The notes under the pieces: model-generated
The model's input: the letters and a program-made list of their open reading frames with translations, nothing else
Databases searched by the model: none
Told to the model about the DNA's origin: nothing
Translations under genes and position numbers: made by a program
Shown: piece after piece, positions 1 through 64,000 of the stretch
How positions within the stretch are numbered: position 1 is the first letter of the stretch
Layout: the number at the start of each line of letters is the position of its first letter
Assembly: GCA_041650855.1 (NCBI GenBank)
Contig: JBAZKJ010000001.1
Span: forward strand, 551,078-615,077
DNA length: 64,000 nt
Direction of reading: 5' to 3'
From: Candidatus Margulisiibacteriota bacterium
GTDB taxonomy: Bacteria; Margulisbacteria; WOR-1; O2-12-FULL-45-9; XYB2-FULL-48-7

Positions 1-492
1 TTGAACGCCGAAGGCAAGACCCTGTGGTTGACCGACGGCATCCCGATCAACCAGGCGGCCCGCACCCAGCAAAATCCGCAGATCGACAGCGGCCAGATCC
101 TCGTTTGGGAAGATTACCGCTTGGGGAACTGGGATATCTTCGCCAATTCGGTCTCCAGCCAGGGCAAACTGGCCTGGGGCGAAGAAGGGGTCCCGGTGGT
201 GTCGCTGCCGCTGACGCAGTACGCGCCGGTGATCGCCCCCTGGAAAGGGCGGGGATTATTGGTCGCCTGGGAAGATTACCGGAACGGCAAACAATACGAG
301 ATCTTCGCCCAAAAGTTGAGCGCCGAAGGAAGGCCGGAATGGCCGGCGAACGGGATCATGGTCAAAACGACCAACGGCGCGCGCGCGCCCAAACTGCTTG
401 CCCTCCCGAACGAAGCCGCCTTCATCGTGATCTGGGAAGATTACACCGGCGGCGGCAAGGCCATCTTCGGCCAGAAATTCCAGCTGGACTAG
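1..492 (+). CDS. 3' end of a repeat-protein gene (partial; start is upstream of window)
   Basis: ORF open from base 1. Three roughly 48-aa tandem repeats each carry W-E-D-Y-R ... IFA ... G ... W motifs. Stop TAG at 490-492 overlaps the metK stop. Confidence 0.5.
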
Positions 493-1685
493 GACTGGCC
501 GGCTTTCTTTTTCAAGCCCGCCGCTTTATCGGTTTTTTCCCACGGCAGATCAAGCTCCGGCCGCCCAAAGTGGCCGTACGCCGCGACCTGTTTATAGATC
601 GGCCGGCGCAGCTGCAGTTGCTTGATGATCATGCCGGGCCGCAGGTCAAAATTTTCGGCCACCAGCTTGCCGAGCTTAGCGTCCGGGATCTCGCCGGTGC
701 CGAAAGTGTCGACCATGATCGACAGCGGCCGGGCGACGCCGATCGCGTAAGCGATCTGGACCTCGCATTTTTTCGCCAAGCCTGCCGCCACGATGTTCTT
801 CGCTACCCAGCGCGCCGCGTAAGTGCCGGAGCGGTCGACCTTGGTCGGGTCTTTGCCGGAAAACGCCCCTCCCCCGTGGCGGGCGTAACCGCCGTAGGTA
901 TCAACGATGATCTTGCGCCCCGTCACTCCGGTATCCCCCTGCGGCCCGCCGATCACGAACCGCCCGGTCGGGTTAACAAAATACTTGATCTTGTCGTCGA
1001 CCAGCTCCGCCGGCAGCGTCGGCAGGATCACCCGCTCGATGATCTCGGCCTTCATCTGCTTGGCGTCGACTTCCGGGGCATGTTGGGCGGCGATCAGCAC
1101 CGTGTCGATCCGGACCGGCTTATCGTCTTCGTACTGGATAGTGACCTGCGATTTCCCGTCCGGGCGGAGGTATGACAGCTCGTCGGTCCGGCGCACTTCG
1201 GCTAACCGCTTGGCAAGCTTGTGGGCCAGGGTGATCGGCAGCGGCATCAGTTCTTTGGTCTCGTCGCAGGCGAACCCGAACATCAGTCCCTGGTCCCCAG
1301 CCCCCAGTCCCTCTAAGTCTTCCTTTACGACCTCGCCCCCCCTGATCTCCAGCGCTTTATCGACGCCGCGGGCGATATCTTTCGACTGGCCCTGGATCGC
1401 CACCATCACGCCGCACATCTCGTAGTCAAAACCGTACTTGGCGCGGGTATAGCCGGCGTTCTTGATCGCTTCGCGGACGATCTGGGGGATCTCGACGTAG
1501 CAGCCGGTCGTTACCTCGCCGGCGACGATACAAAGCCCGTTGGTGACCAGCGCTTCCACGGCGACCCGGCCGTGCGGATCGTTTTTCATGATCGCGTCCA
1601 GGATACTGTCGGAGATCTGGTCGCAAAGCTTGTCGGGGTGGCCTTCCGTGACGGATTCGGACGTAAAAAGATAGTTCTTCTTCAT
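489..1685 (-). CDS. metK: S-adenosylmethionine synthetase
   Basis: 398 aa. Hallmark MetK motifs [13 protein letters not shown] and [16 protein letters not shown]. Strong SD GGGAGGAG upstream of the ATG. Confidence 0.95.
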
Positions 1686-1761
1686 TTTTTTCTCCTCCCT
1701 CTTGCGAGCGGACCGGATACTGCAATGAACTTGCTGCTATTGTATAATGTTATTAGTCACC

Positions 1762-3606
1762 ATGTCAAAAAAGACCTTAGCCGTCCTGTTGGTATTCTGC
1801 CTGACGTTCGCCGTTTATCTGCTGACGCTCTGCCCGACCGTCGCGCCGCGCGACAGCGGCGAGCTGATCACCGCCGCTTACACTCTCGGGATCCCGCATT
1901 CGCCCGGTTATCCGCTCTACACCATGCTCGGCAAGCTGTTCGCCTTTATCCCCCTCGGCTCCATCGCCTGGCGGGTCAATCTTTTTTCCGCCGTCTGCGC
2001 CGCCGCGGCCGCCAGCCTGACGTTCCTGCTGATCGCCGGCTTGACCAAAAGCCTGCTCGCCGCCGCGGCCGCCGCGCTCCTGCTCGCCTTCTCGCCGATC
2101 TTTTGGTGGCAGGCGGTCGTCGCCGAAGTTTTCCAGCTTAACTTGCTGTTTGCCGTCGCGACGGTCAGCCTGATCGTCTGGTGGTCGAGGACCAAAGAGC
2201 TCAAACGGCTGCTGCTGTTCGCCTTTGTCTACGGGCTGAGTTTCTCCCACCATCATACGACGGCGCTGCTGGCCCCCGGCTTTCTCTATTTCATCTGGGC
2301 GAACGACCGGACGATCTTTTGGCAATGGAAAAAGATCTTATCCGGCATCTTTGCCTTTGCCCTAGGACTCATCCCTTATGCCTACCTCCCGATCCGCTCC
2401 CTGGCGAATCCTTATATCGATTGGGGCGATCCGCAAAACCTGACGAACTTTATCCAGGTCGTGACCAGGTCGCAATTCGGGTCAATGAAGCTGGACCCGT
2501 CGGTGCCGAACGCCGCCTGGTCTTTCTCCTTGGCGCTCGCTCAAGCCCGAACGCTCCTCGGCTGGCTGCTCGACAGTTTTGTTTGCCTCGGCGTCCTGGT
2601 CGGGCTGATCGGCGCGGCGGCTAACTACAAGGCCGACCGCAAACTTTTCTGGTTCTGCCTGCTCCTCTTCGCCTGCGCCGGCCCGCTCTTTATCCTGCTG
2701 TCGCGTTATCCGCTTGACGACATTTATTATTATCCGTACTGCGCGTCGATGCTGAGCCGGTTCATGCTCCCGGCCATGTTCGTGTTCGCCGTCTGGGTCG
2801 GCTACGGCGCCGCCGCCCTGCTAACCTGGGCCAAGGGATATCGGGCTAAATTATTTGTCGCGCTCCTGCTCCTGGCGCTCCCCTGCCTTTCTTTCTCGCT
2901 CCATTACGCCAAAGCGGACAAAAGCCATTTTTATTATGTCGACGATCTGGCCAGGAACGTCCTGCTGTCGGTTAAGCCTAACGGGATCATCTTTGGCAAT
3001 TCCGACAGCTCGCTTTTCAGCCTCTGGTATTTGCAGGGAGCCGAGGGTTTACGGCCGGACGTCCGGATCGTCAGCGGCACGCCGCACAAGTGGCGGGCGT
3101 TCCAGCTGCTGCGGCGCTATCCCGGGCTAGTCGCTGTCGAGCCGAGCGATCGGGCGATCGCCGCCCGGATCGACGCTTATCCCGACGGGATAGCGTTCCT
3201 GGCCGATATTATCAGCACTAACCTAGACAAAGCGCCGATCTACGTCGATATCAACAGCGCCCCGGAATTCCGGGCTTTTTACCCGCGCTTTGCCCCGGCC
3301 GGGATGATCTACGAGATCCTGCCGACGGCCGATCAGGCGGCAAAATTACGGGCGCTGGAAGGAAGCAAGCCGCTCTGGGGTAAATATCAGTTCCGTTCGC
3401 CGCTCGGCTCGGCCGATCGCGACGATTATTTTCAGTACGAGATCCTCAACCTTTACGCCGAAGCGCGTAATTATTCCGGCGTGGTTTTTGCTCTGAACAA
3501 TCGCTATCAGGAAGCGAGGGGAGAGTTCCAGGCCGCTCTAGCCGTCCTGCCGGACCACCGGAACGCGCTTACCAACCTGGCCAAACTGAAAAGCCTCGGC
3601 TATTGA
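1762..3606 (+). CDS. DUF2723/TMEM260-like GT-C fold polytopic membrane glycosyltransferase with C-terminal TPR repeats
   Basis: About 10 predicted TM segments. PRDSGELITAAYTLGIPHSPGYPLY motif typical of DUF2723 (PMT-like). C-terminal TPR-like repeats. An alternative ATG at 1747 overlaps a TATAAT box (1743-1748), so the 1762 start is preferred. Confidence 0.75.
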   Translation: MSKKTLAVLLVFCLTFAVYLLTLCPTVAPRDSGELITAAYTLGIPHSPGYPLYTMLGKLFAFIPLGSIAWRVNLFSAVCAAAAASLTFLLIAGLTKSLLAAAAAALLLAFSPIFWWQAVVAEVFQLNLLFAVATVSLIVWWSRTKELKRLLLFAFVYGLSFSHHHTTALLAPGFLYFIWANDRTIFWQWKKILSGIFAFALGLIPYAYLPIRSLANPYIDWGDPQNLTNFIQVVTRSQFGSMKLDPSVPNAAWSFSLALAQARTLLGWLLDSFVCLGVLVGLIGAAANYKADRKLFWFCLLLFACAGPLFILLSRYPLDDIYYYPYCASMLSRFMLPAMFVFAVWVGYGAAALLTWAKGYRAKLFVALLLLALPCLSFSLHYAKADKSHFYYVDDLARNVLLSVKPNGIIFGNSDSSLFSLWYLQGAEGLRPDVRIVSGTPHKWRAFQLLRRYPGLVAVEPSDRAIAARIDAYPDGIAFLADIISTNLDKAPIYVDINSAPEFRAFYPRFAPAGMIYEILPTADQAAKLRALEGSKPLWGKYQFRSPLGSADRDDYFQYEILNLYAEARNYSGVVFALNNRYQEARGEFQAALAVLPDHRNALTNLAKLKSLGY

Positions 3607-3609
3607 GGA

Positions 3610-4707
3610 TCAGGGCGCGTATCTAAATATCGTGCCGCCGGCGCCGATCGCCCACCCTTCGGTGCTGGAAAGAAAAAATACGTCGTATAGGTCCGCGGCC
3701 GTCCCGCTCCCCTGAATTTCCCAATCAGCCCCGCTATTCGTCGTATGGAGGACCGTCCCGCCGGTCCCGACCGCCCAACCCTCAAAAGTATTAATAAAGT
3801 TGACCCCGTACAGGTCTGCTGACGTCCTGCTGCTTTGCGGCGACCAGGCGCCGCTGTCCCAATTCATGATGTTCAAGATCGTGCCGCCGTCGCCAACCGC
3901 CCAGCCGATATGCAGCTGGCTGCCGGGGAAACAGACCGCTCGCAATGTCCCGGTCGTGCCGCTCGTTCGCGTGCTCCAGCTGGAGCCGTTGGCCGTTCGG
4001 ATAATGGTCCCGCCCGCTCCGACCGCGACGCCGTAGGCGGTGGTAATACACTGGACCTTTCTCAGGTCATAGCTGGTCCCGCTGCTCTGGGTTGACCAGT
4101 TCGCGCCGCCGTCAGACGTCTGCATGACCAACCCATTGTTGCCGACGACCCACGCCTCAAGCGTGCTGACGAGCGAAGCGCCGTACAGATCTTCGGTCGT
4201 GCCGCTGGTCAGCGGCGCCCAGGTCCACCCGCTGTCCGTGCTCCGCAAGATGAGCCCGTTGTCGCCCGGCAAGAGTTCGATGTTTATGCCCGCAGCCCAG
4301 AAATACTCATAGCCGCGCAGCGTTTCCGGCGTGCCGCTGGCAATGACCGACCAATTGCCGGGAGTAGAGTATGAGCTGGAGATTATTTTCCCGCTTTTAC
4401 CGACCGCCCAGGCCCGGTAATTGCTGCTGCCGGTGCCGTAAGCGAACATTCCCAGCAGGTCCTCGGCCGTGGAGCTGGTTTCCGGCGACCAGACCGTCGT
4501 GGTCGTAGTGCTGGTCGTCGTGGTAGTCGTGGTGGTCGTGGTGCTGGTCGTGGCGATCGTGGTGGTCGAAGTGGCGGGCGCGGAAGTGGTCGTTGTGACC
4601 GGCGCGGCGGTGGTCGTGGTCGTGTCCACTCCGGTCCCGCAACCGGCCAAGCTAACGGCTAACAAGGCAAAGAGTAAAACGGCAAAGGCGACAATTGTTT
4701 TTTTCAT
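3610..4707 (-). CDS. lipoprotein with poly-Thr linker and BNR/Ycf48-like beta-propeller repeats
   Basis: Signal peptide with lipobox LAGC, then a 40-aa Thr/Ser-rich linker. At least 5 repeats of the form GWAVGxGGTIxxTxxGGxxW. Confidence 0.75.
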   Translation of the reverse strand: MKKTIVAFAVLLFALLAVSLAGCGTGVDTTTTTAAPVTTTTSAPATSTTTIATTSTTTTTTTTTTSTTTTTVWSPETSSTAEDLLGMFAYGTGSSNYRAWAVGKSGKIISSSYSTPGNWSVIASGTPETLRGYEYFWAAGINIELLPGDNGLILRSTDSGWTWAPLTSGTTEDLYGASLVSTLEAWVVGNNGLVMQTSDGGANWSTQSSGTSYDLRKVQCITTAYGVAVGAGGTIIRTANGSSWSTRTSGTTGTLRAVCFPGSQLHIGWAVGDGGTILNIMNWDSGAWSPQSSRTSADLYGVNFINTFEGWAVGTGGTVLHTTNSGADWEIQGSGTAADLYDVFFLSSTEGWAIGAGGTIFRYAP

Positions 4708-4730
4708 AAGGCCATTTTAACAACCGTGGT

Positions 4731-4759
4731 TTGCTTAGTCAACAAAAAGCCCATATAAT
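4731..4759 (+). promoter_or_regulatory. sigma70-type promoter TTGCTT-17-TATAAT; ATG 7 nt downstream (leaderless)
   Basis: -35 at 4731-4736 and -10 at 4754-4759. Start codon 4767. Confidence 0.55.
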
Positions 4760-4766
4760 ATATGTA

Positions 4767-5192
4767 ATGGGGAACCTGAGCGAGAATTTTAACCACAAGG
4801 ATTTTGCCTGCAAATGCGGGAAATGCCGGAACGAATACCGCATCCATCTCGGGTTGGTCGGTATCCTGGAGAACATCGCCGTCCATTTCAAGAAACGGCC
4901 CAAGGTCCTGGCCGGCTATTACTGTGAGGACCAGATCGAAGCGATGAAGCGCGAAAAGATCAGCTGGCACTCCAAGGGGAAAGCCGCCCACATCACGCTG
5001 GACGGCATCCCGGCCAAGGATGTCTTCAAATACGCGGAAACGATCGAAGGAGTTAACGGCCTCGGTTTGTACGTCGATGAGAACGCCGTCCATCTCGATA
5101 CCCGCCCGGTCGAAAAGAAAGAAGCCTGGATCAAAGAAAAGGGGAAATATTATCCGCTGACCGCCGACAAGCGGGCGCAATATGGACTCTAG
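4767..5192 (+). CDS. peptidase M15A-like (DUF882/YcbK-type) zinc peptidase domain protein
   Basis: N-terminal CxCGxC, plus SWHSKGKAAHITLDG and AVHLDTRP motifs resembling Peptidase_M15_3. The ATG sits 7 nt after TATAAT (4754-4759). The TTG at 4731 used by the ORF track is the -35 element. Confidence 0.55.
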   Translation: MGNLSENFNHKDFACKCGKCRNEYRIHLGLVGILENIAVHFKKRPKVLAGYYCEDQIEAMKREKISWHSKGKAAHITLDGIPAKDVFKYAETIEGVNGLGLYVDENAVHLDTRPVEKKEAWIKEKGKYYPLTADKRAQYGL

Positions 5193-6057
5193 CCTCCTCC
5201 CCGCCTATCTCAATTACCTGCGCAACGAACGGCGTTATTCCGACCACACGGCCAGCAATTACGCGCGCGATCTCCGGTTCCTCGTCAAGTTCCTCGACCG
5301 GCAGGACGTCGACCGGCTGGCGGCGCGGGAGTACCTGCTGGCGCTGGAAAAGAAGAAATACTCGCGCCGGTCGATCGCCCGCAAGCTGTCGGCCGCCCGT
5401 TCGTTCTTCCGTTATTTGCAAAGAGAGAAAAAGATCAGGGCCAATCCTTTCCAAAACCTGTTAACACCCAAGCTGCCGAAAAAACTGCCGAATTTCCTTT
5501 ACCCGGAGGAGATCAAGGCCCTTTTCAACGCGGTTGACAGCGCCAAGGCGCCCGGGAAGCGGGATATGGCGATCCTGGAAATGATCTATGGGACCGGGAT
5601 GCGGGTCATTGAGGTTACCCGGCTCAACGTTAATGACCTCGACCAGGATGATAACGAGATTCGGGTCTTTGGCAAGGGTTCCAAGGAGCGGATCGTCCTT
5701 TACGGCTCACACGCCCGGACAGCCCTGAAAGAGTATCTGGCCGGCGCCCGGAAAGAGCTCCTCAAGGGGGCTAAGTCCGCCGCCCTCTTTGTCGGCCGGC
5801 GGGGGAGCCGGTTAACGCCCCGGCAGGTGGAGCGGCTGATCCACTTCTACGCCAAAAAGGCGGGGCTCCAGAAAAAAGTGACCCCCCATACTCTCCGCCA
5901 TTCGTTCGCCACCCACCTTCTGGAGGGGGGAGCCGACCTCCGGATGGTCCAGGAGCTGCTGGGCCACGTCTCCCTGTCGACCACCCAGGTCTATACCCAC
6001 GTGACCAAGGAACGCCTGAAAAAGGTCTACGACCTTGCGCACCCCCGGGCTAAATGA
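5182..6057 (+). CDS. tyrosine site-specific recombinase, XerC/XerD family
   Basis: 291 aa. N-terminal SAM-like domain and C-terminal catalytic motif HTLRHSFATHLLEGGADLRMVQELLGHVSLSTTQVYTHV. Overlaps the previous gene by 11 nt. Confidence 0.9.
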   Translation: MDSSLLPAYLNYLRNERRYSDHTASNYARDLRFLVKFLDRQDVDRLAAREYLLALEKKKYSRRSIARKLSAARSFFRYLQREKKIRANPFQNLLTPKLPKKLPNFLYPEEIKALFNAVDSAKAPGKRDMAILEMIYGTGMRVIEVTRLNVNDLDQDDNEIRVFGKGSKERIVLYGSHARTALKEYLAGARKELLKGAKSAALFVGRRGSRLTPRQVERLIHFYAKKAGLQKKVTPHTLRHSFATHLLEGGADLRMVQELLGHVSLSTTQVYTHVTKERLKKVYDLAHPRAK

Positions 6058-6063
6058 TATAAT
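6055..6063 (+). promoter_or_regulatory. extended -10 TGaTATAAT for yceD-rpmF-plsX-fab operon
   Basis: TG at 6055-6056 is part of the xerC-like stop TGA. TATAAT at 6058-6063. GTG start at 6075. Confidence 0.45.
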
Positions 6064-6074
6064 TTGACGTTGTT

Positions 6075-6512
6075 GTGAGACTTGACCTGACAGACCTCCT
6101 CCGGAATACGGGTAATGAGGCCAATATTGACGAGGAGTTGAAGGTCAACTTCGCCGAAGACGGCCTGAGGGCGACCAAGCCGGTCCATGTCAGGCTCCAT
6201 TTGGCCAACACCGGCCCCCTGGTCCTGATGGATGGGACTGCGGAGACTGAGTTCGAGCTGGAATGTTCGCGCTGCGGGAAGATGTTCACCACCTCGCTGG
6301 CCGCTGATATTTCCGAAGAATACTCGAAAAATCCGCGGGAGGTCACTGTCCAGAAAGGGAAAGAGGTCGAGCTCCGTGACGAGGATTTTGTTTACCGGAT
6401 CGAGCCCGACAATACCCTGGACCTGAACGAGGTGGCCCGGCAAGATTTGATCCTGGCCCTACCGCTGCAGACCATCTGCGGCGGGTGCCAGAGCAATAAA
6501 GGAGAGAAATAA
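6075..6512 (+). CDS. yceD: YceD/DUF177 family protein
   Basis: 145 aa with two Cys pairs (CSRCG ... CGGCQ). Conserved position directly upstream of rpmF-plsX-fabH. GTG start 11 nt after a TGaTATAAT extended -10. Confidence 0.75.
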   Translation: MRLDLTDLLRNTGNEANIDEELKVNFAEDGLRATKPVHVRLHLANTGPLVLMDGTAETEFELECSRCGKMFTTSLAADISEEYSKNPREVTVQKGKEVELRDEDFVYRIEPDNTLDLNEVARQDLILALPLQTICGGCQSNKGEK

Positions 6513-6513
6513 A

Positions 6514-6738
6514 ATGCCAGTACCGAAAAAACGACACTCGAACATCAGGCAGGGAAAGCGGCGGTTTTCCAATTATCGTTTAAAGTCGACCAACATCGGC
6601 AAATGCCCGCAATGCGGCGCCCCGGCTCTCCCGCACCAGGTTTGCATGAACTGCGGCACCTATAAGGGGAAGCAGGTCATCAAGCTCAAGGAAAAGAAAG
6701 GGGAGAAGAAAGGGAAACAGAAGGGACCTAAAGAGTGA
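6514..6738 (+). CDS. rpmF: 50S ribosomal protein L32
   Basis: 74 aa. MPVPKKRHS N-terminus and a CPxCG ... CxxCG zinc ribbon. Confidence 0.9.
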   Translation: MPVPKKRHSNIRQGKRRFSNYRLKSTNIGKCPQCGAPALPHQVCMNCGTYKGKQVIKLKEKKGEKKGKQKGPKE

Positions 6739-7721
6739 TCCGGATCGCCCTCGACGCCATGGGGGGCGATCACGCCCCCGGCGAGATAGTCAAAGGCGCT
6801 GTTCTCGCTTCCCTTGAATACCCGGTCAGCATCAGTCTGGTCGGCGATAAACCGCGGCTCGAAAAAGAGCTTTCCCAGTACAAAAAACGGGGAAACCTCT
6901 CCATTGTCCACGCCACCGAAACGATCGGCAATGACGAGCCACCGGTTGCCGCCGTCAAGCAAAAAAAGGATTCTTCCCTCAACGTCGCCATCTCTCTGGT
7001 CAAGAATAAAGCGGCCGACGCCGTCGTCTCGGCCGGCAACACCGGCGCGCTTATGGCCGCCGGCCTCTTTGGGCTGGGGCGGGTGTCCGGCATTGAACGC
7101 CCGGCGATCGCCACTATTTTCCCTACCCCGGCGGGCCCGATCTTACTGTTAGACATGGGCGCTAACGTCGATTGCAAGCCGAAACATCTCCAGCAATTCG
7201 GCGAAATGGGGGCCCAGTACGCGGAGCACGTCATGCACATCAAGAACCCGCGCGTCGGCCTGCTCAACATCGGCGAAGAAAAGGAAAAAGGGAACCAGCT
7301 GGCAGTGGAAAGCTGGCCGCTCCTCAAGGAAGCCCGGATCAACTTTGTCGGCAACGTGGAATCGAAGGAGATCCTTTCCGCCAAGGTCGACGTGGTGGTC
7401 GCCGACGGCTTTGTCGGCAACTTAATATTAAAATTCGGCGAATCGATCAGCGCCTACACGGTCAATCTCCTCAAGCAGGAGCTCAACAAGAATTTGATCA
7501 CCAAGTTCGCCGCTTTTCTCCTTTTGCCGGCGCTCGGCAACATCAAGAAGAGCGTCGATTACGACGAGGCGGGCGGCGCGCCGATGCTCGGCATTAACGG
7601 CGTGGTTTACAAGGCGCACGGCCGGGCCAAGGCGAAAGCGATCAAGAACGCCGTCCGGGTCGCGATCGAGGCGGTCAAGGAAGACCTGGTCGGCTGTATC
7701 TCAAAAATGGAGGCAAGATGA
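6735..7721 (+). CDS. plsX: phosphate acyltransferase PlsX
   Basis: 328 aa. MIRIALDAMGGDHAP N-terminus is diagnostic of PlsX. Four-nt overlap with rpmF. Confidence 0.95.
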   Translation: MIRIALDAMGGDHAPGEIVKGAVLASLEYPVSISLVGDKPRLEKELSQYKKRGNLSIVHATETIGNDEPPVAAVKQKKDSSLNVAISLVKNKAADAVVSAGNTGALMAAGLFGLGRVSGIERPAIATIFPTPAGPILLLDMGANVDCKPKHLQQFGEMGAQYAEHVMHIKNPRVGLLNIGEEKEKGNQLAVESWPLLKEARINFVGNVESKEILSAKVDVVVADGFVGNLILKFGESISAYTVNLLKQELNKNLITKFAAFLLLPALGNIKKSVDYDEAGGAPMLGINGVVYKAHGRAKAKAIKNAVRVAIEAVKEDLVGCISKMEAR

Positions 7722-8680
7722 AAGCGAAGATACTCGGGACCGGTTCGGCTCTGCCCAGCAAGATCGTCACGAATGACGACCTCTCCAAGATCGTCGACAC
7801 CAATGACGCCTGGATCCAGGAACGGACCGGCATTAAGGAGCGCCGGGTCTCGGACGCGGGGACCGCGACCTCGGACCTCGCGCTGATCGCCGCCGAACGG
7901 GCGCTGGCCGCCGCGAAAATTTCTCCCGACCAGCTCGACCTGATAATCGTCTGCACCTGCAGCCCCGACATGCTCTTCCCGTCCACCGCCTGCATCCTCC
8001 AGGGGAAAATTAAGGCGACCAACGCGGCCGCTTTCGACCTCTCGGCCGCCTGTTCCGGCTTCAACTTCGGGTTAACGGCCGCCAGCAGCCTGATCCAGAG
8101 CGGCCAGTTCAAAACGATCCTCCTGGTCGGCGCTGATACCTTAACTAAATACTTGGATTGGACCGACCGCGGCACCTGCATCCTCTTCGGCGACGGGGCC
8201 GGAGCGGTCGTTTTAACCGCGACCGATAAGAACGAGGGGGTCCTGGCTAGCCTGATCCGGGCGGAAGGGAGCCTCGGCCATTTTCTGACGATGCCGGGGG
8301 GCGGTTCGCGCGACCCGGAAGAGAAAAACGGCCGTTTTATCAAGATGAACGGCAAGGAAGTGTTCAAATTCGCCGTTCGGGCGCTCGAGACCTCCGTCCG
8401 GGACATCCTGCTTCAGGCGGGAAAAACGATCGCCGACATCGACCTCTTCATCCCCCATCAGGCCAATATCAGGATAATTGAACATGTCAGCAAGAAGATG
8501 GGGTTGCCAAAGGAAAAGGTTTATGTTAATCTCCACAAGTACGGCAATACCTCGGCAGCTTCCGTCCCCATCGCCTTGGACGAAGCACTGGCTGAAGGGA
8601 AGATAAAATCAGGCGATCTTTTGATCCTTTCTGGTTTTGGTGCCGGATTAACCTACGGCTCGAATCTGATCAAATGGTAG
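7718..8680 (+). CDS. fabH: 3-oxoacyl-ACP synthase III
   Basis: 320 aa. N-terminal KILGTGSALP ... DAWIQERTGIKERR, an active-site Cys region (AACSGF) and a C-terminal GFGAGLTYG. Confidence 0.95.
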   Translation: MKAKILGTGSALPSKIVTNDDLSKIVDTNDAWIQERTGIKERRVSDAGTATSDLALIAAERALAAAKISPDQLDLIIVCTCSPDMLFPSTACILQGKIKATNAAAFDLSAACSGFNFGLTAASSLIQSGQFKTILLVGADTLTKYLDWTDRGTCILFGDGAGAVVLTATDKNEGVLASLIRAEGSLGHFLTMPGGGSRDPEEKNGRFIKMNGKEVFKFAVRALETSVRDILLQAGKTIADIDLFIPHQANIRIIEHVSKKMGLPKEKVYVNLHKYGNTSAASVPIALDEALAEGKIKSGDLLILSGFGAGLTYGSNLIKW

Positions 8681-8690
8681 GGGGTAAGTT

Positions 8691-9851
8691 ATGCTCGATT
8701 ATGGCTTGACCGAAGAACAACAGATGGTCCGCGACCTGGCCCGGAAAGTTTCTCTGGAAAAAGCCCTCCCCAAGCGGGCGGAATGGGACGAGACCGGCGA
8801 ATTCCCCTGGGAGGCGTTAAAAGCTTACGCGGCGGCGGACCTCTGCGGCCTCTACATCCCGGAAGACCTTGGCGGCATGGGCCAGAGCGTTTTTAATTTC
8901 TGCCTGGCCACCGAGGAGATCAGCCGGATCTGCGGCGGCGTCGGCGTCTCCTTTGCCGCTTCCGCCCTCGGCTCGACCCCGATCCTCCTCTTCGGCACCC
9001 CGGAACAGAAAAAGAAATACATGCCCGACATCGCCGCCGGCAAAAAACTGGCGGCTTTCGGCCTGACCGAAGCGAACGCCGGGTCGGACGCGGCCGGCAT
9101 GGAAACGACCGCCAAAAAAGACGGCGACTACTTCATCATTAACGGGACCAAACAGTGGATCACCAACGGCGGCGAAGCGGAAACCTATTCCGTGATCGCG
9201 ATCTCGGACAAGAACAAGGGGGCGCGCGGCGCCACCGCTTTTATCCTGGAAAAAGGGATGCCCGGCTTCACCTTCGGCAAGAAAGAGAACAAGATGGGGA
9301 TCCGCTGTTCCGCGACCCGCGAGCTCGTCTTCCAGGACTGCAAGGTCCACAAGAGCCAGATCCTCGGCCGGGAAGGGATGGGCTTCATCGTGGCGATGAA
9401 GACGCTCGATATGACGCGGCCCGGCATCGGCGCCCAGGCGGTCGGCATCGCCCAGGGGGCGCTGGATGAGGCGCTCAAGTACGCCCGCGAGCGGGTCCAG
9501 TTCGGCAAGCCGCTCAGCTCGCTGCAGGCGATCCAGCACATGCTGGCCGACATGTCGACCCAGATCGAAGCGGCCCGCTCGCTCGTCTACGCCTGCGCCC
9601 GGATGATCGACGCCGGCGCCAAGGACTTTACCCTCCCCGCCTGCCAGGCAAAGCTCTTCGCGTCCGACGTCGCGATGAAAGTGACGATCGACGCCATCCA
9701 GATCCTCGGCGGCTACGGCTACATGAAGGAGTATCCGGTCGAGAAGATGGCCCGCGACGCCAAGATCACCCAGATCTACGAGGGGACGAACCAGATCCAG
9801 CGGAACCAGATCGCCCTTTCGCTGATCAAAGAGCTGGCTTCTTCGAAGTAG
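8691..9851 (+). CDS. short-chain acyl-CoA dehydrogenase (Bcd/CarC-like)
   Basis: 386 aa. ACAD N-terminal, middle and C-terminal domains. Catalytic Glu lies in the YEGTNQIQR motif. Confidence 0.9.
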   Translation: MLDYGLTEEQQMVRDLARKVSLEKALPKRAEWDETGEFPWEALKAYAAADLCGLYIPEDLGGMGQSVFNFCLATEEISRICGGVGVSFAASALGSTPILLFGTPEQKKKYMPDIAAGKKLAAFGLTEANAGSDAAGMETTAKKDGDYFIINGTKQWITNGGEAETYSVIAISDKNKGARGATAFILEKGMPGFTFGKKENKMGIRCSATRELVFQDCKVHKSQILGREGMGFIVAMKTLDMTRPGIGAQAVGIAQGALDEALKYARERVQFGKPLSSLQAIQHMLADMSTQIEAARSLVYACARMIDAGAKDFTLPACQAKLFASDVAMKVTIDAIQILGGYGYMKEYPVEKMARDAKITQIYEGTNQIQRNQIALSLIKELASSK

Positions 9852-9852
9852 C

Positions 9853-10635
9853 ATGGACATCATCGTTTGTATCAAGCAGGTTCCGGATACAACCGAGGTC
9901 CGGATCAATCCGGAGACCAACACCCTCATCCGCGAAGGCGTTCCCTCCATTGTTAACCCTTTCGACGAAAATGCCGTCGAAGCCGCCCTGCAGTTAAAGG
10001 AAAAACACGGCGGCAAAGTAACGGTCGTCACCATGGGCCCGCCGCAGGCGGCCGAAGCGCTCAAGACGACGGTCGCCATGGGAGCGGACGAAGTCGTGCT
10101 CGTTTCCGACCGCGCCTTTGCCGGCTCCGACACCTGGGCCACTTCCTACACCCTCTCGCAAACGATCAAGCAGCTCGGGCATTATGACCTGATCCTCTGC
10201 GGCAAGCAGGCGATCGACGGCGATACCGCCCAGGTCGGTCCCGGCATCGCCGAATGGCTGGGCATACCGCAAGTCACCTTCGCGGTCAAGGTCGAGGTCA
10301 ACGGTCCCAAGCTGACGGTGGAAAGAATGCTGGAGGAGAACAACGAAAAGGTGGAATGCCCTCTCCCGGCCGTTATTACCGTCGTCAAACAGATGAACGA
10401 GCCGCGCCTCCCCTCCCTCAAAGGGATGATGCGGGCCAAAAAAGCGGAAGTTAAGATGATGAACGCCGCGCAGATCGAGGGCGACCCCAAGAACCTCGGC
10501 CTGAACGGCTCCCCCACTTCGGTCGTCCGGATCTTCACCCCGCCGGCGAAAGGCGGCGGCCAGATCCTGGCCGGCGAGCCGGCGGAGATCGTGGATAAAC
10601 TGCTCGGCAAGCTCAAAGAGAGGAAGACGATCTGA
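9853..10635 (+). CDS. etfB: electron transfer flavoprotein beta subunit
   Basis: 260 aa. MDIIVCIKQVPDT N-terminus is typical of EtfB. Confidence 0.9.
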   Translation: MDIIVCIKQVPDTTEVRINPETNTLIREGVPSIVNPFDENAVEAALQLKEKHGGKVTVVTMGPPQAAEALKTTVAMGADEVVLVSDRAFAGSDTWATSYTLSQTIKQLGHYDLILCGKQAIDGDTAQVGPGIAEWLGIPQVTFAVKVEVNGPKLTVERMLEENNEKVECPLPAVITVVKQMNEPRLPSLKGMMRAKKAEVKMMNAAQIEGDPKNLGLNGSPTSVVRIFTPPAKGGGQILAGEPAEIVDKLLGKLKERKTI

Positions 10636-11864
10636 TGAGCATTAAAATCTTACTGGATAAATGTACGGGCTGCACTCTTTGCGTCAAAGCCTGCCCGTTC
10701 GCGGCGATCAAAATGATCGACCGCCCGGCCGACGCTCCCGGCAAGGGAAAAAAAGTCGCGGTCATCGACCTTGACACCTGTACCCTGTGCGGCGCCTGCG
10801 TCGAGTCCTGCAAGTTCGGCGCGATCGAGCTGAAAAAAGAGCTCGGCGGCACCGACCACGATCTCTCGCATTTTAAAGGCGTCTGGGTTTTCGCCGAACA
10901 GCGCGAAGGCAAGGTCCAGGCGGTCGCTTATGAGCTCCTGACCGAAGGGAGAAAACTGGCCGGCGACCTGAAGACCGAGATCTGCGCCATCCTCTGCGGC
11001 GACGCCGCTATTGAGGAAGAGGTCGAACACCTTTTCGCTTACGGCGCGGATAAAGTTTACCTGATCACCCATCCGGAGCTTAAGCATTACCACACCGCCC
11101 CCTACACCAGCGCGGTCGCCGAGGCGATCACCAAGTACAAACCGGAAATAATGCTCCTGGGCGCGACGACCATGGGCCGCGATCTCGCCGCCCGCCTGGC
11201 GATCCGGGTCGGCGCCGGCTTAACGGCCGACTGCACCGGCCTCGATATCGATCCGGCCAAGAAAATTTTATTGCAGACCCGGCCCGCGTTCGGCGGCAAC
11301 ATCATGGCGACCATTCAAACCGTCCGGCACCGGCCGCAGATGTCAACGGTCCGCCCTAAAGTTTTTAAGAAGGTCAAGGTTGCTAACCCGAAAAAGGGCG
11401 AAGTCATTAAATTCCAGCCGGCGATCGGCGCCGAAGACCTGGCCGTTAAACTGCTGGAGGTCATTAAGGACGAGAGCGTTAAGGTGAACCTGGCCGAAGC
11501 GGAGATCATCGTCTCCGGCGGCCGCGGCCTGCAGGAAGCGAAGAACTTCAAATTGATCGAAGAGCTGGCTGCCGTCCTCGGCGGCGCGGTCGGCGCCTCG
11601 CGCGCTACCGTCGATGCCGGCTGGATCAGCGCTCACCACCAGGTCGGCCAGACCGGGAAAACTGTTTCGCCCAAACTTTATATCGCCTGCGGTATCGCCG
11701 GCAAGATCCAGCACCTGGCCGGTATGCAGTCTTCGGACACGATCGTCGCGATCAATAAGGACCCGGATGCGCCGATCTTCAAAGTCGCGACTTACGGTAT
11801 TGTCGGGGACCTGTTCGAATACGTCCCCTTGCTCACCCGCAAGATCAAAGAATTACGAGGTTAA
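10635..11864 (+). CDS. etfA: electron transfer flavoprotein alpha subunit with N-terminal 2x[4Fe-4S] ferredoxin domain (CarE-like)
   Basis: 409 aa. Two CxxCxxCxxxCP motifs in the first 65 aa, followed by an EtfA FAD-binding domain. Confidence 0.9.
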
Positions 11865-12740
11865 ATGACAACCGCTTTCGTATTCCCGGGCCAGGGGTCG
11901 CAGTCGGTGGGGATGGGGAAAGAGCTGGCCGAAAAATATCTCGACCGGGCCAATGCCGTCCTCGGCTTTGACCTGAAAAAGATCGTCCTGGAAGGCCCCG
12001 AGGATGAACTCAAGAAAACCGCTATCCAGCAGCCGGCTATTTTCACCGTTAGTGCTGCCATGTATGAGCGACTCGCGACCCGTGACCCGCGACCCGTGAC
12101 ATTTGCCGGCCATTCCCTCGGCGAATACTCGGCGTTATATGCCGCCGGCGTCATTTCGTTCGAGGACGGGGTCAAGACCGTTAACCTCCGCGGCCAGTAT
12201 ATGCAGGAAGCGGTCCCGGCCGGCCAGGGGGCGATGGCGGCCCTCCTTGGCGGCGACCGGCAAGCGATCGCTAACATTTGTAAAGAAGTTGGCAATGTCT
12301 GGCCGGCAAACTTTAACTCGCCCGGCCAGGTCGTTATTTCGGGGACCAAGTCAGGCGTTGACGCTGCCGCCGGGAAGCTGAAAGCGGCCGGCGTCAAAAA
12401 GATCATCCCGCTCGCCGTCTCCGCCCCTTTCCACTGCCCGCTGATGCAGCCGGCCGCGGATAAACTGGCGGAGCAGCTGAACAGGATCACCTTCCAGGAC
12501 GCGGCGATCCCGGTCTACGCTAACGTGACCGCCGCTCCCGTCACCGCCGCCGCCGAGATCAAACAGCTGTTAATTAAACAAGTTACCGGTTCTGTCCTCT
12601 GGGAAGATTCGATCAATAAAATGGTCGCTGCCGGAGTTAACTCGTTCGTGGAAGTCGGCCCGGGCAAAGTCTTGACCGGCCTGATCAAGAAGATCAACGC
12701 CGGCGTGGAGGTAAAAAGTTATGACGAATTTAAAGGATAA
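11865..12740 (+). CDS. fabD: malonyl CoA-ACP transacylase
   Basis: 291 aa. FVFPGQGSQ and GHSLGEYSAL active-site motifs. Confidence 0.95.
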   Translation: MTTAFVFPGQGSQSVGMGKELAEKYLDRANAVLGFDLKKIVLEGPEDELKKTAIQQPAIFTVSAAMYERLATRDPRPVTFAGHSLGEYSALYAAGVISFEDGVKTVNLRGQYMQEAVPAGQGAMAALLGGDRQAIANICKEVGNVWPANFNSPGQVVISGTKSGVDAAAGKLKAAGVKKIIPLAVSAPFHCPLMQPAADKLAEQLNRITFQDAAIPVYANVTAAPVTAAAEIKQLLIKQVTGSVLWEDSINKMVAAGVNSFVEVGPGKVLTGLIKKINAGVEVKSYDEFKG

Positions 12741-13464
12741 GGTCGCCTTGGTCACCGGCTCGGCCCAGGGGATCGGCAAGGCGATCGCCGTCGCGTTCGC
12801 CAAGGCCGGGGCGAACATCGTCGTTTCCGACATCAATCTGGAGCTGGCGCAGCAAACGGCCAAAGAGATCGCCGCGCTCGGCGTCAAAACGCTGGCGGTC
12901 AAGACCAACGTCGCCGATCCGGCCGACGTGGAAAGAGCGGTCGGCGAGATCGTCGCCGCCCTGGGGCGGATCGACATCCTGGTCAACAACGCCGGGATCA
13001 CCAAGGACAACTTGCTGGTCCGGATGAAGAAAGAGGAGTGGGACGCCGTCCTGGCCGTCAACCTGACCGGCGTCTTTAACTGCACCAAGACAGTTGGCAC
13101 CTTGATGATGAAGCAGCGGTGCGGTAAAATAGTGAATATCGCCTCGATCGTTGGCCAGATGGGGAATTTCGGCCAGGCCAACTACGCGGCGAGCAAGGGC
13201 GGGGTCATCGCCTTTACCAAGACGGTGGCCAAGGAGCTCTCTTCGCGGGGGGTCAATTGCAACGCGATCGCCCCCGGGTTCATCCAAACCGCGATGACGG
13301 ACAAATTGTCCGAGGACGTTAAGAAAAAAATGATGGAGCAGATCCCGCTCGGCAAGCTGGGCACGCCGGAAGACATCGCCAGCGCGGCGCTCTTCCTGTC
13401 GGGCCCGGAGTCCGATTACGTTACCGGTCAGGTCCTGGCCGTTAATGGCGGAATGTACATGTAG
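12721..13464 (+). CDS. fabG: 3-oxoacyl-ACP reductase
   Basis: 247 aa SDR. TGSAQGIGKAIA Rossmann motif, NNAGI and YAASKGG catalytic motifs. Confidence 0.95.
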   Translation: MTNLKDKVALVTGSAQGIGKAIAVAFAKAGANIVVSDINLELAQQTAKEIAALGVKTLAVKTNVADPADVERAVGEIVAALGRIDILVNNAGITKDNLLVRMKKEEWDAVLAVNLTGVFNCTKTVGTLMMKQRCGKIVNIASIVGQMGNFGQANYAASKGGVIAFTKTVAKELSSRGVNCNAIAPGFIQTAMTDKLSEDVKKKMMEQIPLGKLGTPEDIASAALFLSGPESDYVTGQVLAVNGGMYM

Positions 13465-13491
13465 TTTAGAGTTTAGTATTTAGAGTTTAAT
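13464..13491 (+). repeat. tandem heptamer array (G/A)TTTAGA x4 immediately upstream of acpP SD
   Basis: GTTTAGA GTTTAGT ATTTAGA GTTTAAT. AT-rich island in a 62% GC genome. Confidence 0.7.
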
Positions 13492-13507
13492 AAGGAGGAG
13501 GTGGAAC

Positions 13508-13753
13508 ATGGACGAAAATCAGGCTTTTGAAGCAGTTAAAAAGGTGGTCACCGAGCAGCTCGGCGTTTCCGACGCGGAAGTGAAGCGCGAGTCATCTTTC
13601 GTCGACGACCTGGGCGCCGATTCGCTCGACACCGTTGAGCTGGTCATGGCGTTGGAAGAGGCGTTCGGGATGGAAATTCCGGACGAGGACGCCGAGAAGA
13701 TCAAAACGATCGGCGATACCATTAATTACGTGATGCAACACGGAAAGAAGTAA
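13508..13753 (+). CDS. acpP: acyl carrier protein
   Basis: 81 aa. [18 protein letters not shown] phosphopantetheine attachment site. Strong SD AAGGAGGAGG. Confidence 0.95.
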
Positions 13754-13756
13754 AAC

Positions 13757-14719
13757 ATGGACCTGCCGCAGCTCAAAATAGATAAGCTGACCGCCCGGCT
13801 CCCGATCATTCAGGGAGGGATGGCGGTCAGGATCTCCACCGGGACGCTCGCCGGCGCGGTCGCCGCGACCGGCGCGATCGGCATTATCGGCGCCTCCGGG
13901 ATGGCTTTTGACGAGCTGCGGAAAGAGATCCAGATCGCGCGGGGGTTGGCGCGGGGAGGCATTGTCGGCATCAACATCATGTTTGCCGCCCGGGAGTTCT
14001 GGGGAATTGTCCAGACGGCCATTCAGGAGAAGATCGACCTGATCATCACCGGCGCTGGTTTTTCCCGAGACATTTTCAAGGTTGGACGGGACGGGAATAC
14101 TCCCATCGTCTCGATTGTCTCCTCCGCCCGCCTCGCCGAGACCGCCCAAAGGCTCGGCGCCGCGGCGATCGTGGTCGAAGGCAAGGAAGCGGGCGGGCAC
14201 CTCGGCACCGACCGCTCCGTCTGGGATATCTTCCCCGAGGTCCTGAAGGCGGTCAATTTACCGGTCATCGCCGCCGGCGGCATCATCAACGGCGCGGAAA
14301 TGTGCCGGGCCCTGAAAATGGGGGCGTCCGGCGTGCAGATCGCGACCCGCTTCGTCCTGGCCGAGGAGTGCGCCGCCGCCCCGGAATATAAGCGGAAGTA
14401 CCAAACGGCGACCAAGGATGACGTTGTCCTGATCTCTTCCCCGGTCGGCATGCCGGGCCGGGCGATCAAGTCGGCATTCGTCGAAAAGATCCTGGCGAAA
14501 AAAGCCCCCCGCCCCGTCGGCTGCGATTTCTGCCTCAAGCATTGTTCCCTGGAATACTGCATCATCCAGGCGCTGATCAACTCCCAGAAAGGGGACGTCG
14601 AGCATGGCGTGGTCTTCTCGGGCGAATACGTCTGGAAGATCCCCGACCGGTCGATCAAGCCGGCCGCCCAGATCGTTAAAGAGCTGGTCCAGGAAGCCGC
14701 GGAGGCGAAAGATTGCTGA
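13757..14719 (+). CDS. fabK: enoyl-ACP reductase FabK (NMO/2-nitropropane dioxygenase family, FMN)
   Basis: 320 aa. LPIIQGGMAVRIS ... AIGIIGASG N-terminus as in FabK. Sits inside the fab operon. Confidence 0.85.
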   Translation: MDLPQLKIDKLTARLPIIQGGMAVRISTGTLAGAVAATGAIGIIGASGMAFDELRKEIQIARGLARGGIVGINIMFAAREFWGIVQTAIQEKIDLIITGAGFSRDIFKVGRDGNTPIVSIVSSARLAETAQRLGAAAIVVEGKEAGGHLGTDRSVWDIFPEVLKAVNLPVIAAGGIINGAEMCRALKMGASGVQIATRFVLAEECAAAPEYKRKYQTATKDDVVLISSPVGMPGRAIKSAFVEKILAKKAPRPVGCDFCLKHCSLEYCIIQALINSQKGDVEHGVVFSGEYVWKIPDRSIKPAAQIVKELVQEAAEAKDC

Positions 14720-15954
14720 ACCCCAGGGTAGTGATCACCGGCCTCGGCGCCATTACCCCGATCGGCATCGGCAAGGACGCTTTTTGGGAGAACCTGTCCG
14801 CCGGTAAAAGCGGCGTTGGCCGCATTACCCACTTCGACCCGACCGGTTTTGACACGCAGATCGCCGCCCAGGTCAACGATTTCGATCCCTCCCTCTACAT
14901 GGACAAAAAAGAGGCGCGCCGCCTGGCCCGCTTCCTGCAATTCGCCATCGCCGCCGGCCAGCTCGCCGTCCAGGACGCCGGTCTGGCCATCACGCCCGAG
15001 AACGCGGCCGACATCGGCGTGATCGTCGGCTCCGGGATCGGCGGCATCGATTATTTGGAAGAGATGGCTTACACCTTGAAGGACAAGGGCCCCAGCCGCA
15101 TCTCTCCTTTCACCGTCCCCTACATGATCACCGACATGGCGGCCGGGATGATCTCGATCAAGACCGGCGCCAAAGGCCCGAACCTCTGCATCGTCACCGC
15201 CTGCGCGACCGGCACCCACTGCCTCGGCGAAGCTTATAAAACGATCCAGCGCGGCGCCGCCAAGGCGGTGATCGCCGGGGGCAGCGAGGCCGCCATCACC
15301 CCGCTCGGCGTGGCCAGCTTTATCGCGGCCGGCGCCCTGTCGAACCAGAACGCCGAACCAACCCGCGCCAGCCGGCCGTTCGATAAGGCGCGCAGCGGCT
15401 TTGTCATGGGCGAAGGGGCCGGCATCCTGGTCCTGGAAGAACTGGAGTTCGCCAAAGCGCGCGGCGCCAATATTCTGGCCGAGATCATCGGCTACGGCGC
15501 CAGCGGCGACGCCAACCACATCACCGCCCCCGCCCCCGGCGGCGAAGGGGCGGCTCGCGCCCTGCGGGCGGCGCTCAAAGACGCCAACCTTAAGCCGGAG
15601 GAGATCGATTACGTCAACGCCCACGGCACTTCGACCGAATTGAACGACAAATACGAGACCATGGCGCTCAAGACCGCTTTCGGCGACCACGCCCACAAGC
15701 TGGCGATCAGCTCCAATAAATCGATGGTCGGCCACCTGCTCGGCGCTTCCGGCGCGGTCGAGGCGATCGCCACCGTCATGTCGATCCGGCATCAGGTCGC
15801 TCCGCCCACGATCAACCAGGAGAATCCCGATCCGGAGTGCGACCTCGATTACGTGCCGAACCGGGCCCGGCCGCTGAAGATCACTACCGCCCTTTCCAGT
15901 TCTTTCGGTTTCGGCGGCCACAACGCGATCATTGTAGTCAAAAAATACGCCTGA
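14713..15954 (+). CDS. fabF: 3-oxoacyl-ACP synthase II
   Basis: 413 aa. Cys-His-His KAS II architecture (TACATGTHC ... NAHGTST ... GHLLGASG). Confidence 0.95.
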   Translation: MLNPRVVITGLGAITPIGIGKDAFWENLSAGKSGVGRITHFDPTGFDTQIAAQVNDFDPSLYMDKKEARRLARFLQFAIAAGQLAVQDAGLAITPENAADIGVIVGSGIGGIDYLEEMAYTLKDKGPSRISPFTVPYMITDMAAGMISIKTGAKGPNLCIVTACATGTHCLGEAYKTIQRGAAKAVIAGGSEAAITPLGVASFIAAGALSNQNAEPTRASRPFDKARSGFVMGEGAGILVLEELEFAKARGANILAEIIGYGASGDANHITAPAPGGEGAARALRAALKDANLKPEEIDYVNAHGTSTELNDKYETMALKTAFGDHAHKLAISSNKSMVGHLLGASGAVEAIATVMSIRHQVAPPTINQENPDPECDLDYVPNRARPLKITTALSSSFGFGGHNAIIVVKKYA

Positions 15955-15963
15955 TGTTATAAT
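15955..15963 (+). promoter_or_regulatory. extended -10 TGtTATAAT 7 nt upstream of GTG start of the 1347-aa outer-membrane protein gene
   Basis: Immediately follows the fabF stop TGA (15952-15954). Same stop-TGnTATAAT-N7/11-GTG architecture as at yceD. Confidence 0.4.
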
Positions 15964-15970
15964 ACGGCGT

Positions 15971-18900
15971 GTGAAAAAGCTCGCCGCCGCTTTCATTATT
16001 ATTATGCTGTCCGCCGCCATTGCCTTGGCGGAAAGCGCCTACCCGCAGATCGACATCTCCGGCTTCAAGAAATGGGAACAGAAAAAGGTCGAGGTTGACC
16101 CCGCCCGGAACTACTTCTCCGGCCTGACCCAGCTCGGCGGCTACTACCAGACCTATTCCGGCGGGCCCTGGCAGGAACGGCTGCAGCTCCGGATCCTCGG
16201 CCAGCTGTCGGAGAATCTCTCGGTCGCTTATGACCTGGATCAGCAGCCGGAAACGCCGGAAAAGTTCGACGTCAAGGTCAAGTACTACAACACCGAGCTG
16301 ACCTTCGGCGATTTTACCGCCAACTTTACCGGCAACGAGTTCGTTTCCGCTTCCAAGTACCTGAACGGCGTCATGCTGACCGCCAAGGAGCCCTGGTACG
16401 ACGTCGTCGCCGTCCCTTCCGCGAAGCTCAAGTCGCAAACCCAGGCGCTGACCTCGCAAAAAGGGACGAATACCAAAGGCCCCTATAATCTCGGCCACGG
16501 TTCGATCGTCGAGGGCTCGGAGCAGATCCAGCTCAACGGCATCTACCTGACGCGCAACGTCGATTACACCATCGATTATTTTGAAGGCAAGGTGACCTTC
16601 AACCGCCTGCTCAACGAGACCGACGAGTTCAAGTACTCTTACGAATACACCAACATCCTCGATCTGTTCTTCCCGTCGCTCTCCAAACGCGACTTTTTCG
16701 GTTTTCAGAGCCGCTTTACCATCGACCCGGAAAAATTCGGCAAGCCCGCGCCCAAAGAGGAGCCGGTAATTTCGCCCGCGCGGGAGGTTTTCCCCTCTTC
16801 CGGCTCGGCCGAGCCCGAGGTCCAGGAAGAAGAATCGTCCGGCCGTTATCGGGTGCGCAACGCCCCGTTGGTCAAGTTCAGTGAAACCCTCTCCTTTATG
16901 GGGACCCAGCTGAAAAAGAACGAAGATTATATCATCCGTTACGATACCGGCGAGATCAAGCTGATGACCAGGTTCCTGCCGACTTCGGAAGAAGCGCTGG
17001 CGATCGAGTATTCCTATTACCAGACGTCCGGCGAAGTGGAAATGGTCTCCGGCATCGGCAGCCGCGGGCCCTACCGGACCTCGTTTCGGCAACTGGTGCC
17101 CGAGAGCGAGCGGGTCGAGGTTGACGGGAAGCTTTTTGTCCGGGACCTCGATTACACCATCGACTACGGTAAAGGGGAAATGCTGTTCGGCGTGGTGATC
17201 GGGCCGACGTCGCAGATCAAGATCGGCTACCGGCACAGCGTACTGGCCCTGCCGCCGGAAACCCCTTCCAAGTTCCCGAAAGAGCTGAAGCTCGGCGCCA
17301 CCTATTTGCGTGAGTCGGCCAAGAAAAGCACCACCAGCGCCCCCACCTCGGTGATCGAATCCTTTACCGGCCAAACCGCGATCACCAACGGGCATATCAT
17401 TTACCTAAAGAACCGGCCGGTCGCGACCACCGCCGAGGCAGCCATCGTGGTCCGGCTCTTCCAGGGCGGCGTGAGCCGCGAACTGACCTGGGAGGTCGAT
17501 TACGCCGTCCCGACCACCGAGAGCGACCCGACCGGCCAGACAATCGTGACCCCCAACGTGCCGCTCGCCTATATCACCGACCGGAGCGACCCGAGCGACG
17601 GCTACGATACCGGCTCCCTCTGGCTCAACAACGACCGGCTTAACATCCAGCCGACCGACGAGATCACCGTCACTTACGGTTACACCAAGAGCATCGTCAG
17701 CAAGTACAGCGGGGTCGGCGACGGCACCCGCGGGCCGTACTATCTGCGCAACACGCTCAATATCGTGCCGGGGACGGAAACGGTCCAGGTCTGGGAACAG
17801 GGCGCTTCGGCCATCACGACCTACACCCGGAACACCAGTTTCGACGCCAATGCCGGCGACACCGGCTATTCGATCAATTACAACAACACCAACCCGTCGA
17901 TCACCTTCAACACCGAGCTGTCCACGACCAAGAATTTCCAGGTGATCTACCAGTACGTCCCCTCGTCTTCCGACCAAAGCGGCGACATCGCCCAGTCGGC
18001 TTTCGGCCTGGACGGCGGCTTCAAGATCGGCGACGTCTTCAAGATCGACTCTTCCTACGCGAAGAGCGAGAGCGACCAGGTCTTTGTGGCGGAAACGACC
18101 AATGAAACGTTCAGCGGCAGCGGGACCAAGACCTACGTCCTCCATTCCGGCGCCGACCTGATCGACGGCTCCGAACAGATCTTCGTCAACAATAAATTAT
18201 TGAACCGGGACATCGATTATTTCATCAGTTATACCAAGCCCGGCCAGTTCAATTTCTACTACATCACCCCGACCACGCTCGACGCGATCTCGGTCCAGTA
18301 CAACTACCAGTCGGCCTCCGGGGTCGTGGCCGGCACCAAGGTCAAGACCGACACCGCTTTCCGGCTCGGCGCCGAGACCCGGCTCTGGGGCGACATGCTG
18401 ACGATCAACGGTACGACCAAGCGGATCGGTTTCGATTTCTCGCCGCTCGGCAGCACCGCCATCGGCAACGGCTCGGAATACGAAGAGTACAACATGAACT
18501 TCAAGCCGACCTGGCAGCAGTTCTTCAGCAACTACTCGTACAAGTTCAACAAGAGCCCGATTGGCACCACCCGCAAGACTTTCCTGCGCACCTACGACCA
18601 TTCGATCGCGACCGGCGTCAATCCGGGCGGCTTGGCCAAGCTCGATCTCGGTTACCGCCGTTTCGACTCGCTCGACGACCCGTTGGCCAACGACGCCCTG
18701 CACAACAGCGACAATCTCCAGGAATCCTATTCGGCCGGCCTGGCCCCGGTCGACTGGTCCCGCGGGCCGTTGACCCTGAACCAGAAATACGAACTGCGCA
18801 AGACCACGTCCAAGACCGACACTGTCGACCGCACGGCGAACCTTTCGACCTCGACGATCGATTATTACCGCGCCGGCGGCGGCCTGAAGTTTACCGACCG

Positions 18901-20014
18901 TTTTTCCGCGGGGATCGATTTCCAGTACAACGAAACGACCGGCCTCAACTCGCAGGAAACCGTCGCCAACAACACGCAGTCGATCGACAACGCCTATAAC
19001 GCCCAGCTCGACCTGACGATGCTCTTTTTGCAAAAGTGGATCGCCCGGGCCTCGTTCCAGGACCACCAGGACCTCAAGTCGCTGCCGACCCCGGAAAGCT
19101 CGGTCAAGACCAAGAACGAGACCTACCACATGGACCTGACCCCGTTCTCGATCCTGACCGGCTCGCTCGATCATAACCGGCAGGAACGGACCTCTTACGT
19201 GACCGGCGGGGAAAACCCGCTCAGCCTGCGCACCGCCGGCTCGGCCCGGCTGACGCCGTTCTCTTTCCTTTCCCTCGGCGTCAACGGGAGCAAGAGCGAG
19301 ACCATCCCGGAAACCGGTTCTCTCTACAAAGCGACCGGCAGCGCCAAGGCCGGCGATCTCGACTTCACGCCGCTCTCGCTCTCGTTCGCCCGGCTCAACA
19401 CCCACTTTGCCGTGGCCAACACCCGGCAGACCGGCCCGCAGGGCACCGTGCCGGTTTCGACCCTGACCGATACCTTGTCGCAGAATTACACGCTCAACCT
19501 GAGCCCGGTACCGATCCTGCCGCTGACCTTCGGCTTTATCTCCGAGGACTACAAGAACAAGAATAACTCGCCGACCGCGCCGGTCACCACGGAAACGCAG
19601 AACCAGACCACCACGGCCAACGCCACTTTGACCCTCCCCTTCCTGCCGCAGTTGGCGGTCGGGGCGGATTACAACCAGAAGATCACCAAGAATCTCTTGA
19701 CCGGCGACGCCCGGCCGAAAACGGTGACCAATGGCAAAGCCAGCTACCAGGTTTTCAGCTGGGGGCAATTGATCTACGACCTGTCGCAGGAGATCAACAA
19801 GGGCGAGGTCCAGGCCGGTTCGGTGGTCGATCTTGACTTGGTCAAGACCACTACGACGATCAGCATGAACATCACCATCCCGGTCGACAATCCGGTGCTG
19901 TCAAACTTTAACGTGCTGGCTTCGATCAAGCAGGTGGATTACATCAACAATAAGAACCATAATGACGACTTCAAGGCGAAACTGATCTCGTTCGAAGGGA
20001 CGATGAACTTTTAG
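15971..20014 (+). CDS. very large (1347 aa) secreted beta-rich outer-membrane/surface protein with internal repeats and C-terminal Phe
   Basis: Signal peptide. Repeated modules of the form DYTIDY ... GKVTF ... Y.Y. Rich in Thr/Asn/Tyr/Gly like beta-barrel outer-membrane proteins. Terminal residue is F. GTG start 7 nt after a TGtTATAAT box. Confidence 0.65.
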   Translation: MKKLAAAFIIIMLSAAIALAESAYPQIDISGFKKWEQKKVEVDPARNYFSGLTQLGGYYQTYSGGPWQERLQLRILGQLSENLSVAYDLDQQPETPEKFDVKVKYYNTELTFGDFTANFTGNEFVSASKYLNGVMLTAKEPWYDVVAVPSAKLKSQTQALTSQKGTNTKGPYNLGHGSIVEGSEQIQLNGIYLTRNVDYTIDYFEGKVTFNRLLNETDEFKYSYEYTNILDLFFPSLSKRDFFGFQSRFTIDPEKFGKPAPKEEPVISPAREVFPSSGSAEPEVQEEESSGRYRVRNAPLVKFSETLSFMGTQLKKNEDYIIRYDTGEIKLMTRFLPTSEEALAIEYSYYQTSGEVEMVSGIGSRGPYRTSFRQLVPESERVEVDGKLFVRDLDYTIDYGKGEMLFGVVIGPTSQIKIGYRHSVLALPPETPSKFPKELKLGATYLRESAKKSTTSAPTSVIESFTGQTAITNGHIIYLKNRPVATTAEAAIVVRLFQGGVSRELTWEVDYAVPTTESDPTGQTIVTPNVPLAYITDRSDPSDGYDTGSLWLNNDRLNIQPTDEITVTYGYTKSIVSKYSGVGDGTRGPYYLRNTLNIVPGTETVQVWEQGASAITTYTRNTSFDANAGDTGYSINYNNTNPSITFNTELSTTKNFQVIYQYVPSSSDQSGDIAQSAFGLDGGFKIGDVFKIDSSYAKSESDQVFVAETTNETFSGSGTKTYVLHSGADLIDGSEQIFVNNKLLNRDIDYFISYTKPGQFNFYYITPTTLDAISVQYNYQSASGVVAGTKVKTDTAFRLGAETRLWGDMLTINGTTKRIGFDFSPLGSTAIGNGSEYEEYNMNFKPTWQQFFSNYSYKFNKSPIGTTRKTFLRTYDHSIATGVNPGGLAKLDLGYRRFDSLDDPLANDALHNSDNLQESYSAGLAPVDWSRGPLTLNQKYELRKTTSKTDTVDRTANLSTSTIDYYRAGGGLKFTDRFSAGIDFQYNETTGLNSQETVANNTQSIDNAYNAQLDLTMLFLQKWIARASFQDHQDLKSLPTPESSVKTKNETYHMDLTPFSILTGSLDHNRQERTSYVTGGENPLSLRTAGSARLTPFSFLSLGVNGSKSETIPETGSLYKATGSAKAGDLDFTPLSLSFARLNTHFAVANTRQTGPQGTVPVSTLTDTLSQNYTLNLSPVPILPLTFGFISEDYKNKNNSPTAPVTTETQNQTTTANATLTLPFLPQLAVGADYNQKITKNLLTGDARPKTVTNGKASYQVFSWGQLIYDLSQEINKGEVQAGSVVDLDLVKTTTTISMNITIPVDNPVLSNFNVLASIKQVDYINNKNHNDDFKAKLISFEGTMNF

Positions 20015-22224
20015 TTGAGGACGATTATCTTGCCCCGCCCGATGACTTTCCGGTCCGCGGTGATCTGGTAGAAGTAAACGCCGTTCTCGACCGGCTCCCC
20101 GTACTGGTTCCGGCCGTTCCAGGCCGGGCCGTTGTGCCCGGCTTTCCCGCCGTCCTCGCCCGCTAAGTAATTTTGCCGCCAGATCAGGTTGCCGTTCAGG
20201 TCGAACAAATAGATGGTCGCGTCGAAATTGCCGGCCAGAGAATAAACGAACGCGGTCTCGGCCGTGGCCGAGCGGTTCAGGGGATTGGGGAGCGCGTAAG
20301 CCAAAGGGACGCCCGGCTGCGGCTCAACCTCTTTGGTGGGGGTTTGCCGCTCGACCTGCACGATCACGCTGTCCTGGCCAACGTTGCCGGCCAGGTCGGT
20401 GGCGGTCAAACGGATAGTGTAAACGCCCGCCAGTCCGCTTGTTTCCCAGGTGCCCAGCGCGCCGCCGCTTACCGCATTATAGTATTGGCCGATCGCCTGG
20501 AAAGCGGTCGGGTTCAGGCCCGGGCCGTACTCCAGCCGGTAGTTGTCCAGGTGATCGTCCGTGGCTTTGCCGACGATCTGGAGCCGGCCGGTGACCGCCG
20601 CCCCCGCGGCCGGCGCCGTGATCGCCGCTTCCGGCGACGTATTGTCCACTATAATGGCGACCGAGGCGTCAGCCGAGGCCAGATCGGCCGTGATCACCCG
20701 CAGGCGGACCGTGTAATTGCCGTTCAGCCCGGCCGTATCCCAGAGCCCCAGGCGGCCGGCCGCTTCGACCGAAACAAAACTGCTGGTGATCAGCGCCTCC
20801 ACGGAGCCGCCGCGCAGCGCTTCCAGCTGGAAAGAGCGGAAGTTCCAGCCGCCCGCTTTGCCGGTCACTTCGACGATCCCGCGGGCGTAGGTCCCGCTCG
20901 GCGGCGCGTCGATCTCGGAGATCACCCCGGCCAGGGCGCGGTAAACGTTGATCCGTCCGCTCCCCAGTTTTCCTTTGTACAGCGGGTTCAGGTCATCGAT
21001 GTCGTCGGCCGCTTCGCTGATCTGGCTCATCACTTTGTCGACCGTCATGCCCGGGCTCAAGCCCCTGACGAGGGCGGCCAGCGCCGCGACGTAGGGCGAA
21101 GCCAGGGAGGTCCCGTTCCAGCCGCTGCTGTAACCGCCGTCCTTGTCGGTCGTGTAAATGGCGCTGCCGGGGGCGGTCACGTCGACCCAAAGGCTGTCCG
21201 CGTAACCGACAACATCTTTCCGGCTGTAATTGGAAGCCTGGGTCCGGCCGGTCTCGCTGTCGATCCCGGTCCAGACCGATCGTTTGTCGCCGGTGTCGGT
21301 CGCGGCGACCGCGATAACGGTCGGATAGACGGCGGGATAAGTGTTCCAATCGACGCTCCCGTTGCCGGCGGCGGCCACCAGGATTATCCCCTCATCGTAT
21401 GCGTCCTGGCAGCGGTCCCTGAGGTTCGCCGGGTTCTCTTCCGCGTAACGGTCGACCCCGGTGTTATACTGCCCCAAACTCAGGTTCGCCACGGTTACAT
21501 TGACCCCGGTCGATTTGAGCGCCGCCAGGTAAGCCAATGCCTGGGAAATGGTGGAAACCAGCCCGCTCCCCGTGCTGTCCAGGACCTTGATCGGCAGGAT
21601 CTTGCAGTTCCAGTCCAGGCCGGCGATCCCTTTGCCGTTATTGCTGACCGCGCCGATCACGCCGGAGATCGCCGTGCCGTGCCCGTAATCGTCCAGCGGG
21701 TCGTCGTCGTCGTTGACGAAATCCTTGGCGTAGGCCAGGTTAACGCGGCCGACGAAATCTTCGTGGTTATAATTTATCCCGGTATCGAGGACGGCGACCA
21801 GGACCTCGTTGGTGCCGCTCGTCTTTTCCCAGGCCTGGGGGGCCGCGATCTTCGGCAATCCCCACTGCTGGGGGTAGTAAGGATCGTTGGGGATGACCTC
21901 AAAAGCGCGGACGCGCGAATCGGGAGCGGCGGTAACGACGTTGGCGTCTTGCCGGAATTCGTCCGCCGCCGCGCTGGCGTCCTTGTCCTTGGGCAGGACG
22001 ACCAGATAGTCGTCCGCCAGATAGGTCCAGTCGGGGCGGATCCGCAAGGCGGCGGCATAAAGCGGCTTGACCTCGACCGCATTATATTTGGCCGCCAGCG
22101 CGCGGACCGATGAGGCGGATACGCCGCGCGCCTTGAACTTGACGATCAGCTGATTGGGGCCTGCCGCTTGAGCGGCGCAGAAAAGCAAACAGCAGACGAT
22201 AAAAGTTGAAAGCAGCCGCGACAT
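20011..22224 (-). CDS. secreted subtilisin-like serine protease (peptidase S8) with I9-like propeptide and T9SS-type/FlgD-Ig-like C-terminal domain
   Basis: Signal peptide. Catalytic motifs DTGINYNHEDF, HGTAISGV and GTSLASPYVAALAALV. C-terminal 80 aa is NGVYFYQITA ... GKIIVLN. Confidence 0.9.
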   Translation of the reverse strand: MSRLLSTFIVCCLLFCAAQAAGPNQLIVKFKARGVSASSVRALAAKYNAVEVKPLYAAALRIRPDWTYLADDYLVVLPKDKDASAAADEFRQDANVVTAAPDSRVRAFEVIPNDPYYPQQWGLPKIAAPQAWEKTSGTNEVLVAVLDTGINYNHEDFVGRVNLAYAKDFVNDDDDPLDDYGHGTAISGVIGAVSNNGKGIAGLDWNCKILPIKVLDSTGSGLVSTISQALAYLAALKSTGVNVTVANLSLGQYNTGVDRYAEENPANLRDRCQDAYDEGIILVAAAGNGSVDWNTYPAVYPTVIAVAATDTGDKRSVWTGIDSETGRTQASNYSRKDVVGYADSLWVDVTAPGSAIYTTDKDGGYSSGWNGTSLASPYVAALAALVRGLSPGMTVDKVMSQISEAADDIDDLNPLYKGKLGSGRINVYRALAGVISEIDAPPSGTYARGIVEVTGKAGGWNFRSFQLEALRGGSVEALITSSFVSVEAAGRLGLWDTAGLNGNYTVRLRVITADLASADASVAIIVDNTSPEAAITAPAAGAAVTGRLQIVGKATDDHLDNYRLEYGPGLNPTAFQAIGQYYNAVSGGALGTWETSGLAGVYTIRLTATDLAGNVGQDSVIVQVERQTPTKEVEPQPGVPLAYALPNPLNRSATAETAFVYSLAGNFDATIYLFDLNGNLIWRQNYLAGEDGGKAGHNGPAWNGRNQYGEPVENGVYFYQITADRKVIGRGKIIVLN

Positions 22225-22227
22225 TGG

Positions 22228-22257
22228 TTGAAGTATAGCATAACTTTAGCGTATAAT
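22228..22257 (+). promoter_or_regulatory. promoter TTGAAG-18-TATAAT; ATG 9 nt downstream (leaderless aminotransferase mRNA)
   Basis: -35 at 22228-22233 and -10 at 22252-22257. Sits in the 42-nt divergent gap with the S8 protease gene. Confidence 0.5.
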
Positions 22258-22266
22258 AAAAGTATC

Positions 22267-23463
22267 ATGCCAACATTAAAACAACGCGGTTTAAAGGTCA
22301 TGTCCCCGGTCCTCGGCAAATATTTCGACGATTTCGAGATCAAGGGAGCCAAGGGCGGTTACTTGATCGGCCTGGACGGCAGAAAGTATCTCGATTTCGC
22401 CACCGGCATCGCCTGCTGCGTGATCGGCCATTGCCATCCGAAAGTTTCCGCCGCTGTTAAAAAGCAAGCGGACACCCTGCTCCACACCTGCATCGGCGTC
22501 GCTTATTACGAAGGTTATGTCAAACTGGCGGAAGAGCTGCAAAAGGTCGCCCCGCTGAAGGACGCGCAGGCGTTCTTTTGCCAGAGCGGCAGCGAGGCGA
22601 TCGAATCCTCCTTGAAGTTGGCCAAGTACGCGACCAAAAAGCCGGGGATCATTGCTTTTCAAGGGGGGTTCCACGGCCGGACGCTCGGCGCTCTTTCCAT
22701 CACCACTTCAAAAATGAAATACCGCGACGGTTACGAGCCGCTCCTGCCGGAAGTCTACGTCGCCCCGCTCGATCTCAAGGTCGTTGCCGGATTGCTGGAG
22801 ACCAAACAGATCGCCGGGATCATCATTGAACCGGTCCTCGGCGAAGGCGGCTATATCGTGGTCAAAAAAGAGTTCCTCCAGGGGCTGCGCCGGCTGGCCG
22901 ACCAATACGGCGCCTTGCTGATCTTTGACGAGGTCCAGACCGGGATCGGCCGCACCGGCAAGTGGTTCGCCTGCCAGCACGCCGGAGTATCTCCCGACAT
23001 TATTGCCCTGGCCAAAGGGATCGCCTCCGGCCTGCCGCTCGGCGCCTGCCTGGCCAAAGCGGAAGTGATGGCCAAATGGTCCCCCGGCGCCCACGGTTCG
23101 ACCTTTGGCGGCAATCCGGTCAGCTGCGCCGCCGCGATCGCGACGCTGCAGGTGATCAAAGAGCAAAAACTGCTGGCCAACGCGGCCAAGCTGGGCGGCT
23201 ACCTGATCGGCGAACTGAAAAAACTGCAAAAGAAATATCCGGCGATCAAGGATGTCCGCGGTCTTGGCCTGATGATCGGCGTCGACTTTGGCGCCAACCC
23301 CCCGGTCAAGTCGATCATGAACCAGTGCCTCAAGCAGGGTGTCCTGATGATCCCGACCGGGGCCGACGGCACGGTCATGCGCCTGATCCCGCCGCTCAAC
23401 GTCACCCGGGCGCAGGTCGACCAGGCGCTGCAGGCCTTTGCCGCCGCTCTCGAGAATGTTTAA
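22267..23463 (+). CDS. class III (omega) aminotransferase, GabT/ArgD-like
   Basis: PLP fold-type I class III motifs (GGFHGRT, DEVQTGIGRTG, AKGIASG). Start chosen 9 nt after TATAAT (22252-22257), since the ATG at 22228 lies inside the promoter. Confidence 0.8.
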   Translation: MPTLKQRGLKVMSPVLGKYFDDFEIKGAKGGYLIGLDGRKYLDFATGIACCVIGHCHPKVSAAVKKQADTLLHTCIGVAYYEGYVKLAEELQKVAPLKDAQAFFCQSGSEAIESSLKLAKYATKKPGIIAFQGGFHGRTLGALSITTSKMKYRDGYEPLLPEVYVAPLDLKVVAGLLETKQIAGIIIEPVLGEGGYIVVKKEFLQGLRRLADQYGALLIFDEVQTGIGRTGKWFACQHAGVSPDIIALAKGIASGLPLGACLAKAEVMAKWSPGAHGSTFGGNPVSCAAAIATLQVIKEQKLLANAAKLGGYLIGELKKLQKKYPAIKDVRGLGLMIGVDFGANPPVKSIMNQCLKQGVLMIPTGADGTVMRLIPPLNVTRAQVDQALQAFAAALENV

Positions 23464-23971
23464 GTACTGCGACCTGTCAGCCCTGCTGGCGGCCGCCGCG
23501 GCCAAGAACGAGCCCCCGTTCCTTCTCATCCTCGACGGGCTGGAAGACCCCCACAACTTTGGCGCCATCCTGCGTACCGCCGAGGCGGCCGGCGTCCACG
23601 GCATCGTCATCAGAAAAATGCGCCAGGTCCCGGTAACCGAAACGGTCTTCAAGGTCTCGACCGGCGCCGCCGAGCTGGTCCCCGTCGCCCGGGTCCCCAA
23701 CATCGCCGAGGCCGTCCGCCGGCTTCAGGACGAATCTTTGACGGTAATCGGGCTTGAAATCGACGGAAAGAGGTTATATAATCAGGCAGATTACCGGGGC
23801 GGGGTCGCTTTTGTCGTCGGCAGCGAAGGGGCCGGGCTCTCCCGTCTCGTCAAGGAACGTTGCGATGAAGTGGTCCGCCTGCCGATGCGCGGCCGGATCA
23901 ATTCCCTGAACGCGTCAGTGGCTACAGGCATTGTCCTGTACGAAGTCTTAAGACAAAGGGAGGTGAAATGA
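23456..23971 (+). CDS. SpoU/TrmH-family RNA 2'-O-methyltransferase (minimal, no N-terminal L30e-like domain)
   Basis: SpoU motifs LILDGLEDPHNFGAILRTAEAAGV and GSEGAGLS. ATGTTTAA overlap with the upstream gene. Confidence 0.8.
   Translation: MFKYCDLSALLAAAAAKNEPPFLLILDGLEDPHNFGAILRTAEAAGVHGIVIRKMRQVPVTETVFKVSTGAAELVPVARVPNIAEAVRRLQDESLTVIGLEIDGKRLYNQADYRGGVAFVVGSEGAGLSRLVKERCDEVVRLPMRGRINSLNASVATGIVLYEVLRQREVK
23754..23782 (+). promoter_or_regulatory. internal promoter TTGAAA-17-TATAAT inside SpoU methyltransferase coding sequence
   Basis: Near-consensus -35/-10 with 17-nt spacing, 190 nt upstream of the small basic ORF and 380 nt upstream of tRNA-Tyr. Confidence 0.4.
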
Positions 23972-23972
23972 A

Positions 23973-24098
23973 ATGGCAGAAAAAGTAATGAAGTGCGGTA
24001 TCAAGAAACAGAAAGGATACCTTTATTTCATCGACAAGAAAGGTGATATCTCCCGCGCCAAAATGGCCCGCGGCCGGAAGAAATCCAAGAAACGGTAG
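23973..24098 (+). CDS. small basic protein (41 aa), unknown function
   Basis: ATG 2 nt after the SpoU stop, with SD GGAGGTG 7 nt upstream. pI is very basic (KK/RK rich). Too short for the ORF track. Confidence 0.35.
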   Translation: MAEKVMKCGIKKQKGYLYFIDKKGDISRAKMARGRKKSKKR

Positions 24099-24107
24099 TC
24101 TTTTTGC

Positions 24108-24164
24108 GAATCCGCCAAAGGCGGGTAATTAACTTGCTCGCCTTTGCGCGGGTTCTTTTTTTGT
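24108..24164 (+). terminator. GC hairpin(s) plus T-run (possible terminator or processing site immediately 5' of tRNA-Tyr)
   Basis: CCGCC-AAA-GGCGG hairpin, a second GC-rich stem, then TTCTTTTTTT ending 1 nt before the tRNA 5' end. Confidence 0.4.
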
Positions 24165-24247
24165 GGAGAGGTAGCGAAGTGGTCAAACGCATCTGACTGT
24201 AAATCAGACGGCTTACGCCTTCGAAGGTTCAAATCCTTCCCTCTCCA
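24165..24247 (+). tRNA. tRNA-Tyr (anticodon GTA), class II with long variable arm; CCA not encoded
   Basis: Cloverleaf folded by hand. Acceptor GGAGAGG/CCTCTCC, anticodon loop CTGTAAA, long variable arm, T-arm GAAGG-TTCAAAT-CCTTC. Confidence 0.9.
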
Positions 24248-24287
24248 TTTTTCTCTCTTACTCAGATCGACCCGGCGGCATTAGCGA

Positions 24288-26732
24288 ATGGCAAACGAAA
24301 CAAATAGCCCCCTGCTCTCGATAATCATCCTCGGCGAGAATGACGGCTCGTTCCCGCCGGACGCTCTGCAAAGCGCCGAACAGGCGGACAAGGCGCTGGC
24401 GGAGATCGTCCTCGCCCCCCACGGCGCGGCCGGGCGGGCGGCGGCGCTCAATACCGCGATCGCCGCGGTAAACGGCAAATATCTTCTCATTCTCGACTCC
24501 GGCAATTTTATCCGGCCCGGCTACCTGGAAAAAGCCTTGCCGCTGCTGGCAAGCGACCCGAACGTCGCCGTTGTCTATTCCGACAGCGAAGCGTTCGGCG
24601 CGCGGAACGAAACGGTCAAGGCGTGGGACTTCACGCCGCTCCGGCTGCTGCACGCTGATTTTATCCCCCGCTGCGCCTTGTTCCGCCGCGCCGCGTGGCA
24701 GGCGGCCGGCGGCTACGACGAATCGCTGCCGGATTGGGAGGATTGGGATCTCTGGCTCAAGATCTGCGGACAAGGCGGCCGCTTCGCTTACTTGCCGGAA
24801 CCGTTCTGCTTGTCGCGCGTCAGGCCCGGCGCGGCCCATAGCTGGCGGCCGGACGCGGAAAAAGACGGCGACCTGCTCGGTTGTTTTTACCGGAAGCACC
24901 TGCCGCTCCTCCGAACGGCCCTGGCTGACGGCATCAAGCGGTCGGCGGAAGCGGCTGTTCTCCAGCAGCGGCTGGACAAAAGCAAAGCCCCTAGCTGGCC
25001 TCATAAGCTGGCGCGGCGGTTAAAGTCCCTGGCTCGCGCTCTCTTTTTTTTTAGGGCGCGTCCTCCCCAACAAAAAACTCCGCCAGCGGCCTTCGGCTAC
25101 GACGCTTGGATCAGGCGCCGGTTAAGCGCCCGGACGGTCGAGCGGCTCCGTTCGCAAGCCAGGGCCTTTCCCTATCGGCCGTTGATCAGCGTGATCATGC
25201 CGGTTTGCGATATCGCTCCCGGCATCCTGCGATTGAGCCTCGGCTCGGTCCTTGGCCAGCTCTACGAGAACTGGCAGCTCTGCGTCGCGGACGCCAGCAC
25301 TCGCCCCGACGTCGCTCAGGTTTTGCAGGAATTGACGGCCGCCGACCGGCGGATCAAATTGGTTAAAACTGCCGCCGGGAGCGGCATCGCCGACAACACT
25401 AACGCGGCGCTCGCCCTGGCCGACGGCGAGTTCGTCGCTTTCCTGGACCATGACGACGAATTGACCGCCGACGCGCTGCTGGTGGTAGTGGCCCGGCTGC
25501 AAACGGACCGGGATGCCGATCTGCTTTACAGCGATGAAGATAAGATCGGCGTTGACGGCGAATATTGCCACCCGTTCTTTAAACCCGATTGGTCGCCCGA
25601 CCTACTGCTCGGCATCAACTATATCTGCCACCTGTGCGTCCTGCGGAAAAGCCTGCTGGACCGCACCGGTCCGCTACGGCGGGAATACGACGGCTGCCAG
25701 GATTACGACCTGCTGCTGCGCGTTACCGAGCTGACCGGCAAGATCGTCCATCTCCCCGCCGTCCTTTATCACTGGCGGATGAGCCCGAGCTCCTGCGCCG
25801 GGTCAGCCGACGCCAAGCCGGACGTCTTTACCCGGACGCGGGCGGTGCTTGAGGACGCCCTGCGGCGGCGCCGGCTTAACGCCCGGCCGCAGGCGAGCGG
25901 CAATATTTGGCTGCACCATGTTCGCTACGCCCTGCCAAACCATCCGCTGGTCAGCATCATTATCCCGACCCGGGACCGGCCGGATCTGATCGAAAAGTGC
26001 GTTGCCTCCATCCTGGCGAAAACCGATTATGCGCCTTATGAAATGATCATTATTAATAACGGCTCAGGGCGGCCCACCGCGCCGGACTCCCCGGCCAACC
26101 GGGTAAGGGTTATCGACTTGCCGGGACAGTTCAACTATTCAGCGATAAATAATTTCGCGGCCGGGCAGGCTCAAGGCGAAGTGCTGGTATTACTGAATGA
26201 CGATACGGAAGTGCTCGAGCCGGCGTGGTTAACGGCGCTGGTCGAACAGGCGCTGCGGCCCGAGGTTGGGGCGGTCGGCGGCAAATTATTGTACCCGGAC
26301 GGGACCATCCAACACGCGGGAGTGATCGAATCCCCTTACGGCCACCTGCACGCCTTTGCCCGGCAACCGGAAAACAAGAACGAGTTCTCCCTGGCGAACG
26401 CCATCAGGGACTGCGGCGCCGTCACCGGCGCTTGCCTGGCGATCCGGCGTGAAGCCTGGGAGCGGGTTGGCGGCTTAGATGAAAATTACCGGGTCATCCT
26501 TAGCGATGTCGACCTCTGCCATAAATTACGGCAGGCAGGATTGCTGATCGTTTATACCCCGTTAGCCCGCCTTTACCACCTTGAATCCGCCTCCCGGGGA
26601 ACGGCCTGGTATCCGGAAGACGCGGCCGTCTTCCAGGCCAAATGGCGAAAGGGGCTCCCCCTTGACGACCCCTATTACAACCCGAACCTCAGTCTTGCCC
26701 CGGACCGGACCTTTCTCTGGCGCGGCTATTAA
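24288..26732 (+). CDS. multidomain family-2 glycosyltransferase (three tandem GT2 domains)
   Basis: 814 aa. Three GT2-type N-terminal beta-alpha-beta signatures (LLSIIILGEND, LISVIMPVCD, LVSIIIPTRDRPD) plus DxD motifs. Confidence 0.85.
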   Translation: MANETNSPLLSIIILGENDGSFPPDALQSAEQADKALAEIVLAPHGAAGRAAALNTAIAAVNGKYLLILDSGNFIRPGYLEKALPLLASDPNVAVVYSDSEAFGARNETVKAWDFTPLRLLHADFIPRCALFRRAAWQAAGGYDESLPDWEDWDLWLKICGQGGRFAYLPEPFCLSRVRPGAAHSWRPDAEKDGDLLGCFYRKHLPLLRTALADGIKRSAEAAVLQQRLDKSKAPSWPHKLARRLKSLARALFFFRARPPQQKTPPAAFGYDAWIRRRLSARTVERLRSQARAFPYRPLISVIMPVCDIAPGILRLSLGSVLGQLYENWQLCVADASTRPDVAQVLQELTAADRRIKLVKTAAGSGIADNTNAALALADGEFVAFLDHDDELTADALLVVVARLQTDRDADLLYSDEDKIGVDGEYCHPFFKPDWSPDLLLGINYICHLCVLRKSLLDRTGPLRREYDGCQDYDLLLRVTELTGKIVHLPAVLYHWRMSPSSCAGSADAKPDVFTRTRAVLEDALRRRRLNARPQASGNIWLHHVRYALPNHPLVSIIIPTRDRPDLIEKCVASILAKTDYAPYEMIIINNGSGRPTAPDSPANRVRVIDLPGQFNYSAINNFAAGQAQGEVLVLLNDDTEVLEPAWLTALVEQALRPEVGAVGGKLLYPDGTIQHAGVIESPYGHLHAFARQPENKNEFSLANAIRDCGAVTGACLAIRREAWERVGGLDENYRVILSDVDLCHKLRQAGLLIVYTPLARLYHLESASRGTAWYPEDAAVFQAKWRKGLPLDDPYYNPNLSLAPDRTFLWRGY

Positions 26733-26798
26733 CCCCTTTACTTCCGCGCCTGCAACGCTATAATAATGCTGTAGCCGATCCCTAAAGGAGGGTTAATA

Positions 26799-27002
26799 AT
26801 GTCAGATATTAAGATGAACATGAGCACCTTTGACCGTTTCGCCCGGATCATCATCGGTGGCGTCCTGCTGCTGCTGGCGACTTACGTGCCGGTCAGCGGC
26901 CTAGTGGCTTGGCTCCTGGTCGTTGTCGGGCTTATCCTGATGCTGACCGGCCTGGCCGGCTGGTGCCCGTTGTATTCCCTGTTGAAGATCAGCACAAAAT
27001 AA
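26799..27002 (+). CDS. DUF2892 (YgaP-like) small inner-membrane protein
   Basis: 67 aa, two TM helices, GWCPLY motif. SD AAGGAGGG upstream. Confidence 0.7.
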   Translation: MSDIKMNMSTFDRFARIIIGGVLLLLATYVPVSGLVAWLLVVVGLILMLTGLAGWCPLYSLLKISTK

Positions 27003-27496
27003 TGAAGCGGCTCCTCTCCCTCCTGTTGCTCGGCGCTTTTTTGCTGGGGCTAGTACCTTTGGCGCCGGTCGCTGTCCGCTCGGCCGAAGGCAAGGCCCGC
27101 AAAAAGATCGTGCGGCGGGTAAAGAAAAAGAAAGCCGTTAAAAAGAAAAAGCGCGTTATCCGCAAGGCCAGGAAAGTCGCCAAAAAATCGGTCCGGCTGC
27201 CGAAAAAAACCGCACTTAAGAAGCCCGCGGCCAAAAAGCCGATCAAAGATGACGCTGAATACCAGCTGCCGGGCCGGACCGGCAATCTTACCCAGCGCTA
27301 TTCCCTGGAAGAGGGGCTGGGAGAGCAAGAGGCCGACAACGTGATCGGCGAGCTCAAAGCCCTGGGGGCGGACGACGCCGCGATCGACGTCAACAATAAC
27401 GCCCTGTCGGTCACTTTCAATCCCGCCGAGCTCTCCGCCATCGGCATCATCAAAAAGCTTAAAGAGCTCGGTTACACCGTTAAAAGGATAAATTAA
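27002..27496 (+). CDS. secreted Lys-rich protein with C-terminal HMA-like (ferredoxin-fold) domain lacking CxxC
   Basis: Signal peptide, then a 60-aa K/R-rich segment with KKPAAKKP repeats. C-terminal IDVNNNALSVTFNPAELSAIGIIKKLKELGYTV resembles the second half of the CopZ/HMA fold. The ORF track N-extension to 26909 is rejected. Confidence 0.55.
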   Translation: MKRLLSLLLLGAFLLGLVPLAPVAVRSAEGKARKKIVRRVKKKKAVKKKKRVIRKARKVAKKSVRLPKKTALKKPAAKKPIKDDAEYQLPGRTGNLTQRYSLEEGLGEQEADNVIGELKALGADDAAIDVNNNALSVTFNPAELSAIGIIKKLKELGYTVKRIN

Positions 27497-27501
27497 AAGC
27501 T

Positions 27502-29340
27502 ATGCTGAAAAAAACGCTCAAATGGGCGGGGATCGCGGCGGGAGGGCTGCTCCTCTTGCTGGTCATCGGGATAGTCGCCCTCCCCTTTGTCTTCCCGCTG
27601 GAAAAGATCAAGGATTTTGCCGTGGCCAAGATCAGCGAGACGATCCACCGCGAGGTCAAGATAGATAAGGTCTCGTTCGACCTCTTTTCCGGCATTAAAC
27701 TGCAGGGCTTGTACGTCGGCAACCGGCCGGGATTTGCCAAACAGCCGTTCGTCACGGCCGACGCGATCGAGCTCCGCTATGCTTTCTGGCCGCTCTTCTC
27801 CCGGCAGGTGATCATCAAGGAGATCGCCCTGGTCAAGCCGCAGATCCTGGTCGAGAAGAACGCCCGCGGCGAATTCAATTTCTCGGACATGGTTGCCGGG
27901 AACGGCAAACCGGCGGCAAAACAGCCGGACAAGCCGGCCGCCAAGCCGCCTTTCGACCTTTTCGTTTCCTCCTTTAGCATCAAGAACGCCAAGCTGACGT
28001 ATGCCGACCGCGCGGCCGGCACGGTCAACGAGGTCAAGAACTTTAACCTGAAGGTGGGCGGGTTCGAGCTGGCGCTCGTCAAGCCGATCGACCTGGCCGC
28101 TTCGGCCGTCGCCACCTATCAGGGGAAAGAGATCCCCCTCTCCCTCGGCGGCCAGATCGGCGTCAGCCTGGCGTCGGAAACGATCAACGTCAAGAACTTA
28201 ACCCTGTCGATCGCGGGAGAAAGCCTCTCGGCCGGCGCGGCCGTCAGCGGCTGGCGCAAGGCGCCGCGGCTGAACGCGACGATCAGTTCGCAAAAGTTCA
28301 ATGTCGACCCGCTGCTGGCCATCTTTGCCGGCGCGGCCAAAACCCCGTCGGCCAAACCGAAGCCGGGCGAGCTGACCAAAATGGTCAATGGCCTGACCGC
28401 GGCAATTCCCAGAAATGTCTCCGCCAATGTTAACCTGGATGTCGCCAACCTGACGTTCCAGAAATTCAAGGTCGACAAGATCGACGCATCGCTCGGCCTG
28501 GCCAACAAGGTCGCGACGGTCAAACTGAAAGGGGTCAAGATCTACGAGGGGCTCCTCTCCGGCAACTTGCAGGCGAACTTGAATACCCCCGGCCTCGCTT
28601 ACGAAGTGAAGGATCTCCGGCTGTCCGGCTTCAACGCGAGCCCGTTCTCGAACGCCGTGGTCGAAACCTTCTTGACCGGTATGCCCGATTCAAAGGACCT
28701 GGTCAATAAGGTCTACGGGACACTCGATATTTCCACCTCCCTGACCGGCCGCGGCGTGGAGCCGGACGCCATTATGTCGAACCTGAATTTGCACGGTTCA
28801 TTGGTCCTGAAGAATGGCGAATTAAAAAGGCTAAAAACCCTGGCCGAGATCGGGAAGACCCTGAAGTCGACCTCTCTCCAGCAGGACCTCAAGTTCGGCG
28901 CCCTTTACACGGCCTTTTCTTTTGCCAACCGGGTCGTTACCGCCAAGGCGCTGAAAGTCGAGGAAGCGGATTTTAAGCTTTATTTCAACGGCGGAGCCGA
29001 CCTAAAAAGCCTGAAATGGGTGCCGGGCAATAAACTGACGCTTAAGCTTGCTCCCCACCTGACCAAAGACCTCCCCCGGGAGTACTCGATCTTCAAGGAC
29101 GCCAAAGGGTGGTTCGAGCTCTCGTTTGAGATGACCGGTGACCTAAAAAAGCCCTTTCCTAAGCCAATTTTAGACAAGCCGCTCGAGGTCTTGACCGAAA
29201 AGGTCAAGGCCAAGATCGAAGCAAAGAAAGTCGAGATCGTCGAATCTGCCAAAACCGAGGTAGCCACTAAGGCAGCCGAGGTCAAAAAAGAGCTCGAAGA
29301 AAAGGCCAAAGGCGCTATCAAAGACCTCCTCAAGTTCTAG
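27502..29340 (+). CDS. AsmA-family outer-membrane assembly protein
   Basis: 612 aa. N-terminal TM anchor plus an AsmA-like N-domain (KISETIHREVKIDKVSFDLFSGIKLQGLYV), then a long beta-rich region and a C-terminal AsmA_2-like segment. Confidence 0.8.
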   Translation: MLKKTLKWAGIAAGGLLLLLVIGIVALPFVFPLEKIKDFAVAKISETIHREVKIDKVSFDLFSGIKLQGLYVGNRPGFAKQPFVTADAIELRYAFWPLFSRQVIIKEIALVKPQILVEKNARGEFNFSDMVAGNGKPAAKQPDKPAAKPPFDLFVSSFSIKNAKLTYADRAAGTVNEVKNFNLKVGGFELALVKPIDLAASAVATYQGKEIPLSLGGQIGVSLASETINVKNLTLSIAGESLSAGAAVSGWRKAPRLNATISSQKFNVDPLLAIFAGAAKTPSAKPKPGELTKMVNGLTAAIPRNVSANVNLDVANLTFQKFKVDKIDASLGLANKVATVKLKGVKIYEGLLSGNLQANLNTPGLAYEVKDLRLSGFNASPFSNAVVETFLTGMPDSKDLVNKVYGTLDISTSLTGRGVEPDAIMSNLNLHGSLVLKNGELKRLKTLAEIGKTLKSTSLQQDLKFGALYTAFSFANRVVTAKALKVEEADFKLYFNGGADLKSLKWVPGNKLTLKLAPHLTKDLPREYSIFKDAKGWFELSFEMTGDLKKPFPKPILDKPLEVLTEKVKAKIEAKKVEIVESAKTEVATKAAEVKKELEEKAKGAIKDLLKF

Positions 29341-29403
29341 ACCCGGCACGCAAGTTTTTCCCCTAATAACCCGATAATATAGGTAGAGAGAGGTGCTATC
29401 TAT

Positions 29404-29733
29404 ATGAAAAAAGCCTTAGTTGTAATTCTCGGATTGGTCATCCTGGCCGGGGTCGGTTTTGCCGCTGCCCATGAGCCGTATTCCCTGCAGGTCAAAAAGC
29501 TCTACTCTGTCCCGGACGAGAACTCGAATATCGTGTTTGATATCCCGATCGACGTTAAGCTCCTCGACATGTCCAACGACGGCAACTGGTACAAAGTCAG
29601 GATCTCTTTTAACCTCGGACCGTTAGGGTATACCTATGTCGGCTGGGCCAAGATCCCGGTCGGCGACATCATCGCCTCGCGGATGGAAAAGATCGCCAAG
29701 GTCGCCCCGGTCGAAGAAGTTACGGAAGAGTAA
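29404..29733 (+). CDS. small secreted protein with SH3b-like domain
   Basis: Signal peptide. The segment NWYKVRISFNLGPLGYTYVGWAKIP resembles a bacterial SH3. Confidence 0.5.
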   Translation: MKKALVVILGLVILAGVGFAAAHEPYSLQVKKLYSVPDENSNIVFDIPIDVKLLDMSNDGNWYKVRISFNLGPLGYTYVGWAKIPVGDIIASRMEKIAKVAPVEEVTEE

Positions 29734-29802
29734 CTGCTTGCGATAACCGTCCTCCCTTGTTATAATCCCGGAGGAATTAAGGGATATAAGGAGGACTCTA
29801 CA

Positions 29803-29967
29803 ATGGTCAGCAAGCTTATCAAGGTTATCCTCGGCCTCGCTCTCATCGCCCTCGGCGCCTGGTTGGTATTTCTCTGGTGGGGCGACCTGCTCGCTCTGGT
29901 CCGGGGCGGACTCGGGTTATTCCTGATCCTCTGCGGCCTGATCGCTTTTGCCCTGGTAGCAGATTAA
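29803..29967 (+). CDS. small (54 aa) two-TM membrane protein
   Basis: ATG preceded by SD AAGGAGG (29789-29795). Strongly hydrophobic. Not in the ORF track because it is under 60 aa. Confidence 0.3.
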   Translation: MVSKLIKVILGLALIALGAWLVFLWWGDLLALVRGGLGLFLILCGLIAFALVAD

Positions 29968-29973
29968 GCTTAG

Positions 29974-30828
29974 CTATTTAGCCTCTTGATTTTTCTTGAA
30001 GGCCATGATGGCCTCCATGATCTCGATCGGCACGGCCAGGACAACCGTGTTGGACGCGGTCGGACCTAGCCCGTCGATCGTCTGAAGGGTACGCAACTGC
30101 ATCGCCCCATTGCTGGCCGCCATCGTCTTGGCCGCTGCCGCCAGGTTGACCGCCGCCAGCATGTCCCCTTCCGCCTTGGTAATGTTCGCCCGCTTTTCCC
30201 GCTCGGCCGACGCCTGGCGCGACATCATCCGTTTCAGGTCCTCCGGCATGTTGATGTCCTGGATCTTGATGTTGGTGATCTCCAGCCCCCAGTTCTTGCT
30301 TTCCGCCTCGACGAACTTCTCGATCTCCTCGCCGATCTTCTGCCGCTCGGCCAGGAGCTCGTCAAGGGTCATGCCGCCGATCACGTCGCGCAGCGTCGCC
30401 TGGGCGAAGTTCGAGACCGCGTAGGTGTAGCTCTGGACGTTGACAATGGCCGCGATCGGGTCGACGACCTTGAAGTAGAGGACCGCGTCGATCGCCACCG
30501 GGACGTTGTCCTTGGTTATAACTTGTTGTTTCGGGATATCGAGCGTCTGGACCCGGGTATCAATGACCGCGGCCGCTTCGATGATCGGGATGATGAAGAA
30601 CATCCCCGGCCCTCTTAACCCTTTCAGCTTACCGAGCCGGAGAACGATCGCCCTTTCCCACTGCAGGGCGATGCGGACCGCCGCGCTGACGAACCAGGCC
30701 AGGAAAAAAGTAACGACGAACGCAGCCCCGCCCAGGAACGTGCTGGTTGCCGCCAGGACGATCAGGCTGCAGAAGCCGCCGACCAACATAATGACCAAAA
30801 ATAATAGCCCCGAGATCGCAAACCCCAT
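29974..30828 (-). CDS. SPFH/band-7 (stomatin-like) membrane protein
   Basis: N-terminal TM helix plus an SPFH domain. Start set at M of MGFAISG because of the SD GGGAGGAG 6 nt upstream. The ORF track extension to 30930 is rejected. Confidence 0.85.
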   Translation of the reverse strand: MGFAISGLLFLVIMLVGGFCSLIVLAATSTFLGGAAFVVTFFLAWFVSAAVRIALQWERAIVLRLGKLKGLRGPGMFFIIPIIEAAAVIDTRVQTLDIPKQQVITKDNVPVAIDAVLYFKVVDPIAAIVNVQSYTYAVSNFAQATLRDVIGGMTLDELLAERQKIGEEIEKFVEAESKNWGLEITNIKIQDINMPEDLKRMMSRQASAEREKRANITKAEGDMLAAVNLAAAAKTMAASNGAMQLRTLQTIDGLGPTASNTVVLAVPIEIMEAIMAFKKNQEAK

Positions 30829-30935
30829 AAAAAACTCCTCCCTTATTATTGACGCCCCGAGCGGCCGCTGTTTAACTATGCTTTCGGCTGCGGCCGGTAC
30901 TTCTATATCGATCTGTTCGCTGTCGCCCATGATGG

Positions 30936-30964
30936 TTAATATTACCCCGGCAATCTGGTATAAT
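30936..30964 (+). promoter_or_regulatory. promoter TTAATA-17-TATAAT; pyrE ATG 7 nt downstream (leaderless)
   Basis: -10 at 30959-30964. ATG at 30972. Confidence 0.5.
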
Positions 30965-30971
30965 CAAGCTG

Positions 30972-31490
30972 ATGGACGCGGTCAATGAACTCAAAAAATT
31001 ATTAAAAGATACCGGCGCGGTCAAGACCGGCGATTTTACCCTCTCCTCGGGGAAGAAAAGCGATTTTTACGTGGACTGCCGCAAGGTAACGCTGCACCCC
31101 AGGGGGGCGAAACTGGTCGGCAAGCTCGTCCTGGAAAAGATCAAAGGGCTCAAGGTCGACGCCGTTGGCGGCATGACCCTGGGCGCCGACCCGATCACCG
31201 GCGCCGTCGTCACCCTCTCCGACCTCCCCGGCTTTATCGTCCGGAAAAAGGAGAAGGAACACGGGACCCGGCAAAAGATCGAGGGGCATATCGCCCCCGG
31301 CTGGAACGTCGTCATCGTCGAGGACGTCGCCACGACCGGCGGCTCCGCCCGGCAGGCGATCGAGGCGGTCGAGCAAGCCGGGGCAAAGGTGGTCAAGGTC
31401 ATTTCCGTGGTCGACCGGGAAGAGGGGGCGAAAGAGGCCCTGGCCAAGTACGACTTCGACCCGCTACTTAAAAAGTCCGAGTTCTTTTGA
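30972..31490 (+). CDS. pyrE: orotate phosphoribosyltransferase
   Basis: 172 aa. PRPP-binding motif VVIVEDVATTGGS. ATG lies 7 nt after TATAAT (30959-30964). Confidence 0.9.
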   Translation: MDAVNELKKLLKDTGAVKTGDFTLSSGKKSDFYVDCRKVTLHPRGAKLVGKLVLEKIKGLKVDAVGGMTLGADPITGAVVTLSDLPGFIVRKKEKEHGTRQKIEGHIAPGWNVVIVEDVATTGGSARQAIEAVEQAGAKVVKVISVVDREEGAKEALAKYDFDPLLKKSEFF

Positions 31491-31496
31491 TATAAT
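31468..31496 (+). promoter_or_regulatory. TATAAT box 8 nt upstream of tRNA-Thr 5' end (within pyrE 3' end)
   Basis: TATAAT at 31491-31496. tRNA begins at 31505. Confidence 0.4.
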
Positions 31497-31504
31497 GGCC
31501 GCGG

Positions 31505-31577
31505 GCCCGTGTAGCTCAGTTGGTAGAGCATTTCCATGGTAAGGAAAAGGTCGCCGGTTCGATTCCGGCCGCGGGCT
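31505..31577 (+). tRNA. tRNA-Thr (anticodon GGT)
   Basis: Hand-folded cloverleaf. Acceptor GCCCGTG/CGCGGGC (one G-U pair), D-arm GCTC-AGTTGGTA-GAGC, anticodon loop ATGGTAA, T-arm GCCGG-TTCGATT-CCGGC. Confidence 0.9.
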
Positions 31578-31605
31578 TTTTGATCCAATCGGGCAAAGGA
31601 GAGCC

Positions 31606-32676
31606 ATGAACTTCCGTTTGAAATTGCTGCTCGCCATAATTGTTACTTTTATTTTCTTCTTTTTCGCTTCCGACCAGATCGGCAAGAAGCTTATCTTCGG
31701 CAATTTCGATAAACTGGAGCGCGATTACGCGATCAGCGACATGGGCCGGGTCCTCTACTTTATCAACGATTCTTTTACCAGTTACGACGACACCTGCCGG
31801 GACTGGGCTTATTGGGACGATACCTACGCCTTTGTCCGGGATAAGAACGAAAAATACCGCCGGTCCAACCTGACCCCGCAAACCTTTGACAACCTCCGGA
31901 TCCATTTGCTGATGATGTTCGACGAAAAAGGCCGGGTGGTGTACGCTTCCGGTTATAACAATTCGGCCGATACGCTTCAGCCGCTCGGTTCGGCGGCCGA
32001 AAAGGCGCTGATCGCCGGTTTTACTTGCAAAGTGATCAATAAAGGGAGCCAGGGAGTGATCATGATGCCCGAAGGGGCAATGCTGGTCAATGCCCGGCCG
32101 ATCATTCAAAGCAGCCAAACCGGCCCGATCAGGGGGACATTGGTAATGGGCCGTTATTTTGACGCGTTCCGTCTCAGGCGCCTGACCTCGGTGACCCATC
32201 TTTATGCCCAGGCTTATTCGCTCAACCAGGAAAACATCCCTGCCGACGTCAAGGCAGCCCTCCCGGCCCTCGCTTCTTCACCGATCAAGCTGGACAATCA
32301 TAAACAAACGATGGTCGGCTATCTGCTGATGAATGACGTTTTTCGCCGGCCGGCCCTGGTCTTTCGCATCGAAATGCCCCGGACCCTTTATTTCCAATCC
32401 CAGATGTTCTCCAGTTTGTTGTCGATCATTCGCCTATCCGCTTTCTTTTTCACCGGGCTGGTCACCTTGCTGATCCTGCAGCCGCTGGTGATCGCGCCGA
32501 TCGACCGGGTCAATAAAGAATTAAACCAAATAATGGACCACTGTAACCTGATGCAGGGGGCAAAGCTGGCCGCACCGACCGACAAGGACGAGCTGGCTAC
32601 TTTACAAACATCCGTGGATAATATGCTAAAAGAACTGGAGCGGCGCCACCAACCAGACCGCGACCCCGAACCTTAA
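31606..32676 (+). CDS. membrane sensor protein: CHASE4-like periplasmic domain + TM + HAMP, no output domain
   Basis: N-terminal TM, a periplasmic region with the DWAYWDDTYAFV motif (CHASE4 hallmark), a second TM and a HAMP-like segment. The ORF ends 70 aa after TM2. Confidence 0.55.
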   Translation: MNFRLKLLLAIIVTFIFFFFASDQIGKKLIFGNFDKLERDYAISDMGRVLYFINDSFTSYDDTCRDWAYWDDTYAFVRDKNEKYRRSNLTPQTFDNLRIHLLMMFDEKGRVVYASGYNNSADTLQPLGSAAEKALIAGFTCKVINKGSQGVIMMPEGAMLVNARPIIQSSQTGPIRGTLVMGRYFDAFRLRRLTSVTHLYAQAYSLNQENIPADVKAALPALASSPIKLDNHKQTMVGYLLMNDVFRRPALVFRIEMPRTLYFQSQMFSSLLSIIRLSAFFFTGLVTLLILQPLVIAPIDRVNKELNQIMDHCNLMQGAKLAAPTDKDELATLQTSVDNMLKELERRHQPDRDPEP

Positions 32677-33599
32677 GGAAGGGTCGTGAACGACAACTGG
32701 GCCCCCTCGATCTCCCCTCCGCTGTATTGCAGCCGCGCCACGAAATAATAGAGGCTGTTCCTGGTTAAGCCGCTCCGGTTCGTGTTATACGAACCCGAAC
32801 CGTTCCTGATCGCCCAAGCCGTATAGGTCCAGGTCGCTACGCCGGACCGCCGGTATTTGAACTGCACTTGCCCGGTCGCGTACCCCCCGAAATTATAGGT
32901 CATGTTCAGGCGGGCGTTGTTGCGGCCGATGCTGGTAGCTGCCTGGGTCACAACGCTGGGCGGCGCCGGCGGCGTCGTGGTGGTCGTGACCGTGGTGGTG
33001 GTTGTGGTCGTCGTAGTTGGCGCCGCTGTAGTGGTTGTCGATGTCGTAGTCGACGTTGAGGACGTTGTTGTTGACGTGGTCGTTGTGCTGGTCGTAGTCG
33101 ACGTAGAAGTCGTGGTTGTTGTGGTACTGGTAGTCGTTGAAGTCGTGCTGGTCGTGGTCAATGGAGTTGTCGTTGGCGGCGGCATGATGGTCGTGGTGGT
33201 CGGCGCTTCGATCAGCCGGAACAAGCCGGAAAGTTCGACGCGGTACTCATAAGTATTGCCGGTCGGGGTGAATTGCCAGGTGTTCGCGCTCAACTTCTGC
33301 CAATCCCTCTTGACCGGCTCCTGCAGGACCACGCCAAAAAAAGGGTTGGTGTTGGTGGCATAGGACCCGGCCTCGGCCGAATCCAGCTCGGGGGGGAAGT
33401 TCCTGGTCCCGCCCTGCTGCGGGTCGAGGAAGTAGATCATGACCCCGGTCTTGATCGCCTCGGCCGTCGATTTTTCCACCGATTCCTGGGCGACCGGCTC
33501 AAAATTGCGGTATACGGAAAAAGCGATCGCCACGATGATGCTCAGGATCACCATCACCATGATCGTGCTTATTAAAGTGAAGCCCCCTTTTGTTCTCAT
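32673..33599 (-). CDS. type IV pilin-like (prepilin N-terminus) protein with poly-Thr linker and C-terminal Fn3/Ig-like domain
   Basis: MRTKGGFTLISTIMVMVILSIIVAI resembles a class III signal/N-methylation region, but position +5 is Ser rather than Glu. An 80-aa T/S/P linker and a C-terminal beta-sandwich. Alternative GTG start at 33629. Confidence 0.55.
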   Translation of the reverse strand: MRTKGGFTLISTIMVMVILSIIVAIAFSVYRNFEPVAQESVEKSTAEAIKTGVMIYFLDPQQGGTRNFPPELDSAEAGSYATNTNPFFGVVLQEPVKRDWQKLSANTWQFTPTGNTYEYRVELSGLFRLIEAPTTTTIMPPPTTTPLTTTSTTSTTTSTTTTTTSTSTTTSTTTTSTTTSSTSTTTSTTTTAAPTTTTTTTTTVTTTTTPPAPPSVVTQAATSIGRNNARLNMTYNFGGYATGQVQFKYRRSGVATWTYTAWAIRNGSGSYNTNRSGLTRNSLYYFVARLQYSGGEIEGAQLSFTTLP

Positions 33600-33666
33600 G
33601 GCAAACCGGCAGCCCTTCCACCTGCTCACCGTGTGGCTATTATAGCAGATATCCCGGTTTTACAAC

Positions 33667-33697
33667 TTGACAATCCCCCCCGGTTTTAGGGTATAAT
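33667..33697 (+). promoter_or_regulatory. consensus sigma70 promoter TTGACA-19-TATAAT for tuf
   Basis: Perfect -35 and -10 hexamers. A 50-nt leader with SD AGGAGGT. Confidence 0.6.
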
Positions 33698-33747
33698 ACA
33701 ACGTTGCCTAAAAAATAGGTCACGAATCACTTTAGGAGGTATGTATC

Positions 33748-34941
<1,194 letters not shown>

Positions 34942-34952
34942 CAGCCCGTTAG

Positions 34953-36281
34953 TTGAGGACGCTGATCAAAGTATTCGGGGTCGTGGCGGCAGCCTCGCTG
35001 CTCGTCACGGCCGGCCTGATCGGCTTTGATTTCTTCCAGGTCCAGGAGAAATTCCCCGCGCAGACCTATATCGGCGCGGTCAACGTCTCCGGGCTCGACC
35101 AGCCGCAAGCCCTCGACAAGATCCGCTCCCTGAACCCTTCCCAGGTCTTCGCGCCGGCCGTTTCCTTTGAGGCGGAAAAAGAAAGTTTCTCTTATTCCCC
35201 CGAAGAGCTCGGCGTCACCGTCAACTACGAAGAGAGCATAAAACAGGCCTTTAAAATGACCCACCAGGATGGCTATATCCGGGAGCTGAAGGAGCGCCTG
35301 ACCGAGGGGATGATCCACTGCCCTGTTGTCCTGTCGCTGAACGAGAACAAATTGCGCGATGCGCTGGAAACCCTGGCCAACAAGATCCGCTCCGATTCCC
35401 AGGACGCTTCGATCATCCTTTACGAAGAGACCGGCGGCTACCATATCGAACCGGAGGAAATGGGGCGCGAGGTCAATATCGATGACACCGTCAAAGAGTT
35501 CAAGGCCGCCCTGGCGGCCGAAAAAAAGACCTTCCCGGTCGTCATTGAGTACGAGGAGCCGTACATCACGGAAAAGGAGCTCCGCGCCGCGCCGCCGGCT
35601 CACCGCCTCTCCGCCTTCACCACCTATTACGGCAAACACGATTCGCCTAACCGAATCCACAACATCCGGCTGGTCGCCTCCTGGATCAACAACACCATCC
35701 TGATGCCGGGCGAGGTTTTTTCGGTCGGGGACATCCTGGGCGACATCACGCCGGAACGCGGGTTCAAGGAAGCTTTCGTGATCATGAAGGGGGAACTGGT
35801 CCCGCAGCTGGGCGGCGGCTCCTGCCAGATCGCAACAACCCTGTACAACACCATCCAGCTGGCCGACGTCAAGGTCGTCCAGCGGCGGAGCCATTCGATG
35901 TATTTTAATATCTACCCGCTCGGCCGCGACGCCGGCGTGTTCCCCCCGTCGCTCGATTTCAAGTTCGAGAACGACACCGGCCACCCGCTCCTGATCAAGG
36001 CGCTTGCCACCAACCGGCGGCTCTCTTTCCGGCTCTACGGGACGCCGACCGGCAAGACGGTCAAGTTCACCTACCCGCGCGTTCATATGCTGACCGAATC
36101 CGGGTACGTCCCGGCCACGGTCCGGGCGGTGCTGGCCGCCGACGCGCCGTTCAAGACCGAAGTGACCCGCACGGTCTTCGACAAAGAAGGCAAAGAGCTG
36201 AAGAGCGAAAAGATCCTCAGCTTCTACAAGCTTTATGGAGAAAAAGAAAATGTGCCGATTGCCAGGCCTGAACCAAGATAA
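34953..36281 (+). CDS. VanW-family protein
   Basis: N-terminal TM anchor, a PG-binding-like region, and a VanW domain (YYGKHDSPNRIHNIRLVASWINNTILMPGEVFS). TTG start 11 nt after the tuf stop. Confidence 0.8.
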   Translation: MRTLIKVFGVVAAASLLVTAGLIGFDFFQVQEKFPAQTYIGAVNVSGLDQPQALDKIRSLNPSQVFAPAVSFEAEKESFSYSPEELGVTVNYEESIKQAFKMTHQDGYIRELKERLTEGMIHCPVVLSLNENKLRDALETLANKIRSDSQDASIILYEETGGYHIEPEEMGREVNIDDTVKEFKAALAAEKKTFPVVIEYEEPYITEKELRAAPPAHRLSAFTTYYGKHDSPNRIHNIRLVASWINNTILMPGEVFSVGDILGDITPERGFKEAFVIMKGELVPQLGGGSCQIATTLYNTIQLADVKVVQRRSHSMYFNIYPLGRDAGVFPPSLDFKFENDTGHPLLIKALATNRRLSFRLYGTPTGKTVKFTYPRVHMLTESGYVPATVRAVLAADAPFKTEVTRTVFDKEGKELKSEKILSFYKLYGEKENVPIARPEPR

Positions 36282-36287
36282 CCAAAA

Positions 36288-36317
36288 CTCGAAATACTAA
36301 ACTCTAAATTCTAAACA
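36288..36317 (+). repeat. tandem heptamer array TCTAAAC-like x4 (reverse orientation) immediately upstream of lpxC ATG
   Basis: CTCGAAA TACTAAA CTCTAAA TTCTAAA C. Its reverse complement matches the acpP array at 24/25 positions (TTTAGAGTTTAGTATTTnGAGTTT). Confidence 0.7.
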
Positions 36318-36325
36318 AATCCGAA

Positions 36326-37114
36326 ATGCGAAACCCGAAATTCCAAACAACGATCAAAAAGGCTTTTACCCTGGAGGGGATCGGGCTGCATAGCGGGGCA
36401 AAGGTCTCCGCGACGGTCGCGCCAGCTGAAGCAGGCGCCGGGGTAACGTTCAACGGGACCCGAGCAATCCTGTCTAACGTAACCGCGACAAAACGGGCAA
36501 CTACAATTGGCAACGTGGCCATGGTCGAGCATCTTCTTTCGGCCGCCGCCGGCCTTGGCATCGACAACCTTGCCGTTATTGTTCAGGGGCCGGAAATTCC
36601 TGTTCTAGATGGGAGTGCTTTGCCTTGGGTTGAGGCCTTGGAAAAGGCGGGAATTCTCCCCCTCTCCTCACTACTTACCCCTCTCATCATTCAACAACCT
36701 ATCCGCCTAACCACCCAGGATGCCTCCCTGGAAGCCTTCCCTTACGATGGCTTCGAGGTCGAATTTATGGTAGACTTTAAAGGGGTTGGAGAGCAGAAAT
36801 TCGCTTATAACGCTGAAAAAATGAGCTATAAGGCGGAGATCGCCCCGGCCCGGACATTTGGCTATCTTGAAGAGATCGACGCGCTAAAAGCGCAGGGCTT
36901 GGGTCTGGGGGCATCTTACGACAACGCTCTGGTCTTAAATAACAGCGGCTACGTCAACGAACCCCGGTTCCCCGATGAGCCGGCCCGCCACAAGATACTG
37001 GACCTGATCGGCGACCTGGCGCTGCTGGGAAGACCGCTTAAGGCCCGGCTCAAGGCCAGCCGCTCCGGCCACAAGTTGAACGCGGAATTAGTAAGGAGGA
37101 TATTACAGCCATGA
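36326..37114 (+). CDS. lpxC: UDP-3-O-acyl-N-acetylglucosamine deacetylase
   Basis: 262 aa. [23 protein letters not shown] and [10 protein letters not shown] motifs. No SD. Preceded by an AT-rich heptamer array. Confidence 0.9.
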
Positions 37115-38394
37115 ACGAAGTGAACATCGATATCAAGGAGATCATGAAAACGATCCCCCATCGTTACCCCTTCCTGCTGATCGACCGGGTGATCGAACTG
37201 GAAGAAGGAAAACGGGCCGTCGCCATCAAGAACGTGACGATGAACGAGCCGCAATTCACCGGCCATTTCCCCGGCATCCCGATCATGCCCGGCGTTCTTA
37301 TTATTGAAGCGCTCGCCCAGGTCGGCTGCGTCATGGCGCTCCGGCAGCCTTCGGCCGAAGGGAAGATCGTCCTTTTTGCCGGGATCGACGGCGTCCGCTT
37401 CCGGCGGCAGGTCATTCCCGGCGACCAGCTCCGGCTGGAGGTAGAAACTGTCTGGGTGCGCGGCCCGCTCGGCAAAATGAAGGGGAAGGCGACCGTTAAC
37501 GGCGAAGTCGCCGCTGAGGGCGAATTCACCTTCTCGCTCGCAGACCCGGCCGCCGGCAGCGCCAAGGTCCACCCAACCGCAACCGTCCACAAGAACGCCG
37601 TGCTGGGCAAGAACGTCGAGATCGGCCCCGACACCGTGATCGGCGCCGACGTCAAGATCGGCGACGGCACGAAAGTCGGCGCCCATTGCCTCATTACCGG
37701 CTGGACGACGATCGGCAAGGAGAACGCCATCCACAACGGGACGGCGATCGGCCTGCCGCCCCAGGACGTTAAATACAAAGGGGAAAAAGGCGAGATCATC
37801 ATCGGCGACAAGAACATCATCCGCGAGTTTGTCACGATCCACATCCCTTCCGCCGGCGGGGAGACGCGTATCGGCAACGAATGCTTCATCATGGTCCACG
37901 CCCACGTGCCGCACAACTGCCGGATCGGCAACCAGGTGATCCTCGGCGGGTACGTCGGTTTGGCCGGCTACACGGAGATCGGCGACCAGGTCATCATCGG
38001 CGGGCTGGCGGGGGTCCACCAGTTCTGCCGGATCGGCCGGCTGACGATGGTCGGCGCCCAGTCCAAGGTCACCCAGGATATCGCCCCGTTCATGCTGGTG
38101 GAAGGGAACCCGGCGCAGGTCCGCGGGATCAACAGCATCGGCATCCAGCGGCGCGGCATCAGCCAGGAATCCCATTCGGAGATCAAGAAAGCGTTCAAGC
38201 TCCTCTACGAATCGGGCCACACTACCGCCGAAGCCGCCAAAGAGATCAAGAAACGGCTCCGGCCGCTCCCCGAGATCGAGCAGATCGTCGCTTTCCTCGA
38301 ACAGGAAAGCCACCGCGGGATCAGCAAGAAGACCGCCCTGGAAGAAGAGGCGGAAGAGCTGCTTCTCCCCGACATCCCCGAACTCGGCATATGA
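37111..38394 (+). CDS. bifunctional 3-hydroxyacyl-ACP dehydratase FabZ / UDP-GlcNAc acyltransferase LpxA fusion
   Basis: Residues 1-150 form a FabZ hot-dog fold ([25 protein letters not shown]). Residues 160-427 carry LpxA hexapeptide repeats and a C-terminal helical domain. Confidence 0.9.
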
Positions 38395-39497
38395 AAATAA
38401 TGGTCAGCGCCGGGGAGGTCTCCGGCGATGTCCACGGCTCGTACCTGGTCAAGGAGCTGAAAAAGCTTCGCCCTGACCTGGCGTTTTTCGGTCTCGGCTC
38501 CGAACGGCTGGCCGAAGCCGGTGTTGATATTAGATTTGACATCATCAAGCGCGGTTCGATCGGGATCCTGGAAGCCCTGCCCAATGTTTTCCCGCTATTT
38601 TCTATTTTCCGCAAGGTCAAGAAGCTCGTTTTAGCGGAAAAGCCTGATCTTGTCATCCTGATCGACTCGCAGGGGATCAACCTGCCGCTCGCCAAGTTCT
38701 GCAAAGCGGTCGGCATCAAGACTGTTTACTACATCGCGCCGCAGGAGTGGCTCTGGGGAACGCCGCGCGGCGTTAAACATGTCGCGCAGATCGTCGACCT
38801 GATCGTCGCTATTTTTCCGCGCGAATACGAAGCATATAAGGCCGCCGGCGCCAATGTCATCTACGAGGGGCACCCTTTGATCGACATTGTCCAAGCCCCC
38901 CAGCCCCTTAGTCCCCGATCCCCTAGTCCCCGTATTTCCCTCTGTCCAGGAAGCCGGATGCAGGAGATCGGGGGGCTGTTGCCGATCCTGTTAAAAGCCG
39001 GTGAATTGATAAAAAAGGAGCTCCCTGACGCCGAGTTTCTCATCCCGGTCTCGTCGCGCAATCTCTTTCAGGAGATATTCGCCCTGGTCGGCGACTTCCG
39101 GCCGATGGCGGTCTTCGGCAAAACGTATGAGACCCTCGCTTCGTCCAATCTAGCGATCTGCACTTCCGGAACGATCAATTTCGAAGCCTCCCTGCTCGGT
39201 GTTCCCAACATTATGACCTATAAATTATCCCGGCTGACTTACTGGGCCGGCAAATATATCCTGAAGATCGACCGGAAGATCAAATATTTCTGCATGCCGA
39301 ACATTCTGATGGATAATTTAGTCATCCCTGAATTGGTGATGGAAAACGCGACCGCGGAAAAGATCGCTCAAGAAGCTTTGGCTATTTTGCGCGACACTCA
39401 GCGGCAGGAGAAAATGAAAAAGGAGTTCGTTAAACTAAAAGGGGAACTCGGCCGGCCGGGAATGATCGGCCGGATCGCTAAGTCTATCCTCGCCTAA
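38391..39497 (+). CDS. lpxB: lipid-A-disaccharide synthase
   Basis: [14 protein letters not shown]-terminus is typical of LpxB. ATGA overlap with the previous gene. The ORF-track N-extension to 37881 is a frame artifact. Confidence 0.9.
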
Positions 39498-42400
39498 GCC
39501 CCGATCACCGAGCAACCGCAGCCGCCGCCCCCGCCCCTGATCTCGTCGTCCCCGCCCGGCGTATCGGTATCATCGCTCGTATCGGTGTCATCGATCGTAT
39601 CCGTATCATCGATCGTGTCGGTATCGTCATAGGTGTCGGTCTCTTCGTCCGTATCGGAATCGGTGTCAATGATCCCCGGTGTAGCGGTCGCGGTGGACGA
39701 CCAGGGGCCTAAGTTGACCGGGTCGGCGTTATCGTACGCCAGGACCCGGAACTCGTATTCGTCGTGGTTGGCCAGGCCGGTGACGGTAGCGCTGGCAACA
39801 TTGCCGGCATCCGTTTCGATCCAGGCGCCGGCGGCGGCAACGTTGCGGTAAGCAACGATATACCCGGCCAGGTCGGTCAGCGGCGAACCGTCGATATTCG
39901 TTCCCGGCGGGAGCCAGCTGACGGTCGACTGGGATTCTTCTTCGCTCGTCGCCGCCACTCCGGTCGGCGCCGCCGGGGAGAGCGCATCAACGATGTCAAC
40001 CGTATATACTTCGGTCGTCATGGCATTGCTGGCAACGTCGACCGCTTCCAGGTAATATTCCAGCGCCGGCTGGACGACCGCAGGCGCGGCAATATTAGCG
40101 CTATAGCTCGATCCGGTCCCGGACATAGGCAAGCTTTGCCAGGCGGTCTCGCCGGCCGTCCGGAAATGGAGATAAACGGTATCGACCGCGGCGTTATCGG
40201 TCACTGTCGCTTCTATCGTCAGTTGTTGATATGCCTCGGCGGTGGCCGGCGGCAGGTGGTCGATCAGCGGCGCGATCGGGTCGGTAACGGTGACGGAAAG
40301 GACGTCTTGCGGGGCGCAATTCGGCTCGAGCCGGGGGTTGAGGTAACGGTCGTGGGCGACATAGTAATAATTGATCTCCTGGTTATACTGGGCGACGGCC
40401 AACGGGATATCCGCCGTCCACTCTTCGCCGGAGATATTGGCCATTTCGACATAGCTATAAGCCGACTCGGCCGCTGGCTTGTAATAGACCCTTCCCCGCA
40501 CTACCCCGGCCGGATCGCTGAACGTCGCGCCGACCGTGATCGGATAGCCGGCGATCGCGGTTGTCGATTCCGGCGCGATCGTTGGCGGGATGATGTCGCT
40601 GTTATAATTGTAAGTGCGGCGGGAATCGTGAGTAAAAAGCGGCCACGGGTTTGCTTCCGGCTCCCATTCGGCGTCGAGTTCCCACCAGTAAACGGTGGAG
40701 CCGACAGACATTCCTTCAAACCATTCCGTGACGGCGATCAAGTCGGTCCGGCAATCGCCGTCGAAGTTGCCGAGCATCATCCGGTTATGTTCTTCGAGTG
40801 AAGTGCTGATCGTCTTGGGGAAGCCGGGGAGAGAAACTCCGCCGCCGTTCCAGGCGTTGATCTGGTTCGAAGACATCGCCAGGATATCTGCCGTCCCGTC
40901 GCCGTCAACATCGCCCAGTAAAAGCTTTCCGCCGGCCGCCTTTGGCCAGCCAGGGAGAGGCGTTCCAGCCATATTATAAAGATAGGTGTTGTCGGCATTG
41001 CTGGCGGCGATTTCCAGGGCGCCATCGCCGTTGACGTCGCCGATAGCGATATTCGTTGTCTCGTGGTTCTGCGGCCATCCCGTTAGCGGGCTAAACTGGC
41101 CGTTATACCCTCTAAAGTTCGTCACCGTCCCAACAAAGTACTCATCGCTTCCGTTGCCATCCAGGTCGGCCACGGCATAAGCCCTGACCGCTTCCCCCGA
41201 CGCTAAAATATAGGGGCTGCTGGAGGAGTACGCCCCGCTACCATCAACAATGTTCAGGTAGTTATCCGCTTCCGAATTCATGCTGTAATCGAAGACGATC
41301 TCTTGTTCCCCGTTGCCGTCAAAATCGCCAATGGCGCACTGGTTAACAGGGCCGGGCGCCAACGGCCAACCGGTCAGATTAAGCCCCCCGCTGTCCAAGA
41401 AATATACCCGCCCCGCCGTCCCGGTGCTTGTCCCTGCGATTATATCGATATAATCCGGGCTATTAAGCTTACTTAAGGCCAGGCAATCATAAAAGTTTTC
41501 CCACACATTTACCGGGCTTTTTGGCCATCCGGCGCCGATTATCCCGTCGGCGCCCCAAAGATATATTTTATTCCCTGCCGGATCGGCCGACCATTGGCTG
41601 CTGATCACGTCGTTGAACAGATCGTTGTTTATGTCGCCAATGGCGATCGATTTACTGCCCGATAGAGTAGTGGCCGGCCAGGAAGCGAGCGTCGAATAAT
41701 CGCCGGCCTGGATGCTGACTTTCCCGTCGTAGCCGATCGCGATCTCCATGAATCCATCCGCGTTCATGTCCGCACGGGTCAGGTCGTAAACAACTTCTGT
41801 CTGCGTCAATGGGTACCCGCTCTTGGCCATGCTATCAACTACAAAATATGTAGTGGAGAGAGAATTGTTGCCGCTACTGTCGTAGGTCGTCAGGCGGATC
41901 GCATAGGTCCCATTATCCGGGAAGTTGATCGTCGCCAGATCGCCGTTCGCGACGGGAGTCGTCCCTCCAGCCGTCAACGTTACTCCCGTTACCGACCAAA
42001 TAGTCGGACTGGTCCCCTCGCCCCATTCCACGATATAGTAGGCAAAATCGACGCATTCCGCCCGGCCGGTGACCATTATATCGCCCGGCTCATAAGTAGC
42101 CGCGGGAATAGGCGAGAAAATGCGTGACTCGGGGTAGTTGGTCGTGTCCATCTCCGTCAGGGCGCGCGCAACGTTGATCCGCCCCCAGCCGCTGAAATAA
42201 TCCCACCCCGGCTGGTTTAGATCGTCCGCCGAACGACGGATAATGGTCTTGACCTGGGCGGGGGTCAGCACCGGGTTTTGCGCCAGGATCAGCGATGCCA
42301 GGCCGGCAACGAGCGGAGACGCGACCGAAGTCCCGTCGACCGAGATTGCGCCGCCGCCCAAATGAGTCGTATAAATATCCTGCGCGGGAGCATAAATGTC

Positions 42401-43423
42401 GACAAAGGGGCCGTTGTTATATAGGGAGCCGCCTCCCGGATCGAGCCCGCCGACCGAGATGACCCCGTTTAACGCCGCCGGATAGAACGGTTGGCTGGTC
42501 CCGTCGTTCCCGGCGCCGCCCACTATCACGCAGCCAAGCGCGATCGCATAATCGATCGTATCCTGGATGTACTCGGTGAAAAAGTACGCCCCCCAACTGC
42601 AGTTGATCACGCACGGGCCGCCAATGTTATCGGCCGCGTAGACGATGGCGTCGTAGCCGTCATTCGTCTTGATCGCCATTATCCTGGCGTACCAATCCAG
42701 CCCCGCCACCGCTTCTCCGTTGTTCCCCGTCGCCGCCGCCGCTCCGGCCACTTCCGTCCCGTGGCCGGCTGAGCCGATAATGCCCCCGCCTTCGTCATAG
42801 ATATTATTATCGCTGGAGCAAAAGTTCCAGCCGTTGATATCATCAATATAACCGTTGCCGTCGTCATCGATCCCGTTGTCCGCCGTTTCGCCGCTGTTGA
42901 CCCATAGCCGCCCCGCCAAGTCCGGATGGCTGTAATCGATACCGCTGTCGACGATCGCGATCGTGACAGACGAGGAGCCGGTCGAAATATCCCAGCCCGC
43001 CGGCGCGGAGATCTGGGGGAGGTGCCATTGGGAACCGTAATTGGTATCGTCGGGAGTGGTCGTTTTGGCGGGGATGCTGACCGGTTCCGCGTATATCACC
43101 CGCGGGTCGCGTCTCAGTTTTTCCAGCGCCTTGAGAAGATCGGCGCCCGGCGACAATTTCCAGCGGTAAATGTTGGTCAGATCGGGCAGTTTTTGTCCGG
43201 CCGCCCTTTGCAAGGCCGCCTTTTTGGGCCGGGGCTTGAATGCCCGGCGGTAACCTGCGCCGTTGTAGTCATGAGTTAGCCTGTCGGGATCGACTCCCGG
43301 CTTGAGCTTGATAATGACTTCGTCCGGCACATATTGCAGGGGCAGCAGGGCGACAGGCCAAGCCTGACCGCCCGTAACGCCTCCGGCGCCCTTAATGGCG
43401 CTGGTCGCTGCGGGATCTGACAT
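39494..43423 (-). CDS. 1309-aa subtilisin-like protease (S8) with FG-GAP/VCBS-like repeats, Fn3-like domains and acidic DT-repeat C-terminus; no N-terminal signal peptide
   Basis: S8 motifs (DSGIDYSHPDL, HGTEVAG, GTSVASP). Many 'G.DG.NDL' FG-GAP-like repeats. C-terminus is TDSDTDEETDTYDDTDTIDDTDT ... [13 protein letters not shown]. Confidence 0.85.
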   Translation of the reverse strand: MSDPAATSAIKGAGGVTGGQAWPVALLPLQYVPDEVIIKLKPGVDPDRLTHDYNGAGYRRAFKPRPKKAALQRAAGQKLPDLTNIYRWKLSPGADLLKALEKLRRDPRVIYAEPVSIPAKTTTPDDTNYGSQWHLPQISAPAGWDISTGSSSVTIAIVDSGIDYSHPDLAGRLWVNSGETADNGIDDDGNGYIDDINGWNFCSSDNNIYDEGGGIIGSAGHGTEVAGAAAATGNNGEAVAGLDWYARIMAIKTNDGYDAIVYAADNIGGPCVINCSWGAYFFTEYIQDTIDYAIALGCVIVGGAGNDGTSQPFYPAALNGVISVGGLDPGGGSLYNNGPFVDIYAPAQDIYTTHLGGGAISVDGTSVASPLVAGLASLILAQNPVLTPAQVKTIIRRSADDLNQPGWDYFSGWGRINVARALTEMDTTNYPESRIFSPIPAATYEPGDIMVTGRAECVDFAYYIVEWGEGTSPTIWSVTGVTLTAGGTTPVANGDLATINFPDNGTYAIRLTTYDSSGNNSLSTTYFVVDSMAKSGYPLTQTEVVYDLTRADMNADGFMEIAIGYDGKVSIQAGDYSTLASWPATTLSGSKSIAIGDINNDLFNDVISSQWSADPAGNKIYLWGADGIIGAGWPKSPVNVWENFYDCLALSKLNSPDYIDIIAGTSTGTAGRVYFLDSGGLNLTGWPLAPGPVNQCAIGDFDGNGEQEIVFDYSMNSEADNYLNIVDGSGAYSSSSPYILASGEAVRAYAVADLDGNGSDEYFVGTVTNFRGYNGQFSPLTGWPQNHETTNIAIGDVNGDGALEIAASNADNTYLYNMAGTPLPGWPKAAGGKLLLGDVDGDGTADILAMSSNQINAWNGGGVSLPGFPKTISTSLEEHNRMMLGNFDGDCRTDLIAVTEWFEGMSVGSTVYWWELDAEWEPEANPWPLFTHDSRRTYNYNSDIIPPTIAPESTTAIAGYPITVGATFSDPAGVVRGRVYYKPAAESAYSYVEMANISGEEWTADIPLAVAQYNQEINYYYVAHDRYLNPRLEPNCAPQDVLSVTVTDPIAPLIDHLPPATAEAYQQLTIEATVTDNAAVDTVYLHFRTAGETAWQSLPMSGTGSSYSANIAAPAVVQPALEYYLEAVDVASNAMTTEVYTVDIVDALSPAAPTGVAATSEEESQSTVSWLPPGTNIDGSPLTDLAGYIVAYRNVAAAGAWIETDAGNVASATVTGLANHDEYEFRVLAYDNADPVNLGPWSSTATATPGIIDTDSDTDEETDTYDDTDTIDDTDTIDDTDTSDDTDTPGGDDEIRGGGGGCGCSVIGA

Positions 43424-43469
43424 TCCGGAAGATTATCGGTCTGCAATTTTGGGGATTTCAGGGACTTTT

Positions 43470-43494
43470 CCCTCTCCATCGGCGATGGAGAGGG
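43470..43494. other. perfect 11-bp inverted repeat (stem-loop) CCCTCTCCATC-GGC-GATGGAGAGGG in the only sizeable gap of the surface operon
   Basis: Not followed by a U-run on either strand. Lies between the CTD-protein gene and the giant S8 gene. Confidence 0.6.
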
Positions 43495-43518
43495 GTGTGC
43501 TACCGCGGGTGAGGTGCT

Positions 43519-44706
43519 TTAGTCAACCAGCGTCATCTTCACCTTGCCAAGCAGGCGATTGTCGTCCTTGGCCAGGATGGTGCCGACGTAGATGGCGTTG
43601 CCGGCCAGGTATCCCTGGTCGCTCCGGCCATCCCATTCAACCTTGTTGACGCCGGCCGAGCCGCCTTCGCTGCCGGCCAGGCAGTTCCAGCGCTTGATCC
43701 GCATGCCGCCGACGCCGATCAGGTAAATGTCGATATTGGCGTCGGTCGACAGGGTGTACTGGATGTAGACCTTCTTCTGCTTGGAGATGCTGAACGGCGA
43801 CGGATAGGTGATCGGCGTGCCGATCAGGCGGACCGGACCGCCCATCACTTCGACCGAGGCGATCTCGGTAGCGGTCGTCGCGGCGGCGATCAGGCCGCTG
43901 GAAGTGGCTTTGACCTTGAACGAATGCTCGCCTTCGCTGAGCGCTTCTTCAAAGGTGTATTTAACGGTCATGCTGCTAACTTTCCCTTCGTCGGCTCCCG
44001 TTCCCGCCGCGTAAACCGTGGAAGCGACGTTGGCGGCGGTCAGGGAGAGCGTCCTCGCGGTCGCCGTTCCCTCGTCGACAACGATCGAGTGCGATTCGAT
44101 GTTCCGGGCCAGGGTGAACGGGCTGTCCATCCCCATTTCCACCTTGATGTCCGGGGTGCTGGAAATAACGAACTTCTCTCCCTTGGCGACCAGCACTTTT
44201 TGGTAGAGGCGGTTGCCGAACCAGATCTTGATCCGCGGGGCCGGCTCGCCGCCGACTTCGGTCGTGACGACTATGGCCAGGCCCTTCCCTTTGGCCAGGA
44301 TCAGCGTCCCCGAGGCGAGGTCGAGCCCCGCGCCGGTGATCTTGACGCTGACCGGGTCTGATCCGTAGCCGTTGGCCGGGTCGCTCGGGTTGTCGTTGGG
44401 AATGGAAACATAGTATGTTTCGCCGACCGTCAGCGAGCTGAATTTAAGCCCGTAGGTATTTAACATATACTGCCCGGTGGCCTTGGCGACCCCGGCCAGC
44501 CCGATCTTATCGAAAGAGTATTTCCCGGCCATCGCTTCATCGGCTGTTTTGTAAAAAATGACGTAGCGCCCTTCCACCGTCTTGCCGTCTTCGGAATCCT
44601 GCGCTCCGCCCTTTACCCAATATTGCGGATAGAACGGCAGGGTGTACGCGACTACCGCCGCCGCCGCTATCAACGCTATTAACAGTCCGATGTAAGCTCT
44701 TTTCAT
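43519..44706 (-). CDS. secreted surface-operon protein: N-terminal CarboxypepD_reg-like (YWVKG) module, Ig-like middle, T9SS-type/FlgD-Ig-like C-terminal domain
   Basis: Signal peptide. PFYPQYWVKG ... VIFYK module shared with the genes at 46771 and 49493. C-terminal YPSPFS ... VEWDGRSDQGYLAGNAIYV ... KMTLVD. SD GGGAAGGAA. Confidence 0.8.
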   Translation of the reverse strand: MKRAYIGLLIALIAAAAVVAYTLPFYPQYWVKGGAQDSEDGKTVEGRYVIFYKTADEAMAGKYSFDKIGLAGVAKATGQYMLNTYGLKFSSLTVGETYYVSIPNDNPSDPANGYGSDPVSVKITGAGLDLASGTLILAKGKGLAIVVTTEVGGEPAPRIKIWFGNRLYQKVLVAKGEKFVISSTPDIKVEMGMDSPFTLARNIESHSIVVDEGTATARTLSLTAANVASTVYAAGTGADEGKVSSMTVKYTFEEALSEGEHSFKVKATSSGLIAAATTATEIASVEVMGGPVRLIGTPITYPSPFSISKQKKVYIQYTLSTDANIDIYLIGVGGMRIKRWNCLAGSEGGSAGVNKVEWDGRSDQGYLAGNAIYVGTILAKDDNRLLGKVKMTLVD

Positions 44707-44716
44707 TATTCCTTCC

Positions 44717-46750
44717 CTAAGGGAGAGTTAAGGTAAAGTCCTCGTTCACGAACACCTGGTATCCTTCGCCCGCGGTGACCAAGAAGTCGGTCCCCTCGCC
44801 GGCCGGGGTCCAGCCGAGCGCCGTGCCGGTGGTCCTGTCCCATTTACCGACGACAATAACGACGCTCTTCCCCGCCTTGGCGTTGATCACGTTGATCAGC
44901 TGGCTCGCGTTGGTGACGGTCGCGCCGGTCGCTTCCTTCAAGCCGCTCGGAATGGTGATCGAGTTGACGATCAGTTTATCCGTGGCCGAGGCCTTGAGCG
45001 GGAAGGTCATACTGCCGCTGCCGCCGGGCACTACGCGGCCGCCGGACAGCACGCCGCCGGAGAACTGGTGCCCGGCAATGGAGGCGGCGCTGGTCGGATC
45101 GAGCGCCGTGCCGGCATTGTAGGCGAACGCCTTAAAGTAGTAGATCGTCCCCCCGGTCGTGTCGAGCGTCTCGCCGGCGAAGTTCGCCAGCGGCGCTTCG
45201 GTCAGCAATCCCGCCTCGGCCGGCGTCGGCCCCGGCTGGTTCAATACCATCTTGGCGATCGCCGGGTTATCCAGGTGCGAGGTTGTCGTCAGGTCCGCCC
45301 AAGCCCCCAGGCTGGTGGTGCCGATGATCAGCGCGCCGCCAAAGAACGCTTCGGGCGGGTTATTCCAGCGGAAAGCTAGCCCGCTGGACGAGGCAAGTGA
45401 AAGGAAGTTCTTCAGCGCGGTCGGGGCCACGCCCGGCGCGGCCGACTTTTGCGTCGCTGCCGACCAGTTGTTCCCCTGCTCTCTCGGCGGGCCGGCAACC
45501 GCCCGGTCGTAAGCATACAGGGCATAATAATAAACCTTGCCGTTCGTCAGGCCGTTGTCGACGTAGCTGGTCCCGGTCCCTTTATAAATAACGACCGCGT
45601 TCGCGTCGCCGGGCGGGTTCGCGCCGACCGCCGGGGCCGGTGTTCCGTCGCTATTGCCGCTGGCGTTGCTGAAAGTCGGCGCCGGCATGCCGGTTTCTTT
45701 TCTCAGCAAGATAACGCCGCCCAGATCGGGGGCGCCCGGGTTCGTCCAGGAGATCGTCAGCTTCTTGTCGGCGGCGGCGATCGCCATGCCGGTCGGCGCG
45801 CCCGGCGCGGTGTAGTCGTGCGGCGTCGCCGATAACTGGGTAGTATTCGCTTCTTCGTTCCGGGTCGGCAAACAATCGTCCAGGCCGTGCGCGGTAAAAT
45901 AATAGGTCGTACAATCGCTCAGCTGTTCCATGGCCGTCCCCGGGATCCCGGTATCCGGACCGTTGGTGTAGGCGGAGGCGTTGATCGCCGAACCGTTAAC
46001 CTTGCTCCCCAGCGTGCCCGAGGCTTCGCTCCGGTATAAGTTGTAGCGGAGTTTGGTGCCGGAAGCGTAGATCGTTTCGGCGTTCTCTTTCTTGTCGTTG
46101 GCCGCCGCTTCGTTCGCCGCCCAACCGAGGGAGACCGTGTTTCCCTTGGTCGTGTCGGCCGCGGTGTTGAGCCCAACAAAGTTCGGCACCTTGGACGCCT
46201 CTAAGTGGATGGTGGTATCGGTCGCGTCGACCGGGTCGACGATGCTGCCGGTAACCGCGGTCCCCGACTGCACGACTGAGACGTTGTTCACCCGGTCGGT
46301 CATGGTGAAGCGGATATAGTAGGTCTCGCTGCCGACCGTCGCCCCCTGGTTAACGTGGAAGCTGATCGTTGCCAGCGTTTTGCTGGCGCCGGCCGCGACC
46401 GCCAGCGGCACCTTGCCGGAGGCCGGATCGGTCTTCAGCTGATAGCGGATCGAGCCCGGCGTGGCGACATTGTTTTCGGAGACGACAAAGTTCGCCGAGT
46501 TCGCCTGGGTGACCGCGATGGACGCTTGCTCCAGAATGTTGCTTTCGTAATCGATGTAGAGCTTGGCGGCGTCGACATTGACAGCCGCGCCGGTGTTGTT
46601 GGTGTAAATGACGTTGACTGTGCCGGTGGCGCCGACCTCAACATAGCGGTATTCGGCCCGGCCGACGTACGGCGCGGAGAACTCGAGCTTGGCGGCGGCG
46701 GCTGTCGCGAGCACCCCTCCTATTAGCAAAAATATTAAGGCTTTTTTCAT
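44717..46750 (-). CDS. secreted surface-operon protein: cohesin-like N-domain, Fn3 domain, shared C-terminal module
   Basis: 677 aa with signal peptide. Residues 20-170 follow the cohesin pattern (LYIDYES ... SIRYQL ... TISFHV). Fn3 in the middle (LTISWTNP ... YYYALYAYD). C-terminal LINVINAKAG ... VGKWD ... GEGYQVFV. Confidence 0.8.
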   Translation of the reverse strand: MKKALIFLLIGGVLATAAAAKLEFSAPYVGRAEYRYVEVGATGTVNVIYTNNTGAAVNVDAAKLYIDYESNILEQASIAVTQANSANFVVSENNVATPGSIRYQLKTDPASGKVPLAVAAGASKTLATISFHVNQGATVGSETYYIRFTMTDRVNNVSVVQSGTAVTGSIVDPVDATDTTIHLEASKVPNFVGLNTAADTTKGNTVSLGWAANEAAANDKKENAETIYASGTKLRYNLYRSEASGTLGSKVNGSAINASAYTNGPDTGIPGTAMEQLSDCTTYYFTAHGLDDCLPTRNEEANTTQLSATPHDYTAPGAPTGMAIAAADKKLTISWTNPGAPDLGGVILLRKETGMPAPTFSNASGNSDGTPAPAVGANPPGDANAVVIYKGTGTSYVDNGLTNGKVYYYALYAYDRAVAGPPREQGNNWSAATQKSAAPGVAPTALKNFLSLASSSGLAFRWNNPPEAFFGGALIIGTTSLGAWADLTTTSHLDNPAIAKMVLNQPGPTPAEAGLLTEAPLANFAGETLDTTGGTIYYFKAFAYNAGTALDPTSAASIAGHQFSGGVLSGGRVVPGGSGSMTFPLKASATDKLIVNSITIPSGLKEATGATVTNASQLINVINAKAGKSVVIVVGKWDRTTGTALGWTPAGEGTDFLVTAGEGYQVFVNEDFTLTLP

Positions 46751-46770
46751 GTTCCTCTTGCTCCTCCTTT

Positions 46771-48225
46771 TTATGGCGTGACCGCCGGCACATAGCCGTG
46801 CGGGCCAGGATCGTTCAGTTCCAGGGCCAGGTTATTAAATGAACCGTACCACCAGCTCGTGTCGATGACGTCGACCAGGCCGTTCTGGTCCAGATCGGAC
46901 CGAATGAACGGATCGGCCGGGTCGTCCTCGCCGGTGGCGTTAAATCTGGTGAACAGGCGATACCAGTGCGAGGTATCGACCACGTCGATGTAATTGTTGC
47001 CGTCCATGTCGCCGGCCCGCAGCATCGTCCGGCCATTGGCCGTGACCAGCGCCGGCGGCTTGCCGGACGGCGCGTAGCAGGTTTCGTTATAAACTCTGGT
47101 CGCCGGGTCGTCGATCACCAGCGTATCGCCGGTCAATTCGAGGCGGGTCGTCGACGCCGCCGTATCCGCGCCGGTGTACAGCGTGATCTTCCGGCTGGTG
47201 ATCGCGGAAAGGTGCCCGATGCCGACCAGTGTCGGCGTTAACCACTGCTTGACCGCCAGGTAATAGTCGCCGTTGGGGAGCGGCGCGACGGCGCCGAACT
47301 CTGTCCCGTCCGGCTTCAGGAAGCCGTTCATCCCGGTCGTGTTGCCGCTCTGGTCGAGAATGACGTCGGCGTAACCGACGATCGTCGTCGCCGTATCGGG
47401 CGACACGCCGGACCGCGCTTCGATCCGGACATATTTCGGCGCCGCGTGGCTAAAGGTCGTCGCGTTGGCCAGCGCCTGGAAGAGAAGTGTCGGCTTGATC
47501 TGCGGCCCGTAAGCGATGATCTGGATCGCGTAAGTGACCGACAAGGTCAGGTTCGCTTCCACGAACTGGCCGGTGGCGTCGGTCACCCTGATCGTGATGT
47601 TATAGGTGCCGGCGGTCGACGGCGTTCCGCTGATCAAGCCGTTGGAAGTATTAAGCGTAATACCCGGCGGCAGGTCGCCCGAAGTAATCGACCAGGTCAG
47701 CGGGTCGGTCCCGCCTTCGGCGGAAACGATCGCGCTATACGGCTGGCCGACGGTCGCGTTCGGCAAGGCCGAGATCGTGATGTGGAGGCTGATCTCCGGA
47801 TCGGTCACCCCTTCGCCGGCCGCCAGCGCAAGCAAGTCGGCGGCCAGGTTCTTATAGCCGTTATTCAAGTCGGCCGTGCTGATAATGACATCTTTCTGGT
47901 TGACGCCGAATCCGCCCTTGTTGACCACCCCGATAAAGTAAGTCGTGGTCGACAAGGGAAGCATTCTCAGGTCGTCCATGGCGTTGATCTTGAACTGACC
48001 GTAAATATCGGTGGTCGCGTCGGCGTAAGCCGCGGCGGTATCGCCGGTCACTTTGTAGAATATGACCTTGAACCCGGAAAGGTCGGTTAAACCGCTGGCG
48101 CCGGCATTGACCACCCCGTTCACCCAGTAGGCGGCCGGGTACGGCGCCAGCTGCTGCGCGGCGAAAACGCTCCCCGCCAGCAGGGCCGCCGTGATCAATA
48201 TTGCCGTTAGTAACTTACGCGCCAT
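46771..48225 (-). CDS. secreted surface-operon protein: CarboxypepD_reg-like N-module, putative Ig domain, C-terminal type-I-like dockerin
   Basis: Signal peptide plus the PYPAAYWVNG ... KVIFYK module. PPGITLNTSNGLISGTPSTAGTYNITIRVTD Ig-like domain. C-terminal duplicated Ca-binding loops DMDGNNYIDVVD and DLDQNGLVDVID. Confidence 0.8.
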   Translation of the reverse strand: MARKLLTAILITAALLAGSVFAAQQLAPYPAAYWVNGVVNAGASGLTDLSGFKVIFYKVTGDTAAAYADATTDIYGQFKINAMDDLRMLPLSTTTYFIGVVNKGGFGVNQKDVIISTADLNNGYKNLAADLLALAAGEGVTDPEISLHITISALPNATVGQPYSAIVSAEGGTDPLTWSITSGDLPPGITLNTSNGLISGTPSTAGTYNITIRVTDATGQFVEANLTLSVTYAIQIIAYGPQIKPTLLFQALANATTFSHAAPKYVRIEARSGVSPDTATTIVGYADVILDQSGNTTGMNGFLKPDGTEFGAVAPLPNGDYYLAVKQWLTPTLVGIGHLSAITSRKITLYTGADTAASTTRLELTGDTLVIDDPATRVYNETCYAPSGKPPALVTANGRTMLRAGDMDGNNYIDVVDTSHWYRLFTRFNATGEDDPADPFIRSDLDQNGLVDVIDTSWWYGSFNNLALELNDPGPHGYVPAVTP

Positions 48226-48239
48226 GGTTCTCCTTCTGT

Positions 48240-49460
48240 TTATTTGTACCCGGTCAGCGTCATGGTAAAGGCGTCTTTGTCGACGCTAACTTGATACGGC
48301 CGGTCCTGGACGATCGAAGCCGCCAATATGTTCGCGACCGAATCTCCTGTGGCGACAGTCAGACCGGTATCGATCGCCGTTCCGGAGTAGCTGATCGCCG
48401 TCAGACCGACGTGCTTCTGGGTGTCGGCGTCGTACCAGCCGAACACTTTAACCGTTTGCTGCGCGGCCTTTTCGTTGATCTTTTCGATCAGCGCCTGGAC
48501 GGTCAGCGTTTTCGGCGCGCCGGTGGTTATTTCCGTCGTGCCATCCCAGATCCCGCTCGACGCGGTGAACGGAATAGAGAGCGTGTTGATGCCGGACGAC
48601 GGCCTCTTAAAGTACCAGGTAACGGGCACCAGGGTGGGACCGCCGGTCCCGCCGGTTAAAGTGGTCCACGCCGGATCGAGCGGAGCGCCGACCGTTGAGC
48701 CGAACCAGTTATAGGCCTTGGGGACAAATTGGTATGTTCCGGCAATGACCAGCGGGTCGGTGCTCGTGGAAAGGACCAGCGTGCCATTCGTGTATTTTGT
48801 CGCCGTCCCGCCCGCGCCCGGATAGGTCACATCTATTGAATATTTAGTCGTGCCTGGCGAAACCGCTGCAGTTTGGATCACTTTAGGCGTTGTTTCGCTG
48901 CAAACAACCGGGACTGTCAGCGTCAGAAACTGGTTCGTTGTGCTGCCGTCCCTTTGCGACGCTTCAACGACCGAGCCGATCGTCGGGGCGTTCGGCGCTT
49001 CTTCGAAATAATTTGCCGAAAAGTTCTTGAGCCACTGCATTGAAGAAGCGATGTTCGAGCCCAAGGCTAATGTTTGCGTCACGGTCTTATCGTCGCTATA
49101 ACCCTGCGTGCCGTACCCGTATTTCCCGCCGGCTTTGTATCTTACTGTAATATTGATCAAATTTTCGGCAAAATAGAACCGGTTAAACGCCGGCTTCCCT
49201 CCAGCCGCCGGGAGTTCATCGATCGTTCCATAAGGAACAAGCGGCGTCCCGTCCTGGTCGGGCGTCGGCAAGCTGGCGGAATTATAAAACTTCAACTCGC
49301 CTGCCAGATAAGCCGCTTTTGGGTCGCTGACCCCGGTGATGGTGCAGTCCGGCGAGCCGATGCTTTTTTCGATCTTAATATATCCTGACGCAAAGGCTGC
49401 TCCCGCCAGCAATAACACCAGCAGTGCAGTCAACCCTCCTTTGATATTGAAATTTTTCAT
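48240..49460 (-). CDS. secreted surface-operon protein with shared C-terminal module
   Basis: Start placed at MKNFNIKGG (SD GGAGGGAG 5 nt upstream). The MEGDNM start in the ORF track is a translation of the SD. C-terminal LIEKINEKAAQQTVKVFGWYD module. Confidence 0.75.
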   Translation of the reverse strand: MKNFNIKGGLTALLVLLLAGAAFASGYIKIEKSIGSPDCTITGVSDPKAAYLAGELKFYNSASLPTPDQDGTPLVPYGTIDELPAAGGKPAFNRFYFAENLINITVRYKAGGKYGYGTQGYSDDKTVTQTLALGSNIASSMQWLKNFSANYFEEAPNAPTIGSVVEASQRDGSTTNQFLTLTVPVVCSETTPKVIQTAAVSPGTTKYSIDVTYPGAGGTATKYTNGTLVLSTSTDPLVIAGTYQFVPKAYNWFGSTVGAPLDPAWTTLTGGTGGPTLVPVTWYFKRPSSGINTLSIPFTASSGIWDGTTEITTGAPKTLTVQALIEKINEKAAQQTVKVFGWYDADTQKHVGLTAISYSGTAIDTGLTVATGDSVANILAASIVQDRPYQVSVDKDAFTMTLTGYK

Positions 49461-49492
49461 ATTATCTCCCTCCATTAATTTATCACTACCTT

Positions 49493-51079
49493 CTAAGGCC
49501 TCGGCGCGTTCCAGTCGATTGGATCGGCATCCAGCTTGTGATAGTACCAGTATCCCTTCCCAATTTCGATCGGCGTATCAGCCCAGGCCGGATCGATCTT
49601 GGAAACAGGGATCAACCCGATTCCATCCCACTTTTGGATCACATCTTCATCTGTCGGGCCCGTGCCTAGCCCAAAGTTGTCAACAATATAATTGATCGGG
49701 TAAGGAGCCGCAATCAGGTTAAAGCTACCTCTGATCTGGCTGCTAAAGTCTGTGTTCTTGACCACTCCAACCATGCGCAATGCTCGCGGGTCTGCCCCAG
49801 TTCCGTCGGTTAATGGCCGGTAGACCCACAATCCCTTACCAAGCGTTATCTCGAAGGGCGGAGTTCCCCAGCCACCCGCCGTATCATTGTAGGAAGCCGG
49901 ATCCAACATCCAGTTGTTCGGATTAAAATCGGTCGTTTTCCATGACTGGATGATGCTTTCGTTCGGCAATTGTGCGCCAACAATATTAGGTATGCTTCCA
50001 TCAATGTGGTTGTTATCGGGCGAGCCGGACGGCGTCGTCGGGTAGAACGGCACGCCGACCAAGTTAAAGCCTTTGGCGAGATCCCATGTATACTTGACCG
50101 CGGTGATGGAGTTCTCCGAGTCTGCCATCCGGAGCGCCGGGTCGGAGGTGGTGACGACGCGGTAATACCGGATCGGCACGGCGGCGTCGGTGATGAGCTT
50201 AGATGTTACTCCGGCGACTTCCGAACCGAGGTTAACGCTGTAATCATCCGGGTTCGTAGAGAACGGCCCGCCGTCCTTGGCATAAATATGAATGGTATAT
50301 CCGGCCGGCGTATCGTAATCCCAGTGGAGGATCACGTTGCCGTTCGTCATCCTTTCGATCCAGGTCTTCCGGACCTTGCCGGTGTCGGCATTGCCGCCGA
50401 CGCTTAACCGGAAGCCGACCCAGGTAACGTTATTGGCGGTAACCGCCGCCGTCTTATTGACCGTGCCGTAGCTCGCCTTGGAACAGGCCAGCGCGTAAGA
50501 TCCCGGATCGAAATTGTCCAGCAAATAGGCGCCGCTGGTGTCGGAGGTATCGGAGGCGCCGGTATTGGCGATAATGGTCGCGCCCGCTACCACCGCCCCG
50601 ACTTCGTCGGTCACGATGCCGGCGATCTGGCCTTTGCCCGCCTGCGGCCCGCCGCCATTGATCAGCGTCAAGCCGGTAGTAATATAACCTTTGGACCAGT
50701 CAACCGTGCAGATCTCCGACGAACCGTAGTTGTTCGTAACGCCGCCCCAGTCCCTGACCACGGCGACGTTGAACACCGGCTTGCCGCCGATCTCCATATA
50801 GTTGTCGTCCTTGTGGTAAAAGAAGAGGTCATAGGCGTTAAAGTAGAACACGCCGCCGGTCCCCACTTCCGCCGTCACGACTTTGGTGCTGTCGAAAGTC
50901 GTGGCGTAAAGAATGACCGGGCGGCCGGCTAATTGGCCGCTCGGGTCGTTGACCGTCCCCTTGACCCAGTAGAACGGCATGGTGCCGGCTTGCGGCGCCG
51001 GCCAAACTGCCGCCGCGGCGCCGGCGAATATCGCCAGTCCGAGCAGCAGCAGTGTCAGTATCTTGATCCGTTTAAACAA
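49493..51079 (-). CDS. secreted surface-operon protein: CarboxypepD_reg-like N-module (x2) and shared C-terminal module
   Basis: TTG start with SD AAAGGGGAA. MPFYWVKGTVNDPSGQLAGRPVILY N-module. Second CarboxypepD_reg-like segment AGATIIANTGASDTSDTSGAYLLDNFDPGSY. C-terminal IEIGKGYWYY. Confidence 0.75.
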   Translation of the reverse strand: MFKRIKILTLLLLGLAIFAGAAAAVWPAPQAGTMPFYWVKGTVNDPSGQLAGRPVILYATTFDSTKVVTAEVGTGGVFYFNAYDLFFYHKDDNYMEIGGKPVFNVAVVRDWGGVTNNYGSSEICTVDWSKGYITTGLTLINGGGPQAGKGQIAGIVTDEVGAVVAGATIIANTGASDTSDTSGAYLLDNFDPGSYALACSKASYGTVNKTAAVTANNVTWVGFRLSVGGNADTGKVRKTWIERMTNGNVILHWDYDTPAGYTIHIYAKDGGPFSTNPDDYSVNLGSEVAGVTSKLITDAAVPIRYYRVVTTSDPALRMADSENSITAVKYTWDLAKGFNLVGVPFYPTTPSGSPDNNHIDGSIPNIVGAQLPNESIIQSWKTTDFNPNNWMLDPASYNDTAGGWGTPPFEITLGKGLWVYRPLTDGTGADPRALRMVGVVKNTDFSSQIRGSFNLIAAPYPINYIVDNFGLGTGPTDEDVIQKWDGIGLIPVSKIDPAWADTPIEIGKGYWYYHKLDADPIDWNAPRP

Positions 51080-51100
51080 AAATTTCCCCTTTGTTATCGC

Positions 51101-52393
51101 CTATTGGCTATTCTTTAAAACGAACTCGATCTTGGCCGGCGGCGCCGTGACCCCGTCCGCGTTGACCGTGCCGATATAGAACTGCGCGCCCATCCCCTCT
51201 TTAAGCGGCGAGGCCTTCAATGCCGCCGCAGCCGAAGAAGCGTCCGGATCGTTCAATGGCAGCAGTACATAGCTCGGCGTCTGGGTCGTTGCCAGCCAGC
51301 TGCCGACCGTGGAAACAACCTTATTCCCGGCCGCAGTGTTAATGACCTTGACCAGGTCGTAAGCCATTTTGACTTCATTTGTCGTGCTGCCGTCATAATT
51401 GGTAAAGTTGAGCGCCGCGCCCAGTTTATCGTACGCGAACCACGGCCCCGGCGACGGCATAGCGATAAAGTTCATCCCCGCGCCGAGCGGTGCCTGCGAT
51501 TCCAGCGTGATAACGTACGTGCCGGAGCCCGCGCCGCCGAACTTCGTGGTGAACGTGTAGGTGTTCGGGGCCGCGCTCGGACCGAACGCGTTCCAGCCGG
51601 TGGTCAGCAGGGTGTAGGTCGTTCCCGCCGTGAGCGCCAGGTTGTCCGGGGCCGCGGCGATCCGGCCGATCAGCTTGGTCGCCGGCGTGCTCGCGTGCGG
51701 CAGGGCGGAGAAACCGACCACTTCCAGCGACATGCCGCTGTAGGAATAATTGGTGTCATAGCCGAGCGTCAGGAACGCTTCACCCATGCTGACGTTCACC
51801 TGGTTAACAACGCCGCCGGTCGAATTGGTCACGGTCGGGGCCGGCGGTGCGCCTGCCGTCTTTTCGGTCCCGCCCAGGGTCCAGCTGGCGCCGACAATCA
51901 GGCCGAACGCGGTCGCGTCGGCCGGGACGGAATACGCCGTCAGGATCGAGTATCTGATAGTGCTCCAAACCACGGGGACGATCTTTTTGCCCAGCACCAG
52001 GTTATCTATGTCAACGTCGAGCCCGCTGCCAAAGTTGACGCTGGTCGTTGGCCCGGTCATGACCTTCAGGTTCGTCCCGTCATATTGGCAAGTAAAGGAG
52101 ATCGCCGGCGAATAGACGGTCGTGCCGACCTTGGCCAGTTTCGGCACCGTAATGTCGGTGGAGATCGCCGTGCCGTCGATCATCGGCTTGATGAAGCCGG
52201 CAATGATGTCGCTTTCGCCCCAGCCGGCCGGCACTTGCAGTACTATGATGTCCCGGTTTTGCAGAGCCGTCGTTAAAGAGAGCGATCCCTGTCTGAGCTG
52301 CATCGACATGCTTTCCGCGTTGGCGACGGAGCATAACAAGATCAAGCTTAAGGCCAGCAACCCACCTTTCACCAAAAATTTACTTACTCTCAT
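51101..52393 (-). CDS. secreted surface-operon protein with shared C-terminal module
   Basis: Signal peptide (MRVSKFLVKGGLLALSLILLCSVANA). SD AAGGGGGAA. C-terminal LVKVINTAAGNKVVSTVGSW ... GMGAQFYIG. Confidence 0.75.
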   Translation of the reverse strand: MRVSKFLVKGGLLALSLILLCSVANAESMSMQLRQGSLSLTTALQNRDIIVLQVPAGWGESDIIAGFIKPMIDGTAISTDITVPKLAKVGTTVYSPAISFTCQYDGTNLKVMTGPTTSVNFGSGLDVDIDNLVLGKKIVPVVWSTIRYSILTAYSVPADATAFGLIVGASWTLGGTEKTAGAPPAPTVTNSTGGVVNQVNVSMGEAFLTLGYDTNYSYSGMSLEVVGFSALPHASTPATKLIGRIAAAPDNLALTAGTTYTLLTTGWNAFGPSAAPNTYTFTTKFGGAGSGTYVITLESQAPLGAGMNFIAMPSPGPWFAYDKLGAALNFTNYDGSTTNEVKMAYDLVKVINTAAGNKVVSTVGSWLATTQTPSYVLLPLNDPDASSAAAALKASPLKEGMGAQFYIGTVNADGVTAPPAKIEFVLKNSQ

Positions 52394-52420
52394 CTTATTC
52401 CCCCTTTTACTTTGTGCGCC

Positions 52421-53644
52421 TTATTCGGCAAGGCTCATTGATTGATAACTCAAACCGGCCGCGTTCAAGCCCCAGCTAAAAGCCGTGACCGAAGCGGGAT
52501 TATTCGATTGATAGAAGTAGCCCCTGCCGCCCTTAAAATCAAGGACCGGCGGAGAAAGCGTCCAGGTGATCGCTGCTCCCGAGACAACCGCCTTTGCCTT
52601 ATCGTATGTCGGATTAGCCGCTGACGTTTTCTTGAAGACCGTGTCGTTGTTAGACGCGAAGTTAAATAAATTTGCCCCTTCGCCGTCCGGGATCGCCCTG
52701 GGAACCGCCATGGAAACGATCGCGAAGCCGCCATTCCCATAGATCCTCGAGGAACCCACCAACTGGACGCTGCCGAGCAGTGTTAACATCTTCGATGCGC
52801 TGGTCTTGACAAAACATCCTGTTCCGGCCGGGATGGTGAGCGAGAACGGATCGCTCCAGGCGGAACCGTTGTATATCGCTTTGTCGTAAGTCGGATTGCC
52901 GGAGGTCTTTTTAAAGATCATGTCTTGGTCCGACCAGTTCGCGATAAAATCGCTGACCAGATGACCTTCGCCTTTTACTAAATGGACGCCCACCAAATTG
53001 AAGCCGCTGGAAAGCTGGATATTGATCTTGCCGACCGCTTCCGCGCTCGGTATGTAGTAGCTGTATTGTGTCGACGGGATCGTCGACCAAAGAGCCTTAT
53101 AATAAACTTCACCCGTCCCCATTTTCACCTGGTTTTGGTGAACTAATTTATTATCCGCATAGGTGAATGTTCCATATCCATCCGGCGTTGGAGAGACCAA
53201 CGCGCCGCCGGAGGCGATCAGCTTCCATTTGGCCGCCGAATAGTCGTTTAAATATTCACCGGCGCCGTTGCCTATTAACGCGAAGATCTGCGGGTTATCT
53301 GTCGTTTCCCAAGTTATTTCGACGTTATTGCCGTTGGCGGATATGTATAATTTATAAGTCCCATCCGCGGCAATTCCCTGGTCGTCCAGCAAGCCCAGGA
53401 TCCCGGGAGTGATCCGGATCAGGCCGGTATCGTTCTGGAAATTAGCGCCTGCCGGCTCGCCGAATGTCTGGTAAAGCTTGATCGTCGCGTTCGCTTCTTT
53501 GGTCCCGCCGCCGTTGGCCGTGTCATACAGCGTGATCTGGGGGTCCGCGTTTATCAGCTTATCCGCGTACACCACGCCGCCGATGGCCAACACCATGGCC
53601 GCGACCAGCGAGATCCTAATTACTAAATTCGAAACTCTAAACAA
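52421..53644 (-). CDS. secreted surface-operon protein with internal duplicated FKKTS..PTYDKA module
   Basis: TTG start with SD AAGGGGAG. Signal peptide. Two repeats of the form D..(I/V)FKKTS(G/A)NPTYDKA. C-terminal GRGYFYQ. Confidence 0.75.
   Translation of the reverse strand: MFRVSNLVIRISLVAAMVLAIGGVVYADKLINADPQITLYDTANGGGTKEANATIKLYQTFGEPAGANFQNDTGLIRITPGILGLLDDQGIAADGTYKLYISANGNNVEITWETTDNPQIFALIGNGAGEYLNDYSAAKWKLIASGGALVSPTPDGYGTFTYADNKLVHQNQVKMGTGEVYYKALWSTIPSTQYSYYIPSAEAVGKINIQLSSGFNLVGVHLVKGEGHLVSDFIANWSDQDMIFKKTSGNPTYDKAIYNGSAWSDPFSLTIPAGTGCFVKTSASKMLTLLGSVQLVGSSRIYGNGGFAIVSMAVPRAIPDGEGANLFNFASNNDTVFKKTSAANPTYDKAKAVVSGAAITWTLSPPVLDFKGGRGYFYQSNNPASVTAFSWGLNAAGLSYQSMSLAE
53615..53642 (+). 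repeat. tandem heptamer array (CCTAATT ACTAAAT TCGAAAC TCTAAAC) overlapping the TTG start of surface-operon gene 52421-53644
   Basis: Reads GTTTAGAGTTTCGAATTTAGT in gene orientation and encodes F-R-V-S-N-L. Confidence 0.5.
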
Positions 53645-53656
53645 ATGCTTCTCCCC

Positions 53657-56335
53657 TTACTTCGCCGACTTGTCCTCCAGCGCTTTGATCCGCGCCTTCA
53701 GCGCTTCGTTCTCCGCTTTCAATTCCTTGATCGCTTCGACAAAGAGGGCGCTAAAGCCATTGTAGTTGACCGCTTTATAGCCGTCCGGCCCTTCGCTGAC
53801 CAACTCCGGCGCCACCTTCTCAATCTCCTGAGCGATCAACCCGAGCTGGGTCGTCCCCGGCAATCCTTTGGCCCCCGCATCCTTCCACTTATAGCTTACG
53901 CCTTGCAGTGCAGCAACCCTATTAAGCGAGCCGGAGAGCGGCGCTATGTCACTCTTAAGCCGCATATCTGAGAAGACAATGCCAACTGTTGAGTAACTAT
54001 ACTTACCGATCGACGTACCGTAAGTTATTTCGTCAGCTGTTAGTAACGGCGCTTTCATCCGACCAGTATTGTTATTAATCTGATAAGCGGCCTTCCAACC
54101 ACTCGAGCCCCTTACCCCCAACGCCGTTGTTGCCGGATAGTTCACCGTGGCAGGGAAATGCGCGAAAAGCGCCGAGTAGGTTGTGCCTGCCGTGTTATCA
54201 GCGATCCAGATCCCCGGAGCTTGCCCGCCGTTCGTCTCCGGCAAAAGAACAAGGTTTTTCTTGGTCCCGACCGCAAGGTCGTTGATATATTGCGTCTTGA
54301 AAACGTTGTTGGTAAGCCTAGCGTCGGCGATTGTGCCGGTCGTGATATTGGCCGCGTTAAGGCTGGTCAGGTTCGCTCCGCTGATAGCCGGAAGCGCCCC
54401 GGTTAACTTCGACGCGGTAATGCCGCTAGCGATCTTCGCATCGGTAACCGCGCTGGCCGCTATATCGGCCGTGGCAATGGTGTTCCTTTGCGCGATCGTT
54501 CCCAATCCAGCCGAAGCTTGCAGTTTGGTGAATGTCAGGTCGAAGTCTGACGCCACTTTGTGCCACGAACCGCCTACCACGTTCTGGTAGAGACCGGCAC
54601 CGTAGCTGCCTGATGGTGCGGTCAGATTAAAGAATGAACCGAGTGAGTAGTTCCCGGTGTAGCCCGTGCCTGCTGACGGTAAGGCCGTCCCGCTGGGCGC
54701 GACTTGCGAGAACGACAGCAATCCCGATACTTTTGACGCCGGCACGGCGGAGACGTTGCTTAAGTCGGTCTTCGCGTAACCGTCCAGAGCAACCGTGGTC
54801 AGGAAGTCGCCGCTCAAGTTTTGGACCTTGCTCATGTTCGTTGCCAATTTTTGCAGGCTTGATCCCGCCTTCAGCCGGTAAGTTGTGGTAACGCCGCTTT
54901 TGCTCGTATAGGTCCAATCCGACGCCGCGTTGCCGCTCATCCCCATCACGTGTTCTGCCAGCGCAACCCGGTCCTCAACGTCCGACCCTACCGGGTCGCC
55001 AGGGTCGGTTACCGGGCCTGCCGGATCGATCTTCTCAACCGATTGCATAAATTCCGGCAACTCAATTTTGAAGCTCCCTTTGGTGACCCAAATCTTGACA
55101 TCCCCTTCAGCGCTGGAGCTGACTTGGTCGACCACTCTGACCGGGACATTAACAACCGTGGCCCCCGTCGACGGGACCATGGTCGTGAAAACGATCTGGC
55201 CGGTCGTTGGGCCAAATATAACGTCCGAAACCGCTACCGTGATCGGGGGTAAAGGTAAATAACCACCGTCGGGCACGTGATACGCCGTTACAGTTCCCCG
55301 AAGATTCCAGAGGTAGTCGGGGACCCCTCCGCTGGCCTGCATCGTTACAGAAAAATCAGCTATCCCGGCCGAGGCTTTCATGACGTTTATAATCTTGTGT
55401 AAAGTGACCGGCTGCTTTTTAACCATGATGTTTCTTTCTTCGACAGCAACCTGGTTATAAAAATCTTTCATCCTAACCGTCAATTTTCTCCAGCCTTCTG
55501 TGGCGGTAAGCGCTACAGAGCCATTTAGCTGCGCCCTTTGCGTTGCCGTGGGGCCGGTACTAACCGTCAACGCCGACGGATTGATCCCCGTAACAGCCGG
55601 CTCGATTGAAACCGTCCAGGTAAAGGTCGGTGTCCCGGCGCCGGCTTTTCGTTCAAATACGCCTGACCAAGGTTTTCCAATATAGAAATAATCAGCGGGG
55701 TCGGTACTAATGGTAAACGCCGGAGAAGAAGTTACTCCCGTTATCGCTCCCTGGACGTTCATGTTCCCCCGGACCAGCAAGTCGCCGTTAATGTCACATT
55801 CGTAACCCGTTGTCACTTCCGGGGTCATGACGCCGACGCCGACGTTCGTGACCCGCAGCTTACTAAGGTCGCTGTAGCCCTGGATATCCAGGCCGTTGCC
55901 GGCGCCAACGCCGGTGCCGCCGGTCCTGATCCTGGCGACGTCATTCCACCAACCCAGGCTGACGCTCGCATTGTCGTTGTTGGGATTTCTGCTGATCACA
56001 TGTCCCGCTGTTATCGCGTAGGGAGCAGCAGTTAATGCCTGGCCCGGTAAAGCAGTGCCGTTCACTTCGACGGTAACTACGGCGTATTCGGGGAGCAATA
56101 ACGCGGTCTTTGACCCCAACTGGACGCTGAAAAAACCTTTTTCATCGATGTTAAGTTCGGTCGCGGTGTAGCTTTCCGACCAGCTGTTGATCCTGAACAC
56201 GACGGTTTGGCTGCCGGTCGGCGCCCCTTTCTTGAAGACCCCCTGGAAGTTTATTTTTTGCGGGACCGCCCAGCCCGGACTCGCCACCACCAGCGCCACA
56301 AAAAGGACCACGACCGCCATCATTAATTTTTTCAT
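53657..56335 (-). CDS. tail-fibre-like trimeric surface protein with C-terminal peptidase-S74 intramolecular chaperone domain
   Basis: 892 aa with signal peptide. Repetitive beta-helix/fibre-like middle. C-terminal 104 aa SDMRLKSDIAPLSG ... VSYKWKD ... GLIAQEIEKVAPELV ... IKELKAENEALKARIKALE matches the endosialidase chaperone domain. Confidence 0.85.
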   Translation of the reverse strand: MKKLMMAVVVLFVALVVASPGWAVPQKINFQGVFKKGAPTGSQTVVFRINSWSESYTATELNIDEKGFFSVQLGSKTALLLPEYAVVTVEVNGTALPGQALTAAPYAITAGHVISRNPNNDNASVSLGWWNDVARIRTGGTGVGAGNGLDIQGYSDLSKLRVTNVGVGVMTPEVTTGYECDINGDLLVRGNMNVQGAITGVTSSPAFTISTDPADYFYIGKPWSGVFERKAGAGTPTFTWTVSIEPAVTGINPSALTVSTGPTATQRAQLNGSVALTATEGWRKLTVRMKDFYNQVAVEERNIMVKKQPVTLHKIINVMKASAGIADFSVTMQASGGVPDYLWNLRGTVTAYHVPDGGYLPLPPITVAVSDVIFGPTTGQIVFTTMVPSTGATVVNVPVRVVDQVSSSAEGDVKIWVTKGSFKIELPEFMQSVEKIDPAGPVTDPGDPVGSDVEDRVALAEHVMGMSGNAASDWTYTSKSGVTTTYRLKAGSSLQKLATNMSKVQNLSGDFLTTVALDGYAKTDLSNVSAVPASKVSGLLSFSQVAPSGTALPSAGTGYTGNYSLGSFFNLTAPSGSYGAGLYQNVVGGSWHKVASDFDLTFTKLQASAGLGTIAQRNTIATADIAASAVTDAKIASGITASKLTGALPAISGANLTSLNAANITTGTIADARLTNNVFKTQYINDLAVGTKKNLVLLPETNGGQAPGIWIADNTAGTTYSALFAHFPATVNYPATTALGVRGSSGWKAAYQINNNTGRMKAPLLTADEITYGTSIGKYSYSTVGIVFSDMRLKSDIAPLSGSLNRVAALQGVSYKWKDAGAKGLPGTTQLGLIAQEIEKVAPELVSEGPDGYKAVNYNGFSALFVEAIKELKAENEALKARIKALEDKSAK

Positions 56336-56360
56336 TTTATTTCCTCCTAATCGACTTTTC

Positions 56361-58265
56361 TTAGTATGTGTCCCAGTTCAAGAGGTCTTTCTTCAAGACC
56401 TGCTGCACGTAATCGGTGCGATAGAGCATCTCCACCGTTTCCGCTCTGGTCAATTGCTTGTTCGGCTCAAAGTTCAGCCCTTTCAGATACTGCAAGATAT
56501 TAACTTTATTGCTCCCGGCGATGATCTTGGCCGCCCAGTGGTTGCCGGCGACGTCCGGGAAGTCGCGGGCGTAGGTCTCTTCGCTGACGCCGGCAAAGCG
56601 GGCGATCATTGCCAGCCCTTCGGCGCGGGTGATCTTGCCGTTCGGTTTAAAGACGTTGCCGGGGTAGCCCTTGACGACGCCGAGCGCCGCCGCTTCCGCG
56701 ACGAACGCGCTGGCCCAGTGCTTCCCGGGGACGTCCTTGAACGCCGCCGCCGTTAACGCCGCCTCTGCCGTCGACGCGTTCTGTTTCCTGGTCTTCATCA
56801 GTAGTGAGCACATTTCGGCGCGGGAAATGCCGCCCTCCGGCTTGAACGTGCCGTCGGGATAACCGGTGATGATGTTCTGCATCGCCAGGAGCGAGATCGG
56901 CTTGTCAACCCAGTAGCCGATGACAACGTCCGGGAAGGTCGTTAAGCGGAGCAGGCGGACCTTGGACGAGCCGACCAGCTTGCCCCGGTCGTCGCTGCCG
57001 GCCAGGATGATGCCGTTCTTGCCGATCTTCAGTTCCACCTCGGTCGAGATGTCCCCCTTCAGGTTCATCTTGACCGGCTGGCCGTTGATCGTGGCGGTGC
57101 GGATCCGGCTGTTCGCCGCGTGCGCGTGGACCCGCGTCGCGCCGGCAAACGTGATCGTCTTGTCATCGGGCGAAGTAAAGGTGAATGGGTCCTTGCTGCT
57201 CTCAACGGCCGGCGGCAGGTAGTTGTAAGAGAGCGAGAAGAAATGGTTGTCGATATTCGGCGCGCCGGCGAAAGCGTGGTAGGCGTAGTCGAACCGGAAC
57301 CCGCCGAAATACATGCCGACGCCGTAAGTCGGATCGGAATAAGTCGTCAGGCCGCCGTTGCCGTCGCCGCCGGCATCCTGGTCGATACCGGCCCGGATCG
57401 CCAGGATCGAGACCGGCTTCCATTCCGCGCCCAAATGCATGACCGGCGGATACCCGGCCAGCGAAGGATGGAGGTCGATGTCGGTCATGATCTTGAGCTC
57501 GTGGTCCCCGTATTTCGCCAGCGCTTTATCTTTGCCGAGCACGGAAAAGGCGGCGCCGGTCTCGATCACCGCCGGGTACGATTCTTCGTGGCCGCCGGAG
57601 TATGTCAGTTTGCCGCCCAGGCCGGCGGGGAGAGCGTTTTGCACCGCCATACCGAGCGCTAGCCAGCGCAGCGGCGTGTATTTGATGCCGAAGTCGAGCT
57701 CCTGGCCGGAGGCGTCGCCGTTCTGGATCCCGTCGCCGTAGAGGCGCGCCCGGAATAATTTAACACTGGTGCCGAGCGTGATCTTGTCCGCTTGCGGGAC
57801 CTGTTTGACGTAAGGGATCTTGTCCGCTTTGTTGCCGTAAGAGAAGACCATGGCGGCGTTGTCGTTCCCCATGGTCGGCTGGCTCGGGTCGATCGTGTAG
57901 ATCGGATCGGCCGGGTCGGACCCCGCTTCGATCGTGGTGGCGAACGCCCCGGCGATCGAGGTCCCGGCGTAACCAAAACCGAAAACGCCGTACTCGGTCG
58001 GATATAAGCCGGAAAAAGAGAGATAGCTGTATTCGTCGAGGAATTTACCGGACATAGAAGACAATTGCCACCCGGAAACGTCGCCCATGCCGGCCGGGTT
58101 GGTGTACATCGCGCCGGTATCGTCGGCCAGGGCGATATACGCTTTACCAAGCCCCAGGACGCGGCCGTTCGGTACGTATCTCGTCGGGTCTTGCGCGACA
58201 TACTGGGCGCAGGCAACGCCCGCCAGTAAAACGGCGGCCACTATGGCGGTTAATATTCGTTTCAT
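56361..58265 (-). CDS. outer-membrane FadL/OmpP1/PorV-like beta-barrel with three C-terminal SLH domains
   Basis: Signal peptide. N-terminus LGLGKAYIALADDTGAMYTNPAGM matches the FadL signature ([25 protein letters not shown]). Three C-terminal SLH repeats (GYPDGTFKPEGGISRAE, GYPGNVFKPNGKITRAE, ... NKQLTRAE). Confidence 0.8.
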   Translation of the reverse strand: MKRILTAIVAAVLLAGVACAQYVAQDPTRYVPNGRVLGLGKAYIALADDTGAMYTNPAGMGDVSGWQLSSMSGKFLDEYSYLSFSGLYPTEYGVFGFGYAGTSIAGAFATTIEAGSDPADPIYTIDPSQPTMGNDNAAMVFSYGNKADKIPYVKQVPQADKITLGTSVKLFRARLYGDGIQNGDASGQELDFGIKYTPLRWLALGMAVQNALPAGLGGKLTYSGGHEESYPAVIETGAAFSVLGKDKALAKYGDHELKIMTDIDLHPSLAGYPPVMHLGAEWKPVSILAIRAGIDQDAGGDGNGGLTTYSDPTYGVGMYFGGFRFDYAYHAFAGAPNIDNHFFSLSYNYLPPAVESSKDPFTFTSPDDKTITFAGATRVHAHAANSRIRTATINGQPVKMNLKGDISTEVELKIGKNGIILAGSDDRGKLVGSSKVRLLRLTTFPDVVIGYWVDKPISLLAMQNIITGYPDGTFKPEGGISRAEMCSLLMKTRKQNASTAEAALTAAAFKDVPGKHWASAFVAEAAALGVVKGYPGNVFKPNGKITRAEGLAMIARFAGVSEETYARDFPDVAGNHWAAKIIAGSNKVNILQYLKGLNFEPNKQLTRAETVEMLYRTDYVQQVLKKDLLNWDTY

Positions 58266-58271
58266 TCTTGT

Positions 58272-60236
58272 TTATCTAACGGCTGCCGGCTTGATCATGA
58301 TCCGGTTCTCGACGATCTTCTTGTTCTTTTCGTCAAAAACCAGCAAGGTGTAAAGTCCCGACGTCAGATAGGGGGCCATTTTCGCCCTTTCGATCACAAA
58401 GTCGACTTTGTTCGTCGCCGGCGGATTGAACGTGAAGGTTTCTTCCCACATCTTGCGGCCATAGCCGTCGCTCAGCACCGCTTTGAGGTAGCTGATCTGC
58501 ACACCCTTGGGAAGACGGATAAAGGCGGGCATGGCCCCTTTGGTTTCCGGGTCCCAGGTCTTTTCTTTCATGCCGCCGTAACCGATGGCGCCGTTCCCCG
58601 CCCCGGTCGCCGGGACGATCGCCCCGGTCTCGCCCGTGCTGGGGACAGCCACCCGGACCAGGAGATATTGCTGGCGGTTGTTGCCGGCCGCGTCTTCGGT
58701 ATAAATGATCAGGGCCGCGTCCTTGCCGCCGGCGGTAGTCGGCAGGCTGAACTGATACCCGGCCTCAATGCTGACCGGCGAAATAAGGCTGACCGAGCTT
58801 TCCGGAATGAGATAGTCATAGCTGGCTCCATCCAGATTAATAATGAACCTGACGATCTTGGTCATATTATTGCTGGAAGTAGCCTCGATCGTCATGATGT
58901 CGTTGCGGCTGATCGTAGTCCGCGGGGTAACGACGCTCCCTTCCGTGGTCGGCGGCAGGTAAACGCTGCGGGAAGCGCCGGCGCCGAACCAAACCCGGGG
59001 GATCTGGACCGTCGCCCCGTTGGCGGCTACCACCAGCGCCCCGGTTTCCGTGGAAACGGTCGCGTCGCCGTTGGTGACCGTAACATCCCAGGCCCCGGTG
59101 GTTACCTCCGGAGTGGTTATTATATATGTAAGAAGCCGGCTGTCCGATTCATAGCTGGAATAGAGCACGGTTATGCCGCTTTTCCCTGTCGCCTCAAAGG
59201 TCGCGTAGGCGCCGGCAATAAACCCGCTGCCGACAACCTCCACCGTCCCCATCCAGCCCGATTTGATCGAACTTGGGGTTACTCCGGTGATCCGGGGAGA
59301 TTCCAGCTTGTAAATGTTCCCGCCGGCACCGGCCAGGAAGGCAAAAACCGAGATATTTGGGCTGGTTCCGACCGTTTTGACCGAAATATCCCTAATATCG
59401 GCGGCGGGCGTCAGGGCATAAGTGGTCCAGCTTAAGGCGCCGTCCGCGGTCAGTGCGACCGTGCCGGCATCCCCGACCACCCAACCAAAGCCTTCTGTGA
59501 CAAAATAAAGGGAATTAAGGTTCGCGACCAAGCCGGCGGAGATCTCGCTCCAATTTGCCCCGCCGTCGAGCGATTTCAAGACCAACCCGGAGGCGCCGAC
59601 CGCGTAGCCGACCGAAGCACTTGCCAGCATCACGTCCCTGACCGCGCCGGTGCCGGTCCAGACCTCCGTCCCATTACGGATAATAGCGTAATTGACCGAG
59701 TCTTTCCTTTGGCCCCAAACGAAGATGTCCCCGGCCTCGCTTATATAAGCGCCCTGGATATTCAGATTGCTTTGCAGTTCGGGAGTCCAGTTTGCGCCGC
59801 TATCGGTCGATCGATACAGGTAGCTGTCGCCGGATGAGCCGTTGGAGGCGGCGATCGCCCGGGCCGCGCCGCTGAAGCCGATCTTGAGCAGGTTTGCCGT
59901 GCCGACCCCGGCGAGCGCGACGGGAGAGAACGTTTCGCCGTCATCGAGCGACTTGAGCAGGGTGCCGGACGCGCCGGCGGCATAGAGCTCGCCGGCTGCC
60001 GGGGCAGCCACGTCATATAATGTTTGCGCCGTACCGGTAACTTTTGCTTCCCAGGTGACGCCGCTGTTGCCGGTCTTTAAAAAGGTCCCGTTATTGCCGA
60101 CGGAGAAGCCGATGGCCGAAGCGGGGAAATAACAAGCCTGGAGATCTTGAGTGGTCGTTGACTCTTGCGTTACCCATCCCGCCCACGCGAGGGGAGCAAG
60201 CAGAGCCACGATGAAAAAACTTTTCATCAGCCGCAT
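58272..60236 (-). CDS. secreted Ycf48/BNR-like beta-propeller protein with Ig-like domains; first gene of surface operon
   Basis: Signal peptide MRLMKSFFIVALLAPLAWA. The GTG 60258 in the ORF track lies inside the promoter. Ycf48-like repeats (GNNGTFLKTGNSGVTW, ... SLDGGANW, ... TADGALSW). C-terminal beta-sandwich possibly CTD-like. Confidence 0.75.
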   Translation of the reverse strand: MRLMKSFFIVALLAPLAWAGWVTQESTTTQDLQACYFPASAIGFSVGNNGTFLKTGNSGVTWEAKVTGTAQTLYDVAAPAAGELYAAGASGTLLKSLDDGETFSPVALAGVGTANLLKIGFSGAARAIAASNGSSGDSYLYRSTDSGANWTPELQSNLNIQGAYISEAGDIFVWGQRKDSVNYAIIRNGTEVWTGTGAVRDVMLASASVGYAVGASGLVLKSLDGGANWSEISAGLVANLNSLYFVTEGFGWVVGDAGTVALTADGALSWTTYALTPAADIRDISVKTVGTSPNISVFAFLAGAGGNIYKLESPRITGVTPSSIKSGWMGTVEVVGSGFIAGAYATFEATGKSGITVLYSSYESDSRLLTYIITTPEVTTGAWDVTVTNGDATVSTETGALVVAANGATVQIPRVWFGAGASRSVYLPPTTEGSVVTPRTTISRNDIMTIEATSSNNMTKIVRFIINLDGASYDYLIPESSVSLISPVSIEAGYQFSLPTTAGGKDAALIIYTEDAAGNNRQQYLLVRVAVPSTGETGAIVPATGAGNGAIGYGGMKEKTWDPETKGAMPAFIRLPKGVQISYLKAVLSDGYGRKMWEETFTFNPPATNKVDFVIERAKMAPYLTSGLYTLLVFDEKNKKIVENRIMIKPAAVR

Positions 60237-60245
60237 TACCGCATA

Positions 60246-60274
60246 ATAATAGCACACCACACAACAATGTGCAA
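60246..60274 (-). promoter_or_regulatory. candidate promoter TTGCAC-17-TATTAT for the 20-kb minus-strand surface operon
   Basis: Read on the minus strand. The -10 lies 9 nt from the ATG of MRLMKSFF. Confidence 0.35.
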
Positions 60275-60307
60275 TACCTTTTTACGCTCATTCTTCTTCC
60301 TTCCGGT

Positions 60308-60336
60308 TTGATTTTGGCCCGATTTCTTGCTATAAT
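60308..60336 (+). promoter_or_regulatory. promoter TTGATT-17-TATAAT for beta-helix gene (divergent region)
   Basis: -35 at 60308-60313 and -10 at 60331-60336. SD AAGGGGG before the ATG at 60375. Confidence 0.55.
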
Positions 60337-60374
60337 TACTCGTTGATCCTTTTCGCAAGGGGGTACCATATATT

Positions 60375-62441
60375 ATGTATAAGAAACTCTTGTGCGCGGC
60401 TCTTATTGGCTTGGCCCTGCTGACTTTTTCCCATCCAGCCGCAGCCGCTTTTGACGGCCCGCAAACCTTTACCGTCACGGAAACCGGCGATGACGATAAC
60501 GAAGGGACGTTCCGCTGGGCTGTCTATCAGTCCAATTCCAATGTCGGCCACCGCGACACGATCGCATTTAATATTCCGACTTCCGATCCCAGCTACCAGT
60601 CCGGCGACGGTGCCCACTGGTGGAAGATCGCGCTCGGCCCGCCGATCAATATCACTGACGAAGTGATCATCGACGGCACCACCCAAACGACTAATGTGGG
60701 AAATGTTAACCCCTACGGCCCTGAGATCCTGCTGACTAAATCGGGCGACGCGATGAACGACGGCTTGACGATCGCCGCCTCCAACGTGACGGTCAAGGGG
60801 CTTTGCATCAGCGGCTTTGGCCAGAACGGCGTTTATGTTTACGGCGGGGACGTCAGCAACACAGTTGTCTCCGGTTGTTACATCGGAACCAACGCCGTCG
60901 GCTCCGCCGCCTTGGCCAACACCAAGAACGGCATTTATATCCTGACCGGCCCCGACTACACCCTGATCGGCGGTTCGTCCGAGGCGGAGCGGAACGTCAT
61001 TTCCGGCAACACCGAGAGCGGCATTTATTTCTCGTCCCGCGGTGAAGGGGTGGAATCGCTGATGAACCTGCACTCCACGGTCATCGGCAATTATATCGGG
61101 ACCGACCGGACCGGCGCGGCCGCGATCCCCAATGGCGATTACGGCGTTTGTCTCCGCGAATATACCCGCCTCACCCGCATCGGCGGCCTTAATGCCGGCG
61201 AAAGGAACGTCATTTCCGGCAATACCAGGGCCGGTGTCATAGTCGGCCATATAACCGCTTACTACACCGTGATCGCCGGCAACTATCTCGGCCTTGACCG
61301 GACCGGTACGGCCGCTTTAGGGAACGGCACCCATGGCGTCCTCTTCCAGGCCAAATACACGACAGTTGAGGCGAACGTCATTTCCGGCAATGCCGCCGGG
61401 ATATCCTTTAACGGCACCAGCGCCACCAATGCCGTTATCCGGGGAAATTACGTCGGCACCGACGCGACTGGCGCCTCTGCCCTGCCGAATACGATGGCTG
61501 GCATCGTGGCGTGGAACGGCGCCAACAGCAACGTGATCGGCCCGGGAAACATTATCGCTTTTAACCCGGCCGGCCTGGCCCTCAGCGGCGAGACGACTGT
61601 CAGCAACCAGATCACCCAGAACTCGATTTTCCAGAACAACGGCCTTGGCATTTTCCTGCTGGACGGGGCTAACCATCTGTTGGCCGCGCCAACCATCGAA
61701 TCGGCCGTCTTTAACGCCGACGATACCGTTCTGACCGTGACCGGCGTCTGTACTCCGTCGGCGATCGTGGAGCTCTTCCGCTCCGACCCCGCCGGCGCGT
61801 CGCTCCTGACCGCCGAGGGAAAAACCTATCTCGGCTCGGCGACCGCCGATCTTACCGGTAACTGGTCCGCCGCCCTGACCGGCGCGGCGGGCGGCGGCCA
61901 GGTCTGCGCCACGGCGACTCAGCCTGTCGCAAGGATCGTCGCTAACTTTGTCCGGCCTTCGGCCGCCCGCATCGAGCCGGATTATTTTAATACCTCCGCG
62001 TTCTCGGGGCGCTACCCAGTGCCGACGACAACGACCACCACCACGACGACCACGACTACCACTACGCCCAGCTCAACGACGTCGACGGTGACCACCACCT
62101 CAACGACCACGACCACCACCTACCCGATCCCGGACGGATCGGTCGTTTCTCGGATCTATCCGTGGATCACCGGCGCGGCCGCCGGCGGTTCCGCCAGGAT
62201 CGATCTCGACTTTTCCTCCAAGGTGGCGGGCGAAGGTTTTGTCCGGGTCGTGGATAACCTGACTGGCGAAGAATATCTCGGCTGGACGCCTGTCACCCTG
62301 AAGGTCGGCTCCAACCTGGTCCCGGTCACGCTGGTCGACCCGCGGGCCTACGGCAAGCTGATCATCGTCATGTTGAAAGTTCCGTCCGGTGACGGCGGCT
62401 TCAAGCTCTACAGCATTAAAACGATCGTCGAAAAGAAATAA
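60375..62441 (+). CDS. secreted right-handed parallel beta-helix (PbH1/NosD-like) surface protein with poly-Thr linker
   Basis: Signal peptide. At least 8 PbH1-like repeats (NVISGNTESGIYF, NVISGNTRAGVIV, NVISGNAAGISFNG ...). 30-aa poly-Thr linker and a C-terminal beta domain. Consensus promoter TTGATT-17-TATAAT upstream. Confidence 0.8.
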   Translation: MYKKLLCAALIGLALLTFSHPAAAAFDGPQTFTVTETGDDDNEGTFRWAVYQSNSNVGHRDTIAFNIPTSDPSYQSGDGAHWWKIALGPPINITDEVIIDGTTQTTNVGNVNPYGPEILLTKSGDAMNDGLTIAASNVTVKGLCISGFGQNGVYVYGGDVSNTVVSGCYIGTNAVGSAALANTKNGIYILTGPDYTLIGGSSEAERNVISGNTESGIYFSSRGEGVESLMNLHSTVIGNYIGTDRTGAAAIPNGDYGVCLREYTRLTRIGGLNAGERNVISGNTRAGVIVGHITAYYTVIAGNYLGLDRTGTAALGNGTHGVLFQAKYTTVEANVISGNAAGISFNGTSATNAVIRGNYVGTDATGASALPNTMAGIVAWNGANSNVIGPGNIIAFNPAGLALSGETTVSNQITQNSIFQNNGLGIFLLDGANHLLAAPTIESAVFNADDTVLTVTGVCTPSAIVELFRSDPAGASLLTAEGKTYLGSATADLTGNWSAALTGAAGGGQVCATATQPVARIVANFVRPSAARIEPDYFNTSAFSGRYPVPTTTTTTTTTTTTTTPSSTTSTVTTTSTTTTTTYPIPDGSVVSRIYPWITGAAAGGSARIDLDFSSKVAGEGFVRVVDNLTGEEYLGWTPVTLKVGSNLVPVTLVDPRAYGKLIIVMLKVPSGDGGFKLYSIKTIVEKK

Positions 62442-62465
62442 CGGTTCCGGCAAGGAGGGTTAGCT

Positions 62466-63773
62466 ATTATCAGGAGGGGGTCGCTCGCGCTGCTTGCGCT
62501 CGCGCTATTCCTTGCCGGCGCGGGAAACGCGGTCTATTTTAGCGGCAGCACCGGCGCCCGGCCGTTAGCCCTGGGCAACGGCTACGTCGGCCTGGCCGAC
62601 GACGCCGCCTCGCTCTTTGCCAATCCCGCCGGCCTGGCTTCCCTCGGCCGCCCCGCCGTGACCAGCATGTATTCCCAGCCGGATGCCGATACGACTTTTT
62701 CCTCGCTCGGCGGCGGCTTGCCGTTTTTCGGCGGCTTTCTCGGCATTGGCTACCGCGCGCAAACCGTGGCCGGCGTTCAGGTCTCGACCGAAGTTTTCAG
62801 CTTCACCGACCAGGACATCATGTTCGCTTACTCGCGCCAGCTGGGAGAGCAGCTTTCGTTCGGCCTCGATTACCGCCTTCTCGCCAAAGGCCCTTCCCGC
62901 GCCTATCCCGGCTCGGACGGGGCCACCGCCAACGGCAGTTCGGCGGACTTTTCCCTGAAATATAATTACCAGCCGAATTTTTCTCTCGGCCTGGTCTGGC
63001 GCGAGATCGGCGGCCGTTTTAATTACCAGAACGGCGCCGTCGAGAACTTCCCGACCAATGTTACCGTTGGCGGCGCTTACCGTTGGCGGCCGGACCTGAC
63101 CTATACCCTTGACGTCAACAAGGAAAACGGCCAACCTCTCCTGCTCCATTCCGGACTGGAATGGTCGCCGGCCTCGCTGATCTCGCTCCGCTTCGGCGTT
63201 GACCAGACCGCCGCCGGCGCTTCCGCCCATTCCAACATTACCTCCGGCCTCGGCATCCACCTGGGCGGTTTTGCCATCGATTACGCGCTTTACAGCTGGA
63301 AGGACCAATCCCGCGCTTCGATCCACTATTTCTCCATCAGTTACGCGCCGCCCGCCAAGAAAGCGGCCGTCCCCGTAACTTATTATCCGACGCCGGAACC
63401 GACCCCCGAGGTCAAGATCCCGCGCATCAGCTTCCCCGACCTGCCGGCCAAGCACTGGGGGAAGAACGAGATCGAGCAACTCGCGACCGCCGGCGTCATC
63501 TGGGGATATCCCGACGGGACGTTCCAGCCGAACAAAAAATTGACGCGCGCCGAATTCGCGGCGATCGTGGCCGCCGCCAAGCACCTGGAACCGGCGCCGG
63601 TCGACAACGCCAACAAGCTAATCACCCGGGGAGAAGCCGCCAAATTGCTCGACCTGACCGAGCCCGTTTCCCGCGCCAAAGCCCCTCTCACCCGGGCGGA
63701 AGCGGCACTGATGATCTACCAGACCCCGTTCGGCCAGGCCGCGATCAAGCGTTTGCCGCCGCTCGCCGACTGA
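62466..63773 (+). CDS. second FadL/PorV-like outer-membrane barrel with C-terminal SLH domain; probable ATT (or ATC) start
   Basis: The ORF track starts at GTG 62658 but the frame is open back to 62442. The upstream frame encodes a perfect signal peptide IIRRGSLALLALALFLAGAGNA plus the FadL motif LALGNGYVGLADDAASLFANPAGL. SD AAGGAGGG lies 6 nt before ATT 62466. Confidence 0.6.
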   Translation: MIRRGSLALLALALFLAGAGNAVYFSGSTGARPLALGNGYVGLADDAASLFANPAGLASLGRPAVTSMYSQPDADTTFSSLGGGLPFFGGFLGIGYRAQTVAGVQVSTEVFSFTDQDIMFAYSRQLGEQLSFGLDYRLLAKGPSRAYPGSDGATANGSSADFSLKYNYQPNFSLGLVWREIGGRFNYQNGAVENFPTNVTVGGAYRWRPDLTYTLDVNKENGQPLLLHSGLEWSPASLISLRFGVDQTAAGASAHSNITSGLGIHLGGFAIDYALYSWKDQSRASIHYFSISYAPPAKKAAVPVTYYPTPEPTPEVKIPRISFPDLPAKHWGKNEIEQLATAGVIWGYPDGTFQPNKKLTRAEFAAIVAAAKHLEPAPVDNANKLITRGEAAKLLDLTEPVSRAKAPLTRAEAALMIYQTPFGQAAIKRLPPLAD

Positions 63774-63790
63774 CCGTTCCCTCGCCCGCT

Positions 63791-63820
63791 TTGCCGAATG
63801 CCGCGCAAATGTGCTACAAT
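63791..63820 (+). promoter_or_regulatory. promoter TTGCCG-18-TGcTACAAT (extended -10) for partial beta-helix gene
   Basis: TG at 63812-63813 and TACAAT at 63815-63820. Confidence 0.45.
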
Positions 63821-63851
63821 GGGCGCACTTTACTTCCAAGGAGGGGCACCC

Positions 63852-64000
63852 TTGATCTTTTTAAAGCGCTTTTTGTCCTTTCTGACGCTCTTGCTCGTTT
63901 GTGCTACGTCCGCCTCTGCCACGACTTACTACGTTAATGTGAATACGGGGGACAATTCCCGCTCCTCCGCCGAGGCGCAAAATCCGTCCACCCCCTGGAA
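63852..64000 (+). CDS. 5' end of secreted beta-helix-like protein (partial, runs off window)
   Basis: TTG start 5 nt after SD AAGGAGGGG. Signal peptide MIFLKRFLSFLTLLLVCATSASA, then TYYVNVNTGDNS..S..PW typical of PbH1 N-termini. Extended -10 TGcTACAAT upstream. Confidence 0.55.
   Translation, partial: MIFLKRFLSFLTLLLVCATSASATTYYVNVNTGDNSRSSAEAQNPSTPW

Follow-up and report, generated by a model that had tools for sequence, protein, structure and literature searches.

A PorV-like outer-membrane barrel fused to SLH repeats in Margulisbacteria and its association with genes for proteins ending in C-terminal sorting-type domains

Margulisbacteria and Saganbacteria are sister lineages of Cyanobacteria, and type IX secretion (T9SS) is usually assigned to Bacteroidota and the FCB group. 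To our knowledge, the attachment of the outer membrane to the wall in diderm Terrabacteria has been credited to OmpM alone. A stretch of 64,000 nucleotides from a Candidatus Margulisiibacteriota MAG, referred to here as the window, raises the question of what function would be served by an outer-membrane barrel that resembles PorV, ends in SLH repeats and is encoded next to surface proteins, some of which carry a C-terminal sorting-type domain (CTD). A sequence-only reading of the window had described two such barrel genes and proposed a PorV-like, cargo-binding barrel that is itself anchored to the wall. The original observation was confirmed by our computational analysis, and the hypothesis built on it is supported.

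The first of these genes, gene A (56361..58265, minus strand), is an open reading frame of 634 aa in which a signal peptide is followed by a plug and a barrel of 14 strands, then by an Ig-like spacer and finally by three SLH repeats. Residues 21-349 (57219..58205, minus strand) form the N-terminal plug, which carries the NPAG motif, and the 14 β-strands. In the AF2 model (pLDDT 87.3) the plug, the strands, the Ig domain and the three SLH repeats are all visible, and DSSP placed the 14 long strands of the barrel within residues 66-349. The proposed FadL-type N-terminal signature, LGLGKAYIALADDTGAMYTNPAG, is present at residues 37-59. The spacer (residues 361-440; 56946..57185, minus strand) is a β-sandwich that is all-beta in the model and matched Pfam Glucodextran_B at 22.9 bits, which is under the cut-off. 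Two barrel loops, 108-131 and 210-232, were at least as conserved as the strands; both probably face outward, and their conservation would suggest a conserved partner outside the cell. More than 200 full-length homologs of gene A were found in Margulisbacteria and Saganbacteria. The family's sole annotation is 'SLH domain-containing protein'.

The SLH module occupies residues 441-634 (56364..56945, minus strand). Three complete repeats had been claimed for gene A, and they are borne out by one SRAE and two TRAE motifs, at residues 481, 546 and 606, and by the Pfam SLH model (PF00395; 108 bits, E 1.6e-31), with R-A-E of all three repeats invariant across 43 homologs. By HMM match and TRAE motif gene A is thus a member of PF00395, and its paralog B scored 58.5 bits. 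In Foldseek the SLH region superposed on the three-repeat SLH domains of Sap and SpaA, which bind pyruvyl-SCWP, with TM values of 0.77-0.79. Since the module lies C-terminal to the barrel, it is expected to be periplasmic, where it would bind the wall.

Paralog B (62466..63773, plus strand) encodes 435 aa from an ATT start and consists of the barrel, one full SLH repeat and two truncated TR(A/G)E helices. The frame reads through from 62466, and no ATG, GTG or TTG occurs in it from the upstream stop to position 62658. The ATT at 62466 lies 8 nt downstream of AAGGAGGG and is the start of a flawless signal peptide. Public gene calls shorten this protein to 368 aa, a mis-call that we attribute to the ATT start. 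The single SLH repeat previously assigned to paralog B was recovered as the one complete copy (E 6e-16), and the two truncated helices add to it, so that TRAE-like motifs occur at residues 360, 387 and 409. A third PorV-like-SLH gene, which encodes paralog C (435 aa), is found immediately beyond the window (L001:885-2192).

The barrel itself had been described as FadL/PorV-like, and both the profile and the fold comparisons agree with this description while fitting PorV/PorQ better than FadL. NF033709, the NCBIfam model of the PorV/PorQ family, scored 92.6 bits on paralog B against a cut-off of 90, and 57.7 bits on gene A, under that cut-off, in an alignment covering positions 11-326 of the 326 in the model. 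In contrast, the Pfam model Toluene_X/FadL (PF03349, gathering threshold 29.7 bits) reached only 15.1 bits on paralog B, and PF03349 (FadL/OmpP1/TodX) gave no match on gene A at E <= 0.01. Assignment to either equivalog is not indicated, as paralog B scored 34.8 bits with NF033710 (PorV, cut-off 250) and 31 bits with NF033711 (PorQ, cut-off 220), and neither model matched gene A. PorP/SprF models of NCBIfam and Pfam were not among the matches of the PorV-like-SLH proteins at E <= 0.01. The best solved structures for gene A in Foldseek were the PorV chains 8gl6_F (E 1.4e-12, TM 0.64) and 6h3i_F (TM 0.69), with TodX and FadL ranking behind them. When profiles of the PorV-like family (A1 and A4) were compared with PDB sequences, they retrieved SLH proteins only, or nothing, and did not match solved PorV; the link to PorV therefore rests on NF033709 and the fold.

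The fusion of this barrel with SLH repeats was found only in Margulisbacteria/Saganbacteria/WOR-1, whereas PorV-like barrels without SLH occur in the same lineage and in Elusimicrobia, Cloacimonadota, Zixibacteria, Bacteroidota and others. The architecture had been called unusual, and this restricted distribution, together with its absence from the OmpM tethers listed for two cross-checked genomes, upholds that view. Canonical OmpM tethers are present in Saganbacteria alongside the PorV-like-SLH proteins, and the SLH repeats of the latter may thus be dispensable for tethering. We also considered whether Witwinowski et al. had already counted PorV-like-SLH proteins as OmpM; they are absent from the lists for the two genomes that were cross-checked, Saganbacteria CG08 and WOR-1 RIFOXYB2_FULL_42_35. 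Our literature search returned no papers on PorV with an SLH domain, nor on type IX secretion in Margulisbacteria. The fusion of a PorV-like barrel with SLH is undescribed.

Three proteins of the window had been read as ending in CTD-like domains, the third of them tentatively, and the evidence differs among them. The S8 protease (20011..22224, minus strand; Peptidase_S8 E 6.5e-42) carries such a domain at 20014-20328, which scored 28-30 bits with TIGR04183 against a cut-off of 23. A secreted protein of 395 aa (43519..44706, minus strand) ends in the same domain (43522-43836; 33% identity to that of the protease, E 6e-16; local CTD HMM E 6e-36), and its orthologs lie near PorV-like-SLH genes at many loci. 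For the third, a BNR/Ycf48-like β-propeller protein (58272..60236, minus strand; PSII_BNR E 5.6e-17), the relationship of its divergent C-terminal domain (58275-58589) to the CTD family holds at the profile-profile level only (hhalign probability 95.5%, E 1.6e-8). This protein is encoded directly upstream of gene A, with a gap of 6 nt, and is the candidate cognate cargo of its product; the BNR neighbours of gene A orthologs have the canonical CTD. Directly upstream of paralog B, at a distance of 24 nt, lies a gene for a β-helix protein that has a poly-Thr linker and ends in a C-terminal domain of ~100 aa (60375..62441, plus strand), and this gene pair recurs beyond the window, where a DUF1565 protein (740 aa) is followed by paralog C. 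The two β-helix proteins share their C-terminal domain (38% identity), which hhalign found to be unrelated to the CTD family. The local CTD HMM detected neither the BNR nor the β-helix C-termini, and when the C-terminal 110 aa of each of ten surface proteins were compared with NCBIfam at E <= 10, the sole match was a weak one for gene 43519-44706.

The CTD family matches T9SS and FlgD_ig profiles alike. Within a 29-member alignment TIGR04183 matched 12 sequences (E < 0.01), the C-terminus of the PorU model 14 and that of the PorZ model 9, while in Pfam FlgD_ig matched 19/29 as opposed to 3/29 for Por_Secre_tail. As regards the distinction between a sorting domain and a generic FlgD-Ig fold, on which the sequence-only reading depended, the S8 protease passes TIGR04183, but in the family as a whole matches to FlgD_ig are roughly as frequent as those to T9SS type A. 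The proteins that carry the domain at their very C-terminal end are proteases, propellers and giant adhesins and not hook proteins. Genes ending in a CTD adjoin PorV-like genes at a frequency far above that expected by chance: 37 of the 87 PorV-like genes have one immediately upstream on the same strand, which accounts for 37/80 CTD genes, and for SLH-bearing barrels the proportion is 19 of 29 assessable copies. In at least eight other phyla, genes of barrels that lack SLH show the same upstream adjacency. This arrangement suggests indirectly that the PorV-like barrel may bind the CTD of its neighbour's product.

A possible exit for CTD-bearing proteins is offered by a conserved giant outer-membrane barrel of 1347 aa (15971..20014, plus strand), a candidate translocon whose gene is convergent with that of the S8 protease. 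Its relation to SprA appears distant and weak, with 42 bits for the SprA/Sov model TIGR04189 against a cut-off of 200. The family profile (A2) gave no match in the PDB even at E <= 10, and the relatives obtained in a single-fragment search measured 1300-2234 aa and included no bona fide SprA. The pairing of this gene with the CTD-bearing S8 protease is kept in L086 and L087, and in other genomes no SprA-related gene was found within 10 kb of PorV-like-SLH genes. The NCBIfam scan of window ORFs gave no match to PorK/L/M/N (GldK/L/M/N), PorU or PorZ, the PorU and PorZ models matching CTD portions only. The search for T9SS core genes, which covered the window, thus yielded the SprA-related barrel but neither PorU nor PorK/L/M/N.

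The reading that we favour, with a probability of roughly 0.6, is that of a static, wall-stapled anchor for the surface protein of the neighbouring gene, with export of the CTD-bearing protein via the SprA-related barrel. The products of genes A, B and C would be Sec-exported outer-membrane proteins, and each barrel would hold at the cell surface the CTD of the adjacent gene's product, in the case of gene A the BNR protein 58272-60236, much as PorV holds PorU, PorQ holds PorZ and PorP holds PG1035. Through its SLH module the barrel would be fastened to a wall polymer, probably pyruvylated, or to peptidoglycan, a task that PorE performs in trans for PorP in Bacteroidota and that PorV-like-SLH proteins would accomplish in one chain. 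The outcome would be a static staple that joins surface protein, outer membrane and wall. Because a wall-tethered barrel cannot diffuse, 'anchor' fits such a protein better than 'shuttle'. Domain architecture, fold, phyletic restriction and gene adjacency are computational results, whereas CTD binding, wall binding and the route of export are inferred; passage of the CTD-bearing proteins across the outer membrane through the SprA-related barrel is the weakest step of this scheme.

Comparison with known systems shows where precedents exist. PorV, the T9SS outer-membrane shuttle known from F. johnsoniae and P. gingivalis, shares with gene A the plugged FadL-superfamily barrel of 14 strands. It comes under NF033709, the model whose cut-off paralog B passes, and it is associated with CTD proteins, but it has no SLH or Ig extension, and it diffuses in the membrane, delivering cargo (PMC5562754). 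Moreover, unlike PorV, the PorV-like-SLH proteins are present in multiple copies, every one of them next to a cargo gene of its own, and belong to a phylum outside the FCB group. Closer in function are the attachment complexes in which PorU and PorZ are anchored via PorV and PorQ, respectively (PMC5562754), in which, as would be the case for the PorV-like-SLH proteins, a barrel of the PorV/PorQ family is the lasting anchor of a protein whose CTD is retained; sortase or A-LPS attachment, on the other hand, is without evidence for the PorV-like-SLH proteins. PorE, PorP and PG1035 form a complex (PMC9143113), and this complex and the PorP/SprF-like shuttles with genetically linked cargo follow the logic proposed for the PorV-like-SLH proteins, in which a barrel binds the CTD of the neighbouring gene's surface protein and is linked with a module for peptidoglycan binding (PMC9143113, PMC12618676). 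In Bacteroidota, however, the wall-binding PorE is separate from PorP, whereas the PorV-like-SLH proteins have barrel and wall-binding module fused in a single chain, and the cargo of PorP/SprF carries type B CTDs while the neighbours of PorV-like-SLH genes carry type A/FlgD-like CTDs. The OmpM/Slp/SlpA proteins likewise combine an outer-membrane barrel with a wall-binding SLH module in a Terrabacteria lineage. They differ in having only one SLH, at the N-terminus, together with a coiled-coil stalk and a barrel of the porin type that forms trimers, as compared to three SLH repeats at the C-terminus, an Ig spacer and a barrel of FadL/PorV type in gene A, which thus does not qualify as an OmpM. 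A precedent for a periplasmic SLH located C-terminal to an outer-membrane barrel is provided by the trimeric autotransporter adhesins of Negativicutes, although these differ in barrel family and function and unite passenger and barrel in one chain.

Other functions have to be weighed against a static anchor. OmpM combines tethering with nutrient uptake (PMC10628300), and the PorV-like-SLH proteins could be its FadL-barrel counterpart, namely an uptake channel for hydrophobic compounds that also ties the outer membrane to the wall. The FadL superfamily fold with its conserved NPAG hatch motif and the strong Foldseek matches to TodX, TbuX and FadL (E 3e-9 to 1e-6) agree with such a dual role. 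Nevertheless, we consider it unlikely, given that HMMs favour PorV/PorQ (92.6 and 57.7 bits versus about 15 bits at most for FadL), that PorV is the top fold match and that an uptake channel would leave the tight, cross-phylum adjacency to CTD-ending genes unexplained.

This adjacency also bears on the suggestion that the protein is an additional link from outer membrane to peptidoglycan without any cargo role, in which case the proximity of CTD genes would reflect clustering of envelope genes. Such a tether would be compatible with the intact SLH module and its invariant TRAE motifs, with a window rich in envelope genes (lpxA, lpxB, lpxC, asmA) and with the lack of an upstream CTD neighbour for 10 of 29 assessable SLH-bearing copies. 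It appears quite improbable in a lineage that already has canonical OmpM, all the more so as SLH-free barrels in other phyla show the same neighbour and the presumed outward loops belong to the most conserved segments. A role as a component of a flagellum-associated collar in the outer membrane and wall was suggested by two related genomes, in which the cluster lies directly behind the operon for flagellar export (fliM to flhA), and by the resemblance of the C-terminal domains to the FlgD Ig-like domain. Yet no flagellar genes were found among the scanned window ORFs, the other annotated neighbourhood, with the cluster beside hrcA-grpE-dnaK, is likewise free of them, and the proteins that end in this domain are not those of a hook; we therefore regard a collar function as very improbable.

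Beyond the wall-stapled anchor itself, a broader and more tentative proposal, which at present appears doubtful, is that Margulisbacteria and Saganbacteria possess a reduced T9SS-like pathway consisting of a SprA-related translocon of ~1350 aa, CTD cargo and a wall-stapled PorV-type receptor for each cargo gene. If this were true, the outer-membrane half of type IX secretion would extend beyond the FCB group; either it would predate that group, or Terrabacteria would have acquired it and refitted it with SLH. PorV-type barrels with SLH and CTD partner genes would represent a second class of SLH outer-membrane proteins and a one-chain equivalent of the PorP-PorE anchor. The finding also draws attention to an under-described gene pair, a CTD cargo gene followed by a PorV-like barrel gene, that recurs in at least eight further phyla, and it would provide a model for how uncultured relatives of Cyanobacteria may display proteases, propeller proteins and giant adhesins on their surface.

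The 634-aa ORF of gene A (56361..58265, -) begins with a Sec signal peptide, carries LGLGKAYIALADDTGAMYTNPAG at residues 37-59 and ends in three complete SLH repeats ((S/T)RAE at residues 481, 546 and 606), in each of which the R-A-E residues are invariant across 43 homologs. The AlphaFold2 model of the protein, computed from a 43-sequence alignment (pLDDT 87.3), comprises plug helices (34-62), 14 long strands across residues 66-349, an Ig-like sandwich (361-440) and three SLH helix pairs, so that the FadL/PorV-like barrel with C-terminal SLH repeats proposed by the sequence-only reading was borne out in a real ORF. By established barrel topology both termini of a 14-strand barrel are periplasmic, which places the Ig and SLH modules of protein A in the periplasm. 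Paralog B (62466-63773, +; 435 aa), for which one SLH repeat had been claimed, indeed contains one full repeat, together with two remnants reduced to a TR(A/G)E helix. No ATG, GTG or TTG was found upstream of 62658 in this gene, the frame of which is open as far back as 62442; judged from the sequence, the ATT at 62466, which lies 8 nt downstream of AAGGAGGG and opens a typical signal peptide with LALGNGYVGLADDAASLFANPAG after it, appears to be the start codon. Public gene calls use a later codon (368 instead of 435 aa), with loss of the signal peptide and plug. Past the right window end, paralog C (L001:885-2192, 435 aa) has an ATG start. It belongs to a tandem duplication (L001:885-4414) of a beta-helix/poly-Thr protein gene and a short PorV-like-SLH gene, in which paralog C is paired with a DUF1565 protein of 740 aa; a protein kinase gene comes next.

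The NCBIfam PorV/PorQ family model NF033709 (cut-off 90 bits) scored 92.6 bits against paralog B and 57.7 bits, with the whole model aligned, against gene A, whereas Pfam FadL (Toluene_X) reached just 15 bits for B and did not match A. The PorV-proper and PorQ-proper equivalog models remained far from their cut-offs, and sequence profiles of the PorV-like family did not reach solved PorV. When the model of A was compared with the PDB by Foldseek, the first matches were PorV chains from SprA-PorV complexes (8gl6_F, E 1.4e-12, TM 0.64; 6h3i_F, TM 0.69), with TodX, TbuX and FadL ranking below them. The barrel is of the FadL superfamily type and closer to PorV than to FadL itself; an uptake channel of FadL type with an added tethering role, one rival reading, would fit the superfamily fold, and the Foldseek ranking and family scores favor PorV. 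The SLH part of A matched the three-repeat SLH domains of Sap and SpaA (TM 0.77-0.79), the SpaA structure being a complex with pyruvylated ManNAc. These repeats alone would suit a pure tether, another rival reading; loops 108-131 and especially 210-232, which probably face outward, are among the best-conserved segments of A, consistent with a protein partner.

The strongest new evidence is gene adjacency. Among non-duplicate loci, 37 of 87 PorV-like genes had a CTD-ending gene on the same strand finishing -150 to +400 bp upstream, and 12 further ones had a CTD-ending gene starting just downstream. Conversely, the position immediately upstream of a PorV-like gene held 37 of all 80 CTD genes in these loci of about 20 kb, where uniform placement would put about 1 in 80 by our estimate, which is not a computed value. 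Genes for SLH-bearing barrels had such an upstream neighbor in 19 of the 29 cases with enough upstream sequence, and a CTD-ending neighbor on either side in 23 of 33. Orthologs of gene A adjoin BNR/Ycf48-like propeller genes in 11 of the examined loci, and in more distant genomes these propellers bear a canonical CTD. In the window, the BNR gene (58272-60236, -) is separated from A by 6 nt and the beta-helix gene (60375-62441, +) from B by 24 nt; beyond the window, the gene calls for paralog C and the second beta-helix gene meet at a single coordinate. In other phyla, including Elusimicrobia, Firestonebacteria, Zixibacteria, Ignavibacteria and Cytophagia, 1000-3300-aa proteins with the same CTD have barrels without SLH directly behind them (loci L035-L037, L041, L049, L056, L064, L067 and others). 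No mention of this recurrent gene pair was found in the literature consulted. A third rival reading, a flagellar collar, may be set beside the flagellar export operon (fliM ... flhA) that directly precedes the BNR/PorV-like-SLH cluster in two related genomes (L003:439-7408, L005:1-2769); none of the scanned window ORFs was recognized as a flagellar gene.

CTD-like ends had been proposed for three proteins. That of the S8 protease (20011-22224, -) scored 28-30 bits with TIGR04183 (cut-off 23), and that of 43519-44706 is 33% identical to it (E 6e-16). The possible third, on the BNR protein, went undetected by single HMMs, but its small C-terminal family and the CTD family aligned from end to end in hhalign (probability 95.5%, E 1.6e-8). 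Among 29 aligned members from the Margulisbacteria/Saganbacteria lineage, matches were to TIGR04183 (12/29), PorU C-terminus (14/29), PorZ C-terminus (9/29) and FlgD (14/29), while Pfam favored FlgD_ig (19/29) over Por_Secre_tail (3/29), and the class thus lies between the T9SS and FlgD labels. The poly-Thr beta-helix proteins upstream of B and C share a C-terminal domain (38% identity), for which no relation to the CTD family was found.

The leftward operon of 11 genes for secreted proteins (60260 to 39494) includes a third class of C-terminal domain, on proteins without family match (44717-46750, 48240-49475, 51101-52393, all -; weak mutual similarity, E about 1e-5), a 484-aa He_PIG Ig-domain protein (46771-48225, -) with two terminal dockerin-like repeats (DMDGNNYIDVVD... 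and DLDQNGLVDVID...), and a 1309-aa S8 protease (39494-43423, -) that includes FG-GAP and fn3 domains and whose acidic DTD repeat and final 13 residues look like the beginning of a Cys-rich C-terminal sorting signal without the membrane helix. Directly downstream of A, 53657-56335 (-) encodes an 892-aa secreted protein, possibly a trimeric surface fibre, with a C-terminal Peptidase_S74 intramolecular chaperone domain of the kind known from phage tail fibres and endosialidases; in locus L006 the A ortholog is likewise followed by a similar gene. The run of about 30 Thr/Ser ahead of the C-terminal domain in 60375-62441, together with a TMEM260/PMT-like O-mannosyltransferase gene (1747-3606, +), another of which adjoins PorV-like-SLH in locus L003, suggests that linkers are O-glycosylated. 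A second BNR/Ycf48-like protein (3610-4707, -) has a Thr-rich linker and a lipoprotein-type signal (LAGC), in a lineage reported without Lol.

The window is ordinary chromosome (G+C 55-62%) with metK, tuf and a plsX-fabH-...-fabF operon that includes acyl-CoA dehydrogenase and ETF genes; lpxC, a fabZ-lpxA fusion, lpxB and asmA indicate a diderm with LPS. The fusion joins FabZ (residues 6-142) and LpxA (150-407) in one 427-aa ORF (37111-38394, +). A candidate translocon is the product of 15971-20014 (+), annotated hypothetical (1347 aa, ending ...GTMNF), a giant outer-membrane barrel that is a distant relative of SprA and not SprA proper. TIGR04189 (SprA) matched it locally (42 bits, E 1.6e-11; cut-off 200), and some orthologs are named 'Cell surface protein SprA' in UniRef. 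The AlphaFold2 model of residues 148-1347 (pLDDT 84.9, about 32 long strands) had SprA chains as its top three Foldseek matches (E 4e-10 to 9e-10), yet TM was just 0.17-0.27. Among 1.84 billion representative proteins, 320 relatives were detected, many of 1540-1870 aa; sub-threshold SprA matches occurred in 7 of 24 scanned, none of which was bona fide SprA. The gene is conserved across Margulisbacteria/Saganbacteria, last after fabF, and in three genomes it follows fabF and faces a gene for a CTD-bearing S8 protease.

Full-length homologs of gene A (about 620-660 aa) numbered more than 200; their annotation is just 'SLH domain-containing protein', and all named ones belong to Margulisbacteria, Saganbacteria or WOR-1; family B is rare (7 close relatives). 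The barrel-only alignment, searched against one genome per GTDB species, gave 80 loci, in which local HMM analysis confined the SLH fusion to these three groups. They also have PorV-like barrels without SLH, which at 22-28% identity likewise occur in Elusimicrobia, Firestonebacteria, Cloacimonadota, Zixibacteria, Ignavibacteria, Bacteroidota, Bdellovibrionales and others. OmpM, defined as SLH plus barrel, has been reported from these phyla (Witwinowski et al.), and in the published lists for two genomes PorV-like-SLH is not among the proteins counted as OmpM. In Saganbacteria CG08, PIS29418.1 and PIS29419.1 are distinct from the listed PIS28895, PIS29212 and PIS30601, and in WOR-1 RIFOXYB2_FULL_42_35, OGC23703.1 is entered in the SLH column alone, with OGC24325.1 as OmpM. 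Canonical OmpM therefore coexists with PorV-like-SLH, which, in the two genomes cross-checked, is a distinct, unlisted class of SLH outer-membrane protein. As in A, SLH lies C-terminal to the barrel in Negativicutes trimeric autotransporters.

In T9SS, PorU and PorZ remain surface-bound through PorV and PorQ, free PorV being a diffusing shuttle (PMC5562754). PorP has two partners, the type B cargo PG1035 and PorE, which binds peptidoglycan (PMC9143113), and genes for type B cargo show linkage to their cognate PorP/SprF-like genes (PMC12618676). By analogy with these precedents, PorV-like-SLH would be a CTD anchor. The initial observation is thus confirmed and its hypothesis of an SLH-anchored, cargo-binding PorV-like barrel supported at the computational level, as an anchor rather than a shuttle, since the SLH tether argues against shuttling. 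Each PorV-like-SLH protein would then serve as a fixed anchor for the CTD of its neighbor's product, stapled to the wall by its SLH module.
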